Positions 1 to 50,581 of a stretch of 50,581 nucleotides of DNA are shown piece after piece. This stretch comes from Candidatus Sumerlaeota bacterium (lineage in GTDB: Bacteria; Sumerlaeota; Sumerlaeia; Sumerlaeales; Sumerlaeaceae), in NCBI GenBank assembly GCA_012513815.1, contig JAAZBM010000006.1, positions 1 to 50,581 of the forward strand. Reading direction: 5' to 3'. The position numbers were made by a program, and so were the translations under genes. The notes under the pieces are model-generated. The model was not told the DNA's origin. It did not search any database and saw only the letters and a list, made by a program, of their open reading frames with translations. Within the stretch, counting starts at the first letter, position 1, and the number at the start of each line of letters is the position of its first letter.

Positions 1-1037
1 AGCTGTCGCGTTTGCGGCAACATCACGACCTGATAGCATGTTCGGATGAATTTGTCTGTCGCGAATGCAACGCCGTTGGCGGTCGCGATGTCGCCGGAGA
101 GTATGTCGCAAATGTCGCGCGCAGTGAATGGCGCGGCGCGGCGGGCGATTCGATTTTGTATGAAGGTCAGGCGCCGACATGAGGCGAAGGGGTTGCCGTC
201 ATCGGTTGCGGGCGTCGCGTTTTTGTTGCTTTGCTGAAAATGGTTTGTCGCGCTGATGTGGTTGCCTGTCGGGCGAACGATTTTCGCGCGGGTTGTCCCC
301 CACTCGAGCAGGCATGCGGATTGTTTGTCTGCGATGCCGATGATGTGCGGGAGAAATGGTTTGTGTTTGCGGAGAGCGGTTGTGGTCTCGTCGATTGTTT
401 TGCATGTTGCTGCCGCTTCCAACAGATAGCCGGGACTGAAGACGCGTTGGTCAAATTTCGGCGGCGTTTGCGAGATGAGTTCGGCGTTGAGTTCGATGCA
501 AATTCCGGCAGCGTTGATTGCTGTCGTCGCGTAGATGATGCCCGCCCACGCGATGGTGGCGACGGGTTGCGCTCCTTCGTCGATGGCGGGATGCCAAATC
601 GCGGTAATGAGTGGTGGTTGAATTTTTTCGACCGACATGTACCAGTCGTAGTTTCGGCCGAGGATTGTTTGATGATTCTCGGTCGCGTCACCCCAGAGCG
701 CGATGGTGGAGCATGCGGGGATATTCCCGGCGATGAATTCCATCGTCTCGAGGGCTGTCATTTCGGTTTCGGTCAGGTTCGCGCCGATGCCCACGCCACG
801 CACGATGTTGCGCATGATGATTGGCTCGCTCGCCCGTATCAGCGCTGCCGCCGCGATGATGTCCGGCGTCATGTACGGGATGAGTTTCGCGGCCAACGCG
901 TGCAATTCCGTTTTCAGGAGTTGGCCGTATTGTTGCCCCATCTGGTACCACGAACCATGCAAATCGAGGACGATGAATCCGTTGTTTGTCTTCAGTCGTC
1001 GTGCTTTGTTATCGCTTGTTTTGCGGATGGTTTTCAT
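1..1037 (-). CDS. C45-peptidase / acyl-CoA:6-APA acyltransferase-like Ntn-hydrolase family protein (partial, 3' end runs off window)
   Basis: Hand translation of the minus frame from ATG at 1037 gives an uninterrupted ORF to the window edge: MKTIRKTSDNKARRLKTNNGFIVLDLHGSWYQMGQQYG...PACSTIALWGD...RNYDWYM. It is absent from the ORF track only because it lacks an in-window stop. The Cys in PACST and the RNYDW motif are reminiscent of C45/choloylglycine-hydrolase-type Ntn hydrolases. Its start is 4 nt after the cobB stop in the same frame (operon). Confidence 0.5.
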   Translation of the reverse strand, partial: MKTIRKTSDNKARRLKTNNGFIVLDLHGSWYQMGQQYGQLLKTELHALAAKLIPYMTPDIIAAAALIRASEPIIMRNIVRGVGIGANLTETEMTALETMEFIAGNIPACSTIALWGDATENHQTILGRNYDWYMSVEKIQPPLITAIWHPAIDEGAQPVATIAWAGIIYATTAINAAGICIELNAELISQTPPKFDQRVFSPGYLLEAAATCKTIDETTTALRKHKPFLPHIIGIADKQSACLLEWGTTRAKIVRPTGNHISATNHFQQSNKNATPATDDGNPFASCRRLTFIQNRIARRAAPFTARDICDILSGDIATANGVAFATDKFIRTCYQVVMLPQTRQ

Positions 1038-1040
1038 GAT

Positions 1041-1748
1041 TTACTTTTTGGCGGAAAGAATTTCGTAGAGTTCTTTCATGCCGGTTGTGGCGGGTTTCGC
1101 AATCATTGTCATGCCGTCGCGGAGTTTGGGAAGCGAGTTCGCCTTGGGGTCTACGACATAGACCGGCGCATGCTGCGGGGCGTATTGGACAAGCCCGGCC
1201 GCGGGATAGACGACTAGCGATGTGCCGACGACGACGAATATGTCTGCCTGTGAGGCGATTGCGGCGGCTTTTGACATCAAAGGTACGGCTTCGTCGAAGA
1301 GGACGATGAACGGTCTGAGTTGTCCGCCGCGCGGGCATAAGTCGCCAACGTTTATCGGGTCGTATCCGATTTCCTTGACGTAGTCAGGGTCTTTCATCGA
1401 TGATGCTTTTGTGAGTTCTCCGTGGAGGTGGACGATGTGCGTCGACCCGGCGCGCTCGTGGAGGTTGTCGATGTTTTGTGTGAGGATGTATACGTTGAAA
1501 AGTTCCTCGAGTTTTGCGAGATATTTGTGCGCGTCGTTTGGTTCTACGGTCTTGAGTTCGGCGCGTCTGTCGTTGAAAAACTCGAGTACTTGTTTAGTGT
1601 TTCGGCGCATTGCTCTGCCTGTCGCAACGTCTTCGACGTTGTATCCGCACCACAATCCGTCGCTGCCTCTGAACGTTGGAATTCCGCTCTCTTTGCTGAT
1701 TCCTGCGCCGGTGAGTACCACCAGATTTTTCTTCTTGTTCTCAGTCAT
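1041..1748 (-). CDS. cobB: NAD-dependent protein deacylase, Sir2 family (CobB-like)
   Basis: GAGISKESGIPTFRG Rossmann motif and QNIDNLHERAG...HLHG catalytic His region, typical of sirtuins. The zinc-binding CxxC...CxxC module appears absent (only one Cys in that region). Confidence 0.85.
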   Translation of the reverse strand: MTENKKKNLVVLTGAGISKESGIPTFRGSDGLWCGYNVEDVATGRAMRRNTKQVLEFFNDRRAELKTVEPNDAHKYLAKLEELFNVYILTQNIDNLHERAGSTHIVHLHGELTKASSMKDPDYVKEIGYDPINVGDLCPRGGQLRPFIVLFDEAVPLMSKAAAIASQADIFVVVGTSLVVYPAAGLVQYAPQHAPVYVVDPKANSLPKLRDGMTMIAKPATTGMKELYEILSAKK

Positions 1749-1935
1749 TTTTCACTCTCCGCCTTTTTTCGTCCTTAATAGATAGATACCTCAGATGAGA
1801 TTTGGTGTGCGTAAAAAAGATTGTTTGGGGTGTTTTGAATTGCATTTATCATTCATTCGTATGTTAAGAATAGAATAGTAAAGACAAGTGGTCTTGACAT
1901 CAAAAATGAAGATAGAGATTTAAGGATTTCTCACT

Positions 1936-2553
1936 ATGACATTATCGTCTCGTTTAGTTGTTTGCAGTGTTGTGCTGATGAGTTCGGCATTAATGATGAG
2001 TGGCTGTGAGGGCCAGAAGAAAGCGGCACCCGCTGACCCGGGTCCCGGCACGGCGGGAATCGCATCGGCGCTTGAAGGTGTGTCGGATAAGGTTGACGCG
2101 ATTGCGTCTGTCCTGCCCGCTAAAGACCCGACGACCTCGGCTGTTGTGTCGACGCGGCTTCCTGATGGGACGCAGTATGTCGATGAAGTTGTCGGCACCG
2201 GCGCGGAGGCAACCGTTGGCTGCAAAGCCTCGGTGAATTACTCGGGCTATCTGCTTGATGGTAAGAAGTTTGATTCGAATCTCGACCATGGTTCGGCGCC
2301 GTTTGTTGTTGAGCCTCTTGGTTCGGCGCAAGTCATCACGGGTTGGAATACGGGTATCGTCGGCATGAAGGAAGGCGGCAAGCGCAAGCTTACGATTCCT
2401 TCGGATAGCGCTTATGGCGATGCCGGTAGTCCTCCTCGCATCCCGGGGAAGGCGACGTTGGTGTTTGATGTGGAACTTCTGAAGGTTGAGAAGTCTGACG
2501 CGAAACCCGCGCAACAAATGATGCCTCAGGGCATGCAGATGATTCCTCGTTAA
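1936..2553 (+). CDS. FKBP-type peptidyl-prolyl cis-trans isomerase, lipoprotein
   Basis: Signal peptide with lipobox (LMMSGC). C-terminal FKBP domain motifs (YSGYLLDGKKFDSN, GWNTGIVGMKEGGKRKLTIP, ATLVFDVELL). Confidence 0.85.
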   Translation: MTLSSRLVVCSVVLMSSALMMSGCEGQKKAAPADPGPGTAGIASALEGVSDKVDAIASVLPAKDPTTSAVVSTRLPDGTQYVDEVVGTGAEATVGCKASVNYSGYLLDGKKFDSNLDHGSAPFVVEPLGSAQVITGWNTGIVGMKEGGKRKLTIPSDSAYGDAGSPPRIPGKATLVFDVELLKVEKSDAKPAQQMMPQGMQMIPR

Positions 2554-2564
2554 TCGATTGAGGT

Positions 2565-4022
2565 TTGATGCTTAAGGTCGCTTTTCTGCATATTGTTCCG
2601 GCTGCGTTCGCCTATCAGTGGTCGCTCCCTCCGTTAGGTATTGGCTGGATTATCGCAGAGCTTCGGCGCACGCAAAGTCCTATCGATATCGCGTTTTTTC
2701 GGGACGCGGCTTCTGTCATCGAGTGGGGGCCAGACATTGTCGGGGTCGCATCGGATACGGGTACGATTACTTGGTCGATGGAGGCGGCGCGTGAGTTGCG
2801 TGCGGCGACGAATGCCTATTTGGTTCTCGGTGGACCGCATATAACGGCGCTGCCGCATCGTCTGCCCGCGGAGTTTGACCTCGGGATTTATGGTGAGGGC
2901 GAGCGCACTTGGTCGGAACTCGTCGGTCTGTTTCGCGCGATTGGCTCGCGGCGGCCGACGGCATCGGAGTTGAAGAAGATTCCGGGTCTCTGTTGGAATG
3001 AGAATGGCGTCGGCGTGCTCAGCCCGGCGCGGGAACTGATTGCGAATCTTGATGATTTGCCGTTGCCTGACCGTGATATTCTGGGCGATTACGCGGTGCC
3101 GCGTTGGTTGCGTGTGCATACGATTGTTTCCCGTGGTTGCCCGTATCATTGCGCGTTCTGTTCGTCGAGCGCTTTGTGGCCCGGGCTACGTCAGAATTCG
3201 GCGGCGCATGTCGCGGATGAAATCGAGTATTTGCGCAACAAGTATGACCCCATCGAGATTTATCTGTTTGATGATTTGCTGATTGCGAATCGGAATCGCT
3301 TCAAGGATATTTGTCGGCGGCTACGTGAGCGCGGATTGGATAAGGATATTGTTTTCCGTGGTCATGCGCGTGTCAATCTTCTTGACAGCGAGTATGTGGA
3401 TTTGTTGGGCGAACACAATTTCCGTTATCTGGATTTTGGTATCGAGTCCAACAGCGCTGCGGTTTTGGCGGCGCTGAATAAGACGGCTGTGACTCCGGAA
3501 ATCAATCAGCGCGCGATGGATTTGTTGAAGTCCTCGGGGCTGTCGGCGGGCGCGTCGCTGATTATCGGGTCGCCTGAAGAAACGAATGATGACATCCAAC
3601 AGACGTGGGATTTTGTCGTTCGTAACGCGGATGTGATTAAGCGTGTTTCTTGCGGGATGCTTGTTCCGCTGCCGGGGACGAAAATCTGGAAAGATGCGGA
3701 GGCACGTGGTTTGGTGAGTGAAACGATGGACTGGAGTTGCCTTAGCAATTACGCGACGCCTGAACAGTACGAAGAGCAGTACGCGAAGTTCCCGACGCCT
3801 GCGCGGAAAATCTCGCGCGAGGATTTGTTTGACTGGTTTATCAAGTTCAAGAATTACGCGGAGAGTATCGCGCCTGCAAGCGAGGCCGAGTATTGGGAGC
3901 AGAGCGCGTATCGGTTGCATGGCCGTTGCGAGCGCGCGCAGGTTGAACTGAAACGTCTGCATGGTTCGCGGTTGATGCGTCTCGCGATGTCTTTGCGTGA
4001 CAAACTGGGTAAGGGACATTGA
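2565..4022 (+). CDS. B12-binding domain radical SAM protein (class B rSAM)
   Basis: CxxxCxxC cluster in VSRGCPYHCAFCSS. The N-terminal region (LVLGGPHITALP) resembles a cobalamin-binding domain. Overlaps the next gene by 26 nt. Confidence 0.75.
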   Translation: MMLKVAFLHIVPAAFAYQWSLPPLGIGWIIAELRRTQSPIDIAFFRDAASVIEWGPDIVGVASDTGTITWSMEAARELRAATNAYLVLGGPHITALPHRLPAEFDLGIYGEGERTWSELVGLFRAIGSRRPTASELKKIPGLCWNENGVGVLSPARELIANLDDLPLPDRDILGDYAVPRWLRVHTIVSRGCPYHCAFCSSSALWPGLRQNSAAHVADEIEYLRNKYDPIEIYLFDDLLIANRNRFKDICRRLRERGLDKDIVFRGHARVNLLDSEYVDLLGEHNFRYLDFGIESNSAAVLAALNKTAVTPEINQRAMDLLKSSGLSAGASLIIGSPEETNDDIQQTWDFVVRNADVIKRVSCGMLVPLPGTKIWKDAEARGLVSETMDWSCLSNYATPEQYEEQYAKFPTPARKISREDLFDWFIKFKNYAESIAPASEAEYWEQSAYRLHGRCERAQVELKRLHGSRLMRLAMSLRDKLGKGH

Positions 4023-5097
4023 TGTGATGTTTGGTGGCGTCCGGGAGAAATTACGGCAGATGCGGAGGGCACGGCGCATCGCTCAACTTGAAAAGCCGCG
4101 CTGGCCGCAGGCGATTCAGATTGAGACGACGAATGTTTGCAATTTGCGTTGCGTGATGTGCCCGACGACCTATAACCCGACAGCGGGTATCGAAGCGAAG
4201 GAATCGATCATCAGCGCGGTGATGGCCGCGATGCCTCATGTCGCTGCGCTCCGGCCGTATCTGAATGGCGAGCCGCTGATGTATGCTCCGATTTTTGATT
4301 TGATGCGGCGGGCGCGGGCGCTGAATCCGTCAATCGATTTGGCGTTCAACACGAATGGAATGTTGATGGATAAGGACGCGCGCAAACAGATTTTGTCGTT
4401 GCCGATGAATCATGTTGTGGTGTCGATGGATGGCGCATGCGCCGAAACTTATAACGCGATTCGTGTGGGCGCGGATTTTGATGTTGTGGTGGACAACATT
4501 TCGCGATTGTCCGCGGAGCGTGGCCCTTATGCGGCGGGCAAGCTCCCGATGTTGTCGTTGCAGATGACGGTGCATAAGGATAATGTCGAGGAGATGCCGG
4601 AGTTGGTGCGTCTGGCGGCGCGTCTGGGATTGCAGGGCGTGATGTTCAATAATATTGAGCCTTACTGTGGCGCGCTTGCGGATAAGATTTGTTATGGGCC
4701 GAATCCCCGTGAGGAGTATGTCAAGCTGTTTGATGAGACTGCTCGCGAAGCACGTCGTCTGGGGTTGTTTTGCACGGCGGCGTTGTTGCGCGCTGATGGT
4801 GTAGCGCGTTATTGCCCGAGTTTGAGTGTGATGTATATCACGGCGGATGGGTCGTGTTATCCTTGCGCGTCGCTGATGTCTGGTGATAAGTTCTGGTATC
4901 TGGGCGAGGAGCGTCGGCATCATGGTCCTCTGTGTATGGGGACACTGCCGCAGCAGTCTATTTATGAGGTTTGGAATTCGCCGCAGTACCGCGCGTTTCG
5001 GCGGCAGTTGCGTGAGCATCGTCTCCATGCGGAATGCGAGCAATGTCTGATGGCGCAGAGTGTTGTTTGCAATACGCAGCCTTATCCACTGAATTGA
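3997..5097 (+). CDS. radical SAM / SPASM-domain protein
   Basis: IETTNVCNLRCVMCP (CxxxCxxC) near the N-terminus. C-terminal Cys-rich segment CYPCASL...ECEQCLMAQSVVC is consistent with auxiliary SPASM/twitch clusters. Confidence 0.75.
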   Translation: MTNWVRDIDVMFGGVREKLRQMRRARRIAQLEKPRWPQAIQIETTNVCNLRCVMCPTTYNPTAGIEAKESIISAVMAAMPHVAALRPYLNGEPLMYAPIFDLMRRARALNPSIDLAFNTNGMLMDKDARKQILSLPMNHVVVSMDGACAETYNAIRVGADFDVVVDNISRLSAERGPYAAGKLPMLSLQMTVHKDNVEEMPELVRLAARLGLQGVMFNNIEPYCGALADKICYGPNPREEYVKLFDETAREARRLGLFCTAALLRADGVARYCPSLSVMYITADGSCYPCASLMSGDKFWYLGEERRHHGPLCMGTLPQQSIYEVWNSPQYRAFRRQLREHRLHAECEQCLMAQSVVCNTQPYPLN

Positions 5098-5193
5098 TTT
5101 TTTTGGGTGTTGCGCTCATTTGCTTCCTCTTGTCTCTTTTCACAAATTGCGAGCACATTATTTTTTGAACGACACTATATAATATTATAAATT

Positions 5194-6771
5194 ATGCATA
5201 AAAGGTGTTATTTAGAAATGTTATCTCGCGTCTGTCTCATTCGTTATCTTTGCAGTGTGTTATGTGTTGCTTCTTTGTCTGTTTGTGGCGCTTCATTTGG
5301 CGAGTCCGATGTTACGTCGCAGAGTGTTACCATATCGGCAGAATTTGATGTCGCGCAGTCGCTGAATGAGCAAATTGATAAGCGTGTCGGCAGCGCGGAT
5401 TTGGAATCGAAAGCCCTGTGCGCCGTTTATATTTTTGATGGCGCGACGGGCAAGGTGTTGGTCAATAAGCATGGCGAGGAAGCGTTTGCTCCGGCGTCGT
5501 GCAACAAGTTGCTGACGACAGCGGCGTCGCTCTCGCTTTTTGGGCCGGACAAGCGCATCGAGACGGATATTTATCGCACGGGTGTTATTGACGCGAACGG
5601 AACGCTGAAAGGCAACCTTATTGTTGTTGGTGGCGGTGACCCTTCGATTTGTGGGCGCTATGAGACGGATAAGAAAGATGTCACGGCCGAGTTGCGTCGG
5701 TGGGTGGATGCGATGACCTCGGCGGGAATCAAAAAAGTTCACGGCGATTTGGTTGCGGACATTCGCGTTTTTGATCAGGAGTATTTCCATAAGAACTGGT
5801 ACCTCAACGAACGTGGCGAATATTATGAGGCCGAAATTTGGGGACTGCAGTTCAATGAGGGTTGCGTCGATATGGAGTTCAGCTCGAAGGATTTGCTGCC
5901 GGGCGATACCGCCAAGATGACGCTGATTCCGCCGACGACTTACGCGACTGTCAGCAATAATATCAAGGTGCTGGCTCGTGGGCGGGCGGGTTCCACGGAG
6001 TTTCGGCGTGAGGATTTGTCGAATGATATCGTGGCGACAGGAACGTTGGCGTTTGACTCGACAAAGATTGAGAGCGCGACGATTTGCAATGGTCCGTTGT
6101 GGGCGTTGCATACATTGCGTGATGTGATGACAAGCGCCGGTATCACGGTCAGTGGGAAGTTGCGCATCGCGGATTCGCTGGAGGACGCGCCTGCGGTGGC
6201 TGGTGGCATTCTGGTGCATCGCCGTCTGTCGCCGCCGATGAGCGAGCTGATTAATACGGTCAATCGCGTCAGTCAGAATTTTTATGCGGACAGCCTTTGC
6301 AAACTTCTCGGGAATCGTTTCCGTGGCAGTGGTTCATGGGCTGCCGGTTGCGCTGTGATTCGCGAGTGGCTGCGGAATCAGCCAGTGTGGAGCGAAGGTC
6401 ATATGATGGATGACGGTTCGGGTTTGAGTGATGAGAACCGTGTCGCGCCGCGCACGTTGGCGGAGTTGCAGCGCTTTATGAATGAAGGACCTTACTCGAG
6501 TCAATGGCGTGATAGCCTCCCACAGGGCGGCGTTCGTGGCTCGCTGAAGGCGCGCTTTGCCGAGACTGATGCGACTGCCGAACAGAAGGCGCGCATCTTT
6601 GGTAAGACAGGTTATATCGATGGCGTGCGCTCTCTGTGCGGTTACATTTTGCGCAAAGACGGGACGCCGGTCTACTACATGATTAATGTTGTCAATTCGT
6701 ACCGGTCCGCAAAACAGCAGCTTGACCTGATTGATGATATCGTCGTGATGACGCTGAAGGCGTATGAGTAG
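5194..6771 (+). CDS. dacB: D-alanyl-D-alanine carboxypeptidase/endopeptidase, PBP4 family (peptidase S13)
   Basis: Signal peptide. SxxK active site (ASCNKLL). PBP4-like length (525 aa) and motifs (SLPQGG, KTGYIDGVRSLCGY). Confidence 0.8.
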   Translation: MHKRCYLEMLSRVCLIRYLCSVLCVASLSVCGASFGESDVTSQSVTISAEFDVAQSLNEQIDKRVGSADLESKALCAVYIFDGATGKVLVNKHGEEAFAPASCNKLLTTAASLSLFGPDKRIETDIYRTGVIDANGTLKGNLIVVGGGDPSICGRYETDKKDVTAELRRWVDAMTSAGIKKVHGDLVADIRVFDQEYFHKNWYLNERGEYYEAEIWGLQFNEGCVDMEFSSKDLLPGDTAKMTLIPPTTYATVSNNIKVLARGRAGSTEFRREDLSNDIVATGTLAFDSTKIESATICNGPLWALHTLRDVMTSAGITVSGKLRIADSLEDAPAVAGGILVHRRLSPPMSELINTVNRVSQNFYADSLCKLLGNRFRGSGSWAAGCAVIREWLRNQPVWSEGHMMDDGSGLSDENRVAPRTLAELQRFMNEGPYSSQWRDSLPQGGVRGSLKARFAETDATAEQKARIFGKTGYIDGVRSLCGYILRKDGTPVYYMINVVNSYRSAKQQLDLIDDIVVMTLKAYE

Positions 6772-6784
6772 CCTGAAGAGTTGA

Positions 6785-8215
6785 GTGAGCATGGCATCAA
6801 ACACGAGTACACATAAACCGATTGGTTGGTGTTCCATGTTGCTGACGATGGGATGTGTGTTCGCGTTGGTGTGCGCCGCTGAGATTGCCGCAAGACAATG
6901 TAGTGACGCGTTTGGCACTTTCGGCGGGTGGGATAATCGGACGCTTTATCATCGCGTGATGAATGCCGATGAATCGGTGCGTGAGAATGGGCACTGGAAT
7001 ATGCTGCTGTATGGTTCTTCGGTCGGGTTGCCGTTGCAGCCGTCGCGCTGGATGGAAGCTACCGGGAACGATGCCGTGATGTATAACGGATGCGTCGGCG
7101 GGCAACGTCCGGATATGTTGCAGGTGCTGTATGAGGGTGTGTTTTACCCGATGGGGCGGCCGGACAAGTTGGTGTATATCATCACGCCGACGGATGTCAA
7201 CGCCGGAACGGACGCACGGGCGGGCGAATCGGTTTTGTGGCAGGCGCCACGGGTGCGGTTGGTGCGCAAGGATTTGAATTTCGCGGAACATTGTGTGGCG
7301 TGGCTTGATGTTCACAGCGCGCTGTTTGGCGCTCGCCGTCATTTACGGACACGGCTTGAGCGTGGCGTGTTGCCCGAGGAACCGGAGATTTTGTTTTTGC
7401 CGGATGGGTCGCGGCTCTCGCCGTTTTCGGTGACGACGCCGGAGATCGCGAAGAAGCATAATCCGTTGGAAAACTTCTCGTTTAATCCGCGGCAGTCCGA
7501 CGCGATTGTTTCGCTTGTTGAGTTTTGCAAGGCGAACGGAACGGATGTACGGCTGGTCAGTCAGCCTCTGCCGGAATGCGCCTATGATGATTGCCTGAGC
7601 ACGACGGAGTCTGAACGTGCCCGCAAGCTGTATGAGGCAGGGCTGCGCGATATCGAGCAGCGTTGCGGTTTGCAGGTGACGCGGCTGAATGATGGTCAAA
7701 CGACTTTCGCGGATGAGCTTGCGTATGACGCGTTGCACGCGAATCGGCGCGGGGCGGAGGTGCTCATGGCGGAGTATTGGTCGCAGGTCATCGGGCCGCT
7801 GTTCGCGAATATCGCGCGGACGCAGAATTTGCCTGTGGAACAGGAGTTCCGTTTCTCTGATTTGCAAACGAGCCGGACGGCGCTGGTGGCGTCGGGGCTT
7901 CCTTGGGCGACCGAGGGTGTTGTTTGCGCTGATGGAGTTTCAAGCGCGAGTATTCCGCTGCCGGGGGTTTACGCTCCGGGGAAATGGCGGGCAGAGTTTT
8001 CGGTTCAGTATCCGTCGCAGGGTGAGGCTGTGAACGCGACAGTGAGCGATGGCAAGCAGTCCGAGCCTGTTCGGCGTATGTCGGATTTATACGCCCGCGA
8101 GACCGGTTACGCGTTCGCGGAAATCACACTTTCTTCGAGTTCGTCCCTTTGTGTGAACCTCGGCGAACAGACGCGCCTCAACGCGCTATTTTTGCGTCCC
8201 AAGATATTGCCATGA
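6785..8215 (+). CDS. hypothetical membrane-anchored protein, possible SGNH/GDSL-like hydrolase or acyltransferase
   Basis: N-terminal TM helix. GSS motif (LLYGSSVG) near the N-terminus and D-x-x-H (YDALHANRRGAEVL) near the C-terminal third fit SGNH spacing. GTG (6785) or ATG (6791) start. Its stop overlaps the queG start (ATGA). Confidence 0.4.
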   Translation: MSMASNTSTHKPIGWCSMLLTMGCVFALVCAAEIAARQCSDAFGTFGGWDNRTLYHRVMNADESVRENGHWNMLLYGSSVGLPLQPSRWMEATGNDAVMYNGCVGGQRPDMLQVLYEGVFYPMGRPDKLVYIITPTDVNAGTDARAGESVLWQAPRVRLVRKDLNFAEHCVAWLDVHSALFGARRHLRTRLERGVLPEEPEILFLPDGSRLSPFSVTTPEIAKKHNPLENFSFNPRQSDAIVSLVEFCKANGTDVRLVSQPLPECAYDDCLSTTESERARKLYEAGLRDIEQRCGLQVTRLNDGQTTFADELAYDALHANRRGAEVLMAEYWSQVIGPLFANIARTQNLPVEQEFRFSDLQTSRTALVASGLPWATEGVVCADGVSSASIPLPGVYAPGKWRAEFSVQYPSQGEAVNATVSDGKQSEPVRRMSDLYARETGYAFAEITLSSSSSLCVNLGEQTRLNALFLRPKILP

Positions 8216-9198
8216 ACCGTATCGAAGAAGCAGACCTTGGCGATTTGATTCGCACTTCCGGCTTCTATAAGTTTGGTGCCACCCGTCTGCCGTTGGACGA
8301 GGCGTATTTGTCATATTTTTCGAGTTGGATTTCGCAAGGAAATCATGCGGATATGCAGTGGCTTGAGAAGAATTACCGGGCACGTCGTAGTGGGACGGCG
8401 GTTTTGCCCAACGCCCGCAGTGTTCTGGTTTTGCTGGCGCCGAGTTCGCCTCGCAATCCGGCAGAGTGCCCGCCAAAGCCCAGTGGGCCGGGCGAAATGC
8501 GAATCGCTGATTTCGCGTTGGGGGTTGATTATCATAATGTTTTGCGGGCAGCAGCGGAGCCAATCGCGCAACGTCTCCGCGAGGTTTTCCCGCTGAGTTT
8601 GTGGCGTATATGTATCGACAGCGCGCCGCTGTTTGAACGCGCCGCCGCCTTTGCCAGTGGTCTGGGTTTCATCGGGCGCAACAGCATGCTGATTGACCCG
8701 GATTCGCCGTATGGTTCGCGATTTTATATCGTTTGCATTATTGGCACGGCGGACCTGAAGATTGACCGCTATATGGAAGCGGAGTGGATTGTTGACAAAC
8801 AGAAGAGGCATTGCGGCGACTGCCGTTTGTGCATCGATAGTTGTCCCGGCGGGGCGTTGTCTTTTGGACAGATGTTCGACGCGTGCCGATGCGTTTCTTA
8901 CATGACCATCGAAAAGCGCGGGGAGATGACTCCCGAGGAGCATGAGCGCGCCGGTGACCGATTGTTCGGGTGCGATACCTGTCAGGATGTTTGCCCGTAT
9001 AACGCCATTGCGCCGATTACTCCTTTCCTCGATTTGCGCGAGAATGTGAGGACCAAAGCGTATGTGCCCGCAAATGCTTTTGACGCGTCGAAGATGACGC
9101 GTGGTGAGTTCCGCCGTCAGTTTTCAGACTCGTCTTTGTGGCGGGCCGGCATCACAAAACTGCGTAAGCGCACGGAATTTTTCCGCAAAAAGAAATAA
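8212..9198 (+). CDS. queG: tRNA epoxyqueuosine(34) reductase QueG
   Basis: Two 4Fe-4S ferredoxin motifs (CGDCRLCIDSCP, CDTCQDVCPYN) and QueG-like N-terminal region. Start taken at ATG 8212 (ATGA overlap with the upstream stop) rather than ORF-track 8149. Confidence 0.85.
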   Translation: MNRIEEADLGDLIRTSGFYKFGATRLPLDEAYLSYFSSWISQGNHADMQWLEKNYRARRSGTAVLPNARSVLVLLAPSSPRNPAECPPKPSGPGEMRIADFALGVDYHNVLRAAAEPIAQRLREVFPLSLWRICIDSAPLFERAAAFASGLGFIGRNSMLIDPDSPYGSRFYIVCIIGTADLKIDRYMEAEWIVDKQKRHCGDCRLCIDSCPGGALSFGQMFDACRCVSYMTIEKRGEMTPEEHERAGDRLFGCDTCQDVCPYNAIAPITPFLDLRENVRTKAYVPANAFDASKMTRGEFRRQFSDSSLWRAGITKLRKRTEFFRKKK

Positions 9199-9231
9199 AA
9201 AACCTCAATCAGACCTTTCGGTCATAGTACC

Positions 9232-9498
9232 GTGCAAACAAAACTCACGGAGACACTTTACTTTATGCTGATACGCCAATATAGAGAGGATATATGTGGT
9301 ATGAATCAGTGTGCGAAGTGTGGTCGCGATAGTGGCAATGAGTTTTTGTGTCCCGAGTGTAACCAACTTATTTTCTCGGAGTCGGATGTCGCGGATTGCA
9401 TTCAGATAGACGCGCCGCCGATAGCTGAGGAACCGCAGGTGGCAGCGACGACGAAGGCGGACACGCGGAATGGCGCAAAGGCGCCTATCATGAAATAG
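9232..9498 (+). CDS. small hypothetical zinc-ribbon protein
   Basis: CAKCG...CPEC four-Cys motif. Intergenic position between queG and pdxJ. Start ambiguous (ATG 9232, 9262 or 9301). Confidence 0.3.
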   Translation: MQTKLTETLYFMLIRQYREDICGMNQCAKCGRDSGNEFLCPECNQLIFSESDVADCIQIDAPPIAEEPQVAATTKADTRNGAKAPIMK

Positions 9499-9562
9499 TG
9501 TTTGGCGGCGGCGCTGCATGAGAATCTCGATTTATGATGTAGTATAATGAGAGGTTATTATC

Positions 9563-10333
9563 ATGGCAAAGCTTTGTGTAAATATTGATCATATCGCGAC
9601 GTTACGACAGGCGCGGCGTATCGATGAACCGGATCCGGTCGCGGGTGCCGTTCTGGCGGAACTGGGCGGCGCGGCGAGTATTACGTGCCATTTGCGCGAG
9701 GATCGTCGGCATATGCAGGACCATGATGTCGCGCGGCTGTTGAAGACGGTGAAGAACGGTCTGAATCTTGAGATGGCGTGTACAAACGAGATGCTTGATA
9801 TCGCGGCGGGGTTTAAGTCGTTGCGCATGGTGATGTTTGTCCCGGAGAAGCGCGAGGAGGTCACGACTGAGGGCGGACTTGATGTGGCCGGGAAGTTTGA
9901 TTCTGTGGCGGCGGGCGTCGCTCGGATGGCCGCGGCCGGCCATAAGGTGAGTTTGTTTATTGACGCGCGGCGGGCGCAGATTGACGCTGCCCGGGAGGCG
10001 GGCGCTCAGGTGGTGGAGTTGCATACGGGGCCTTACGCGAATGCGGTTGGCGATGGTGTGTGCGATGAGCTTGCGATGCTGATGGATGTTGCCGATTACG
10101 CGCAGCATTTGGGGCTGCAGGTGAACGCGGGTCATGGGTTGAATTTGCGCAATGTCGCTCCGGTCGCGGCAATCGGCGGGCTGTGCGAATTGCACATCGG
10201 ACATTCGATTATTTCGCATGCGGTGATGGTCGGGCTTGAACGCGCTGTGCGTGAGATGCGCGCTGAGATTGGCCGTGGCGAGATGCTTGCTGCCCGTGGC
10301 CTGAGTCCTCTCGATATTCTTGCGCGTTACTGA
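9563..10333 (+). CDS. pdxJ: pyridoxine 5'-phosphate synthase
   Basis: N-terminal LCVNIDHIATLRQAR and GxHxREDRRH signature of PdxJ. 256 aa. Confidence 0.9.
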   Translation: MAKLCVNIDHIATLRQARRIDEPDPVAGAVLAELGGAASITCHLREDRRHMQDHDVARLLKTVKNGLNLEMACTNEMLDIAAGFKSLRMVMFVPEKREEVTTEGGLDVAGKFDSVAAGVARMAAAGHKVSLFIDARRAQIDAAREAGAQVVELHTGPYANAVGDGVCDELAMLMDVADYAQHLGLQVNAGHGLNLRNVAPVAAIGGLCELHIGHSIISHAVMVGLERAVREMRAEIGRGEMLAARGLSPLDILARY

Positions 10334-10347
10334 GTTGTTTGTAGGGG

Positions 10348-11154
10348 TTGCGTGTGGTGACGAAAAGCGTTGATGTTTCGCGGCCGGAACGTGCTAAGCG
10401 AGCTATTCGATTGCGGCGTGTCACGCGGTTTGTGTTGATTGCCGTCGTCGTGATTGTGCTGACGTGCGGTCTCGCGCTGTTTGGCTTGCTGTGGATTAAT
10501 TACAGCATCATCCGGATGACGGACAGCTTGATGGTGACGGATGTCGCCGAGATTCGCCCGACGACGCTCGCGGTGGTGCCGGGGGCGAGGATTTATAAGG
10601 GCGGGCGGCTGTCGGCATATCTGCAGGACCGTGTGGATGCGGCGATTGAGCTGTATAACGCGGGGAAGGTCAAGAAGATTCTGATGAGTGGCGATAACAG
10701 TGACCGCTATTATGATGAGTCGTCCGCGATGCGTAATTACGCGATTGAGCATGGAGTTCCGGAGGATGATGTGTTGCGCGATTTCGCGGGGCTGCGCACG
10801 CTGGATACCGTTTGGCGGACGCGTGATATCTGGGGGCAGTCAGACTTTGTGATTGTCACGCAGCGTTTTCATTTGCCGCGTGCGTTGTATCTTGCGCGGG
10901 CGCTGGATATCGATGTTCAGGGTTATGTTTGCGACCGGCGCGATTATATGCAATCGGTGGCGGCGCGGCTGGCGACGCGGGAATTTTTCGCGCGTATCGC
11001 GGCGTGGTGTGATATCAATATTCTGCGGACGCGGCCGCGGCATCTGGGCGAGCGGGAATCGCTGTCGGGTGTGGAGCAGGATTTGAAGGTGAAGGATCAG
11101 CGGAAAGAGATTTGGCAGCGCGAGAAGTTTCTGCGCAATAATGGCAAGATTTAG
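10348..11154 (+). CDS. sanA: SanA/YdcF (DUF218) family envelope protein
   Basis: N-terminal TM helix then DUF218-like core (LAVVPGARIYKGGRLSAYLQDRVDAAIELYNAGKVKKILMSGDN). TTG/GTG start. Confidence 0.7.
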   Translation: MRVVTKSVDVSRPERAKRAIRLRRVTRFVLIAVVVIVLTCGLALFGLLWINYSIIRMTDSLMVTDVAEIRPTTLAVVPGARIYKGGRLSAYLQDRVDAAIELYNAGKVKKILMSGDNSDRYYDESSAMRNYAIEHGVPEDDVLRDFAGLRTLDTVWRTRDIWGQSDFVIVTQRFHLPRALYLARALDIDVQGYVCDRRDYMQSVAARLATREFFARIAAWCDINILRTRPRHLGERESLSGVEQDLKVKDQRKEIWQREKFLRNNGKI

Positions 11155-11343
11155 TTTTCCTGTACAGCCCCGGGATAACTACTTCTCTTGTTTCTTGGTC
11201 GAGGTCGCTGATAATCTCAATACTTTTGTTTTTCTATGACAGTGTTGAAGATATTAATGGCTTTTTGTAAGCTTTTGATATCAATTGATGATTTTCATAG
11301 ACATTATTTCATTTATTACTAAGGAAAAGTTTACGCAATCTTT

Positions 11344-12120
11344 TTATTTATCGTCTTCGGGTCTGCTGAGGATAATGGGTCCTTCGTCGGTGATTGCGAC
11401 AGTGTGTTCCATGTGCGCTGAGAGACTTCCGTCGGCGGTGATGGTGGTCCATCCGTCGTCGAGGATTTTGATTCTCCATGAACCGAGGTTGATCATCGGC
11501 TCGATTGCGATGACCATTCCGGCCTTGAGCATCATTCCTGTGCCGGGCGTTCCGTAGTTCGGGAGTTGTGGCGGCTCGTGCATGTTCTTGCCGATTCCGT
11601 GGCCGCACATGTCGCGGACGACGCCGTATCCGTGTGCTTCGGCGAGTTGTTGGATGGCGGCACCGACGTCGCCCAAACGAGCGCCGACGACCATGTGGTC
11701 GATGCCTCTGTAGAGGCAGTCGGTGGTCACTTTGATGAGGTCTTTAGCTTTGTCGGTGATGTTGCCAACGCCGACGGTTTTGGCGTGGTCGCTTTGCCAT
11801 CCGTCGAGGATGAGGCCGCTATCGATGGAAAGGATTTCGCCGTCTTGGAGTTCGCGATCGCAGGGGATTCCGTGCACCACTTCGTCGTCAACGGATGTGC
11901 ATAATGTCGCGGGGAAACCGTGATAGTTGAGGAATGACGGTTTTGCTCCGTTCGCGATGATCATGTCGTAGGCGATTTTGTCCAGTTGTTTGGTCGTTAC
12001 GCCGGGTTTGACAGCCTTGATGACTGTTTCCATAACCTTGCTGAGAAGAATGCCTGCTTTGCGCATTTTAGCGATTTCTTCGGGCGTTTTGATTGTGACT
12101 CTGTTCATGTTGTGGTGCAT
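11344..12120 (-). CDS. map: type I methionine aminopeptidase
   Basis: Full-length MetAP motifs (HGIP, metal-binding D/D/H/E/E residues). 258 aa. Confidence 0.9.
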   Translation of the reverse strand: MHHNMNRVTIKTPEEIAKMRKAGILLSKVMETVIKAVKPGVTTKQLDKIAYDMIIANGAKPSFLNYHGFPATLCTSVDDEVVHGIPCDRELQDGEILSIDSGLILDGWQSDHAKTVGVGNITDKAKDLIKVTTDCLYRGIDHMVVGARLGDVGAAIQQLAEAHGYGVVRDMCGHGIGKNMHEPPQLPNYGTPGTGMMLKAGMVIAIEPMINLGSWRIKILDDGWTTITADGSLSAHMEHTVAITDEGPIILSRPEDDK

Positions 12121-12159
12121 AATATGTGTAATCTCTTGTGTTGTGTTTCTTTGTTTTTC

Positions 12160-12205
12160 ATAAATAAAAAGAAGGGTCTACACTCTTTTGGCGAAGTGCA
12201 GACCC
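12160..12205 (-). terminator. rho-independent terminator (hairpin flanked by A/T runs) between secY and map
   Basis: GGGTCTACAC-12nt-GTGCAGACCC stem (one mismatch). Flanked by an A-run on plus (T-run on minus) and a T-rich tract on plus, so possibly bidirectional. Confidence 0.5.
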
Positions 12206-12225
12206 TTTGTTGAAATCGTTTTGGT

Positions 12226-13698
12226 TTATCGCCAAGTTGCCCCGACTCGTTTTTGTGCGAAGCCGTCGTAGTGGCGCATCATGAGTTGTGCCTCAATCTG
12301 TCTGAGGGTGTCGAGCAAGACGCCGACAACGATGATGAGTCCGGTTCCGCCGACGAATGACATTCCGGAGAATGGCATTCTGAAGCTGACCATCATAATC
12401 ATGGAGAGGACAGCGATGCAAACAAGGAAGACAGCACCGACGGTCGAAATGCGTGTCAAGACGTAGTCGATGTATTCGCTGGTGGGCTTGCCGGGTCTCT
12501 TACCGGGAATGTATGAGCCGCTTCTCTTGAGGTTGTTCGCGACATCGTCCGGGTTGAAAACGACGGATGTGTAGAAGAAGCAGAAGAAGCCGGTGAGGAG
12601 CGCGAAGACGATGATGTGGAAGTTCAGGCTCTTGAGCAGCAGGAAGATTCCGCCCTGCTCGAGTCCGAAGACGCGCTGGCAGAAGGCGTAAACGTTGTAG
12701 CTTGATTCGGTGGCTACGAGGTCACCAAGCCATCCGCCGTTCTGGCTGCTACCGAAAACGTAGGCAGCAAGGAAGGAGGGGAAGCTGAGCAACGCGGAGC
12801 TGAAGATGACGGGGATAACGCCTGCTGTGTTGATTTTGAGCGGCAGGTAGCTTGTTCCGCCACCCATGACTTTGCGGCCAACCATTCTCTTGGCGTGCTG
12901 AATCGGGATGCGACGTGTGCCTTCTTGGACGAGGGCAATCGCGATAACGGACAGTACGAAGAGTACGATGATGACGGGAAGCCAAATCATTGGGACGGCG
13001 TCTGCGAAAATCTGGTTGCAAAGTGAGGAGAAATCGCCGGGGTATCTTGCCATAATGCCGACTGCGATGATGAGCGAGATTCCGTTGCCGATGCCTTTGT
13101 CAGTGATGCGCTCGCCGAGCCACATGATGAATGTACATCCGGCGGTCATTGTCACGACTGTCGTGAAGAGGAAGAGCGAGGCAAGTGACGCGGTGTTCAT
13201 GTAGGTTAAGTTCTGGTTCATGAGGTAGATACCGAGTCCGAAACCTTGGAATGCCGCAAGCGCGACGGTGCCCATACGTGTCCATCTGTTAATCTTGGCT
13301 TGTCCGAGTGACCCTTCGCGTTGCAGCTTTTGGAGTCTTGGGATGACGACGCCGAGGACTTGTAGGATAATGCTCACGCTGATGTATGGCATGATTCCGA
13401 GCGCGAAGACGCTCATCTGTTCAAAGTTACGTCCGCTGAACAAGCTGATTGTCTGGAAGAGTCCGCTGGCGGCTTTCTGTGTTTCAGCGAATTTACTCAG
13501 TTCTGCTCTGTCGATAAAGGGGACAGGGATGTGTGTTCCTAAACGATAGATGACTAAAATCATCAATGTGAAGAAAACTTTTTGTTTGAGTTCTTTGATT
13601 TTGAACAGGTTCTTCAGAGCACTTATATTTCTAATCACTTTGTATTTACCTTGCCAATAAGAGAGCGTCGTAATCGCTCCATGTTTAGTATAGCGCAT
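12226..13698 (-). CDS. secY: preprotein translocase subunit SecY
   Basis: 10-TM SecY with characteristic motifs (GIMPYISVSIILQ, IPLKINTAGVIPVIF). Start possibly at an internal GTG (VIRNISALKNL), which would give a more typical length. Confidence 0.9.
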   Translation of the reverse strand: MRYTKHGAITTLSYWQGKYKVIRNISALKNLFKIKELKQKVFFTLMILVIYRLGTHIPVPFIDRAELSKFAETQKAASGLFQTISLFSGRNFEQMSVFALGIMPYISVSIILQVLGVVIPRLQKLQREGSLGQAKINRWTRMGTVALAAFQGFGLGIYLMNQNLTYMNTASLASLFLFTTVVTMTAGCTFIMWLGERITDKGIGNGISLIIAVGIMARYPGDFSSLCNQIFADAVPMIWLPVIIVLFVLSVIAIALVQEGTRRIPIQHAKRMVGRKVMGGGTSYLPLKINTAGVIPVIFSSALLSFPSFLAAYVFGSSQNGGWLGDLVATESSYNVYAFCQRVFGLEQGGIFLLLKSLNFHIIVFALLTGFFCFFYTSVVFNPDDVANNLKRSGSYIPGKRPGKPTSEYIDYVLTRISTVGAVFLVCIAVLSMIMMVSFRMPFSGMSFVGGTGLIIVVGVLLDTLRQIEAQLMMRHYDGFAQKRVGATWR

Positions 13699-13771
13699 AA
13701 GATTCCCGGGACGGATATTTGTCTCGTCCCGTGAATCTTATACTTCAATTACATATTAAGTACGGTTGTCA

Positions 13772-14221
13772 TTATTTCAGGATTTCTACGGTTCCGCCGG
13801 CTGCTTCGATAGCAGCTTTTGCGGAAGCACTGAAAGCATTTGCCTTTACGGTGATTGCCTTCGTGATTTCTCCGGTTCCCAAAATCTTGATTTTTGTTGC
13901 TTTAGCGCGAACTTTACCGACGGCGACAAGAGCACTCTTGTCTACGACTGTACCGGCATCGAATCTGTCGAGGATTTCGAGGTTGATGAGGTCAACTCTC
14001 TCGCGGTTGATGTTTTTGAATCCTCTCTTTGGCAGTCTCCGTTGCAGTGGCATCTGTCCACCTTCGAAGACTCCTCCGTATCCTTTACCTCTTCCGCTGC
14101 GCTGTTGCGAACCTTTGTTACCATGACCCGATTGTCTTCCTAATCCGCTTCCTTCGCCTCGTCCTAAGCGTTTGCGTTTTTGGAGTCTTCCCGGATCTTT
14201 ACCAAGCTCATGGATTTTCAT
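13772..14221 (-). CDS. rplO: 50S ribosomal protein L15
   Basis: KRLGRGEGSGLGRQSGHGNKGSQQRSG glycine-rich L15 signature. Confidence 0.9.
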   Translation of the reverse strand: MKIHELGKDPGRLQKRKRLGRGEGSGLGRQSGHGNKGSQQRSGRGKGYGGVFEGGQMPLQRRLPKRGFKNINRERVDLINLEILDRFDAGTVVDKSALVAVGKVRAKATKIKILGTGEITKAITVKANAFSASAKAAIEAAGGTVEILK

Positions 14222-14288
14222 GTTATTTTACCTAATTAATTCTCTTTGTTATATTTGTGTCTCGATTTGAGACTCTACCGGGTTGGAT

Positions 14289-14474
14289 TTATTCGTCGAT
14301 CTTTTCGATCTTGCAAAGATATCCGACCTGGTCAAGCATACCTTTAATCTGTGGTGTCATTTCGTGAATTTTGACTTGATTGAGGTGCGTGAAACCAAGA
14401 GCGCGCAGTGTGCGGCGGTGTTTTTCGACGCGGTTAATCAAGCTTCGAACCCATGTGACTTTGACTTTAGCCAT
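14289..14474 (-). CDS. rpmD: 50S ribosomal protein L30
   Basis: 61 aa, MAKVKVTWVRSLINRVEKHRRTLRALG, typical L30. Confidence 0.9.
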   Translation of the reverse strand: MAKVKVTWVRSLINRVEKHRRTLRALGFTHLNQVKIHEMTPQIKGMLDQVGYLCKIEKIDE

Positions 14475-14492
14475 TCTATATTCTCGGCTCCT

Positions 14493-15188
14493 TTACTGGT
14501 TACTCGCGTTTTTGCGGGCTTTAGTCGGATAGATATCTTCGACTTGTTTGCCTCTGAGGCGAGCGATTTCTTCTGGTTTCTGGACAGCAGCCAATCCGGC
14601 CATTGTTGCGCGAACGACGTTAATCTGGTTTGGTGATCCGAGTGACTTTGTCAGGATGTCTTTGACTCCGGCCATTTGCAGTACCGCACGCACGGCTGGT
14701 CCGGCGATGATACCGGTACCTTCGGATGCGGGTTTGAGGAGGACGCGCGCAGACCCGAACTCACCGACGACTGTGTGCGGGATTGTTCTTTTGTCTTTGA
14801 GTGCTACGCGGATGAGCGATTTTTTGCCGTCCTGTGTTGCTTTGGCGATAGCTTCGGGGACTTCCTTTGCTTTGCCGAATCCTACTCCGACATGTCCATC
14901 TCCGTCTCCGACGACCATAAGTGCTGCGAAGCTGAAGCGTCGTCCACCTTTGACGACTTTGGCTGTGCGGTTAAGCGCGACCATCTCTTCCTTAAGGTCG
15001 AGGTTTCTATAATCGATACGGTCATCCTGCATCAGGGTGGCGATATCCAGTGGTGTTTCGTTCTCTTCCTCTGCACCGGACTCTACGTCCTCTGATGCTT
15101 GAGCAAGAGGTGCCGAGTCTGCTTTAGCTTCTTCGGCCACAGCGTCAACTAATTCGTTTTCGACTGTCAGGTCTTTGTTCTCTTCCAT
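14493..15188 (-). CDS. rpsE: 30S ribosomal protein S5 (with ~65-aa acidic N-terminal extension)
   Basis: Core S5 motifs ([38 protein letters not shown]). Preceded by a D/E-rich N-terminal tail. Confidence 0.9.
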
Positions 15189-15230
15189 ACCTGTTTCTCT
15201 CTTTCCTTGCGATTTAAAAATGGCGCTCGA

Positions 15231-15596
15231 CTAGAATTCTAAGCCGCCCTTGCGGGCTGCCTCTGCGAGAGCTTTGATGACACCGTGGTAGGTTCTGCCT
15301 GCACGGTCAAATACGACCTTTGAGACTCCGGCTTTTTTCCCGGCTGCAGCAATCGCGATGCCGATGGCTTCGGCGTTCTTGATGTTTGCAAAGGATTTAG
15401 CTGTTTCTTTATTGGCCTTTGTGTTGGTTGTGGCGAAAGCGAGTGTTTTACCGGCTTTGTCGTCAACGATTTGAGCATAGATGTGTTTACCGGTTTTGCA
15501 AACAGTAAGTCTGGGACGCTCGGGAGTTCCCGAAATCCGATTACGGATATGCATCTTTCGACGCTCGAATATTTTATTTTTGGCATGAATTTGCAT
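15231..15596 (-). CDS. rplR: 50S ribosomal protein L18
   Basis: RPRLTVCKTGKHIYAQIVDD...RAGRTYHGVIKALAEAARKGGLEF, typical L18. Confidence 0.9.
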   Translation of the reverse strand: MQIHAKNKIFERRKMHIRNRISGTPERPRLTVCKTGKHIYAQIVDDKAGKTLAFATTNTKANKETAKSFANIKNAEAIGIAIAAAGKKAGVSKVVFDRAGRTYHGVIKALAEAARKGGLEF

Positions 15597-15608
15597 AGTT
15601 TTATCCTC

Positions 15609-16148
15609 TTACTTACCGGCCTTCTTGCCTTCTTTACGGCGAACTTGTTCACCCGTGTATCGGATACCTTTGCCTTTGTATGGCTCAGGTGGGCGGAGTC
15701 CGCGAATTTTGGCGGCCATTTCGCCGACGAGTTGTTTGTCGCAACCGCTGACGATAATTGTGTTTGCCTTTGGGACTTCGTATTTGATACCGGCTGGTGG
15801 TTCAAGTTCGATTGGATGGCTGAATCCGAGTTTAAGGGAGAGTTTGTTACCGGCTGCTGTGACGGTGTATCCAACTCCCTGTACTTCGAGCTCTTTTGAG
15901 AACCCTTTGCTGACACCTTGTACCATGTTAGCGATGAGTCTCTGTGTGAGTCCGTGGTATGCTCTTGATTGTTTGTCGTCTGCGGAGCGTGTGACGTGCA
16001 CTGCGTTATCTTGGACGGTGACGTTCATTCTGCTGGGGTATACCCATTTGAGTTCGCCTTTAGGTCCTTTGACTGCGATTTCGTTTTGCGCGACGGTGAC
16101 GTTAACACCTTGCGGGATGACTACTGGAACTTTTCCAATTCTACTCAT
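15609..16148 (-). CDS. rplF: 50S ribosomal protein L6
   Basis: MSRIGKVPVVIPQGVNVTV...GYTHPIELEP-type L6 repeats. Confidence 0.9.
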   Translation of the reverse strand: MSRIGKVPVVIPQGVNVTVAQNEIAVKGPKGELKWVYPSRMNVTVQDNAVHVTRSADDKQSRAYHGLTQRLIANMVQGVSKGFSKELEVQGVGYTVTAAGNKLSLKLGFSHPIELEPPAGIKYEVPKANTIIVSGCDKQLVGEMAAKIRGLRPPEPYKGKGIRYTGEQVRRKEGKKAGK

Positions 16149-16173
16149 TATTCTCTATTTTCCCTTCTTCCGC

Positions 16174-16575
16174 TTACCAAACCACGCATAGCACTTCGCC
16201 ACCGATTCCGGTGCGACGGCATTGAGCGTCGGTCATAAGACCGCGGCTTGTAGAGATGATTGCGATGCCCAGTCCTCCGAGTACCTTTGGGACGTTGTCG
16301 ACATCAGTGTATCTACGGATGCCCGGTCTTGAGACTCTCTGGATGTCATGGATGACCTTTTCGCGATTTTGTCCGTATTTTAAGAAGACTCTGATAGGTG
16401 CTTTCTTGCGGCCTTTGGCGGTCCAGAAGCAATCCTTGATGTATCCTTCTTCGCGCAAAACCTTAGCGATTTCGTGGTTCAAGTGTGAATAGGGGATCTC
16501 GACAGAATCCTTATTAGCGGCGTTAGCGTTTCTGATACGTGTGAGCATATCTGCGACTGTATCTGTTACATTCAT
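16174..16575 (-). CDS. rpsH: 30S ribosomal protein S8
   Basis: DTVADMLTRIRNANAANKDSVEIP...GGEVLCVVW, typical S8. Confidence 0.9.
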   Translation of the reverse strand: MNVTDTVADMLTRIRNANAANKDSVEIPYSHLNHEIAKVLREEGYIKDCFWTAKGRKKAPIRVFLKYGQNREKVIHDIQRVSRPGIRRYTDVDNVPKVLGGLGIAIISTSRGLMTDAQCRRTGIGGEVLCVVW

Positions 16576-16599
16576 TGTTTAGTTTGACTCCTTTCCCGA

Positions 16600-16785
16600 T
16601 TACCACGAGGCCTTTGTTACGCCCGGGATTTGGCCTTTGCTGGCCAAGTCACGGAAGCATATCCGGCATAATTGAAAATCGCGCAAGTAACCGCGACTGC
16701 GACCACAAATCTTGCAGCGATTGCGTTTTCGCGTCGAGAACTTTGGTGTTTGATTGGCCTTAAATTCTTTGGCAACAGTGCTCAT
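16600..16785 (-). CDS. rpsZ: 30S ribosomal protein S14, zinc-binding type Z
   Basis: 61 aa with [20 protein letters not shown] four-Cys motif. Confidence 0.9.
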
Positions 16786-16796
16786 TTGTTCTCTCC

Positions 16797-17495
16797 TTAT
16801 TTCTCACGGATGGGATAACCCATCAGTTTAAGTAATACGCGAGCCTCTTCGTCGGTTTTCGCGCTGGTAACGGTGGTAATATTAAGACCTCTGACAGATT
16901 GAACCTTGTTGAAGTCGAGTTCGAGGAATATCATGTGTTCACGGATTCCCATCGAGTGGTTTCCTCGTCCGTCGAAGCTTTTGTATGGGAGTCCACGAAA
17001 GTCTCTGATACGGGGAATAGCGATTTTTGTGAGTCGTTCGATGAATTCGTACATGCGGTTTCCACGCAGTGTGACGAAACATCCGACGCTCATTCCTTCG
17101 CGAAGTTTGAATGCACTGATGCTTTTGCTCGCCTTTGTGATGCGTGCTTTTTGCCCAGTGATTTGTGTTAATTCGGCAGCAGCGCTGTCGATGAGTTTAG
17201 CGTCGCGTGCGGCTTCGCCCACACCCATGTTCACGACGATTTTTTCAATCTTAGGAACTTGGTTGACGTTCTTGTATTGGAAACGTTCTTGCATCTTAGC
17301 GATAATCTCGTCGCGATATTTCTGGCGGAGATTGGGAACATATCCCGCAAACGCTTCCTTTTCTTCGGCGGTCATTTCCGCATTGACAGGCGCTTTAGCT
17401 GCGCCGGCGTCCTGCTTTTTGTCGCCTTTTTTATTTTTGGCTTGTTCTTTAGCCATGTTTTTTCTTCCTTCTCTCGCGGTCGGCAACCGCTTCAT
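16797..17495 (-). CDS. rplE: 50S ribosomal protein L5 (with Lys-rich N-terminal extension)
   Basis: L5 core ([16 protein letters not shown]...). About 40 extra N-terminal residues ([16 protein letters not shown]...). Alternative starts at 17456 or 17375. Confidence 0.9.
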
Positions 17496-17554
17496 AGGTC
17501 GCCGCCGATTTAAATTATAATGTTGTCCCGGGGAAGGCGGGACAGTTTATTAGA

Positions 17555-17869
17555 CTACAATATTGCGCCACATTTCTTGCAAAAACGGACTTTTTTTCCG
17601 TCTTCGTCGATTTTGACACCGAATCGGACCCCTCTTTTGCATTTTTCGCAGTAGAGCGAAAGGTTAGAGATTGCGATTGGTGCTTCTTTTTCGACAATAC
17701 CGCCGCCTTGTTGATTGCGTTGTTGTTTTGTGTGACGCTTTACAACGTTTACGCCTTCAACAATTGCTTTTCCTTTATCGGTATGAACAAACAAAACTCG
17801 GCCTGTTTGACCTTTGAATTTACCGGTCGTCACTTGAACCTTGTCTTCACGTTTAATTCTGAGTGCCAT
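17555..17869 (-). CDS. rplX: 50S ribosomal protein L24 (zinc-ribbon, C+ form)
   Basis: KOW domain followed by CEKC...CKKC in the C-terminal tail. Confidence 0.9.
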   Translation of the reverse strand: MALRIKREDKVQVTTGKFKGQTGRVLFVHTDKGKAIVEGVNVVKRHTKQQRNQQGGGIVEKEAPIAISNLSLYCEKCKRGVRFGVKIDEDGKKVRFCKKCGAIL

Positions 17870-17883
17870 GGTAGTATTATCCT

Positions 17884-18252
17884 TTAGATGACTTCGGGTG
17901 CCAGTGAAACGATTTTCATGAAGTTGCGTTTACGCAGTTCGCGTCCCACAGCTCCGAAGATACGCGTTCCAACCGGTTCGCCTAATTTGTTGATAATGAC
18001 GGCTGCGTTGTCGTCGAATTTGACGCACGATCCGTCTTCGCGACCGACTTCTTTTGCCGTGCGCACGATAACAGCGGTGACGACGGTTCCTTTTTTGACG
18101 GTAGCTTCAGGAGTGGCTTCTCTCACGCTTGCCATGATGACATCGCCGATTCGTGCGTAGCGGCGGCGTGTGCCACCGAGCACTTTAAAGCAGCGAATTT
18201 TCTTTGCTCCCGTATTGTCTGCCACATCAAGTATGGTGTATTCCTGAATCAT
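17884..18252 (-). CDS. rplN: 50S ribosomal protein L14
   Basis: [27 protein letters not shown], typical L14. Confidence 0.9.
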
Positions 18253-18395
18253 TTCTGCGATTCCTTTGCTTTGCCTTGCCCTTTCGGGTTCGGGTAATGC
18301 ATTTGTATTTTCTTTCGTTATTTTTCTGACCGGTCTATTATGGTTGAGATAATCTCCGGTCCCCAGTTTTTGCCGTGTCTAATAGCGCGGTATAA

Positions 18396-18671
18396 TTACT
18401 TGGCTCTTTCGATAACTTCAGCAACGCGCCAGCGTTTGAGTTTGCTCAGCGGGCGTGTTTCCACGATGCGAACAGTGTCGCCTTCGTGTGCATCGTTTGT
18501 TTCGTCGTGTGCGTAGAGCTTTACGGTTCTGCGGATGTACTTTTTGTACAGTGGGTGCTTCACCAAACGCTCGACAGCGACGACGACTGTCTTATTCATT
18601 TTTTCACTGACCACACAGCCGACACGCACTTTGCGTACCTCGACGCGGGCCTGTTCCTTTGTCTCGCTCAT
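18396..18671 (-). CDS. rpsQ: 30S ribosomal protein S17
   Basis: [40 protein letters not shown], typical S17. Confidence 0.9.
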
Positions 18672-18695
18672 TTTATGCTTAACCTTTTCTCAGGA

Positions 18696-18899
18696 TTAGG
18701 CTTTTGTGGCCTGATTTTGTTTTTCGGCGATTGCTTGCTTGATGCGAGCAATATCGCGCCGATTCGAACGGATCTCTGCGGTGTTCTTCAACTCTTTGGT
18801 TGTGTTAGAGACTCTCAGTTCGTAGCCGCGTTTTTTAGCGGCAGCTTCTTTCTCTGTGAGCTCTTCGATAGGAAGTGCTCTGAGGTCTTTACTCTTCAT
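18696..18899 (-). CDS. rpmC: 50S ribosomal protein L29
   Basis: 67 aa, [26 protein letters not shown], typical L29. Confidence 0.9.
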
Positions 18900-19323
18900 C
18901 GGTAGCTACCTGCGTTTCTTCGCGTTTGATAAAACGCGTTTTTATTGCGAACTTGTGGATAGCCAGTGCGAGAGCGCCTTTTGCAAGGTCTTCGGTGACT
19001 CCTTCAAGCTCGAACATGATACGACCGGGTTTGACGACGGCGACCCAGAACTCTGGGCTACCTTTACCCTTACCCATACGGGTTTCTGCCGGTTTGATGG
19101 TGACAGGTTTATCCGGGAAAATACGGATCCATAATTTACCGCCACGCTTGATATGACGCGAAATGGCAACACGGGCAGCCTCGATTTGTCTGCTGGTTAC
19201 CCAGCCCGCCTCGAGTGCCTGCAAGCCATAGGAGCCATTGTTAAGCTCGCTGCCGCGATAGGCTAATCCCCGTCTACGGCCTTTTTGCTGCTTGCGATGT
19301 TTGACTCTTTTTGGTAGTAGCAT
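18889..19323 (-). CDS. rplP: 50S ribosomal protein L16
   Basis: [25 protein letters not shown]...[24 protein letters not shown], typical L16. Confidence 0.9.
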
Positions 19324-19520
19324 CGTCGTTTATTCGCTATTCTTTCATTGATGTGTGCGCCGCTCTTCTGTCGCACTGTGTCTGTCCGGTTTAGTGGCCA
19401 GATTCTGGGTGATGTTTGTCTGCAACTTTGATGTCGACCGTTGCAAACCGGTGCAGAGATTTTGTCTTTGCATCCTTCTTTTGTGGTTTCGGCCTCTGTT
19501 ATGGGGCGTTACCGTTTTGT

Positions 19521-19742
19521 TTACTTTTTGATTTTCATGGTCATGATGACTAACAGTCCGAAGTCGACGACGCCTGTTCTGGCGTGGTATTCGACCTGTT
19601 CGAGTTGCATGGCCACAAGAACCTTATCAGGGTTGTTCCGGAGATAGTTATTGATCTTTTCTTCGAGCGAGGCTTCATCGCCTGCTGTCAGGATTGATAC
19701 AACAATTTTGTCGTCGTCATTAATATTCATGTTTTTGACCAC
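19521..19742 (-). CDS. small hypothetical protein inserted between rpsC and rplP (possible dodecin-like beta-alpha-beta-beta fold)
   Basis: 73-aa ORF in a ~590-bp non-ribosomal gap inside the S10 operon. Alternating beta/alpha pattern (KIVVSILTAGDEASLEEKINNYLRNNPDKVLVAMQLEQVEY...VVDFGLLVIMTMKI) loosely resembles dodecin-family proteins. Family assignment is unverified. Confidence 0.35.
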   Translation of the reverse strand: MVKNMNINDDDKIVVSILTAGDEASLEEKINNYLRNNPDKVLVAMQLEQVEYHARTGVVDFGLLVIMTMKIKK

Positions 19743-19912
19743 TTTCTCTGTTATTCTTCGGGTTCATTCCGCGTCGGTGACATTGACTTTGTCAGGTTTT
19801 GTTTTGGGCTTTAGCGCAAGTGGTAATGGCAACTTGCGCTTAACACCCTTCAAGACTCTTGACTTGTTCATTGTTCCGTTCGTGGTTGAACGAGAAGTAT
19901 TCCCTAATAGAC

Positions 19913-20587
19913 TTATTTTTCAGCCGTGGGTGCCGCAGGAATATTCTTCTTGCGACGGTTGAGAACTTCGCCTCTGTAAAGCCATACCTTGATACCGATC
20001 TGACCGTACTTTGTTGTTGCCTCGGCAAATCCGTAATCGATGTCGGCGCGGAGTGTATGTAGCGGAACTTGTCCTTCACGATACCATTCGCTGCGTGCGA
20101 TTTCTGCGCCGCCCAAACGGCCGGCACAACGGATTTTGATGCCTTTGGCTCCGTCTTTCATTGAGGAGAGCACGGTCTTCTTCATAGCCCGTCTGAATCC
20201 GATGCGGCGCAGGAGTTGTCCGGCGACGCTTTCGGCGACCAGTTGGGCGTCGAGGTTGGCCTTTTTGATTTCTTCAATGTTGACGATGATCTCTTTGCCA
20301 CCGGTGAGTTTTTTCAACTCTTCGCGAAGCACTTCTATTTCGGCGCCTTTTTTACCGATGATGATACCGGGGCGTCCGGTGAAGATAGAGAGCTTGACGC
20401 GAGATGCGGCGCGTTCGATTTCGATCTTAGCGACCATCGCGGCGTCATACTTCTTTTTGATGTACTTGCGTAGCATCAAATCTTCGTGGAGGTTGGAGCA
20501 ATATTGATTGCCCTTTTCGTACCAGCGGCTGTCCCAATCACGGTTCACACCGAGACGGAATGCGATAGGATTAACTTTTTGACCCAT
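19913..20587 (-). CDS. rpsC: 30S ribosomal protein S3
   Basis: [25 protein letters not shown] domain, [30 protein letters not shown]. Confidence 0.9.
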
Positions 20588-20604
20588 TTTATTGATTTCC
20601 GTCC

Positions 20605-20982
20605 TTACGCTTCTTTAGCTTCATTGAGTCTGATTGTGATATGACAAGAGCGCTTGCGAACTCTAACGCCTCTTCCCATTGGCGCGGGGCGCAGTCTTTT
20701 GAGCATGCCAGCTCCGTCTGCGAACGCGTCAGTGATGATGAGTTCACCGGCGTCGTTGACGCCTTTTTTCTCGGCATTAGCGGCGGCGCTTTTGATGACC
20801 TTGATGATGTCCGGGCATGAGCTTGGCTTGTTTGTGAACGCCAAAATCTCGAGTGCCTTGTCCACGGATTTACCGCGGATTAAATCGAGGACGAGTCGCG
20901 CTTTGCGTGCTGTCATAATTGCGTTGCGTTTTTTAGCTTCCGCAACGGCTTCGTACTTTTTCTGGGTAGGTTTTTTACTCAT
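20605..20982 (-). CDS. rplV: 50S ribosomal protein L22
   Basis: [25 protein letters not shown]...[17 protein letters not shown], typical L22. Confidence 0.9.
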
Positions 20983-20999
20983 TGTTTTCCTTCATCTCC

Positions 21000-21299
21000 C
21001 TACTTTGTTCCGCCGACGCCGGTGGGTGAGGCAGCCTTTGCCGTCTTACCGCCGTGGCCTTTGAAGTAGCGTGTGGAGGCAAACTCACCGAGTTTGTGTC
21101 CGACCATGTTTTCGCTGATGTAGACAGGGACAAAGACCTTACCGGAGTGTACAGCTATTGTCACGCCGACCATTTCAGGCGTGATAGTTGATGCGCGGCT
21201 CCATGTCTTGATGACATTACGGTTATCCTTGCCAAACTTTGCGATTTTTTTGAGCAGGGTTTCTTCAACAAAGTACCCTTTTTTAACGCTTCTTGACAT
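21000..21299 (-). CDS. rpsS: 30S ribosomal protein S19
   Basis: [19 protein letters not shown]...[18 protein letters not shown], typical S19. Confidence 0.9.
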
Positions 21300-21302
21300 G
21301 TT

Positions 21303-22133
21303 TTATCTCTCTCCCCGACGCTTGACGATATATTTGTTGCTTGCCTTACGGGGCTTGCGGGTCCGCTTACCTTTGGTGAGCCATCCCCAAGGTGAAACCG
21401 GGTGACGACCACCAGATGTTTTGCCTTCGCCGCCACCGAGTGGGTGGTCGACTGGGTTCATAACAACACCGCGGACTTCGGGTCTTTTTCCCATCCAGCG
21501 GACTCTACCGGCCTTACCGAGCGAGATATTCTCGTGGTCGAGGTTACCGACTTGTCCGATTGTGGCGCGGCAGTCGCGATGAACGCGTCTGACTTCGCCT
21601 GACGGGAGTCTGAGTGTGACATAATCGCCATCTTTTCCGAGGAGTTGGATTGCGGATCCAGCGCTTCGTCCGAGTTGTGCGCCCTTGCCGGGTTTCATTT
21701 CGATTGCGTGAATAATAGAACCGACCGGGATACTCTTCATGGGCAGGCAGTTGCCGACCTGAATTTCCACGGTTGGTCCACTTTCAATAAACGAACCGAC
21801 TTTTAGTCCGACGGGTGCGAGGATGTATCTCTTCTCGCCATCTTTGTAGCTGATGAGAGCGATACGTGCTGAGCGGTTGGGATCGTATTCGATACCGACC
21901 ACTTTACCGGCGATACCGTCTTTGTTTCTTTTGAAGTCAATGATACGATATTGGCGTTTGTGTCCGCCACCAATCCAACGGCTTGTGATTCTGCCGAGGT
22001 TGTTTCTGCCGCCTGATTTACTCATGGGGGCGAGCAGAGACTTTTCGGGTGTTGTCTTGGTTATTTCGTCGAACGAGCTGACGGTGTAATACCGCCGAGC
22101 GGGTGTAGTTGGATTATACTTTTTAAGTGCCAT
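21303..22133 (-). CDS. rplB: 50S ribosomal protein L2
   Basis: 276 aa with [22 protein letters not shown] and [25 protein letters not shown] motifs. Confidence 0.95.
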
Positions 22134-22159
22134 TATTTCGTCTCCTATACCTTAAGCCT

Positions 22160-22447
22160 TTAGAAAATTTCGATCTTCTGGCCGGGGACCAGGATAACGA
22201 AGGCTTTTTTCCAATCGGCCGTGCGGCCTTCAAAACGTCCTTGGCGTTTGGTTTTGCCCTTGACACAGACAGTGTTCACGGACTTAACTTTTACGCTGTA
22301 GATTGTCTCGATCGCTTTTGCGATTTCGACTTTGTTGGCGTTTTTAGCCACTTGGAAGACATATTGAGCGCCTTGCTTAGATTCCGCGAGAATTCCGGCA
22401 CGCTCTGTCAGAACCGGCTTGCGGATGATGTCGTAGGGACTCTTCAT
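22160..22447 (-). CDS. rplW: 50S ribosomal protein L23
   Basis: 95 aa, DIIRKPVLTERAGILAESKQGAQYVFQVAKNANKVEIAKAIE, typical L23. Confidence 0.9.
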   Translation of the reverse strand: MKSPYDIIRKPVLTERAGILAESKQGAQYVFQVAKNANKVEIAKAIETIYSVKVKSVNTVCVKGKTKRQGRFEGRTADWKKAFVILVPGQKIEIF

Positions 22448-23070
22448 GCGATACGCTCCTCTAACTTTTTGATACTGTCCGCGGACGCGATCAATCTGTC
22501 GCAGACGAGCAGGTCATAGATGCTCAGAGCTTCAACGCGTGCGATGACGACATTTGGCAAGTTTTGAGCGCTCTTGTAAACGTTTTCTTCGTCGCCGTTG
22601 ACAAGCAGCAACACGCGGCAAGATTCGGCCTTGAGTGCGGCGAGCATTGTGACGAAGTCCTTTGTTTTGGGGGCGTCAAATTTGATAGCATCGAGAACGA
22701 TGATGCTGTCTTTGATTCGCAGGTCGCTGAGCTGGGATTTGAATCCGAGCGATGTGACTTTGCGGTTTACCTTTTGGCGATAGTCGCGCGGTTGGGGGCC
22801 GAAGATAATGGCTCCACCGGGCATATACGGAGCACGGCTTGTACCCTGACGGGCGCGGCCTGTTCCTTTTTGTTTGAAGGGTTTCTTTCCGCCACCACTC
22901 ACCATACCGCGAGTTTTGGTTGAATGTGTACCCTGGCGCTGATTTGCGGCCCATGTCAGATATGTCTGACGGATGGCGTTTACATTGGGTTCGATGCTGA
23001 AAACAGCATCCATGACTTCCAATGTGCCGGCATCGGCGCCCTTCATGTTTTTCATGTTTAGAGTTGCCAT
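22444..23070 (-). CDS. rplD: 50S ribosomal protein L4
   Basis: STKTRGMVSGGGKKPFKQKGTGRARQGTSRAPYMPGGAIIFGPQPRDY, typical L4. Overlaps the rplW start by 4 nt. Confidence 0.9.
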   Translation of the reverse strand: MATLNMKNMKGADAGTLEVMDAVFSIEPNVNAIRQTYLTWAANQRQGTHSTKTRGMVSGGGKKPFKQKGTGRARQGTSRAPYMPGGAIIFGPQPRDYRQKVNRKVTSLGFKSQLSDLRIKDSIIVLDAIKFDAPKTKDFVTMLAALKAESCRVLLLVNGDEENVYKSAQNLPNVVIARVEALSIYDLLVCDRLIASADSIKKLEERIA

Positions 23071-23076
23071 TTTGCC

Positions 23077-23892
23077 TTACTTGCCACCTTTCTTCGAGGC
23101 CTTCAACGGGTTGAGCTTTCTTGAGGCCAATGCCGCCATACGCTCCGCGCGCGTGCTTTCCATGTAAACTTGGCGAGCCGCTTTCTTTGCACGAACCGTA
23201 GGTCTGACGATGACCATAGCGTTCTCGTGACCGGGTACGCTACCGCGGACGAGAATCAGGTTACGCTCTTCGTCTGTATCCACGACAACCAAGTTGATTG
23301 CCGTCACGCGAACTGCGCCCATATGGCCAGCGGCGTGTTTGTTTTTCCATGTACGCGAAGGATAGGATGATGCACCTTGCGAACCGGCACGGCGGTGATA
23401 CATAGAGCCGTGAGTTTCGGGGCCACGATGGACGTGCCAGCGTTTGATGGGTGACGCGAAACCGCGACCTTTGCTGACGCCGACGACATCGATGTGGTCG
23501 CCTTTTTTGAACATAGTAACATCGACAGAGCCGCCGATTTCGGGGACTCCATCCAGCGATGGGTTGTCATCGCAACGGAATTCACGCACATAACGCGCTG
23601 GTTTCGCGTTAGCCTTGGCGTAGTGTCCAAGTTCGGCCTTGGCGGTATTCTTTTCTTTTTTCTCGCCAAAACCCAGCTGAACGGCGCAATAGCCGTCCGT
23701 TTCAGAAGTCTTCTTTTGAAGGACCGTGCAGGGTCCTGCCTCGATGTACGTGACAGGTACGAGCTTTCCTTCGTTGTCGAAGATCTGTGACATTCCTAAT
23801 TTTTTTCCCAGCAATCCGAGAGGCATTGTTTTTTCTTTCTCTCCGGACATGATCTGGCTTGCATTATCTGCAGCGGCCACGGTCATGTCCAA
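23077..23892 (-). CDS. rplC: 50S ribosomal protein L3 (with N- and C-terminal extensions)
   Basis: Core LGLLGKKLGMSQIF...VTYIEAGPCTV typical of L3. Alternative start at 23826 (MPLG...). About 40-aa basic C-terminal extension. Confidence 0.9.
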   Translation of the reverse strand: MDMTVAAADNASQIMSGEKEKTMPLGLLGKKLGMSQIFDNEGKLVPVTYIEAGPCTVLQKKTSETDGYCAVQLGFGEKKEKNTAKAELGHYAKANAKPARYVREFRCDDNPSLDGVPEIGGSVDVTMFKKGDHIDVVGVSKGRGFASPIKRWHVHRGPETHGSMYHRRAGSQGASSYPSRTWKNKHAAGHMGAVRVTAINLVVVDTDEERNLILVRGSVPGHENAMVIVRPTVRAKKAARQVYMESTRAERMAALASRKLNPLKASKKGGK

Positions 23893-23993
23893 CCTTGGGT
23901 GGTTTTCCTATATGATGGTGTTTTTCTTCAAAACTTTAGCTTTGTTATAATTTGGGTTTATGTTTTACTTGAGCGGCTTTCCTGAGTCTTGAC

Positions 23994-24305
23994 TTAGGAG
24001 AGCTTCATTTCGACATGAACACCTGCGGGCAGATCGAGTTCTTGCAGCTTTTTAAGCGTATCCTGTGTAGGATTGCTGATTTCGATCAGACGCTTATGAC
24101 GACGCATCTCAAACTGTTCGCGGCTTTTTTTGTCCACATGGGGTGAACGGAGAACCGTGTATCTACGAATGCGTGTAGGTAGTGGGACGGGTCCCGCAAC
24201 CGAGGCATTTGAACTCTTGGCGGCGTCGACGATTTTCATCGAGCTATCGTCCAGGAGACGGTAATCAAAAGCATTCAAGCTGATTCTAATTTTTTGTCCA
24301 GACAT
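23994..24305 (-). CDS. rpsJ: 30S ribosomal protein S10
   Basis: 103 aa, [61 protein letters not shown], typical S10. Confidence 0.9.
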
Positions 24306-24384
24306 TGTCTTTCCGTTTCGACAGTGAATCCTGTCATCTCAGATTCATCCATAAGGGTGGCTTTTGAGCTGACAGAAGTGACCG

Positions 24385-24418
24385 TTTTTGGATTAGGGGG
24401 GCGGCTCGGCCTGAGCTT
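24385..24418 (-). promoter_or_regulatory. GC-rich stem-loop in the tuf-rpsJ spacer (attenuator or processing-site candidate)
   Basis: GGGGGGCGGC...GCCGCCCC inverted repeat in the 144-nt spacer. Not followed by a U-run on the coding (minus) strand, so not a classical terminator. Confidence 0.3.
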
Positions 24419-24449
24419 TGCCGCCCCGAAATTTGTCTACCGAGTAGAA

Positions 24450-25649
24450 CTATTCGATGATGCTGGCGACGACGCCTGCACCGACTGTGTGACCGCCTTC
24501 GCGGATAGCGAAGCGCAGTCCCTCTTCCATAGCAATGGGGCTGACCAGTTCGACGGTCAGATTCACATTGTCACCGGGGATGACGGCTTCAGTACCCTCG
24601 GGGAGGGTAATGGTGCCGGTCACATCGGTTGTACGGAAGTAGAATTGGGGACGATAGTTATTGACGAAAGGAGTATGGCGACCGCCTTCTTCTTTCTTCA
24701 AGATGTAAACCTGTCCTGTGAACTTTGTGTGTGGTTTAATGGAGCCGGGGGCTGCCACAACCATACCGCGTTCGATATCTTTACGCTCTACGCCGCGCAG
24801 GAGGACACCGACGTTGTCACCTGCTTCGCCTGAGTCAAGGAGTTTACGGAACATTTCGACGCCCGTGCATGTTGACTTGATGGCTTCTTCGCGCAGACCA
24901 ACGATTTCGACCGGGTCACCGACTTTGACGATACCGCGTTCGACACGACCCGTTGCAACTGTACCACGACCGGAAATCGAGAAAACGTCTTCGACGGGCA
25001 TAAGGAAGGGCTTGTCTTTTGCGCGCTGAGGCTCGGGAATGTAAGAATCGAGAGCTTCCATGAGCTTGGTGATGCAGGGACGGCCATATTCGCCATCTTC
25101 GCCGTTGAGTGCCGCAAGAGCGGAACCGCGGATGATGGGTGTATCGTCGCCGGGGAACTCGTATTTGTCAAGTAGTTCGCGAACTTCCATTTCGACTAAG
25201 TCGAGAAGTTCCGGGTCATCGACCTGGTCGCATTTGTTGAGGAAGACGATGATGTAAGGAACACCAACCTGACGTGCAAGGAGGACGTGCTCAGCGGTCT
25301 GAGGCATGGGGCCGTCTGTTGCAGCGACGACAAGGATTGCGCCGTCCATCTGCGCCGCACCTGTGATCATGTTTTTGATGTAGTCGGCGTGTCCGGGGCA
25401 GTCAACGTGTGCATAGTGACGATTGGGTGATTCGTACTCAACGTGTGATGTGGCAATTGTGATACCACGAGCCTTTTCTTCGGGCGCCTTATCGATTTCG
25501 TCGAAAGCGATGAAGTGTCCTAAATTTGCTTCAGCCTGCGTCTTTGTGATCGCAGCTGTCAGTGTGGTCTTACCGTGATCAATGTGTCCGATTGTACCAA
25601 CATTGACATGCGGTTTAGTCCGCTCGTATTTTTCCTTGGCCATTGCCAA
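24450..25649 (-). CDS. tuf: elongation factor Tu
   Basis: 399 aa with [15 protein letters not shown] (G1), [12 protein letters not shown] and the full EF-Tu domain II/III sequence. Confidence 0.95.
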
Positions 25650-26250
25650 TGATCTCCTTAATATATTGTGTTTGTTTTGTTCTGAGACAACTTGTTTAAT
25701 TTTGTGTTCGCAGAAACTCTGCGATCCACACGATAGGCCGTCTGATACCGGCTCATCAAGTCATATCACATCTGAGACGTTGGAAATCTTTTGGGGAAAA
25801 ATGAAAGGATTTGTTAGTCGGCTTCCACACTCAGGCTCATGCTGTGCGTTGGAGCTGTGTTGCCTCACGGCAGACACAGTTTTCATACGCACGCTTTCAG
25901 CGCCCGGTGGACCGATTCGCAAAAACTCTCAGATTTTCCTTGAGTTTCCCCGACTCCGACCGACCGTTCCGTAGCTAAACCACGGAGCTTTCGGAAGTAG
26001 CCCTCATCTTCCATCCTCTGCATAGAGAGGCCATATCAGGTTCACGAAGCAAGCCGAGGGAGGTCTTGTTTCGCCCTGTGAGGCCGATAGAATCTGCCTC
26101 GCAGGTATAGAAGTGATGCGTGATGATAAGGCGCATTTGCCCTAAACATCTCGGATATAGACAACTCTGAGTAAAATTTAATCAGGCAAACTGTGTTTTT
26201 TTTATTATCTTTTTATTTTTCTTTTGTGTTTTGCTTATGGTTAAGGTTGA

Positions 26251-27708
26251 CTAACGACGTTCGATTTCGTGCTTGAGTTTCTCGATTTGCGGTTCGAGCT
26301 GGTATTTTTCGATACGATATCCGAGTGTTCGGCGTGTAATTCGGAGCAGTTCGGCGGCGCGTGTTTTGTTGAAATGTGCCCGTCGCATGGCGTTTAGGAT
26401 TTCCTTGATTTCGGCTTCGTCGAGAGACGAGTGTCCGTTTTCGGCGCTCAGGTCGTCGTTCGTGTCGTCGAATGTTTTGCCTCCGGAGGTCATGTGTGTG
26501 GCACTGGCGGCATCGAATTCGAAGTTCTGGATTTGTTTGGGCAAGTCCTCTTTTTTGATTGTTCCGGTGTCGTCACACATGACGAGGGCGAATTCGATTG
26601 CGTTTTCTAATTCGCGAATATTTCCGGGGTAGGTGTACTTGAGGAGGAGTTTTCGGGCGCCGTCGCTGAGTTTGTGTGTTTTGCCTGATCCTTTGGCATA
26701 TTTCGCCATAAAGTGGTCGATGAGCGCGGGCAGGTCCTCGTCACGGTCGCGGAGTGGGGGCAGCAGAATCGGGATGACGTTGAGCCGATAGTAGAGGTCG
26801 AGGCGGAACCATCCTTCGGCGACACCCTGTTCGAGGTTGCGGTTTGTGGCGGCAACGACGCGGACATTGACCGTTCGCGGGACGGGGTCGCCTACTCGGT
26901 ACAGTTCGCCTTCTTGGAGAACTCGTAGCATTTTGACTTGGAGGTGAAGCGGAATTTCGCCGATTTCGTCGAGGAAGATGGTGCCCCCATCGGCTGTTTC
27001 GAAGACGCCTTTGCGTGTTTCGACAGCTCCGGTGAATGCGCCGCGGACGTGCCCAAAGAGTTCCGCTTCGAGCAGGCTCTCGGGAATAGCGCCGCAGTTG
27101 ATGCTCTGGAAAACTTTGTCGGTTCGGGCGCTAAGGGAGTGGATGAGCCGCGCCATGACTTCCTTGCCGGTTCCGCTCTCGCCTGTCAGCAGGACGGGGG
27201 CGTTGCTCGCGGCGGCCTTCTTGAGCAACACCATGACTTCGCTCATTGCCTTGCCGCGGCACACGACATCGTTTTTCTCGACACTCTCCGCCGATGTCAC
27301 GTTTTGCCGCGGCATGGCGTTCTCTGTTGGCGGGGTTGGTTGCTTTCCTTTGATTTCCTCGACCCGGCGAATCGTTCCGAGTAATTCCTGAATGGTGAAA
27401 GGCTTTTTCTGATAATCGATGCCGCCCTCGCGGAACATCTCGGCGACGGTCTCGTCTGTTCCGTATGCCGTGCAAAGGATGAACGCCGTTTTTGGGCTGA
27501 GGCTTTGCGCTTTTTTTTGGAGTTCAAGTCCGGTCATCCCCGGCATGCGATAGTCGCAGATGATGATGTCGAAGGTTCGGACTTTGAGCATGTCCACTGC
27601 ATCGGTTGGCAGTGATGCCGTCGCGACCTCGTATCCGTGTTGAGTGAGGCGTCGTGCCGTTGGTTCGAGGACGTGGATTTCGTCGTCAATCATCAGTATT
27701 GAGGTCAT
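26251..27708 (-). CDS. sigma-54-dependent response regulator (NtrC/Fis family)
   Basis: N-terminal receiver domain, AAA+ sigma-54 activator domain with GESGTGKE Walker A and GAFTGA motif, C-terminal HTH (RAAELLRITRRTLGYRIEK). Confidence 0.85.
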   Translation of the reverse strand: MTSILMIDDEIHVLEPTARRLTQHGYEVATASLPTDAVDMLKVRTFDIIICDYRMPGMTGLELQKKAQSLSPKTAFILCTAYGTDETVAEMFREGGIDYQKKPFTIQELLGTIRRVEEIKGKQPTPPTENAMPRQNVTSAESVEKNDVVCRGKAMSEVMVLLKKAAASNAPVLLTGESGTGKEVMARLIHSLSARTDKVFQSINCGAIPESLLEAELFGHVRGAFTGAVETRKGVFETADGGTIFLDEIGEIPLHLQVKMLRVLQEGELYRVGDPVPRTVNVRVVAATNRNLEQGVAEGWFRLDLYYRLNVIPILLPPLRDRDEDLPALIDHFMAKYAKGSGKTHKLSDGARKLLLKYTYPGNIRELENAIEFALVMCDDTGTIKKEDLPKQIQNFEFDAASATHMTSGGKTFDDTNDDLSAENGHSSLDEAEIKEILNAMRRAHFNKTRAAELLRITRRTLGYRIEKYQLEPQIEKLKHEIERR

Positions 27709-27750
27709 GTGTTTGTCCTTTTCTTCAATCGCCGGAGGCGCGGCTATCCC

Positions 27751-28923
27751 CTATCTGCCGAGCGCGGTGGCCAGCCCGCCGCTGTTGTTCATGATTGTTT
27801 TCATGCTGAAAATGCAATAGCCATCACATCCGCGAGTTTTTTTGCAGATTTTGATTTGATTCATGACTTCCTGCACCGGCCATTTGCTGTCGACAATGCG
27901 ATAGGCACCGATGCCGGGCACGAGTTTTACACGGCTATTCTTCTTGTTTGCCGCCCACCATTTGAGCAATGTCTCGAAGGGTTGTTTGCTGTCGATTGCC
28001 CAATAGAGTTGTGGCGAGATGTAGTCGCACCATCCTTGCTGCATCCATAGCAGCGGGTCGGCGTAGAGTTCGTCGTACTGGCTCATGCCGGTGACACCGG
28101 CGGGAACGCCGGACTTCCAAATGCCGAATGGGCTGATGCCGACTTCGACACCGGGCTTGATGGATTTAACTACTGAGTAGATGTTCTTGACCATTTCGTT
28201 GATGTTCGCACGACGCCAGTCAGCAAGGCCCATTTCGCCTCCGGCCTTTTTGTAGGCGGCAAAATTCTCCGAGTCCGGGAAGTTCTTTCCACTCTCTTTA
28301 TAGGGATAGAAGTAGTCGTCATAGTGGATTCCATCGATATCATAGCGCGAGACAATGTCCGACACAACGGCTAATGTCTGTTTTTTGGCGGCGGGTGATG
28401 ACGGGTCGCACCAGAAGAATTTTCCGTAGGTGCGGACGGCGCCGGGCGATGAACGTGTGATATGCTTGCGGGTGTAGTCGCCGCGGTGCTTGGTCGCGCC
28501 GGCACGATAAGGATTAATCCATGCGTGGAGTTTCAGTCCTTTGGCGTGTGCCATCTTGCAGGCGGTTGCCAGTGGGTCGTATCCGGGGTCGCCGCCGTCT
28601 TTGCCAGTCAGGACGCGTGACCACGGCTCAATCGGGCTTTGATAGAGGGCGTCGCATTCCGAGCGCACTTGCAGAATGATTGTGTTGAACCCTGTCTGTA
28701 CGGCGGTGTTCATGATGTTGTCCAGTTCCGCGATTTGTGTTTGAGCGGGAAGTCCGGGTTTGGACGGCCAGTCGATATTGAGATAGGTGCTGACCCAGAC
28801 GGCTTTCATGTCTGCGGCGCCAACGGTGAGGGGCGCCAACAAACACAGTGATGCCATGATGAGGCACTGTTTGATTCTTGCGATTGATAACGACATTTTG
28901 TTTTGCTTCTTTCTTTTGTTCAA
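27751..28923 (-). CDS. glycoside hydrolase-like family 10 (GHL10 / YddW-like) lipoprotein
   Basis: Signal peptide. TIM-barrel-like motifs (GFNTIILQVRSECDALYQS, HAKGLKLHAWINPYR) typical of DUF187/GHL10 proteins. Confidence 0.65.
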   Translation of the reverse strand: MNKRKKQNKMSLSIARIKQCLIMASLCLLAPLTVGAADMKAVWVSTYLNIDWPSKPGLPAQTQIAELDNIMNTAVQTGFNTIILQVRSECDALYQSPIEPWSRVLTGKDGGDPGYDPLATACKMAHAKGLKLHAWINPYRAGATKHRGDYTRKHITRSSPGAVRTYGKFFWCDPSSPAAKKQTLAVVSDIVSRYDIDGIHYDDYFYPYKESGKNFPDSENFAAYKKAGGEMGLADWRRANINEMVKNIYSVVKSIKPGVEVGISPFGIWKSGVPAGVTGMSQYDELYADPLLWMQQGWCDYISPQLYWAIDSKQPFETLLKWWAANKKNSRVKLVPGIGAYRIVDSKWPVQEVMNQIKICKKTRGCDGYCIFSMKTIMNNSGGLATALGR

Positions 28924-28929
28924 TTTAGA

Positions 28930-30171
28930 CTACAAAAAACTTGTGGGTAATGATTGTTCATAGACGCTTTCCATTGCAGCGGCCATGTCGGATGCCATGA
29001 GGCGGCGAACATGGCGGTGCGCTCCCTGTGCCATCGACAGAATCTCGGTGCGCGCTTCGGTCATGGAGAGTCTTGCCAGCAAGTCGGCGATTTCCTGGGG
29101 CGCCCACGCATTGACGAGCCAGCCGTTCTCGCCGTCTTCAACTATTTCTGGGATTGCGCCGCATTTTGTACCGATGACGGGCAGGCCGTGTAGCATGGCT
29201 TCGGCGGCGACGAGACCGAATGCCGGTTGCGTTCTGTCGGGAAAGAGCATCAAGTCGGCGTTGCTCAGGAAGTTGGAGACTTCGTTGGGCGCAAGGTGTC
29301 CGAGGAGTTCGACGGAGTCATGGAGCTGATGTTTGGCGACAAAATCCTTAGCGTCTTCGTATCCCTCTCCGCCTCCGGCAATTTTGAAATTGACACGAAT
29401 GTCGGCTTTTTTGAGGATTCGAGCGGCTGCAAGAGCGTCCGGAATTCCTTTCAGATCCTGCATGCGGCCAAGCATGGCGACCGTCAGTGGCGCGGGCGCG
29501 AGGCCCGCCGGTAGTGGGACGCAAGGCGGCAGTCCGTCGGAAGGAACATTGTAGCGTCGCGCGTCAAGTCCGAGCGGAACAACACTGATTTTTGATTGCA
29601 GATTTTTGTTCATCCGCAACAGCGCCAACTGCGTAAATTCGCTGTCCGTGACGATGCGGTCGGTTTTCTTGAGCGATTTGCGAAATTGAGGAATCAGTGC
29701 GAGGCGCGATTTGTTGCGGTTGATGGCGCCGAAGATTTTTGACCATGGCATTTTTCTCAGATATCGGTGGTCGAGCGCGGTCTCGCTGAGCATGGTGCCG
29801 TGAACCGTTGTGACCCATGACGCCGCGATTTCGGGCGACGGATGCTTCATGAATAGTCCGGCGAATTCCTGTGTGTGGAGGATGTCCGCTCCCCCAATCC
29901 GACGGCAAATCTGGCGGGCGTAGGCGCCGATGCCAGCGAAGTAAAGCGCGGAATAGTCGCCGGGAGTGCCGATGGGTAGGTAGTTGACTGTGATGTTGTC
30001 GGGGAGACTCGGCGCATCACTGCATGCGGTTCCGGGGCGAGGTTTGGCGCTCGTCACCAAGTGAACCTCGTGACCACGTTCCGCGAGAGCTACTGCCAAA
30101 TCACGCGTGTGGAGTTCCAACCCACCAAGACGATGAACGGGCAATGCACGGACAACCATTACTATTTTCAT
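28930..30171 (-). CDS. glycosyltransferase family 4 (GT-B)
   Basis: N-terminal MKIVMVVRALPVHRLGGLELHTRDLAVALAERGHEVHLVT and C-terminal EGYEDAKDF...GLVAAEAMLHGLPVIGT (EX7E-like) motifs. Confidence 0.8.
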   Translation of the reverse strand: MKIVMVVRALPVHRLGGLELHTRDLAVALAERGHEVHLVTSAKPRPGTACSDAPSLPDNITVNYLPIGTPGDYSALYFAGIGAYARQICRRIGGADILHTQEFAGLFMKHPSPEIAASWVTTVHGTMLSETALDHRYLRKMPWSKIFGAINRNKSRLALIPQFRKSLKKTDRIVTDSEFTQLALLRMNKNLQSKISVVPLGLDARRYNVPSDGLPPCVPLPAGLAPAPLTVAMLGRMQDLKGIPDALAAARILKKADIRVNFKIAGGGEGYEDAKDFVAKHQLHDSVELLGHLAPNEVSNFLSNADLMLFPDRTQPAFGLVAAEAMLHGLPVIGTKCGAIPEIVEDGENGWLVNAWAPQEIADLLARLSMTEARTEILSMAQGAHRHVRRLMASDMAAAMESVYEQSLPTSFL

Positions 30172-30326
30172 GTTTTCAATTTACAAACGAGGGGAACATC
30201 AATTTAGTGAGATGGCACAAACAGGGATGCTTGAGGCAAGTGTCCGGTTTTTGTCCTCTCAGTAAAACAAGTTATTGGTGGCGCGGTAAATGAAGTATCA
30301 GAAAGAATGTGAGTTAGGTACAAATT

Positions 30327-31331
30327 ATGACTTTGCAATATATTCCGATTGAGACTCTGGAACAGTCCATGAATATTGTCGCTGTTTATCAAATGCTGAA
30401 TTATCAGATTCGCGCCAAAAAGGACGGCGGGCAGTTTGTGAGTATGCTGTTAAGCGATTCCAGCGGACGGATTCAGGCAATGCTGTGGGATAACATCGAG
30501 GGTTTTGTCGCGGGGAAGTACGCCGATAATGATTTTCTGGAGGTTAGCGGTTCGGTGCAGTCGTACAACAATCAGTTGCAACTGCGGGCGACACGCGTGC
30601 GCAAAGTGCCGCTTGCCGAGGTGGAAGTCTCGCGCTTTTTGCAATGCTCGCCGCGTGACCAGGCCGAGATGATTGCCGAGCTGAAGAAGCGTGTCGAGTC
30701 CATCGAGGACGAAGATTATAGGAGTGTCGTTGCCAGTGTGTTCTCTAACAAGGAGTTCGTGCGGGAGTTTACGCGTGGGGCGGCAGCGGTGATGATGCAT
30801 CACGCTTATATCCATGGACTGCTTGAGCATACGCTGTCGGTTGCCGCAACGGCAATGCGCATCGCCGAGGGATATCCGCGGCTGGATAAGTCGCTTTTGC
30901 TAGCGGCGGCACTGCTGCATGACATCGGGAAAACGATGGAGTATTGCAGTGATTATAAAATCGAGCTGACGGACGCCGGGCGACTGATTGGGCACATCAG
31001 CGCCGGAAGTATTATTGTTGAGAAACATTGCTCGCGGTTCCCGGATATGCCCGCGACGAAGAAAATGCTGCTTCTGCATTGCATCCTGAGCCATCACGGC
31101 GAGTACGAGTTTGGATCGCCGAAGCGCCCGAAAATCCCGGAGGCGTTGGTGCTGCATATCGCCGACTTGATTGACTCGCAACTTGCTGGTTATTATGAGA
31201 AGGCCGATGACGTCGCGCAAAAAGGAACCGGCAAATGGGAACAGATGTTTATGTTCCAGCGTCAGATGTTTTTGCGTGAGGATTTGCCTGTCGAGGGCGC
31301 AGACCTCATCGAGAAGTTTACTCAAGAGTAA
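30327..31331 (+). CDS. 3'-5' exoribonuclease YhaM-like (OB-fold plus HD domain)
   Basis: N-terminal OB-fold region. HD-domain motifs HHAYIHGLLEHTL...LLHDIGK...LSHHGEYEFGSPKRPK. Confidence 0.7.
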   Translation: MTLQYIPIETLEQSMNIVAVYQMLNYQIRAKKDGGQFVSMLLSDSSGRIQAMLWDNIEGFVAGKYADNDFLEVSGSVQSYNNQLQLRATRVRKVPLAEVEVSRFLQCSPRDQAEMIAELKKRVESIEDEDYRSVVASVFSNKEFVREFTRGAAAVMMHHAYIHGLLEHTLSVAATAMRIAEGYPRLDKSLLLAAALLHDIGKTMEYCSDYKIELTDAGRLIGHISAGSIIVEKHCSRFPDMPATKKMLLLHCILSHHGEYEFGSPKRPKIPEALVLHIADLIDSQLAGYYEKADDVAQKGTGKWEQMFMFQRQMFLREDLPVEGADLIEKFTQE

Positions 31332-31482
31332 CGGAGCTACACCCATTGATTGGGTCGGATACAAGATTTTGCATAAAAAAAGCACTTTTAACACAAAATG
31401 TTGTGAATAGATTTTTTAGGGGTTGTAATTAAGTACGTATTCTTGAGATGTTAACTCAAAATACCTCCTTTTTTTTAAACCC

Positions 31483-31526
31483 CTGCCGCCGGGACACCAC
31501 AACACCCCGGCGGTCCTTTTTTGTTT
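31483..31526 (+). terminator. rho-independent terminator
   Basis: CCGCCGGG-12nt-CCCGGCGG perfect 8-bp GC stem followed by TCCTTTTTTGTTT, about 150 nt downstream of the yhaM-like gene. Confidence 0.5.
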
Positions 31527-31649
31527 ATGACTTGCTAAATATCAACATATCCGGATTTGCTGTTGTCGTTTTCGTGTGGGGGTTCCGATTCCTCGTCCAT
31601 GTTTGTCTTTCCTTGTTTGTGTCGATAATCCTGCGGCGGCGATGCCGGT

Positions 31650-32276
31650 TTATTCGACTCGGTCGTATGCCATTCCGCAGTATTCGCAGTGGCTGTGATT
31701 GTCGGGATTTGCCGCGCCGCATCCCTTGCAAACGCGGGCATATTGTGGCGGGGCGGGTGGCTTGGGTTGTTGCGGCGACTGGTATTCGTCGGGGCGGATG
31801 TTTCGTGAAAGCAACCATTCGCGGCGTTGACGGGCAGCATCTTCATCGCTGACGAAGAATTCCATGCCTTGTCCGTTATCGATGATTCGGCAGTTGTGGC
31901 TCGGAAGGATATCCTTGTGAATCATTTCTTGCACGGCGGCGGCGACTGTATTGACATCAGCACCTGTTTTGGCGGCAATACTTTTGAAGGAGGTGTCGCC
32001 GTTGAACATTCGATTCAGAATCTCGCTATAGAGTTTGCGCTTTTGCTGATTGTGGTAATATGACCACAATGAACTCAGCACACACAAACCGACAAGGATT
32101 AGGAAAAAATACAAGATCTCCTTCCCGCCAACGGTGTTTAAAAACAGACAAAGCAAGATAAGCCCCACAAGACAGCCACAGCTTATGTTGGGCTTTTTGG
32201 TCGAGTAAGCGGCGTCGAGGCGTTGGAAGATTTCCTCGAAGCTCATTTCTATCTGTGGTCTGAATTCGTCGTTCAT
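31650..32276 (-). CDS. hypothetical 2-TM membrane protein with C-terminal zinc-ribbon (tandem paralogue A, YdjG-like?)
   Basis: N-terminal motif MNDEFRPQIEMSFEEIFQRLD. Two hydrophobic helices. C-terminal VCKGCGAANPDNHSHCEYCG zinc-ribbon. Pairs with the downstream paralogue. Confidence 0.5.
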   Translation of the reverse strand: MNDEFRPQIEMSFEEIFQRLDAAYSTKKPNISCGCLVGLILLCLFLNTVGGKEILYFFLILVGLCVLSSLWSYYHNQQKRKLYSEILNRMFNGDTSFKSIAAKTGADVNTVAAAVQEMIHKDILPSHNCRIIDNGQGMEFFVSDEDAARQRREWLLSRNIRPDEYQSPQQPKPPAPPQYARVCKGCGAANPDNHSHCEYCGMAYDRVE

Positions 32277-32410
32277 GAGTCGTCTCTATTTGTATTTATG
32301 ACTCCCGTGACTCGGCTCGAATCCTTCTTTTGATTTTTCATCGTTGCGAAGTCATCATTCATTGTGTAGACGAGTGGTTGGACGTAATTAGGATTCACGT
32401 TTGTTTCGAT

Positions 32411-33028
32411 TTAGTCAAATGGCGCGCCACAGTATTCGCAGTGGCTACGGTTGTCCGGGTTTGTCGCGCCGCATCCTTTGCAGATACCGGCATATTTAGG
32501 CGGGGTCGATGGTTGCTGTTGTTGTTGCGGGAGTTTGTCGGAACCGTTATTGTGGGCGGCTTCCCATTCGTGTTGTTGCCGTTCGGCTTCTTCATCGCTG
32601 ACATAGAATTTCACGCTTTGACCATCGTCGACGATTTTGCAACTGTCCTTTGGCAAGATGTCCTTGTCAATCATGTCTTGCACAGCCTCGCCGACCTTCA
32701 GGTAATTCGTCTTGAGCGAAGAGGCAATGGATTCAAGGGACGTTTCGCCGGTGAAAATAAGGGCGAGAATTCCTTTATAGAAATCCTTTTTGCTGCGGCC
32801 GGAAGAGGAAGTAATGAACAACCACACCGAAAGTATATAAAACAGGAAAACGCAAGTTATGGCGAAGGCGCCGCCATCGTCGAACGCCATGATTAGCCCC
32901 ACGACTCCCAGAATGCTGGAGATGCCCCCACAGCAATTCCAAGATTCGCTGGTCGAAAAAGCCTTTTCGAGTTTTTGATGGATTTCGTCAAAACTCAAAT
33001 CTAATCTTGGTGTGAATTCGTTGTTCAT
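32411..33028 (-). CDS. hypothetical 2-TM membrane protein with C-terminal zinc-ribbon (tandem paralogue B)
   Basis: Same architecture as 31650..32276 (MNNEFTPRLDLSFDEIHQKLE...ICKGCGATNPDNRSHCEYCG). Nucleotide-level similarity is visible around the zinc-ribbon region. Confidence 0.5.
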   Translation of the reverse strand: MNNEFTPRLDLSFDEIHQKLEKAFSTSESWNCCGGISSILGVVGLIMAFDDGGAFAITCVFLFYILSVWLFITSSSGRSKKDFYKGILALIFTGETSLESIASSLKTNYLKVGEAVQDMIDKDILPKDSCKIVDDGQSVKFYVSDEEAERQQHEWEAAHNNGSDKLPQQQQQPSTPPKYAGICKGCGATNPDNRSHCEYCGAPFD

Positions 33029-33082
33029 TTTGTGTCTCTATTCGTGTGGCGCCCGCCTCGACGCGCTGCCGATTGAAACGGC

Positions 33083-33796
33083 CTAGAAACCGCCTCGTTT
33101 GGCTTGAGCCAATTCTGTGGCTCGCTGCGCAATGAGGAATTTTATTTTGTTGACGGCTTCTGCGACGGAATCGGCTTTGGTGTCGTCCGGCCCTTTGAGG
33201 ACTCTGTCAAGCTGTTCGACCGCTCCGAAGATTTCTTCGTCTCGTGAACTTTTGCCTACGCGGTCAGCATATTTTGCGGCTTCGTAGGCGGCTTGGAGTT
33301 GCTGCGAGAAAGGCGCGTTCGCTGCGTCGTTTTTGAGCGCCTCGAGTGTCTTTTCCGTTTCGAGCATAAAGGCCATTGCCGCTTTCGTCTGTGAGTCCAC
33401 AGCCTGAACCCGTCCGGCAAACGCGCTGATGAATATGACGATGATGATTGTCGGCGCGATGACGAAGAGGTGGAAGACGGTGAAGAGGTTCTGATGCTCT
33501 TCGAAGAGGTCTTTGACGGCAAACAAAAGCAGCGTCAACAGGAAGTATATGATGAGAGTGGTCGGGATTCCGACTCGCATGATGATCGGGCTTGCTCCGA
33601 GCTTTTGCGAGACAGACAGGTAGATGCCGATTGTGCAGACGAATTCCGAGACGATGAGCGCCCAGAATGCCATCATGTCGACTTTTGATCGGTCGGGTTC
33701 GCTTGTGAGCAAGAAGAATGTCGCGGCAGTCAAGAGTATGATGACCGCGCCGACAAGAAGCGTCGAAACGCCAAAGGTGTGTTTGCTGAGGTTCAT
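33083..33796 (-). CDS. hypothetical 4-TM membrane protein with C-terminal cytoplasmic helical domain (YdjH-like?)
   Basis: Four hydrophobic helices in the first 130 aa, then a predicted alpha-helical soluble domain. Located between the zinc-ribbon paralogues and the SPFH gene. Confidence 0.45.
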   Translation of the reverse strand: MNLSKHTFGVSTLLVGAVIILLTAATFFLLTSEPDRSKVDMMAFWALIVSEFVCTIGIYLSVSQKLGASPIIMRVGIPTTLIIYFLLTLLLFAVKDLFEEHQNLFTVFHLFVIAPTIIIVIFISAFAGRVQAVDSQTKAAMAFMLETEKTLEALKNDAANAPFSQQLQAAYEAAKYADRVGKSSRDEEIFGAVEQLDRVLKGPDDTKADSVAEAVNKIKFLIAQRATELAQAKRGGF

Positions 33797-33811
33797 GTTT
33801 GTTTCCCTTTC

Positions 33812-35125
33812 CTATTGAAGTTTTTTGCCGCAGTCGGGGCAGAACTTCGCTCCGTCTTTGACCACGCATCCGCAGTCGGGGCATTTGCTTTGGGGTTTTG
33901 TCTCGAATGGCGTTCCGCAATCGGGGCAGAATTTGTTCGTGCCGTTATTCGTGTTCGCTCCGCATTTTGGGCATGGCGCCAATGGGGCCTTGCCGCATTC
34001 GGGGCATGGAGATGTTGTGTCGGGTCTGTCCGCGCTGCAGAATTCACATTTCAGATAGGGGTCACCGCATTCGGGGCAGAACTTCGCTGTTTTGGGGAAG
34101 CTCTTTCCGCATGAACAGCATTTGACTTGTTCTGCTGGTGCGGGTGCTTGCGTCGGTGCCACGAGTGAGGCTCCGCAGGTGCCGCAGAATTTGACCATCT
34201 GCAAATTGTCGGCTCCACATTTGGGACATTTGACGGGTGGTTGTGTGTTGATGCTCTGAGCGATGGTTCCCATTGCTCCACCCATCGTGCCGCCCACGCC
34301 AAGTCCCATGCCAAGGCCGATGCCCGCTCCCATGAGTCCGGCCTGAGCGCCGCCGGTGTTTTTGGCCGCGCCCTCGAGTGTGTCGAACGAGCGTTCCTGT
34401 GTGTAGTTGTATCCGATGATTTCCATCTCGGCTTTTTTGGCGAGTGCCGCCTTGAGCTGCTTGACCGCCGAATCGTCTTCGGATGTGCTGATGTCTGTGA
34501 CGTAGAAGTTCGAAATCGAAATGCCGTACTCGTCAAAGGTCGGCTTGACTTCTTCGCCGATGAACTGCGAAAGCTCGTTGAGGTAAGCATTGATTTCAAG
34601 CAACGTGATTTGCTTTTTGACAAGATACGATGAAATGGCGTCTTTGGCTCGGGTAAGGTACAGCCCGCGGAAATACTGCGTCATGTATTCGCGTGTGAAT
34701 ACGGAAAGTGTGCCGACGAGCTTTGTTAGGAATTTGCGTGAGTCGGAGATTTGCAAACCGAATTGTCCGTGCGAACGCACCGGCAAAAAGATTTTATATT
34801 TTGGGTCTTGAATCTGGATGGGTGTCGGTGTGCCCCACTTGACATCCAATGTGAAAGCTTTGTTGACAAACCATACTTCCGCGGAAAATGGTGACTGCCC
34901 ACCAAAGGGAAGATTGATGAGTTTGTCGAGTAGCGGGATGTTCGTTGTGTCGAGCGTGTGGCGCCCGGGCGAGAAAACGTCGAGTGCCTGTCCGCCCTTG
35001 AACAGCACTGCCTCTTGTGATTCGTTGACGATGACCTGAGTAAAGGTGCTCAGTTCCTCGTTGGGGAACTTCCACGCATAGATTGTTGGAGGCCCGTCAA
35101 ATTTGACTACATCAATAATCGCCAT
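33812..35125 (-). CDS. SPFH/band-7 (stomatin-prohibitin) family protein with glycine-rich linker and five C-terminal zinc-ribbons (COG4260 / YdjI-like)
   Basis: N-terminal SPFH-like region (IYAWKFPNEELSTFTQVIVNESQEAVLFKGGQALDVFSPGRHTL). Gly-zipper GLMGAGIGLGMGLGVGGTMGGAMG. Then five CxxC-X10-13-CxxC modules (aa 300-432). Confidence 0.6.
   Translation of the reverse strand: MAIIDVVKFDGPPTIYAWKFPNEELSTFTQVIVNESQEAVLFKGGQALDVFSPGRHTLDTTNIPLLDKLINLPFGGQSPFSAEVWFVNKAFTLDVKWGTPTPIQIQDPKYKIFLPVRSHGQFGLQISDSRKFLTKLVGTLSVFTREYMTQYFRGLYLTRAKDAISSYLVKKQITLLEINAYLNELSQFIGEEVKPTFDEYGISISNFYVTDISTSEDDSAVKQLKAALAKKAEMEIIGYNYTQERSFDTLEGAAKNTGGAQAGLMGAGIGLGMGLGVGGTMGGAMGTIAQSINTQPPVKCPKCGADNLQMVKFCGTCGASLVAPTQAPAPAEQVKCCSCGKSFPKTAKFCPECGDPYLKCEFCSADRPDTTSPCPECGKAPLAPCPKCGANTNNGTNKFCPDCGTPFETKPQSKCPDCGCVVKDGAKFCPDCGKKLQ
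33815..34228 (-). repeat. tandem array of five zinc-ribbon-coding repeats within the SPFH gene
   Basis: Five CPxCG...FCPxCG units. Repeated gcagtcggggca/gcattcggggca-type DNA motifs (reverse complement of TGCCCCGA(A/C)TGC) are visible on the plus strand. Confidence 0.5.
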
Positions 35126-35231
35126 TGTTAATACTCCTTTTTATTGTGCTAAAGTATTATTATAAAAGATATTCTTTTTTTAGTCAAAAGCAATTTGTCC
35201 GAAAATTATATTTGCGGCTATAATGGTCAAA

Positions 35232-35272
35232 TCCGCAGAAAAACGCACAAAAAAAGGCGGCGAAGCTGTGTG
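35232..35272 (-). terminator. rho-independent terminator downstream of EF-G paralogue
   Basis: GGCGGCGA-11nt-TCGCCGCC perfect stem. Preceded on plus by a 7-A run, which is a U-run on the minus transcript. Confidence 0.55.
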
Positions 35273-35316
35273 CCTCGCCGCCAGTGTTTATCTCTGTGGA
35301 ATGACGGGAACGAATG

Positions 35317-37389
35317 TTATTCGTCGTCATCTTCGTCGTCGCTGGTGTATGCGGCAACGATTTTCTCCTGAACTTCAGCGGGAACTCTCTCGTAGTGGTC
35401 ATAGCCCATTTCGTAGATTCCGCGGCCCTGTGTGATGGAGCGCAGTTGCTTGTTGAAATCGAACATTTCGGCGGCAGGCACAAGCGCTGTGATGACTTGC
35501 TTTTTGCCTTCGGCTTCCATGCCGAGGATGCGTCCACGACGTGTGTTGAGGTCGCCCATCACGTCACCCATGTATGCTTCGGGAACGACGACTCTGACCT
35601 TGTTGATTGGTTCGAGGATGATGGGTCCGGCCTGTTTGGAAACAAGCTTGAAGCCTTTGCTTGCGGCGATTTGGAATGCCGCGTCGCTTGAGTCGACGGG
35701 GTGCGTTTTACCGTCGTAGCAAACTGCTTTCATGTCGACCGCGACGTTCCCCGCGATAATGCCTTTTTCCATCGCGGCGCGAATGCCCTTTTCGACGGAG
35801 CTTTCGTAGTTGCGCGGAATGACGCCGCCGACGATTGCCCATTCGAATTGGAATCCGCTACCTTCGGGCAGTGGCTCAAGTCGAATCCAGCAGTCACCGA
35901 ATTGTCCTCTACCGCCGCTCTGCTTTTTGTGCTTGCCTTCGCCTTCGGCCTTTTTCGTAATTGTTTCGCGATACTCGACTTTGGGGATATTGAGTTCAGC
36001 TTCGACTTTCACACCCGAGCGCAAGCGCGAGAGCACGACGTCGATTTGTGTGTCACCCATTGCTTCGAGGATTGACTGGTGCGTGACGGGGTTGCGATAG
36101 AAATGCAACGTTGGGTCTTGCTCCATCATGCGGTGAATTGCGGCGCCGATCTTTTCTTCGTCTTCGCGCTTCTTGGCGGAGATTGCCATCGCGACGACGC
36201 GTTGAGGCATTGTCGTTGGCGCAAGTGTGACGGTGTTTTTGCCTTCGCAAAGTGTGTCGTAGATGCGTGTCTTGGCGAGTTTGGCGAGCGCGCCGATGTC
36301 GCCCGCGACAAGCTGATTGACAGCTTCTTGTTTTTTGCCGCGCATGGTCATCAGGTGCGAGACACGTTCGTCTGTGTTTGTCTTGGGGTTGTTGAGTGTC
36401 GTATCGTTTTTCACAACACCGCTAAGAACCTTGAAGAAAGTCAGGTATCCGGCAAACGCATCGCTGACGGTCTTGAAAACGAAAGCGGCTGTTGTTCCGG
36501 CGGCGTCGCAAGCGATTTCGATATCGTCTTCGTTCGCGTTTTGCGCCTTGACGGCTGGGCGCTCTGTGGGCGCGGCCACCAAGTCGACAAGCATATCCAT
36601 GATTCCGGTTGTGTCTGCGCCAAGAGAACCGGCGGCGACAAAGACGGGGCATGCTTTGCGGGTTTTGGTTTCGGCGGCGAGACCCTTCATGACTTCTTCA
36701 TGGGTGAGTGTTTCGCCATCGAGGACCTTCATCATCATCTCGTCGTCGCCTTCGGCGGCTGTTTCAGTGAGATCCATAAACCGTGATTCAAAGTCGTCCT
36801 TCAGGTCCGCGGGGATTTCGGCGAGCACTGTTTTGCCGGCAGCTCCTGTGGCGTACTTACCGTTGAGCATATTGACGACGCCTTTGAAGTTGAGTCCTTC
36901 GCCGACGGGGAATGATGCCAAGACGGTGCGTGCTCCAAGTTGCGTGTTGATTGAGGCATAAGCTTTCTCGAAATCAGCGCGTTCGCGGTCTAATTTATTG
37001 ATAACAAAGATGACGGGGAGATTATATTCTTCCGCGATTTCCCATGCGATTTCGGTGCCGACTTCGACTCCGCTATCCGCGTTGATGAAGATAACCATTG
37101 TATCGACGACGCGTGCGCAGTTGCGGATTTCTCCGATGAAATCGCGTGCTCCGGGCAAGTCCAGAATGTTGATTTTGCATCCACGATATTCCACGGGCAC
37201 CAACGAAGCGCTGACTGTGCAACCACGTTTAATTTCTTCGGCGTCATAGTCGCAGAGCGCAACGCCTTCTTCCAGACGTTCAACCGCCTTGGTGTTCAGT
37301 AGCATCGATGCGGCCATCGCTGTTTTTCCTGAGCCGCTATGACCGGCAAAGGCCACATTTCGGATTTGTTCGGAAGTATAGTCCTTCAC
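35317..37389 (-). CDS. elongation factor G family GTPase (EF-G paralogue)
   Basis: 690 aa. AGHSGSGKT (G1), DLPGARDF, NKLD motifs, and EF-G domains II-V in C-terminal sequence. Confidence 0.85.
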   Translation of the reverse strand: MKDYTSEQIRNVAFAGHSGSGKTAMAASMLLNTKAVERLEEGVALCDYDAEEIKRGCTVSASLVPVEYRGCKINILDLPGARDFIGEIRNCARVVDTMVIFINADSGVEVGTEIAWEIAEEYNLPVIFVINKLDRERADFEKAYASINTQLGARTVLASFPVGEGLNFKGVVNMLNGKYATGAAGKTVLAEIPADLKDDFESRFMDLTETAAEGDDEMMMKVLDGETLTHEEVMKGLAAETKTRKACPVFVAAGSLGADTTGIMDMLVDLVAAPTERPAVKAQNANEDDIEIACDAAGTTAAFVFKTVSDAFAGYLTFFKVLSGVVKNDTTLNNPKTNTDERVSHLMTMRGKKQEAVNQLVAGDIGALAKLAKTRIYDTLCEGKNTVTLAPTTMPQRVVAMAISAKKREDEEKIGAAIHRMMEQDPTLHFYRNPVTHQSILEAMGDTQIDVVLSRLRSGVKVEAELNIPKVEYRETITKKAEGEGKHKKQSGGRGQFGDCWIRLEPLPEGSGFQFEWAIVGGVIPRNYESSVEKGIRAAMEKGIIAGNVAVDMKAVCYDGKTHPVDSSDAAFQIAASKGFKLVSKQAGPIILEPINKVRVVVPEAYMGDVMGDLNTRRGRILGMEAEGKKQVITALVPAAEMFDFNKQLRSITQGRGIYEMGYDHYERVPAEVQEKIVAAYTSDDEDDDE

Positions 37390-37482
37390 GAGCGTTTCTC
37401 CTATTCCAGTAAAGTATTGTTAAGGTGTTTTATAACGCACCTTGCGTTAAAATTCGATTTTTCACTTTGTTTTCCGCGGCTT

Positions 37483-37545
37483 GCGCGAAAACGAAAACAA
37501 AGAGCGCGGGATGAGGAATCGCTGTTGAGCCCTCGCCCCGCGCGC
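37483..37545 (-). terminator. rho-independent terminator downstream of secDF
   Basis: Imperfect GC-rich hairpin (GCGCGGG..GAGG/CCTC..CCCGCGC) starting 7 nt after the secDF stop, followed on the minus strand by TCTTTGTTTTCGTTTTCG. Confidence 0.5.
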
Positions 37546-37551
37546 AATATT

Positions 37552-40266
37552 TTATTTATTGTTCAGCAAAGGAGCGACCTGTTTGACGCCGCCTTTTGCG
37601 TTCTTTTTCTTCTTGCGTTCAGCCCACCATTTTGCGAGGTCGACATACATCGGCGCCGCGATGAAGCTGGATGAGTAGGTACCGGTGAAGACACCAATCA
37701 GCATGACCAACGCGAAGTCGAAGAGTCCGGCGCCGCCCCAGATGAGCATGGCAACCAATGACGCAAGCAGTGTGCCTGCGGTCATGATGGTACGGTTTAG
37801 CGATTCGCAAATGGAAGCGTTCGCGATGTCCGCGTTTGATTTACTGGGGTAGAGCTTTTTGTTTTCACGCATACGGTCGAAAATAACGATTGTATCGTTG
37901 ACGGAGCTACCGAGCAAGACGAGCAACGCGGAGACGACATCCAGTGTCAAGTCGCCGCACCACCCGAGGAATCCGAACAGTGAGAAGATTCCCACAGTGG
38001 TGAGTAAGTCGTGTGCCAGTGCCGCGACAGCGCAGAAACCGAAGAGGAATTCGAATCGGAATGCCATGTAAATCAGGATGCCGATGCAAGCGAAAATACA
38101 TGACAGAATTGCCATTCCTTTGAACTCCGTACCGACTTCGTTACTGACCGCTTCGCTACTGGTGATGGTGTATTTGCCCGCTCCGATGGTCTGGTCAAGT
38201 TGCGTCTTAACCTTCTCCTGAGTTTTCACAATCGGGTTTTCGCCTTCGGCAGTTGTTGCAAACTTCGAGCGTAACAGGTAGGCGTTTTCGCCTGCCACCT
38301 TTTGTGCTGTCAGGTCGTTGAACTCTCCGGCGATTTGTTGTGTTGTCAGTTTATCGGTTGTCGTGATGGATGTCAGGACGCCTCCCGTGAAGTCCGTGCC
38401 CCAGTTGATGCTGATGCTTGTGGGCAGGATAACGTAGGCGCAGAAGGCCATCATGCAAATGGCGATAGGATAGCTGATGCGGCGCAGTTTCATGAAGTCA
38501 TAAAGGAATCCTTCGCGGAACCACTGCCACTTGCCGATGTCAAGTTTCTTGAAGCGGTCGAACCAGAAATCTACGAGTGCGTGGGTGCAGAACAGACCGG
38601 TGAACAGTGTCGCGATGATACCAACGTTCAATGCGAGCGCGAAACCCTTGACGGAACCGGAACCGAATTGCAACAGTGTGAGGCCGGAGATTAATGTTGT
38701 CAAGTTACCGTCGAAGATAACGCCGAAGGCACGTCCGTGACCGAGGGCGATAGCTTGTTTGAGCGGCTTCTTGGCATACAATTCTTCGCGGATACGTTCG
38801 TAAATAAGAATGTGCGCGTCAACGGCCATACCAATCGTCAGCAAGACGCCGCCGATACCTGACAGAGTCAGCGTCGCGCTGGCTAACTTCATGAATGCGA
38901 AAATAATGAGCACGTTGATGGTCAACGCGATGATGGCGATGAAGCCGGCCGCATGGTAATACAGAACCATCATCACGGCAATGAAGAGAGCGCCCAAGCC
39001 AAGTGACCAAACGGATGCAGCAACGGAGTCGGCACCGAGTGTCGCTTCAACGGTCTGCTTCTGGATTGGCTCCAACGCAGCTGGCAACGCACCGGCCTTG
39101 AGCACCATGGCGATGTCCTGACCTTCTTCGACGGTGAAGTCGCCTGTGATGACGCAGGAGCCTTGGTCGATGATTGTCTGGATGCGCGGATAGGTGTAAA
39201 CGACGTCATCAAGAAGGACGGCAAGGGGTTTCTTGAGGTAGTTCTGTGTGATGTCGCCGAAGCGTTTGGCGCCGTCGCTGTTGAATGTCAGGCGGACTTC
39301 GACGGGGCTTTCCATGCTTGATGGATTGACGGCGACCCATGCATCCTGAATGCTATCGCCGCGCATCTCGACGCGTGACTTGACAAGCAGATAGGATTCG
39401 ATGGCTTCTTTTTTGCCCGTTGCGCGATTCATGCGCGAGGTCTTGCTCTTGCGGACTTCGTATCCGGGAGGGATGCTGCGGCCTTCGAGCACCTTGCCGG
39501 TGTTGATGTCAATGTAGTTCGCGCTTTCCTCATGGTAATCACCATTCGCGTCCGGTTGTTCGGCGGTTTTGAGTCCACGGAACTCGAGTTGCGCAGGTCT
39601 GATGATTGTGCTGATGACACGCTCGGGGTCTTTTTCGCCGGGAATCTGCACGCGGATGCGGCTATCGCCCTGTTTGGCGACGGACGGTTGCGTGACGCCC
39701 AAGTTGTTGACACGGTCACGGATGACCTTGAGTGCGCTATCGATACTCTCCGTCATTTCGCGTTTCAGTTCGGCGTGATTGACAATGAGTTTTGTCGCTT
39801 TGCCCGCTTTGAGTTCGCCTTCTTTGAAGTTCGCGAACTGGGTCGCGTAGCGTGTCGAAAGTAGGTTGTCGACGGAGCGTTCTTGGTCGGCCTTGTTGAG
39901 CGTAATCACGATGCAAGGTGATTCGCCGGTTGGCTCCATGTCAACAGATGCGTCGATCGCGGGACTTTCGCTGCTAAACGCTTTGCGAATATTTTCCGCG
40001 ATTTTTTCGACTTTTGCAGCCTTTGTTTTGCTCTCATCAATCCCGAGCAGAACATCCACACCGCCTTGCAAATCCAAGCCAAGAGGAATGCTCTTAAGTC
40101 GTAATTCTTCGAGCTTTGCCGGCTCGACCGGGATGACCCCCGAGACTCCGAGGAAGTAACGGAAGGTGGGAATAATGAGAATAATGGAGATGATGGCCAC
40201 CGCGGCAACAACCGCCAGACGCCACTTTAGTTCCGCTTTCATATGTTTTGGGTCATGTGCAATCAC
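37552..40266 (-). CDS. secDF: protein translocase subunit SecDF (fused)
   Basis: 904 aa. N-terminal SecD (large periplasmic loop plus 6 TM) fused to C-terminal SecF TM bundle. Possible alternative start at MKAELKWR (40242). Confidence 0.9.
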   Translation of the reverse strand: MIAHDPKHMKAELKWRLAVVAAVAIISIILIIPTFRYFLGVSGVIPVEPAKLEELRLKSIPLGLDLQGGVDVLLGIDESKTKAAKVEKIAENIRKAFSSESPAIDASVDMEPTGESPCIVITLNKADQERSVDNLLSTRYATQFANFKEGELKAGKATKLIVNHAELKREMTESIDSALKVIRDRVNNLGVTQPSVAKQGDSRIRVQIPGEKDPERVISTIIRPAQLEFRGLKTAEQPDANGDYHEESANYIDINTGKVLEGRSIPPGYEVRKSKTSRMNRATGKKEAIESYLLVKSRVEMRGDSIQDAWVAVNPSSMESPVEVRLTFNSDGAKRFGDITQNYLKKPLAVLLDDVVYTYPRIQTIIDQGSCVITGDFTVEEGQDIAMVLKAGALPAALEPIQKQTVEATLGADSVAASVWSLGLGALFIAVMMVLYYHAAGFIAIIALTINVLIIFAFMKLASATLTLSGIGGVLLTIGMAVDAHILIYERIREELYAKKPLKQAIALGHGRAFGVIFDGNLTTLISGLTLLQFGSGSVKGFALALNVGIIATLFTGLFCTHALVDFWFDRFKKLDIGKWQWFREGFLYDFMKLRRISYPIAICMMAFCAYVILPTSISINWGTDFTGGVLTSITTTDKLTTQQIAGEFNDLTAQKVAGENAYLLRSKFATTAEGENPIVKTQEKVKTQLDQTIGAGKYTITSSEAVSNEVGTEFKGMAILSCIFACIGILIYMAFRFEFLFGFCAVAALAHDLLTTVGIFSLFGFLGWCGDLTLDVVSALLVLLGSSVNDTIVIFDRMRENKKLYPSKSNADIANASICESLNRTIMTAGTLLASLVAMLIWGGAGLFDFALVMLIGVFTGTYSSSFIAAPMYVDLAKWWAERKKKKNAKGGVKQVAPLLNNK

Positions 40267-40352
40267 CCTTCAAGCCGTTACGCGACGGAAGGGTGCTGCG
40301 ACTCCTTTCTGATTTTAACTTTTATTGTTATTTTTTACTAATAAAAACTTTA

Positions 40353-41156
40353 CTACATTAGCTTCACATCATTTATGAATAATCCGAGGTCGCAATTCAA
40401 AAATTTCGCAGAATCCCTGCTCATTTGCATTCTTGAAAGGAAGATTTCGAAGTATTCCATGACTTGGCTAATGTTTGTGTCAATCTTGAGTTGCAGCGTG
40501 ATGAGGCGCTTTTTGCCGTCGACGACAAGCTGAGATTGTTCGACAGCGTAGTTGACGCGGTCGTGAATATCCTCGGCCAGATTTCGTTTGAGTTTACGCT
40601 CATTGCTGACCAAATCTCCGCGCACCCGGTTGCGTCGCACATCGCTTTTGTCGGCGATGATGAGTGCGGCGCTGATGGCGGAAACGGGTTCCCCCACATC
40701 CTCGTCGTGGTTCGCGATAGCGTTCGCGATGACCGCCGCCTCGCTGATGCCCATGCCCATATCGAGCAGCAAGTTCAGCGCAAGGATGGCGCCCGATTGG
40801 GCGTGCTCCTGCCGGTGAATCACATTGCCGATATCGTGCATCATGGACGCGATGCCGCTGAGTTCGATTTCGCGTTCACTGTAGCCCAACTCTGTCATAA
40901 TATACATTGTGCGTTCGGCGACGAGTGTCAGGTGTCCCATGCCGTGGTCTGTGTATCCGATGGTACGCAGATAGGCATCAGCTTGGCGAATCAGTGCCAG
41001 AAGTTCGGGGGATTCCTTGACGCGCTCGAGTGTCACACGTCGGCGTTGGATGATTTGGCCGCCACTGCTGCCCATGTTCATGAGCAGCTTTTCCTGATGG
41101 GAAAGCGGGCTCTCCTCCACGCCGGTATTTTTATCTTTGTTATTCGCCATGTTCAT
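40353..41156 (-). CDS. HD-domain phosphohydrolase
   Basis: H...HD metal-binding motif (GMGHLTLVAERT...MMHDIGN). Overlaps the yajC stop by 17 nt. Confidence 0.6.
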   Translation of the reverse strand: MNMANNKDKNTGVEESPLSHQEKLLMNMGSSGGQIIQRRRVTLERVKESPELLALIRQADAYLRTIGYTDHGMGHLTLVAERTMYIMTELGYSEREIELSGIASMMHDIGNVIHRQEHAQSGAILALNLLLDMGMGISEAAVIANAIANHDEDVGEPVSAISAALIIADKSDVRRNRVRGDLVSNERKLKRNLAEDIHDRVNYAVEQSQLVVDGKKRLITLQLKIDTNISQVMEYFEIFLSRMQMSRDSAKFLNCDLGLFINDVKLM

Positions 41157-41508
41157 CCTTTGATATCACAGTTGCGATGGCTGTACGTGTAAAGTCAATC
41201 GTCACGTTCGTGCTAACCTGCACTGCCACCGTGCCATTTGTTGTGTCAACGCCGGTAACTTTGCCGTGAATACCGCCGATGGTGATGACCTTGTCGCCTT
41301 TTTTGATGCTGTCAATGAGTTCTTGGCGACGCTTGCGGTCTTTGTTTTGAGGACGCAGAATGATAAAGTAGAAAAAGATGAAAATCAGTGCCATCATCCA
41401 AATCAGCCCGCCCATGCCTTGGCCGGGGGTCTGACCGGCGGCGCCTGCTGCCGGAGCCGCTGAAGTAGTAGCCTGTCCCATCCATCCTAATATCGCTGTA
41501 ATGTCCAT
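41140..41508 (-). CDS. yajC: preprotein translocase subunit YajC
   Basis: Single TM (LIWMMALIFIFFYFIILRPQ) followed by KKGDKVITIGGIHGKVTGVD YajC signature. Confidence 0.85.
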   Translation of the reverse strand: MDITAILGWMGQATTSAAPAAGAAGQTPGQGMGGLIWMMALIFIFFYFIILRPQNKDRKRRQELIDSIKKGDKVITIGGIHGKVTGVDTTNGTVAVQVSTNVTIDFTRTAIATVISKDEHGE

Positions 41509-41691
41509 GATTGTTTATATTTCCTCTCGATGTAGTCAATGAAAGATGTCTTTGTCGGAAGGCATCCTGTCAAATTAGTGAGTAAATATATACACCGACT
41601 TTCACAATATTATTATAGGTAATGATTGCGCCGAAACTCAATTTGCGCAAAACACGCGTTCTCATGTAAAGTCGTATTGGACGACGGTTTG

Positions 41692-42807
41692 TTATTCCTT
41701 ACGGCGGTTTGCGCGGGCGAGAACCCAGCCGATGATGGCGACTCCCAACAGGCTTGCATATGCCCAGTTGGGAATTTGGCGTAGGTATTTAAGGGAACTT
41801 TCTTTGACGACGGGCGCGGATGGCGGAATGTTCCGTGGGTCCTTCGCGGCAGCAGCTTGTTTTGCTTGCGCTTCTTTCTCAGCCTTTTTAACTTCGGCAA
41901 TATGGAACAATTCCTCGTCAGAAGGGAAGGAGGTTCCGGTACTTGTATAGTTGAGAGGCGGTGTGAACCGCACGTCTTGCACTTTTGTTCCTTCGGTGAG
42001 TAATGTTGGACGGATTTTCGCGTCAATTGGCGCATCTTGAATCACTTCGTCAAATTGCCAAAAACGTGGCCCTTGAAAAATAGAAGGATGATTGACGGTG
42101 TTTCTGACGGATATTGTGTAGGGAAAAACGCCATCCCCCCGGTAGGTCATGAGTAGCAGGAAGGTTGGTGCCGGTGGGTCGTTGGAAGCATAACGAAAAG
42201 CCACGGAGGCACTCGTTACACGCCCTTTATCATCAACAAGAAAATCAATCAGTCGTTCATTGGGGACTTCGCCTTTGAGACAATGATTGCGATAGTGTGC
42301 GCCCTCGACATGAGTCAATGTTCCCGAGGTGGCTATGGTGGATAACATTCTGATGTAGGCAATGCAGTCTTTGTCAAAGGTGAAAGAACTGAGCGAGCAG
42401 TAATACACGACGGGTTGGTCTGTTCGACGTACATATGCGAACAAATCCGCCGATGGATTGTTCTGATTTCGTCCCATAATATACGCGGCGTAATTCGACG
42501 CCCGCAGCACTTCATCGGGTTGAAGCACAGTGGTGCAAGTGCTTGCGGGATCGAACTTCATATATACCAGTTTGTCATTCTTTTTCCCAATGGCAAAACG
42601 CCCCGCAAGATTTGCCTTTTCATGTCCACGGTCTAACTCCACAAACCCTTGCGCATAAAAGTTTTCGGTTGATGGATTGGGGAATTGAAGCGAAACGGCA
42701 TGTGCTATTGTGGGCAAAATCCAAATAGACAGAAACAAGCAGCATACATATCGAATGTTTTTTATCATGGGCAACCCAATCTTTCTTGATTGTACAGGAA
42801 AGCGCAT
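41692..42807 (-). CDS. hypothetical exported protein with C-terminal TM anchor
   Basis: Signal peptide (CLFLSIWILPTIAHA). About 300-aa extracytoplasmic domain. C-terminal hydrophobic helix plus basic tail (WAYASLLGVAIIGWVLARANRRKE). Confidence 0.4.
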   Translation of the reverse strand: MRFPVQSRKIGLPMIKNIRYVCCLFLSIWILPTIAHAVSLQFPNPSTENFYAQGFVELDRGHEKANLAGRFAIGKKNDKLVYMKFDPASTCTTVLQPDEVLRASNYAAYIMGRNQNNPSADLFAYVRRTDQPVVYYCSLSSFTFDKDCIAYIRMLSTIATSGTLTHVEGAHYRNHCLKGEVPNERLIDFLVDDKGRVTSASVAFRYASNDPPAPTFLLLMTYRGDGVFPYTISVRNTVNHPSIFQGPRFWQFDEVIQDAPIDAKIRPTLLTEGTKVQDVRFTPPLNYTSTGTSFPSDEELFHIAEVKKAEKEAQAKQAAAAKDPRNIPPSAPVVKESSLKYLRQIPNWAYASLLGVAIIGWVLARANRRKE

Positions 42808-43041
42808 AGGAAGAGAGCGCTCCGTTGGATTCCCATTTGTATCAGTAATAGGTGCTTGTGCATCGCGACTCCTAAATACTTATTAATAATTATTAACCCC
42901 ACATCTACTCGCTATTCAGGATGATGGCCTATCCATTTTTGTCTTTCATTGTCGGAGGCGGGCATGGGTGTGATTGACAAAAGGTTTATGCAAAGGTTTG
43001 TAGTGTAGTAAAATAGTTATTATGCTAGAAGGAATTATTCG

Positions 43042-44949
43042 ATGGGTCTTTTTCGTCTGATGACGGTTTGCGCTTTTGTCGCGTCGGCAGGTTTGTGCGC
43101 GGCGGCTGATACCCCAATGTCGGGGGAATGGAATTTTGCGGATGGCTCGCTCAAGGGTGTCAATGATGGCGCGCCGCTTGAGTACTTTGATGGCGCTGAT
43201 GGTGAAACCGCTCGCCAAACGGAGTTCAAGAAAGCGTCGGAGTTTTCGTTGCCTCTCATTGGAGGCAAGGACGCGACCGTTATGCATTTTCCGAAGTGCA
43301 GTCCGAAGATGGGTTTTGTTATGCCAACCGGTTTTGATGACGATGCCAGCACTCGCCCTGTGGGTTATACGGTTTTGATGGATTTGTGTTACAAGACGAT
43401 TCCGACGACTTATTCGGCGTTGATGCAGAATGACCCGAAGAATAGCAACGACGCGACTGTTTTTTCGGTTAATGGCGGCATTGGTTGTCGTGGCGTCTCT
43501 GATGGTCAAATGGTCGCGAAAACTTGGTATCGCGTGGTGTGGACGGTGGACAATCGCTTTGTTTTGCGCAAGTATATTGATGGGCGTCAGGTCGGCACGC
43601 AACCTCTGAGTGAGAAGACTCCCGAGCTGTGGCGCGCGGGTAGCCGTGTCCTGTTGTTTACTGATAACGACAATCAGACGGCGGATGGTTATGTGGCGCG
43701 CATTGTGGTGCGTGATGGTGTGCTCTCGCATCGTGAAGTGATGACTCTTGGCGGGTTTGAAAAGGTGAAGCCCGCGCTGTTGACTGGTCCCTTTTTGCAG
43801 AATATGCAAAAGGATAGCATGACCATCATGTGGGAGACGGAGACGGATCAGGATGGCAGTGTCGAGTATGGCCTGACAGCAAAGTATGGGACGAAGGTGC
43901 CGTCGACGAAGTATCTGAGCAAGGCGAGCACGACGATTCATACGGCTGTTCTCGAAGGTCTGAAGCCCGGCACAAAGTATCATTATTGTGTTCACAATGA
44001 CGGGCTGGAGAACCCGACAACACCCGATGCCGTTTTCGAGACGGCTCCCGATTCGAACACGGGCGACTTTAGGTTTGGTTTTTGGAGCGACAGTCAGGGC
44101 GAAGTCGATGGTAGCGCGGAGCATCCGACGGTTGATATGTTTAAGCATATGGCGAAGCAGGATATCGCGTTTGGGCTAACGGCTGGCGATTTGGCCGAAG
44201 CCGGGGACTCGCTCAGTTGCGTGCGTCGTTTCTATCTTGACCGCACCTGTAAGTATCTGGGTACGAGCAAGCCGTTCTTTACCGCGTGGGGCAATCATGA
44301 CGCGTATCACACGCTAGCGACCGGCGAGATCAATTATATCCGCGAGAATGCCAGTATGCCGTCGAAGACCCGCACGGATAATCCGGGCAAGGTCGGCGCG
44401 GGACGTGGCGCGTTTAGCTTTACTTATCGCGGAGTTTATTTTGTTTGCTTCGATGACCAACATCCGGACGATATCACGAATGGGTGGTTTGACGCCGAGC
44501 TGAAGAAGCCGGAGTGTACGGAAGCGCGTATGCGTATCGCGGTTATTCATCAACCGCCTTATTGCGAGATGTGGACACCGGGCAGCGAGACGTATCAGAA
44601 AGAACTGGTGCCCCGACTTGAGAAGAATCGTTTTTCGCTTTGCTTGTCAGGTCATACGCATGAGTATGAACGCGGCGAAAAGAATGGCGTGACTTATGTC
44701 ATCAGCGGTGGTATGTCGTGGCTCGACCTAACCGAACCGATTGTCAAGGATTGGCCGTTTATCACGGTCGGCGGCGCGCATAATATGGACGGCGCATCGC
44801 GTGCGGGTCTGTTCCACGAATACACGCTGTTTAGTGTCACGGGCAATAAGCTCGTCGGTAAAATGCAAGCGTTCAAGCCGGACGGAACGTATATCGGTGT
44901 GAAGGATAGCTTCACGATTCCGATGCCGGAGAATGGCAAACAGGACTAA
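43042..44949 (+). CDS. secreted metallophosphoesterase (purple-acid-phosphatase-like) with N-terminal LamG/ConA-like and FN3-like domains
   Basis: Signal peptide. LamG-like N-terminal region. FN3-like segment (TIMWETETDQDGSVEYG...KPGTKYHYCV). Calcineurin-like motifs (GDLAE, GNHD, GHTHEYER). Confidence 0.7.
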   Translation: MGLFRLMTVCAFVASAGLCAAADTPMSGEWNFADGSLKGVNDGAPLEYFDGADGETARQTEFKKASEFSLPLIGGKDATVMHFPKCSPKMGFVMPTGFDDDASTRPVGYTVLMDLCYKTIPTTYSALMQNDPKNSNDATVFSVNGGIGCRGVSDGQMVAKTWYRVVWTVDNRFVLRKYIDGRQVGTQPLSEKTPELWRAGSRVLLFTDNDNQTADGYVARIVVRDGVLSHREVMTLGGFEKVKPALLTGPFLQNMQKDSMTIMWETETDQDGSVEYGLTAKYGTKVPSTKYLSKASTTIHTAVLEGLKPGTKYHYCVHNDGLENPTTPDAVFETAPDSNTGDFRFGFWSDSQGEVDGSAEHPTVDMFKHMAKQDIAFGLTAGDLAEAGDSLSCVRRFYLDRTCKYLGTSKPFFTAWGNHDAYHTLATGEINYIRENASMPSKTRTDNPGKVGAGRGAFSFTYRGVYFVCFDDQHPDDITNGWFDAELKKPECTEARMRIAVIHQPPYCEMWTPGSETYQKELVPRLEKNRFSLCLSGHTHEYERGEKNGVTYVISGGMSWLDLTEPIVKDWPFITVGGAHNMDGASRAGLFHEYTLFSVTGNKLVGKMQAFKPDGTYIGVKDSFTIPMPENGKQD

Positions 44950-45052
44950 TCGCTCGCCGTGTGCTCCGAAGACGCTTGACAACTAAAAGCCCTTTGGTTT
45001 TGTATAATAAACTGTTTTCAGTCTTCATAGCAGGGAGCTTGCCGTCGGCATT

Positions 45053-45940
45053 GTGTCCGAGATTTATAATTTTATCGAGCTGACAGATGTCATGGACATC
45101 TTTTGTGTGGCGTGCATCGCGTATGCCATCCTTTGGGTTGTGGCGCGAAGCAGCTCGGTCACTGCGTTGCGTGGAGCAATGGGCCTGCTGCTGGGAATGG
45201 TGTTGATTTTTGCCTTTGCGCGCTTCTTCAATTTGGTGACCTTATCGCTGCTATTCTCGTCCTTCTGGTTCTCGATTGTTCTGGTGTTTGTTGTCGTTTT
45301 TCAGGTTGAAATTCGCAAGGCGATTATGAATCTTGGTCAGTACTGGTTTGTTCGGCAGTTGTTGCAGCGCACCAATACGAAGGAAACGATTCAGATTATT
45401 TGCGAATCGATTTACGACATGAGCCGCACCAAGACGGGCGCTCTGGTTTGTATCGAGCATCACGATTCGCTTGCGCCTTACGCGCGTTCCGGTGTTCTGG
45501 TCAATGGCGAGATCACGGGCGAGTTGATTCGAACGATTTTTACGCCCCCATCGCCGTTGCATGACGGCGCTATTATTATCAAGGGTGACAAGATTCGCGC
45601 CGCGTCGTGCCTGTTGCCGTACTCGCAGAGCGAGCGCTTCAAGGGCAAGGATTATGGGACGCGCCACATGGCCGCTATCGGTATGAGCGAGGAGTTGGAC
45701 GCGATTGTTCTGGTCGTGAGCGAAGAGACGGGGCGTATGTCTATTTGTCATCTTGGCGAGATTCGTACCTTTAACACCGAGGATGACCTTGAGACGGAAG
45801 TTTTGCGTCTGTTGAATATGCCTGACAGTGAGGCCAGTACGGACGAGAGTCATGAAAGCGCGCTTGATGACAGCGCCACGGCTGCCATCGTGAACGCTCT
45901 GGAGAATCCGGTAAATTCGGACAAGCCGGAGGAACAGTAG
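45053..45940 (+). CDS. cdaA: diadenylate cyclase CdaA (c-di-AMP synthase)
   Basis: Three N-terminal TM helices. DAC domain with DGA (LHDGAIII) and RHR-like (GTRHMAAIG) motifs. GTG start. Confidence 0.85.
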   Translation: MSEIYNFIELTDVMDIFCVACIAYAILWVVARSSSVTALRGAMGLLLGMVLIFAFARFFNLVTLSLLFSSFWFSIVLVFVVVFQVEIRKAIMNLGQYWFVRQLLQRTNTKETIQIICESIYDMSRTKTGALVCIEHHDSLAPYARSGVLVNGEITGELIRTIFTPPSPLHDGAIIIKGDKIRAASCLLPYSQSERFKGKDYGTRHMAAIGMSEELDAIVLVVSEETGRMSICHLGEIRTFNTEDDLETEVLRLLNMPDSEASTDESHESALDDSATAAIVNALENPVNSDKPEEQ

Positions 45941-45942
45941 AT

Positions 45943-47028
45943 ATGTCATTGCGTGATAGAATGAGGAAGCTTTTTTCGCGGCGTGAATCGGACGTTGACG
46001 GTTCGATGACGCATCTGTCATTTGCGACGCATCTGAATATGATTATCGTTTCGCTGGCCGTCGCCGTGATTGCGTGGTTCTTCGCGATGAGTGGGCAAAT
46101 CAACGAATCGAGCGTCATGATTCCGGTGAAGTTGCGCGGCATCGACCCACGGATGGAAGTGCGCGTTGTTCCTGATACCGTGCGCGTTTGGGTGACGCAC
46201 CCGAAGAATATCCAGAGTTATATTAACAGTGACAACCTGTTGTTTGATGTCAATATCGATACGCTGATTCCTGACCTGAGTGTCAACTGGAAAAAGCAGA
46301 GTTATGTGTTGGATAATTCTCTGCTTGTCGCGACCGTTCCGTCGGGACAGGTGATTTTGTCGGGCAAAAAGAACAGTTATCCTCGCGTTGAAGTGAGCTA
46401 CCGTTGGAAGGCGTGGGAGGCCGATGTTCTGCCGACAGTGACGGGCGTCGCGCAGCTGGCGGACAAAGGGCTGGCAATGCTCAAGGAAGCGAGTGTGTCG
46501 CCCCGTCAGGTTTGGATTGTGGGCGAACAGGATATTATCAACACGCTGCCGCGTGACCCTGTGACGCAACGGCTGCAGGTTCACACGGATCGTCTGGTCG
46601 CGTCGGATTATGACCAAGCCGTGCTGAAGACGGTGGGCATCTCGCTGCCGCCTGGTCTGGATATCATCCAGCCGAAATCAGCAACTGTCGAAGTTTCGCT
46701 CGACATTCAGCCGATTACGACCGAGCGCGAAATCACGAACGTGCCTATCCCGCCACGGCTTTTCGCCACGGATACGCTTGATGCCGAATGCGATGTCTCG
46801 TCTGTCAAAGTTGTCGTGCGTGGGCCGGAGAATATCATCAAACGTCTCGACCCGTCGTCGTTCCTGATTACGCCACTGCGTCCGGCGGAAGAACTGCCGA
46901 ATACTACACGCGAAGTGAAGGTGTCCGCCATGTTGCGCTCGGATGTCAGCGGTGAGTTTGGCACTCGCATTACGATTGTGGGAGTCGAACCTAAGACGGT
47001 CACGGTCAAGTACAAGAAAAAGGAATAA
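45943..47028 (+). CDS. cdaR: CdaA regulatory protein CdaR (YbbR-like repeats)
   Basis: Single N-terminal TM then YbbR-like beta-rich repeats. Immediately downstream of cdaA. Confidence 0.7.
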   Translation: MSLRDRMRKLFSRRESDVDGSMTHLSFATHLNMIIVSLAVAVIAWFFAMSGQINESSVMIPVKLRGIDPRMEVRVVPDTVRVWVTHPKNIQSYINSDNLLFDVNIDTLIPDLSVNWKKQSYVLDNSLLVATVPSGQVILSGKKNSYPRVEVSYRWKAWEADVLPTVTGVAQLADKGLAMLKEASVSPRQVWIVGEQDIINTLPRDPVTQRLQVHTDRLVASDYDQAVLKTVGISLPPGLDIIQPKSATVEVSLDIQPITTEREITNVPIPPRLFATDTLDAECDVSSVKVVVRGPENIIKRLDPSSFLITPLRPAEELPNTTREVKVSAMLRSDVSGEFGTRITIVGVEPKTVTVKYKKKE

Positions 47029-47110
47029 CGGATTTTTCCGAATCCCACCACCACTCACACCCCCGCCTTTTGGCACATTTTGTGTAAGAGAAATAACAGG
47101 AGTAAACGCG

Positions 47111-48763
47111 ATGGAATTTGTTTTTCATATCAACAGACTCAATAAATATTACGGAACACGTCAGGTTCTGAAGGACATTTGTTTGTCTTTTTATCCCGGC
47201 GCGAAAATCGGCGTCGTGGGTGAGAATGGCGCAGGCAAGTCAACTCTGCTGCGTATCATGGCCGGTCAGGATAAGGATTTTCAGGGTGAGGCAGAACCTT
47301 GCAAGGGCGTGCGTGTCGGTTATGTGCCGCAGGAACCACAGCTTGACCCGACGCGGACGGTGAAGGGAAATCTGGAGCTGGCGTTTGGCGAGATTATGGA
47401 GCTGCTGAAAGAGTTCGATGAGCTGTCGATGAAGATGTGCGAGGTCGAGGGCGATGAGTATGACAAGGTCGCGAATCGGATGGCGGCTGTGCAAGATAAA
47501 ATCGACGCGGCGGATGGCTGGAATATCGACCAAAAACTGAGTGTCGCGGCCAATGCCCTTGTGTTGCCGCCGGATGATATGGATGTCACGACGCTCTCGG
47601 GCGGGGAACGCCGACGCGTGGCACTGGCGCGGGCGCTGCTGGAACAGCCTGATATTTTGCTGCTTGACGAGCCGACGAACCATCTCGACGCGGAGACAAT
47701 CGCTTGGCTCGAAGGTCAGTTGCGCGATTATCCCGGGACGGTTATCATTGTGACGCACGACCGTTATTTCTTGGACAATGTGACTAAGTGGATTCTGGAG
47801 CTTGACGGTGGACGGGGCATTCCGTTTGAGGGGAATTATTCGTCGTGGCTCGCTCAGAAAATCGAGATTCTGGCGCGTCAGGAGAAGAGCGCTCAGCGGC
47901 GCAAATCTCTCGAGGGCGAACTCAAGTGGATTCGCATGAACACGGCGGGACACCACGAGCTTGCGCGGCAACGTCTGGCGGATTATGAGCGTCTGGTGGC
48001 TGAGGAGATGAAGGCGGATGACGACATCGCGATTCAAATCGCGCCGGCCGCGCATCTCGGGGATCAGGTGATTGAGATCAAGGACCTCGCGAAAGGGTTT
48101 GGCGCAACGCCGCTCTACAGCAATGTCTCGTTCACGCTGCCCAAGGGCGCCGTGGTTGGTCTGATTGGGCCGAACGGGACGGGCAAGACGACGCTGTTGC
48201 GGATGATTACGGGCAACGACACCCCCGATGCCGGGACGATTACGATTGGGCAAACGGTGCGGCTTGCTTATGTCGACCAGCACCGCGACCACCTCAATGG
48301 CGAGAACACGGTGTATGATGAGATTCGCGACGGTTGCGAGGAGATTTCGTTTGGCAAACAGAGCATCCCGGCACGCGCTTATGTCGGGCGGTTCAACTTC
48401 AAGGGCAGCGACCAGCAGAAGCTTGTCAGTGAACTATCGGGCGGCGAGCGCAATCGCGTGCATCTGGCCAAGTTGCTGAAGAGTGGGGCGAATGTGCTGC
48501 TACTCGACGAGCCGACGAATGACTTGGATGTCAATACGCTGCGTATGCTCGAGGACGCAATTAACGGTTTTGGCGGTTGCGTGATGGTGATTAGCCACGA
48601 CCGTTTCTTCCTGAACCGCATCTGCTCGCATCTTTTGGTATTTGAGGGCGAGGGCAAAGTCCGTTGGTTCGAGGGGAACTTTGAGGAATATGAAGACGTG
48701 CGTCGGCGTGAAATCGGCGATGCGTATGAGAATCGCCGTGCGCGTTATCGCCGTATTGTGTGA
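47111..48763 (+). CDS. ettA: ABC-F family ATPase, energy-dependent translational throttle EttA-like
   Basis: Two ABC domains (GENGAGKST, GPNGTGKTT Walker A; LSGGERRRV, LSGGERNRV signatures). About 551 aa from ATG 47111 (RBS AGGAG upstream). ORF-track 46943 start is rejected as an upstream in-frame extension. Confidence 0.85.
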   Translation: MEFVFHINRLNKYYGTRQVLKDICLSFYPGAKIGVVGENGAGKSTLLRIMAGQDKDFQGEAEPCKGVRVGYVPQEPQLDPTRTVKGNLELAFGEIMELLKEFDELSMKMCEVEGDEYDKVANRMAAVQDKIDAADGWNIDQKLSVAANALVLPPDDMDVTTLSGGERRRVALARALLEQPDILLLDEPTNHLDAETIAWLEGQLRDYPGTVIIVTHDRYFLDNVTKWILELDGGRGIPFEGNYSSWLAQKIEILARQEKSAQRRKSLEGELKWIRMNTAGHHELARQRLADYERLVAEEMKADDDIAIQIAPAAHLGDQVIEIKDLAKGFGATPLYSNVSFTLPKGAVVGLIGPNGTGKTTLLRMITGNDTPDAGTITIGQTVRLAYVDQHRDHLNGENTVYDEIRDGCEEISFGKQSIPARAYVGRFNFKGSDQQKLVSELSGGERNRVHLAKLLKSGANVLLLDEPTNDLDVNTLRMLEDAINGFGGCVMVISHDRFFLNRICSHLLVFEGEGKVRWFEGNFEEYEDVRRREIGDAYENRRARYRRIV

Positions 48764-48819
48764 TTGAATGCTAAACGAACTCGGTTATAATAGTATTTAG
48801 TAAGAGTGAGTGATGTATA

Positions 48820-49728
48820 ATGGCTGAAAATGTAAAATCGCTGCGTCGGAGATTGCGCTCCATTCGCAATACAAACAAGATTACGCGCGCTATGCAGATG
48901 GTGAGCGCGTCAAAGCTACGCCGTGCGCAATCAACGCTGATGGCGGGACGACCCTATACAGCGGGTTTGCGCGTTGTACTGGGCCATCTGGCGGGCAGTT
49001 GTGATAGCTTCAATCATCCTTTTTTTGAGAAACGAGCAGTCAAGAATCGCATCATTGTTATTGTGACCGGCGACAGAGGTTTGGCCGGAGCTTATAACTC
49101 TTCGATTATTAAGTATGTCAGCACCATGATTAAAGAGTCGCCCGTGCCGGTGTCGTTGGTGTGTATCGGCCGCAAGGGCTATGATTATTTCAAGCACAGG
49201 AATATTGATATTATCGCTTCGGAAACGACTTTTAACGGAAGCGCCACGTCGGCCGAGACGAACGAAATCGCCGACTTGCTAGTGGAACAATTCCTCGCGC
49301 ATAAAGCGGATGAAGTTCTGATTGTGTATAACGAGTTTGTCTCGTCAATCAGCTACAAAACAACAACCTACACACTGCTACCGCTGCGCCCGAATGAGCT
49401 GTCCGTGGAGGACGCCCATAAGGCGACAACGCAGGCAAAACAGGAAAAGGGCAAGCCGCATTATAACGATTTGTATTTGTTGGAACCATCGGCACAAGAA
49501 GTGTTCCTGAACCTGATGCCGCGCTTTTTGCGCAACAATTTTTACATGACACTCATCGAGCATTTTACCGCTGAACACAGCGCGCGTATGACAGCTATGA
49601 GCAACGCGACCAAGAACAGCGAAGAGCTGATTGCTTCAGTCAGCCTCAAGATGAACAAGGCCCGCCAGAGTGCCATTACAACAGAACTCACCGAGGTGGT
49701 TGGCGGCGCTGAAGCTCTCAGCAGTTAG
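48820..49728 (+). CDS. atpG: F0F1 ATP synthase gamma subunit
   Basis: N-terminal LRRRLRSIRNTNKITRAMQMVSASKLRRAQ and C-terminal ARMTAMSNATKNSEELI...NKARQSAITTELTEVVGGAEAL gamma-subunit signatures. Confidence 0.9.
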   Translation: MAENVKSLRRRLRSIRNTNKITRAMQMVSASKLRRAQSTLMAGRPYTAGLRVVLGHLAGSCDSFNHPFFEKRAVKNRIIVIVTGDRGLAGAYNSSIIKYVSTMIKESPVPVSLVCIGRKGYDYFKHRNIDIIASETTFNGSATSAETNEIADLLVEQFLAHKADEVLIVYNEFVSSISYKTTTYTLLPLRPNELSVEDAHKATTQAKQEKGKPHYNDLYLLEPSAQEVFLNLMPRFLRNNFYMTLIEHFTAEHSARMTAMSNATKNSEELIASVSLKMNKARQSAITTELTEVVGGAEALSS

Positions 49729-49734
49729 GTTTTA

Positions 49735-50581
49735 ACGTGGAAACCGCCGCTAAAAAAAACCGCACGCGACGAATTCTCATCTCGCAGCATGCGACCATTA
49801 CGCATTACCGTGTGCGTTTTTATGAGTTGCTTGAGCAGCGGCGTCCGCGTGACTGGGAGTTCGATGTTGTCTTCGACACGCACGAGGCGCAGAATCCACG
49901 GCTGTATGTCGAGCCAATCGACTGGCAGCACTTCCCGTTTTCGATTCTCGATGCCCACACCCATATCCTCAAGGGCGGCACCCGAGGCATTATCTGGCAA
50001 AGCTTTTTCTGGCGGGCGCGCAAATATGATGCCGTCATTACCGATAATTTTGTCGCTCACCTGACGTATCTCGCCACGCACCTGTGGCGACTGACGGGGA
50101 CTCGCCGCGCCGCATGGGGACACACTCGCGACCGGCAAACACCGCAAAACGCCAGGTGGCTCAAGCAGATGTCGGAACGGTTCAAACGCGCGTACTTCAA
50201 GACGTGGGATTTTTTCTTTGCCTATACCGAGGGCGAAGCGCAAATCGCTCGCGGGATGAATTTCCCCGGTAATCGCATCGCCGTGCTTAACAACACCATC
50301 GACATCACGGCAGAACGTGCCGCTTACGAGGCCATCCAACCGCGCCGCGAGCAGTTGCGAGCCGATGCCGGGTTTGCCGCTGACAACAAAGTTCTGCTTT
50401 ATGTCGGGCGGCTCATCGCCGACAAGCGCATCGATTTTCTCGCCGAAAGTTTCGCGGCCGCATGGAACGCCGACCCCACATGGCGCCTTGTCGTCGTGGG
50501 CGCAGGCCCGCAGATGAACGTCCTCGAAGACTTGCGCGATAAACTGCCCAACGGCGTTGTGACGCTGCATGGCGCCATCAC
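49735..50581 (+). CDS. glycosyltransferase family 4-like protein (partial, 3' end beyond window)
   Basis: Hand translation of the plus frame from GTG 49735 is open to the window edge. It contains the GT-B C-terminal-domain start KVLLYVGRLIADKRIDFL. The competing minus ORF 49725..50570 has an R/G-rich composition typical of antisense. Confidence 0.5.

What the first reader, a model, noticed from the sequence alone, without database searches (positions are those of the whole stretch)
1936..5097. Overlapping B12-binding rSAM and SPASM rSAM pair with no obvious substrate peptide, next to an FKBP lipoprotein and cell-wall enzymes
A class-B (cobalamin-type) radical SAM gene overlaps by 26 nt with a SPASM-domain radical SAM gene. 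SPASM enzymes usually act on peptides or proteins (RiPPs, anSME-type maturases). No small precursor ORF is visible in the 1749-1935 or 5098-5193 spacers. The operon begins with a periplasmic FKBP lipoprotein and is followed by PBP4 (dacB) and an SGNH-like hydrolase. This suggests an envelope-directed modification pathway (protein, lipid or glycan) rather than a classical RiPP cluster. The substrate is unknown.
Basis: partly seen in the sequence, partly recalled or inferred. Interest (0 to 1): 0.6.

Follow-up and report, generated by a model that had tools for sequence, protein, structure and literature searches.

The report
Uncharacterised radical SAM pair in Sumerlaeota
Two tightly coupled radical-SAM enzyme genes of unknown function (one cobalamin-type, one SPASM/Twitch-type) sit behind an FKBP lipoprotein gene in a Candidatus Sumerlaeota genome. 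Their relatives lie in sugar and polysaccharide gene clusters, so they most likely tailor a cell-envelope glycan rather than a peptide, which makes this a plausible but fairly ordinary orphan-enzyme finding.

Summary
The genes are real. FKBP lipoprotein (1936-2553), a B12-binding radical SAM (2568-4022) and a SPASM/Twitch radical SAM (4027-5097) form a compact unit on a Candidatus Sumerlaeota MAG contig. The 26-nt overlap comes from taking the longest ORF; homologues support ATG 4027, which leaves a 4-nt gap. Neither enzyme reaches any curated NCBIfam cut-off.

No precursor ORF, RRE domain, sulfatase or riboswitch was found. The B12 enzyme belongs to an orthologue group whose named members are all Sumerlaeota. 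It is usually solitary, in varying housekeeping contexts. A second radical SAM follows it only in one clade (window, a 66% relative, a 50% relative). PBP4 and the SGNH-like gene are not conserved neighbours.

The closest B12 relatives outside the group lie in Wzx/Wzy or GT-C glycan loci. SPASM relatives are fused to sulfotransferase or GT4 domains, or sit beside Wzt. Eighteen distant, directly adjacent B12/SPASM pairs are flanked by PMT_2, cytidylyltransferase, NeuB, Wzx and glycosyltransferase genes.

Best reading (about 0.4): radical tailoring of an envelope glycoconjugate, not a RiPP. This is a new member of known kinds, of modest interest.

The parts
1041..1748 (-). Sir2/CobB-type NAD-dependent protein deacylase, transcribed divergently. 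It is context only and probably not part of the system.
   Evidence: Pfam SIR2 E 5.7e-37. The same divergent position is kept in the 66% relative L001.
1749..1935 (.). AT-rich divergent intergenic region (presumed promoter region) with no credible or conserved small ORF.
   Evidence: GC 0.43 against about 0.55 around it. ORFs of 20 aa or more are listed. Nothing is conserved with L001's spacer except the Sir2 N-terminus. No Rfam or riboswitch hit.
1936..2553 (+). FKBP-type peptidyl-prolyl isomerase with a lipoprotein-like signal peptide (Cys24). It is the first gene of the compact unit.
   Evidence: FKBP_C 93 bits. It is below every NCBIfam cut-off. Sequence. It is 59% identical and syntenic in L001.
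2568..4022 (+). Class-B architecture radical SAM enzyme (484 aa). It has an N-terminal B12-binding Rossmann domain, an rSAM core with C191-x3-C195-x2-C198, and a family-specific C-terminal long helix (417-465) followed by an invariant G466-S467-R468 helix.
   Evidence: Pfam. It is below all NCBIfam cut-offs. Orthologue alignment. AF2 model pLDDT 88.4. Foldseek hits to MgmA, TsrM, AprD4, CysS, TokK and OxsB. GAGG lies 6-9 nt upstream of ATG 2568.
4027..5097 (+). Radical SAM enzyme with a SPASM/Twitch-type C-terminal Fe-S domain (356 aa). It has C38-x3-C42-x2-C45. C-terminal Cys 263, 280, 337, 340 and 348 are conserved in its closest relatives. There is no RRE domain.
   Evidence: Pfam, NCBIfam, alignments. 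AF2 model pLDDT 85.9. Foldseek hits to BlsE, SuiB, DesII, CteB, SkfB and anSME. Start at 4027 supported.
5098..5193 (.). AT-rich spacer with a weak terminator-like hairpin (5104-5118). It is the probable end of the FKBP-rSAM-rSAM transcription unit.
   Evidence: Sequence, hairpin. Synteny with L001 ends here.
5194..6771 (+). PBP4 (DacB, S13 D-Ala-D-Ala carboxypeptidase/endopeptidase). It is a neighbour and not a conserved part of the unit.
   Evidence: Peptidase_S13 E 3e-76. TIGR00666 is above its cut-off. It is absent within 8 kb in L001.
6785..8215 (+). Near-orphan membrane-anchored protein with SGNH-like motifs (GSSVG at 77-81, D315..H318). It is a neighbour. A distant relative sits next to the rSAM genes in one other lineage.
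   Evidence: No family hit. Only two clusters (its own, 99% identical, and one 51% relative) turned up in the word-indexed search of the 5.8-billion-protein collection. It is 24% identical (E 5e-19) to the protein at the head of the L090 rSAM cluster. Motifs. Weak GDSL and DUF1574 hits.

Best explanation
FKBP-lipoprotein, B12-rSAM and SPASM/Twitch-rSAM form one compact, probably co-translated unit in the core genome of a Candidatus Sumerlaeota bacterium.

The two cytoplasmic radical SAM enzymes most likely tailor a non-peptide envelope glycoconjugate. The substrate would be a nucleotide-activated or polyprenyl-linked sugar, or a nascent polysaccharide.

The B12 enzyme is the ancestral component, found across the Sumerlaeota members sampled. 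By analogy with class-B enzymes such as GenK, TokK and CysS, it would use 5'-deoxyadenosyl radical chemistry plus methylcobalamin to methylate an unactivated carbon. A cobalamin-assisted rearrangement is also possible.

The SPASM/Twitch enzyme is an addition specific to one clade. It would perform a second 5'-dA-radical step of the BtrN, DesII or BlsE kind: oxidation, epimerisation, deamination or decarboxylation of a sugar carbon. Its auxiliary cluster would act as the electron sink.

Shown: gene structure, domain architecture, Fe-S motifs, fold class, phyletic pattern, and the contexts of relatives. Inferred: substrate class, the chemistry of both steps, and whether the two enzymes share a substrate.
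For: (1) Compact unit. The gaps are 14 nt and 4 nt with RBS-like motifs. The TGATG junction and the same Sir2|FKBP-B12-SPASM order occur in the 66%/72% relative. A rSAM with the same two top NCBIfam families (TIGR04311, TIGR04317) follows the 50% orthologue. These three lineages form one clade.

(2) Not a RiPP or anSME system. There is no conserved small ORF. The N-terminus ahead of the core is only about 28 residues, so there is no RRE. No peptide-maturase family cut-off is reached.

(3) Closest B12 relatives outside the Sumerlaeota group.
- L011 (Omnitrophota, 39%) lies in the order Wzy_C - methyltransferase - B12 - Wzx - B12 fusion - kinase - GT4.
- L010 (37%) is followed by a convergent PMT_2 GT-C.
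- The same convergent GT-C arrangement occurs at Sumerlaeota orthologue L003, and PMT_2 and YfhO lie 1-4 kb upstream in L092.
- L003's GT-C is homologous (E 1e-25) to the gene directly after B12-SPASM pairs in L154, L166 and L171.

(4) SPASM relatives.
- The nearest relative outside the clade (P0194, 42%) sits between a Wzt polysaccharide-export ATPase and a LuxE-type ligase, with DegT and GT87 nearby.
- Other members are fused to an Stf0 sulfotransferase or a GT4 domain.
- The best PDB sequence hit is the sugar-nucleoside decarboxylase BlsE. BlsE and DesII are among the top fold hits.

(5) Distant pairs. Eighteen directly adjacent same-strand B12/SPASM pairs were found. Of their 70 neighbours, 9 match PMT_2, 8 match class-I methyltransferases, 4 match CTP_transf_3, 3 match GT2 and 2 match GT1. 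Individual loci also carry NeuB, a Kdo-transferase-like GT and Wzx.
Against: - The informative contexts belong to relatives only 25-42% identical, and radical SAM substrate specificity is not conserved at that distance.
- The window has no glycosyltransferase, nucleotide-sugar or Wzx/Wzt gene next to the pair. The nearest GT4 is about 24 kb away.
- The B12 orthologue is conserved across the sampled Sumerlaeota members. It is solitary next to ftsH, efp, carD, tdk and accD. That pattern is more typical of a housekeeping enzyme than of variable glycan tailoring.
- Fold hits include peptide-modifying SPASM enzymes at the same score level as the sugar enzymes.
- AprD4 shows that a B12-like domain does not prove cobalamin use.
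- The neighbour counts are not corrected for related loci (for example L045/L051 and L154/L166/L171), and no background frequency was measured.
Confidence: 0.4

Rival explanations
1. The two genes are unrelated neighbours. The B12 enzyme performs a Sumerlaeota housekeeping modification of a cofactor, RNA, ribosomal or translation factor, or some other core molecule. The SPASM enzyme is an independent, recently inserted gene with a different substrate. The tight spacing reflects only operon packing.
For: - The B12 orthologue is solitary in eight of the eleven places surveyed, in changing core-gene contexts such as ftsH (twice), efp/mutY, carD, tdk and accD.
- The SPASM gene has only one relative above 50% identity and one at 42% among 1.84 billion representatives.
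- The 42% relative has no B12 gene within 8 kb upstream.
- The rSAM downstream of the 50% B12 orthologue is only 27% identical to the window's, so it may not be orthologous.
- MiaB and RimO are significant fold neighbours of the B12 enzyme.
Against: - The order and translational-coupling spacing are kept at 66-72% identity.
- A same-subfamily rSAM is again immediately downstream in the third member of the clade.
- B12/SPASM adjacency recurs in 12 of 80 and 15 of 80 seeded loci from unrelated organisms.
Confidence: 0.2
2. The pair modifies a membrane lipid. The B12 enzyme would methylate or cyclise an acyl, isoprenoid or polyprenyl chain, as HpnP, HpnR, HpnJ, GrsA/B or the ladderane-type B12 rSAMs do. 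The SPASM enzyme would add a second radical step.
For: - NCBIfam hits include HpnJ (92 bits), the lipid-biosynthesis B12 rSAM TIGR04072 (83 bits) and HpnR (69 bits).
- The basic C-terminal helix after the invariant GSR motif could be a membrane anchor (inference).
- accD is divergent from the orthologue in L002, and accB/accC lie 2.3 kb away in L177.
- Conservation across the sampled Sumerlaeota members suits a core membrane component.
- GT-C partners use polyprenyl-phosphate carriers, so a carrier lipid could be the substrate (inference).
- GDGT-MAS appears among the fold hits of the SPASM model.
Against: - All lipid-family scores are 6-10 times below their cut-offs, and lower than the ApyD and BchE hits.
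- No hopanoid, isoprenoid or ether-lipid genes lie near any orthologue surveyed.
- The fusions and operon partners of relatives are sugar enzymes, not lipid enzymes.
Confidence: 0.15
3. The pair is a protein or peptide maturase system. It would modify a protein encoded elsewhere, or the co-transcribed FKBP lipoprotein before export. This would resemble anSME acting on sulfatases, MgmA or Mmp10 acting on MCR, or a RiPP whose precursor is distal.
For: - The best NCBIfam hit of the B12 enzyme is the RiPP enzyme ApyD (131 bits). The best hits of the SPASM enzyme are putative metalloenzyme maturases (TIGR04317, TIGR04311, about 147 bits).
- The top fold hit of the B12 model is the protein methylase MgmA.
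- SuiB, CteB, SkfB and anSME are among the fold hits of the SPASM model.
- The FKBP gene is the only conserved co-directional partner.
Against: - All of these scores are far below the cut-offs (380-750).
- There is no RRE or PqqD-like domain, no precursor ORF, no peptidase or export genes, no sulfatase and no AOR-type enzyme nearby.
- FKBP is not linked to the B12 orthologue outside two species.
- No RiPP-type gene appears among the listed Pfam families of the neighbours of distant pairs.
Confidence: 0.12

Closest known systems
Class B (cobalamin-dependent) radical SAM enzymes with solved structures: MgmA (9ccb), TsrM (6wte), CysS (9n1b-d), TokK (7kdx), OxsB (5ul2-4)
   Same: They share the Rossmann B12-binding domain plus the partial TIM-barrel rSAM core. 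Foldseek gives E 4e-22 to 1e-16 and TM 0.57-0.63 over 400-480 columns. A profile search also hits OxsB, TokK, MgmA and CysS.
   Different: Identity is only 17-21%. No curated family cut-off is reached. The window's enzyme has a family-specific C-terminal 49-residue helix and an invariant GSR motif. Substrate and cobalamin use are untested.
AprD4 (6fd2), a radical SAM diol dehydratase acting on an aminoglycoside sugar
   Same: It has the best TM-score to the B12 model (0.65-0.67 by query length, 0.69-0.70 by target length) and a similar length. It acts on a sugar.
   Different: Identity is 18%. NCBIfam AprD4 scores 47.6 bits against a cut-off of 500. From the literature (my knowledge), AprD4 does not use cobalamin.
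Sugar-acting SPASM/Twitch radical SAM enzymes: BlsE (7vob), DesII (8hzv), BtrN (4m7t)
   Same: BlsE is the best PDB sequence hit and the best fold hit (E 2.3e-14). DesII and BtrN are also listed. As in BtrN, four family-conserved Cys in the C-terminal domain would suffice for one auxiliary cluster. There is no RRE.
   Different: Identity is 14-18%. NCBIfam BlsE scores 35 bits against a cut-off of 400. A fifth conserved Cys (C348), and a sixth (C303) shared only with the 72% relative P0122, have no counterpart.
TIGR04317 (tungsten-cofactor oxidoreductase rSAM maturase) and TIGR04311 (rSAM_Geo_metal)
   Same: These are the best-scoring curated families. TIGR04317 aligns nearly full length (148 bits, profile 4-318 of 349). 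TIGR04311 scores 146 bits, with its best stretch covering the N-terminal core (profile 1-223 of 423). They are also the top two families for the rSAM downstream of the 50% B12 orthologue.
   Different: The scores are about 37-39% of the cut-offs (380 and 400). No AOR-type or selenoprotein partner is in the window. Those families are themselves named from context only (my knowledge).
RiPP radical SAM maturases (ApyD; SuiB, CteB, SkfB, PqqE) and anSME
   Same: They belong to the same superfamilies. ApyD is the top NCBIfam hit of the B12 enzyme (131 bits). SuiB, CteB, SkfB, anSME and PqqE are fold neighbours of the SPASM enzyme.
   Different: No precursor, RRE, sulfatase or PqqD-like partner is present. 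All scores are far below the cut-offs.
Uncharacterised B12-rSAM/SPASM-rSAM tandem pairs in glycan loci of Omnitrophota, Patescibacteria, DPANN, Bathyarchaeota and others
   Same: They have the same two-gene architecture, often with overlapping stop and start codons. Both proteins hit the profiles built from the window's families.
   Different: Identity is 21-29%. Those pairs have glycosyltransferase, cytidylyltransferase, NeuB or Wzx genes next to them. The window's pair does not.

Membership tests
Radical SAM superfamily (both genes) | CxxxCxxC motif for the SAM-binding [4Fe-4S] cluster within a PF04055 core | tested here: met
   B12 enzyme: C191/C195/C198, PF04055 58 bits. SPASM enzyme: C38/C42/C45, PF04055 51 bits. 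Both exceed the cut-off of 29.5. The Cys are invariant in the alignments.
Class B (cobalamin-dependent) radical SAM | N-terminal B12-binding Rossmann domain fused to the rSAM core | tested here: met
   PF02310 35.5 bits, above the cut-off of 32.1. The AF2 model superposes on TsrM, TokK, OxsB, CysS and MgmA across both domains.
Class B (cobalamin-dependent) radical SAM | Actual binding and use of cobalamin (methyl transfer giving SAH plus 5'-dA) | not testable with these tools
   This needs biochemistry. AprD4, an equally good fold match, shows that the domain alone is not proof (literature knowledge).
SPASM-domain radical SAM | PF13186 C-terminal domain | tested here: met
   PF13186 48.8 bits against a cut-off of 21.5, residues 278-350.
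SPASM-domain radical SAM | Canonical seven-Cys motif CX9-15GX4C ... CX2CX5CX3C ... C that ligates two auxiliary clusters | tested here: inconclusive
   The window protein has Cys 263, 277, 280, 303, 337, 340 and 348, but the spacing is CX2CX7C rather than CX2CX5CX3C. Only 263, 280, 337, 340 and 348 are kept in its four closest relatives. Only 280, 337 and 340 are invariant in the wider family, where 263 is mostly kept. This fits a Twitch-like single auxiliary cluster at least as well.
RiPP biosynthetic cluster | Adjacent precursor-peptide gene | tested here: not met
   No credible ORF of 20 aa or more lies in either spacer. No small ORF or DNA stretch is conserved with the 66% relative.
RiPP biosynthetic cluster | RRE/PqqD-like leader-recognition domain in or next to the maturase | tested here: not met
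   The rSAM core starts at about residue 29, after one helix. No PqqD or RRE Pfam hit appears on any gene of the unit.
anSME (anaerobic sulfatase-maturating enzyme) | Membership of the anSME family, with a cognate sulfatase gene | tested here: not met
   anSME is not among the 25 NCBIfam families shown for this protein (47 matched in all). No sulfatase is among the window genes scanned. There is only a fold-level resemblance, at 17-18% identity.
Hopanoid methylases and HpnJ (HpnP/HpnR/HpnJ) | Score above the equivalog cut-off, and hpn gene context | tested here: not met
   HpnJ scores 92 bits against 578, and HpnR 69 bits against 650. No hpn or shc genes lie near any orthologue surveyed.
TIGR04317 / TIGR04311 putative metalloenzyme maturases | Score above the curated cut-off, and an adjacent target metalloenzyme | tested here: not met
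   Scores are 148 bits against 380 and 146 bits against 400. No AOR-family or selenoprotein gene is nearby.
SGNH/GDSL hydrolase (gene 6785-8215) | Block I Ser (GDS-like) and block V DxxH, with a profile match | tested here: inconclusive
   GSSVG (77-81) and D315-x2-H318 are invariant in three relatives. The profile hits are only E 0.07 for GDSL_2 and E 7e-5 for DUF1574 in the distant relative.

The most novel reading that the evidence does not exclude
The Sumerlaeota B12-rSAM, together with its clade-specific SPASM/Twitch partner, belongs to a widespread module that has not been described. The module consists of a B12-rSAM, a SPASM-rSAM and often a PMT_2-type GT-C. It would install radical modifications, such as C-methylation of unactivated sugar carbons, on envelope glycans or their polyprenyl carriers. 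It occurs in Sumerlaeota, Omnitrophota, Patescibacteria, DPANN and Bathyarchaeota. In Sumerlaeota the B12 step would have become a core feature of the phylum's envelope.
Probability: 0.25. Interest if true: 0.6.

Novelty: new member of a known kind. Interest (0 to 1): 0.3.

Why it matters
If the glycan reading is right, these genes mark a radical-chemistry route for tailoring envelope polysaccharides in a barely studied, uncultured phylum. They would tie into a recurring B12-rSAM/SPASM/GT-C gene module seen across many candidate phyla, which no biochemical study I could find has addressed.

In practical terms, the B12 orthologue group is a clean, conserved target of about 480 aa for functional characterisation. 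As it stands, though, this is one of many thousands of unassigned radical SAM enzymes. Its sequence shows nothing mechanistically unusual.

Tried and rejected
The cause was generic patterns (RGCP[YF]xCxFC and CNLRC[TV]MC). Only 24-39% relatives came back, with no further Sumerlaeota loci. I reused these loci as a survey of distant pairs.

(2) I looked for a cobalamin riboswitch or any structured RNA. There were no Rfam hits at gathering thresholds in the whole window. The only hit near the operon was a chance-level snoRNA match.

(3) I searched for a precursor peptide in both spacers and by cross-species comparison. Nothing was found.

(4) Fold searches of both AF2 models against the PDB placed them only at superfamily level. 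Sugar-, peptide- and protein-acting enzymes scored alike.

(5) Four targeted literature searches found nothing on such pairs or on Sumerlaeota radical SAM enzymes. Two broader searches returned only a gut-microbiota metalloenzyme review and a gentamicin review.

(6) I looked for recurrent unknown neighbours of the Sumerlaeota orthologues by phmmer. None was found beyond the SGNH-like protein in L090.

(7) I considered FKBP as the substrate or a BamJ-type protein. BamJ scores 61 bits against a cut-off of 100, and linkage is limited to two species, so I did not pursue it.

(8) The N-terminal alpha/beta-hydrolase 'fusion' in P0010 covers only the last part of the hydrolase fold. It may be a gene-call artefact, so I gave it no weight.

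Full report
WHERE THIS IS

The window is a 50,581-bp contig of a Candidatus Sumerlaeota MAG. The two radical SAM proteins are NLD61042.1 and NLD61043.1, and the latter's record sits on a contig of exactly this length. The same organism turns up widely: the SPASM protein is indexed in 51 blocks of the assembly collection, and 23 contigs carrying it were read, the longest 684 kb. The surrounding window is core genome: SecY, EF-Tu, EF-G, SecDF, Map, PdxJ and QueG.

OBSERVATION

- 1936-2553 encodes an FKBP_C protein (E 1.1e-26). It has a signal peptide ending in a lipobox-like MSG-C24.
- 2568-4022 encodes a 484-aa protein with B12-binding and Radical_SAM domains. Both are above Pfam's cut-offs. 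The CxxxCxxC motif is at C191/195/198.
- 4027-5097 encodes a 356-aa Radical_SAM plus SPASM protein, with C38/42/45.
- 5194-6771 is PBP4.
- 6785-8215 has no family hit. It keeps a GSSVG block and D315..H318, and has weak GDSL and DUF1574 similarity, so 'SGNH-like' is plausible but unproven.

The 26-nt overlap is probably not real. It requires GTG 3997 as the start.

- Other gene calls start at ATG 4027 (P0121).
- The 72% homologue starts MFGK, against the window's MFGG at 4027. Its junction with the upstream gene is TGATG.
- AAGGGA lies 11 nt upstream of 4027.

The gaps are therefore 14 nt between FKBP and the B12 gene (with GAGG upstream) and 4 nt between the B12 and SPASM genes. That makes a compact, probably translationally coupled unit.

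After the SPASM stop codon comes a 96-nt AT-rich spacer with a weak terminator-like hairpin. Synteny with the nearest relative ends there. PBP4 and the SGNH-like gene are therefore probably a separate unit.

CLASSIFICATION

Neither enzyme reaches any NCBIfam cut-off.

- B12 enzyme: best hits are ApyD (131 bits, cut-off 750), BchE (108, cut-off 481) and HpnJ (92, cut-off 578).
- SPASM enzyme: best hits are TIGR04317 (148, cut-off 380) and TIGR04311 (146, cut-off 400).

The AF2 models are confident (pLDDT 88.4 and 85.9).

- The B12 model matches MgmA, TsrM, AprD4, CysS, TokK and OxsB at 17-21% identity. It is a bona fide class-B architecture. It adds a 49-residue C-terminal helix and a short basic helix after an invariant G466-S467-R468.
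- The SPASM model matches BlsE, SuiB, DesII, CteB, SkfB, anSME and PqqE about equally. BlsE is also the best PDB sequence hit.

The SPASM protein has no RRE; its core begins at about residue 29. Its C-terminal domain has seven Cys in the window protein. Only five (263, 280, 337, 340, 348) are kept in its closest relatives, and three or four in the wider family. The spacing is CX2CX7C. This fits a Twitch-like single auxiliary cluster at least as well as a canonical two-cluster SPASM.

NO PEPTIDE

No credible small ORF lies in either spacer. Nothing is conserved between the spacers of the window and of the 66% relative except the N-terminus of Sir2 itself. There is no riboswitch or other Rfam hit.

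PHYLETIC PATTERN

The B12 enzyme has a sharply bounded orthologue group. It contains 21 clusters scoring 362 bits or more, with 95-100% coverage that includes the C-terminal helices. The next hit drops to 266 bits. All members that carry a name are Sumerlaeota.

I looked at the context in eleven places: ten loci fetched, plus one contig seen as a gene table only.

- Window and L001 (66%): Sir2(-) | FKBP - B12 - SPASM.
- L090/L091 (50%): a distant relative of the SGNH-like protein (24% identity, E 5e-19), then a second unrelated B12-rSAM, then the orthologue, then a rSAM. That rSAM is 27% identical to the window's, and its top two NCBIfam families are the same two.
- Everywhere else the gene is solitary:
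  - accD | B12 | ftsH
  - B12 | ftsH
  - B12 | convergent GT-C
  - PMT_2, YfhO, carD | B12
  - B12 | tdk
  - efp | B12 | mutY
  - a histidine-kinase gene | B12 | an unknown gene
  - UDP-glucose dehydrogenase ... B12 ... accBC

In a neighbour-joining tree, the three lineages with a downstream rSAM form one clade.

The SPASM gene is rare. An exhaustive HMMER search of 1.84 billion representatives lists only the query's own cluster (which also holds the 72% relative), a 42% relative (P0194), a 43% fragment, and then about 33% relatives.

So the B12 enzyme is the ancestral component and works without the SPASM enzyme in most of the phylum. The SPASM partner is an addition specific to one clade.

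WHAT THE RELATIVES DO

This is the only evidence that bears on the substrate.

(a) The closest B12 relatives outside the group.
- L011 (Omnitrophota, 39%) lies in the order Wzy_C - methyltransferase - B12 - Wzx - B12 fusion - kinase - GT4.
- L010 (37%) has a convergent PMT_2 GT-C abutting it.
- Sumerlaeota locus L003 has the same convergent GT-C arrangement.
- That GT-C is homologous (E 1e-25) to the gene directly following B12-SPASM pairs in three metagenomic loci.

(b) SPASM relatives.
- P0194 (42%) sits between a Wzt polysaccharide-export ATPase and a LuxE-type ligase. DegT, GT87 and NlpC/P60 are upstream.
- Other members are fused to an Stf0 sulfotransferase or to a GT4 domain.

(c) A survey of distant loci.
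- Of 80 SPASM-seeded metagenome loci, 12 carry a B12-rSAM. Of 80 B12-seeded genome loci, 15 carry a SPASM-type rSAM.
- I found 18 directly adjacent same-strand pairs.
- Among their 70 neighbours, 9 match PMT_2, 8 match class-I methyltransferases, 4 match CTP_transf_3, 3 match GT2 and 2 match GT1.
- Individual loci read SPASM - B12 - cytidylyltransferase x2 - B12 - Kdo-transferase-like; SPASM - B12 - GT2/cytidylyltransferase ... NeuB; SPASM - B12 ... Wzx; and B12 - SPASM - PMT_2.
- These proteins are only 21-29% identical to the window's. The neighbour counts are not corrected for related loci or for background frequency.

INTERPRETATION

The best-supported reading (about 0.4) is that the pair tailors a non-peptide envelope glycoconjugate. 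The B12 enzyme would carry out a cobalamin-dependent radical step, most likely C-methylation by analogy with GenK, TokK and CysS (my knowledge of those families). The SPASM/Twitch enzyme would carry out a BtrN-, DesII- or BlsE-like oxidation, epimerisation or decarboxylation. The gene structure, domains, motifs, folds, phyletic pattern and contexts are shown. The substrate, the chemistry and the coupling of the two steps are inferred.

Several points weigh against this reading.

- No glycan gene flanks the pair in the window; the nearest GT4 is about 24 kb away.
- Solitary conservation across the sampled phylum members looks more like housekeeping than like variable glycan tailoring.
- Function transfer at 25-42% identity is unreliable for radical SAM enzymes.

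The rivals are:

- unrelated neighbours, with a housekeeping B12 enzyme (0.2);
- lipid modification (0.15), based on weak HpnJ, ladderane and HpnR similarity, acc genes near two orthologues, and the basic C-terminal helix;
- protein or RiPP maturation, including FKBP as substrate (0.12).

VERDICT

These are new, unassigned members of well-known enzyme superfamilies with no unusual sequence feature, so I score interest at about 0.3. The more interesting by-product is the recurring B12-rSAM/SPASM-rSAM (plus or minus GT-C) module in glycan loci of many candidate phyla. I could find no description of it in the searchable literature.

Noticed in passing
window 6785-8215: This 476-aa membrane-anchored protein is nearly an orphan. 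The word-indexed search of the 5.8-billion-protein collection returned only its own cluster and one 51% relative. It keeps SGNH-like GSSVG and DxxH motifs. A 24%-identical, 695-aa relative heads the rSAM cluster of another Sumerlaeota lineage (L090).
   Followed up: partly
L090 1-5659 and L091 1-2967: A related Sumerlaeota lineage carries a larger cluster. The order is: SGNH-like protein, a second unrelated B12-rSAM (517 aa, 22% identity), the B12 orthologue, then a TIGR04311/04317-like rSAM. The contig ends cut the cluster off.
   Followed up: partly
L160, L175, L120, L154, L166, L171 (metagenome loci): B12-rSAM/SPASM-rSAM tandem pairs are embedded in sugar pathways. The neighbours include two cytidylyltransferases plus a Kdo-transferase-like GT, a GT2-cytidylyltransferase fusion plus NeuB, Wzx, and PMT_2 GT-C. 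I found no description of such a module.
   Followed up: partly
L015 4700-17900; L043 2000-19300; L028: These loci hold extreme local concentrations of B12-rSAM paralogues. An unclassified bacterial MAG has seven within about 13 kb, a Bathyarchaeota MAG has about six, and a Woesearchaeota MAG has several B12 plus four SPASM-type rSAMs.
   Followed up: no
L096 6713-10171: The nearest SPASM relative outside the clade (42%) is in an apparent operon, Wzt (ABC_tran + Wzt_C) - rSAM/SPASM - LuxE-type acyl-protein synthetase. The last two genes overlap by 4 nt. This is an unusual partner set for a polysaccharide exporter.
   Followed up: no
P0009 and P0018 (Sumerlaeota B12 orthologues), C-terminal ~90 residues; P0010 N-terminus: Two orthologues carry long low-complexity Gly/Asn/Ala-rich C-terminal tails after the conserved GSR helix. 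One has an N-terminal partial alpha/beta-hydrolase segment that may be a gene-call fusion.
   Followed up: no
window 1-50581 (strongest at 1-12500): There is strong strand asymmetry. GC skew is about +0.16 to +0.21 over the first 12.5 kb and never negative across the whole window. T exceeds A almost throughout. This holds regardless of coding strand and generates many long spurious antisense ORFs.
   Followed up: no
window 3997 / 4027 / 4060: Public annotations of this one SPASM gene use three different starts: 366 aa (GTG 3997), 356 aa (ATG 4027) and 345 aa in the GenBank record of this contig. Homologue N-termini favour 4027.
   Followed up: yes
L001 10680-13158: In the 66% relative, the genes after the SPASM gene are an AAA_21 ATPase and a 430-aa protein without a family, instead of PBP4 and the SGNH-like gene. 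This may be an inserted two-gene cassette.
   Followed up: no

Follow-up and report, generated by a model that had tools for sequence, protein, structure and literature searches.

The window, by which we mean the whole stretch of 50,581 nucleotides, carries a block of four genes on the minus strand, the strand of every feature of the block described below. In the direction of transcription these are A (33812..35125), B (33083..33796), C (32411..33028), and D (31650..32276), with intergenic gaps of 15, 54, and 134 nt, respectively. The upstream boundary of the module is a hairpin that resembles an intrinsic terminator (35256..35282; an 11-bp stem with 9 G-C pairs, followed by TTTTTTT) and closes the upstream gene, which encodes an EF-G paralogue. 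Next comes a σ70-type promoter-like site (35159..35187), composed of TTGACT, a 17 nt spacer, and TATAAT, which is a match to consensus only, at 11 of 12 positions. A ribosome-binding site, AGGAG, lies 8 nt ahead of the ATG of gene A. Given this layout, we propose that the four genes, which look co-transcribed, constitute a single transcription unit.

The surroundings of the block are those of a core chromosome, with genes for EF-G, SecDF, and EF-Tu and a ribosomal-protein cluster alongside. Among the flanking or mid-sized ORFs of the window, 20 were scanned with Pfam and gave housekeeping families only, and Rfam and tRNA scans of the entire window gave no matches. When all window ORFs of at least 60 residues were searched by phmmer with Bacillus PspA as the query, no PspA was found (E ≤ 10). 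A σ54 response regulator encoded at 26251..27708 was considered as an analogue of PspF and rejected: it has a receiver domain (NtrC type), three genes separate it from the block, and the promoter of the block is σ70-like.

Gene A encodes a soluble SPFH protein of 437 residues. Its match to Pfam family PF13421 (Band_7_1) has an E value of 2.9e-45 and a score of 154.9 bits (cutoff 24), and covers residues 18-217 (34475..35074); further matches within A are to DZR, Zn_Ribbon_1, and Zn_ribbon_3. The original prediction, made from the sequence, had this gene product as a YdjI-type SPFH protein with C-terminal zinc ribbons; it used the family name COG4260, and as judged here by Pfam the assignment is correct. 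With Bacillus YdjI itself, A shares 25% identity over 334 residues (E 1e-20). Also as predicted, there are five ribbons: an alignment of 21 homologues reveals 20 invariant cysteines in five CxxC...CxxC units (C300/303/314/317, C336/339/350/353, C360/363/374/377, C385/388/400/403, and C415/418/429/432), which form a tandem array from residue 300 to residue 432 (33830..34228). [quoted passage not shown] No TM segment was found in A, and thus, the protein has no membrane anchor of its own. Full-length homologues with about 60% identity are present in several phyla. When the PDB was searched with a profile of the A family, the only matches were to zinc ribbons, and no solved Band_7_1 structure was among them.

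Gene B encodes a protein of 237 residues with four hydrophobic segments. Its AlphaFold2 model (mean pLDDT 94.7) is all-helical and consists of four TM helices and a cytoplasmic helical bundle, in agreement with the 4-TM helical protein that had been predicted. B has no significant match in Pfam, NCBIfam, PADLOC, or PHROG. A word-indexed homologue search with B alone returned 3 proteins, and an exhaustive HMMER search returned 318 family representatives (50% clustering). The most conserved element of this family is its C-terminal tail, K-R-G-G-F in B (residues 233-237; 33086..33100). Among 133 representatives at no more than 50% identity, the last five positions are occupied by K in 97, R in 84, G in 116, G in 77, and F, I, Y, V, or L in 113. 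Short forms of B, of 147 residues, have lost the cytoplasmic bundle and retain the tail, which is kept in 9 of 9 short-form representatives and in 25 of the 26 short forms among metagenome loci. This conservation suggests that the K-R-G-G-Phe/Ile tail may be a docking peptide for an SPFH assembly.

Genes C and D encode proteins of 205 and 208 residues that share one architecture. In C, an N-terminal helix is followed by a TM hairpin (about residues 28-77), a helical domain resembling a helix-turn-helix (HTH) (about residues 76-121), a disordered linker, and a C-terminal zinc ribbon (C183/186/197/200). Each protein has the hairpin and a CxxC-x10-CxxC ribbon at its C-terminus, and the two are 42% identical (E 9e-54), so the prediction of two 2-TM zinc-ribbon paralogues holds. 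The pair arose by a lineage-specific duplication. The external loops of B, C, and D have 2 to 8 residues. The block includes members of two undescribed families of small membrane proteins for which neither Pfam nor NCBIfam has a model, the B family and another with at least 63 clusters.

Of the kinship that the original prediction saw with the Bacillus proteins YdjG and YdjH, nothing remains for the membrane proteins. A published primer sequence (PMC8581546) led to the Bacillus pspA-ydjGHI locus. In YdjH, a TPM domain (PF04536, E 1.1e-23) lies between a signal/TM segment and a TM segment; B has no TPM match, BLASTP finds nothing, hhalign with the B family gives a probability of 0.7%, and the model of B is all-helical. 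Consequently, B was rejected as a YdjH homologue. YdjG begins with two TFIIB-type ribbons, which are followed by a large NTF2-like domain and, at the C-terminus, by a TM segment (PMC11237479). C and D were likewise rejected as its homologues, since their topology is the reverse, their single ribbon is C-terminal, and BLASTP gives E values above 0.4; the hhalign probability of 52% between C/D and YdjG extends over 35 columns, which are those of the ribbon alone. Thus, the likeness to YdjGHI is one of layout rather than of family membership, with only the SPFH protein homologous.

The same layout recurs widely. In a sample of 79 metagenomic loci used for linkage counts, A is followed by B in 71 of 72 and then by a C-type gene in 64 of 67, an arrangement far beyond chance in loci that are independent of one another. 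The partner genes, 165 in total, all point in the same direction as A, and the median gap between A and B is 6 nt. All-against-all clustering was used to look for a further conserved gene, whether a fourth partner or a neighbour, and nothing recurred except shadow ORFs antisense to gene A. The order SPFH protein, 4-TM protein, ribbon protein is that of a self-contained cassette. This recurrence, together with the boundaries and the promoter-like site, upholds the prediction of one co-directional block. The original prediction had staked itself on SPFH homology of A and on co-occurrence of the genes in relatives, and both were found. It had also singled out the five ribbons and the duplicated ribbon gene as departures from the Bacillus arrangement. 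Both are indeed present in the window, but both are common in the clade: 74 of the 87 SPFH ORFs sampled have exactly ten CxxC knuckles, and extra ribbon genes occur in the layouts ABCC (18 loci), ABCCC (2 loci), and CABC (5 loci). Five ribbons are thus normal for the clade and no local peculiarity.

The cassette is widespread in anaerobic bacteria. Desulfosporosinus meridiei was confirmed to carry it, as were MAGs labelled Synergistaceae, Deltaproteobacteria, and Solirubrobacterales. In divergent cassettes C is replaced by a protein with a ribbon and TPR or by one with two ribbons and a C-terminal TM segment; a third protein that lacks a ribbon was never seen. The cassettes of Bacteroides finegoldii and of plasmid pNP21 of Butyrivibrio fibrisolvens have, like that of the window, an SPFH protein followed by a B-family protein (hmmsearch E 8e-10 and 1e-13, respectively) and a zinc-ribbon protein. 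Unlike C and D, this third protein is a soluble one with a ribbon and TPR. The Bacteroides SPFH protein, unlike A, ends in what reads in the sequence as a Pro-rich, GYF-like segment without CxxC ribbons, and the Bacteroides B homologue, unlike B, lacks the KRGGF tail. Searches of the literature on COG4260, PF13421, Band_7_1, and SPFH with zinc ribbon and operon yielded no account of the cassette.

SPFH proteins are found in all domains of life. With moderate confidence, we favor the reading that the cassette encodes a membrane-anchored SPFH scaffold or sensor complex without an operon-encoded PspA; such a complex, analogous to SamGHI (YdjGHI) of Bacillus, would be the best reading of the comparison. 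A probably oligomerizes like other SPFH proteins, as knowledge of the family suggests. Since A has no anchor, the invariable gene linkage and the precedent of YdjI/SamI make it probable that B and C/D bring it to the cytoplasmic side of the membrane. B would be a 4-TM anchor whose C-terminal tail docks the SPFH assembly. The ribbon of C/D is of the same type as the five of A, and because the third gene always encodes a zinc ribbon, whatever else it encodes, ribbon-ribbon or ribbon-SPFH contacts would tie C/D to A. B and C/D have no extracytoplasmic domain, and thus, any signal must be picked up in the membrane itself, with lipid order, tension, and damage as possible examples. The complex probably stabilizes or organizes the membrane locally and/or holds back signalling by the membrane partners, in line with what has been proposed for SamI and SamGH of Bacillus (bioRxiv 10.64898/2026.02.06.704340). 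The HTH-like domain of C/D falls outside this model and counts against it.

Whether PspA has a part in this depends on where it is encoded. As had been predicted, pspA is absent from the neighbourhood, for there is none in the window and none within 7 kb of the cassette in any of the 79 related metagenomic loci; the term "PspA-independent" holds at the level of the operon only. A could still act with a PspA encoded elsewhere in the genome, as would befit a member of the YdjI family, and comparative work indicates that band-7 operons may work with PspA homologues encoded elsewhere (PMC11237479). However, besides the consistent absence of PspA from the loci, YdjH, which is the reported contact of PspA, is replaced here by the unrelated B, and SamGHI has a developmental role in Bacillus that is independent of PspA (bioRxiv 10.64898/2026.02.06.704340). 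We therefore consider a distant PspA partner unlikely.

Another possibility is that the cassette is a mobile anti-phage or superinfection-exclusion module of the membrane, similar to abortive infection systems, that spreads horizontally. The roughly 60% identity of A proteins across distant phyla, in wholly different genomic contexts, is consistent with such spread. A is present on five IMG/VR viral contigs, where one cassette is found by an integrase and a tail-fibre gene and another by a tail sheath gene; a Synergistaceae locus is near a resolvase, a ParE/Phd pair, AbiEii, and a transposase; and the related Butyrivibrio plasmid cassette lies between a restriction-system S subunit, a recombinase, and a toxin-antitoxin pair. 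The commonest families among 150 nearest-neighbour genes are integrase (5), resolvase (3), and transposase (2). Nevertheless, most neighbours are diverse housekeeping genes, the cassette of the window resides in the core chromosome, and purifying selection on A is unusually strong, unlike that on most defence proteins. None of the proteins has a recognizable effector (nuclease, protease, or pore-forming toxin). In PADLOC-DB 2.0.0, A, B, and C had no match, and the matches of D (E 0.0066 and 0.063) were noise below the threshold; a PHROG scan of the four proteins gave nothing meaningful. A dedicated defence module thus seems quite improbable. The minority of cassettes in prophage, plasmid, and TA/Abi-rich contexts nonetheless means that an accessory or conflict function fits as well as a housekeeping one. 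Finally, the idea that C and D are membrane-tethered transcription regulators, whose winged-helix-like domain binds DNA while the SPFH protein controls their availability or release, seems very unlikely, although D has weak HTH matches (HTH_Cmi2_C, 0.0016; HTH_24, 0.0078; HTH_36, 0.01; Csa3 HTH, 0.13), scattered family members match PCI, BrxC_wHTH, HTH_24, and HTH_36, and the AlphaFold2 model has a short three-helix unit past TM2 (H98-105 and H109-121).

Within the scaffold or sensor reading, a bolder and tentative version can be formulated. The cassette might be an undescribed three-component system in which the tail of the 4-TM protein, together with ribbon-ribbon contacts to the 2-TM HTH-like ribbon proteins, docks a five-ribbon SPFH oligomer; such a system would detect damage inside the membrane, would act on its own without ESCRT-III/PspA, and might be a horizontally mobile module for protection or defence. 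If this were true, a general rule, an SPFH protein plus a tail-docking membrane protein plus a zinc-ribbon partner, would also explain the retention of YdjI by YdjG and YdjH. To our knowledge, the study of how anchorless SPFH proteins of the YdjI/SamI type attach to the membrane, and of what they control, is just beginning, and in Bacillus only.

Other known systems share part of the plan. In SPFH-NfeD operons (stomatin/QmcA-YbbJ, YqiK-YqiJ, FloT-YuaF, and FloA-YqeZ) and in HflK/C-FtsH, the SPFH gene adjoins a gene for a small membrane partner, as it does in the cassette, and these pairs form membrane-associated complexes (bioRxiv 10.64898/2026.02.06.704340; PMC9239133). However, the SPFH proteins of the NfeD and HflK/C systems are anchored by a TM segment or hairpin of their own and contain long coiled coils, whereas A is anchorless. 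Their partners have an NfeD OB-fold or are proteases; B is all-helical, it has no Pfam match to NfeD, and the cassette encodes neither a protease nor an OB-fold.

The closest counterpart is the Bacillus PspA-YdjGHI operon, which is induced by envelope stress via σW. A and YdjI share the order of a soluble SPFH domain (Band_7_1), a Gly/Met-rich low-complexity segment, and C-terminal zinc ribbons, five in A versus one in YdjI. Both operons encode one polytopic membrane protein and one type of membrane-anchored zinc-ribbon protein, and Gly-aromatic tails end the membrane partners in each (SRGSF in YdjH, GGGF in YdjG, and KRGGF in B). In Bacillus, YdjG and YdjH are required for the membrane localization of YdjI (PMC8581546). 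The SPFH gene leads the cassette but comes last in the Bacillus operon, so that the order of the genes is reversed; pspA is part of the Bacillus operon and is neither within nor near the cassette of the window; and the TPM domain of YdjH and the NTF2-like domain of YdjG are both missing from the cassette proteins. The cassette shows that in anaerobes an SPFH protein of the YdjI kind has another set of membrane partners, which is unrelated to that of Bacillus and far more widespread, and that it travels without PspA. Two features of this set, the KRGG-Phe/Ile tail of B, to be compared with SRGSF and GGGF, and the constant zinc ribbon of the third partner, are leads that can perhaps be transferred to Bacillus.

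The SPFH protein A, the 4-TM protein B, and the paralogous 2-TM zinc-ribbon proteins C and D are encoded by four co-directional ORFs on the minus strand, with coordinates exactly as in the original prediction: A at 33812..35125 (437 aa), B at 33083..33796 (237 aa), C at 32411..33028 (205 aa), and D at 31650..32276 (208 aa). The gaps A/B, B/C, and C/D are 15, 54, and 134 nt. Upstream of the block, a strong terminator-like hairpin at 35282..35256 (11-bp stem, 9 G-C pairs, then a T7 run) forms the end of the EF-G-paralogue gene (35317..37389). It is followed by a promoter-like site, TTGACT-17-TATAAT, at 35187..35159 (11 of 12 consensus matches) and an AGGAG site 8 nt upstream of A's ATG. The downstream neighbour, encoding an OB-fold plus HD-domain protein (30327..31331, plus strand), is convergent. 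With a terminator-like hairpin and a promoter-like site upstream and a convergent gene downstream, the block thus looks like an independent transcription unit. B also has a clear Shine-Dalgarno sequence (GGAAAGGG), as A does with AGGAG, while C and D do not; these two share a motif, AAATAGAGAC, directly before the ATG (window 32277-32310 for D and 33029-33062 for C, minus strand), which is probably a duplication remnant and may be relevant to translation. A G+C-rich hairpin at 31470-31515, CCGCCGGG...CCCGGCGG, lies between the convergent D and OB/HD-protein genes and has A-runs at one flank and T-runs at the opposite flank. It resembles a terminator that would chiefly serve the plus-strand gene and may be bidirectional.

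The surroundings are core chromosome, including genes for SecDF, the EF-G paralogue, EF-Tu, and the ribosomal proteins L3, L4, L2, S3, L5, and S5. The EF-G paralogue (690 aa, 35317-37389), directly upstream of the cassette, adjoins a fused SecDF (904 aa, 37552-40266). Since it stands apart from EF-Tu and from the ribosomal-protein cluster (~14.4-23.9 kb), it may be a second, specialised EF-G; this observation also takes in 24450-25649. At 26251-30171, an NtrC-type sigma-54 response regulator (receiver, AAA, and HTH_8) has as neighbours a GHL10 glycosyl-hydrolase-like gene and a GT4 glycosyltransferase that also matches the 'GT4-conflict' Pfam model (E 9.8e-12). Two minus-strand ORFs (41692-42807, 371 aa; 42946-44148, 400 aa) have no Pfam match at E<=1e-5; a 225-aa ORF in the ribosomal-protein region (15239-15916) has none at E<=1e-3 and may be a mis-called frame. 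The whole 50.6-kb window contains no tRNA gene and no Rfam family at gathering score, despite the ribosomal-protein cluster, and its GC skew is positive throughout.

A is the most strongly conserved member of the cassette. Its predicted SPFH identity is borne out by a Band_7_1 domain at residues 18-217 (PF13421, E 2.9e-45) and by alignment with Bacillus YdjI (25% identity over 334 residues, E 1e-20); several Pfam zinc-ribbon models also match, and no TM segment was found. Across 21 aligned homologues drawn from different lineages, 20 cysteines are invariant and make up five CxxC-x10-12-CxxC ribbons. The top database match, labelled Candidatus Sumerlaeales bacterium, is 99% identical, and B is 100% identical to one Candidatus Sumerlaeota protein. 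Full-length homologues of A (428-441 aa, ~60% identity) have the same multi-ribbon architecture and carry labels that include Clostridia, Oscillospiraceae, Peptococcaceae, Desulfosporosinus meridiei, Synergistaceae, Deltaproteobacteria, Desulfuromonadales, and Solirubrobacterales. Across phyla, this identity is far above that of B (30-35%) and C (~23%), consistent with a constrained homo-oligomer.

B has no significant match in Pfam, NCBIfam, PADLOC, or PHROGs. Its AlphaFold2 model, built from a 75-sequence alignment, is very confident (pLDDT 94.7, pTM 0.80) and contains four TM helices, the fourth of which runs on into a cytoplasmic bundle (helices 102-156, 158-175, 186-201, and 207-235). An exhaustive HMMER search yielded 318 family representatives of uniform architecture, with no fusions among them, in size classes of ~230 aa and ~147 aa, the latter consisting of just the four TM helices. 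Conservation is highest at the extreme C-terminus: among 133 full-length representatives, the final five positions are K in 97, R in 84, G in 116, G in 77, and F/I/Y/V/L in 113. Even the short, bundle-less forms end in KRGGF or a close variant (25/26 and 9/9). A docking motif would be expected to look like this: a free, conserved peptide at the C-terminal end of a membrane anchor.

C and D are 42% identical (E 9e-54). In the AlphaFold2 model of C (pLDDT 70.7), the N-terminal helix leads to a TM hairpin (28-51 and 54-92); short helices (98-105 and 109-121) and a further helix (145-161) come next, and a disordered linker precedes the C-terminal ribbon, whose Cys 183, 186, 197, and 200 are invariant across the family. 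The middle domain is possibly, though unproven to be, HTH-like: D gives sub-threshold matches to HTH_Cmi2_C (0.0016), HTH_24 (0.0078), and HTH_36 (0.01), and relatives give scattered sub-threshold PCI, BrxC_wHTH, and HTH matches. Judging by the even numbers of TM segments and by the zinc ribbons, which are cytoplasmic, the soluble portions of B, C, and D would all lie on the cytoplasmic side; the external loops are just 2-8 residues long. C and D are closer to each other (158 bits) than to any outside sequence (at most 63 bits), which points to a lineage-specific duplication, while the two C copies of other genomes are older short and long subtypes. P0178, a 254-aa ENA metagenome protein from another assembly, matches C at 97% identity, but its annotated length is ~49 residues greater, which points either to an alternative start further upstream or to a difference between the assemblies.

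The block of four genes recurs widely, as a unit of its own. In D. meridiei, the three genes after the A homologue (235, 185, and 209 aa) are homologues of B (30% identity, E 1.5e-35) and C/D. A metagenome scan, with B and C/D recognised by iterated HMMs, gave 80 loci. Of the 72 loci that extend far enough downstream, 71 have B after A, and a C-type gene comes next in 64 of 67. The 165 partner genes are all co-directional with A, and the gap between A and B has a median of 6 nt. Layouts, counted with a few non-metagenome loci, are ABC (34), ABCC (18), CABC (5), ABCAC (3), and ABCCC (2), and exactly ten CxxC knuckles are present in 74 of 87 A-type ORFs. These counts indicate that five ribbons and multiple C copies are the norm for the clade. 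Thus, the duplication of the ribbon gene stands, but neither it nor the five ribbons are the local peculiarities that they had been taken for. All-against-all clustering detected no other recurrent flanking gene, the other clusters being antisense shadows of A alone.

Even where the third gene departs from the C family, its product has a zinc ribbon. It is a ribbon+TPR protein in locus L013, and in L037 it has two ribbons and a C-terminal TM segment, a miniature YdjG-like layout. In distant cassettes from Bacteroides finegoldii and the Butyrivibrio plasmid pNP21, a B-family protein is followed by a ribbon+TPR protein. In the former (L094, NZ_OY725907.1 61383-63994), the SPFH protein keeps a Gly/Met zipper and has, by eye, a Pro-rich, GYF-like end in place of zinc ribbons; the B-family protein lacks the KRGGF tail, a YidD-like gene lies upstream, and the record is called a plasmid, yet carries obgE, adk, and dinB. 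Some loci have an A-B-C-A'-C layout, where A' is a divergent second Band_7_1 paralogue (L011:7113-8396, L016:6288-7607, L055:4133-5302, and L088:7696-9000). Three of these A' proteins have just 2-3 ribbons and lack the Gly/Met zipper. The arrangement suggests hetero-oligomeric SPFH pairs like HflK/HflC.

Given the family identity of A, the operon conservation, the topology, and the conserved motifs established here, we somewhat favour the idea that the cassette is a membrane-anchored SPFH scaffold or sensor; its interactions and physiological role are inferred as follows. Soluble A would oligomerise, as expected from the SPFH family; for SamI (YdjI), a 'higher ordered oligomer' has been reported (bioRxiv 10.64898/2026.02.06.704340). 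B, via its tail and perhaps its bundle, and C/D, via their ribbons, would hold A at the inner face of the membrane. Since there are no external domains, the input would have to be an intramembrane property. As its output, the complex would organise or protect the membrane locally and/or keep its membrane partners in check, as has been proposed for SamI with SamGH (bioRxiv 10.64898/2026.02.06.704340).

The absence of pspA from the neighbourhood, part of the original prediction, extends to the related loci: no locus of the metagenome scan contains a PspA, YdjG, or YdjH homologue. That the cassette is a Psp system whose PspA is encoded elsewhere in the genome is unlikely; none of 79 loci gives this reading operonic support. 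A still weaker candidate is a mobile module for defence or exclusion. Five IMG/VR contigs carry A. A-B-C-C is preceded in L089 (IMGVR_UViG_3300022660_000109) by genes for a tail-fibre-like protein (Peptidase_S74) and a tyrosine integrase, and followed in L090 (IMGVR_UViG_3300009117_000010) by a phage tail sheath gene; on these predicted viral/prophage contigs, the cassette may be prophage cargo. A Synergistaceae cassette is surrounded by resolvase, ParE/Phd, AbiEii, and transposase genes, and integrase (5), resolvase (3), and transposase (2) are the commonest families among the 150 nearest neighbours. However, the neighbours are for the most part ordinary metabolic genes, the cassette has no PADLOC match, and in the window it sits in core chromosome. 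It is quite improbable that C/D are membrane-tethered DNA-binding regulators, as the HTH evidence is weak and the HTH-like domain is dispensable in variant cassettes.

For comparison of the scaffold or sensor with Bacillus, the pspA-ydjGHI locus was retrieved from genome contigs of B. stercoris and three other subtilis-group species via the ydjG primer sequence printed in PMC8581546. YdjI (323 aa; Band_7_1 E 2.3e-43) ends in just one ribbon unit, with one CxxC pair. YdjH (253 aa) consists of a signal/TM segment, a TPM domain (PF04536, E 1.1e-23), a TM segment, and a Gly/Ser tail. In YdjG (341 aa), two TFIIB-type ribbons at the N-terminus precede a large domain and a C-terminal TM segment, in agreement with PMC11237479. 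By BLASTP, B, C, and D have no similarity to YdjH/YdjG except CxxC motifs. Profile-profile comparison, using 77 B-type and 97 C-type sequences, rejected B as a homologue of YdjH (probability 0.7%) or YdjG (0.5%); C/D were rejected as YdjG homologues, the 52% match covering just 35 columns, YdjG's second ribbon. Thus, of the predicted YdjG/YdjH/YdjI-like module, only A holds as a family member, and B and C/D would be, at best, analogues of YdjH/YdjG. YdjH ends in SRGSF and YdjG in GGGF; together with the tail of B, these may reflect a common mode of binding Band_7_1 proteins or may be coincidence.

No description of the B family, the C family, or the cassette turned up in the searchable literature, and the database members are all labelled 'hypothetical', without a Pfam domain. 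SPFH-NfeD pairs differ from the cassette, whose A lacks an anchor and whose partner lacks an OB-fold. On three of the four testable points, the cassette also departs from SamGHI, as it lacks pspA and has neither a TPM nor a YdjG-type partner. Nevertheless, PspA-YdjGHI/SamGHI is the closest known system, and the cassette is like it in layout.
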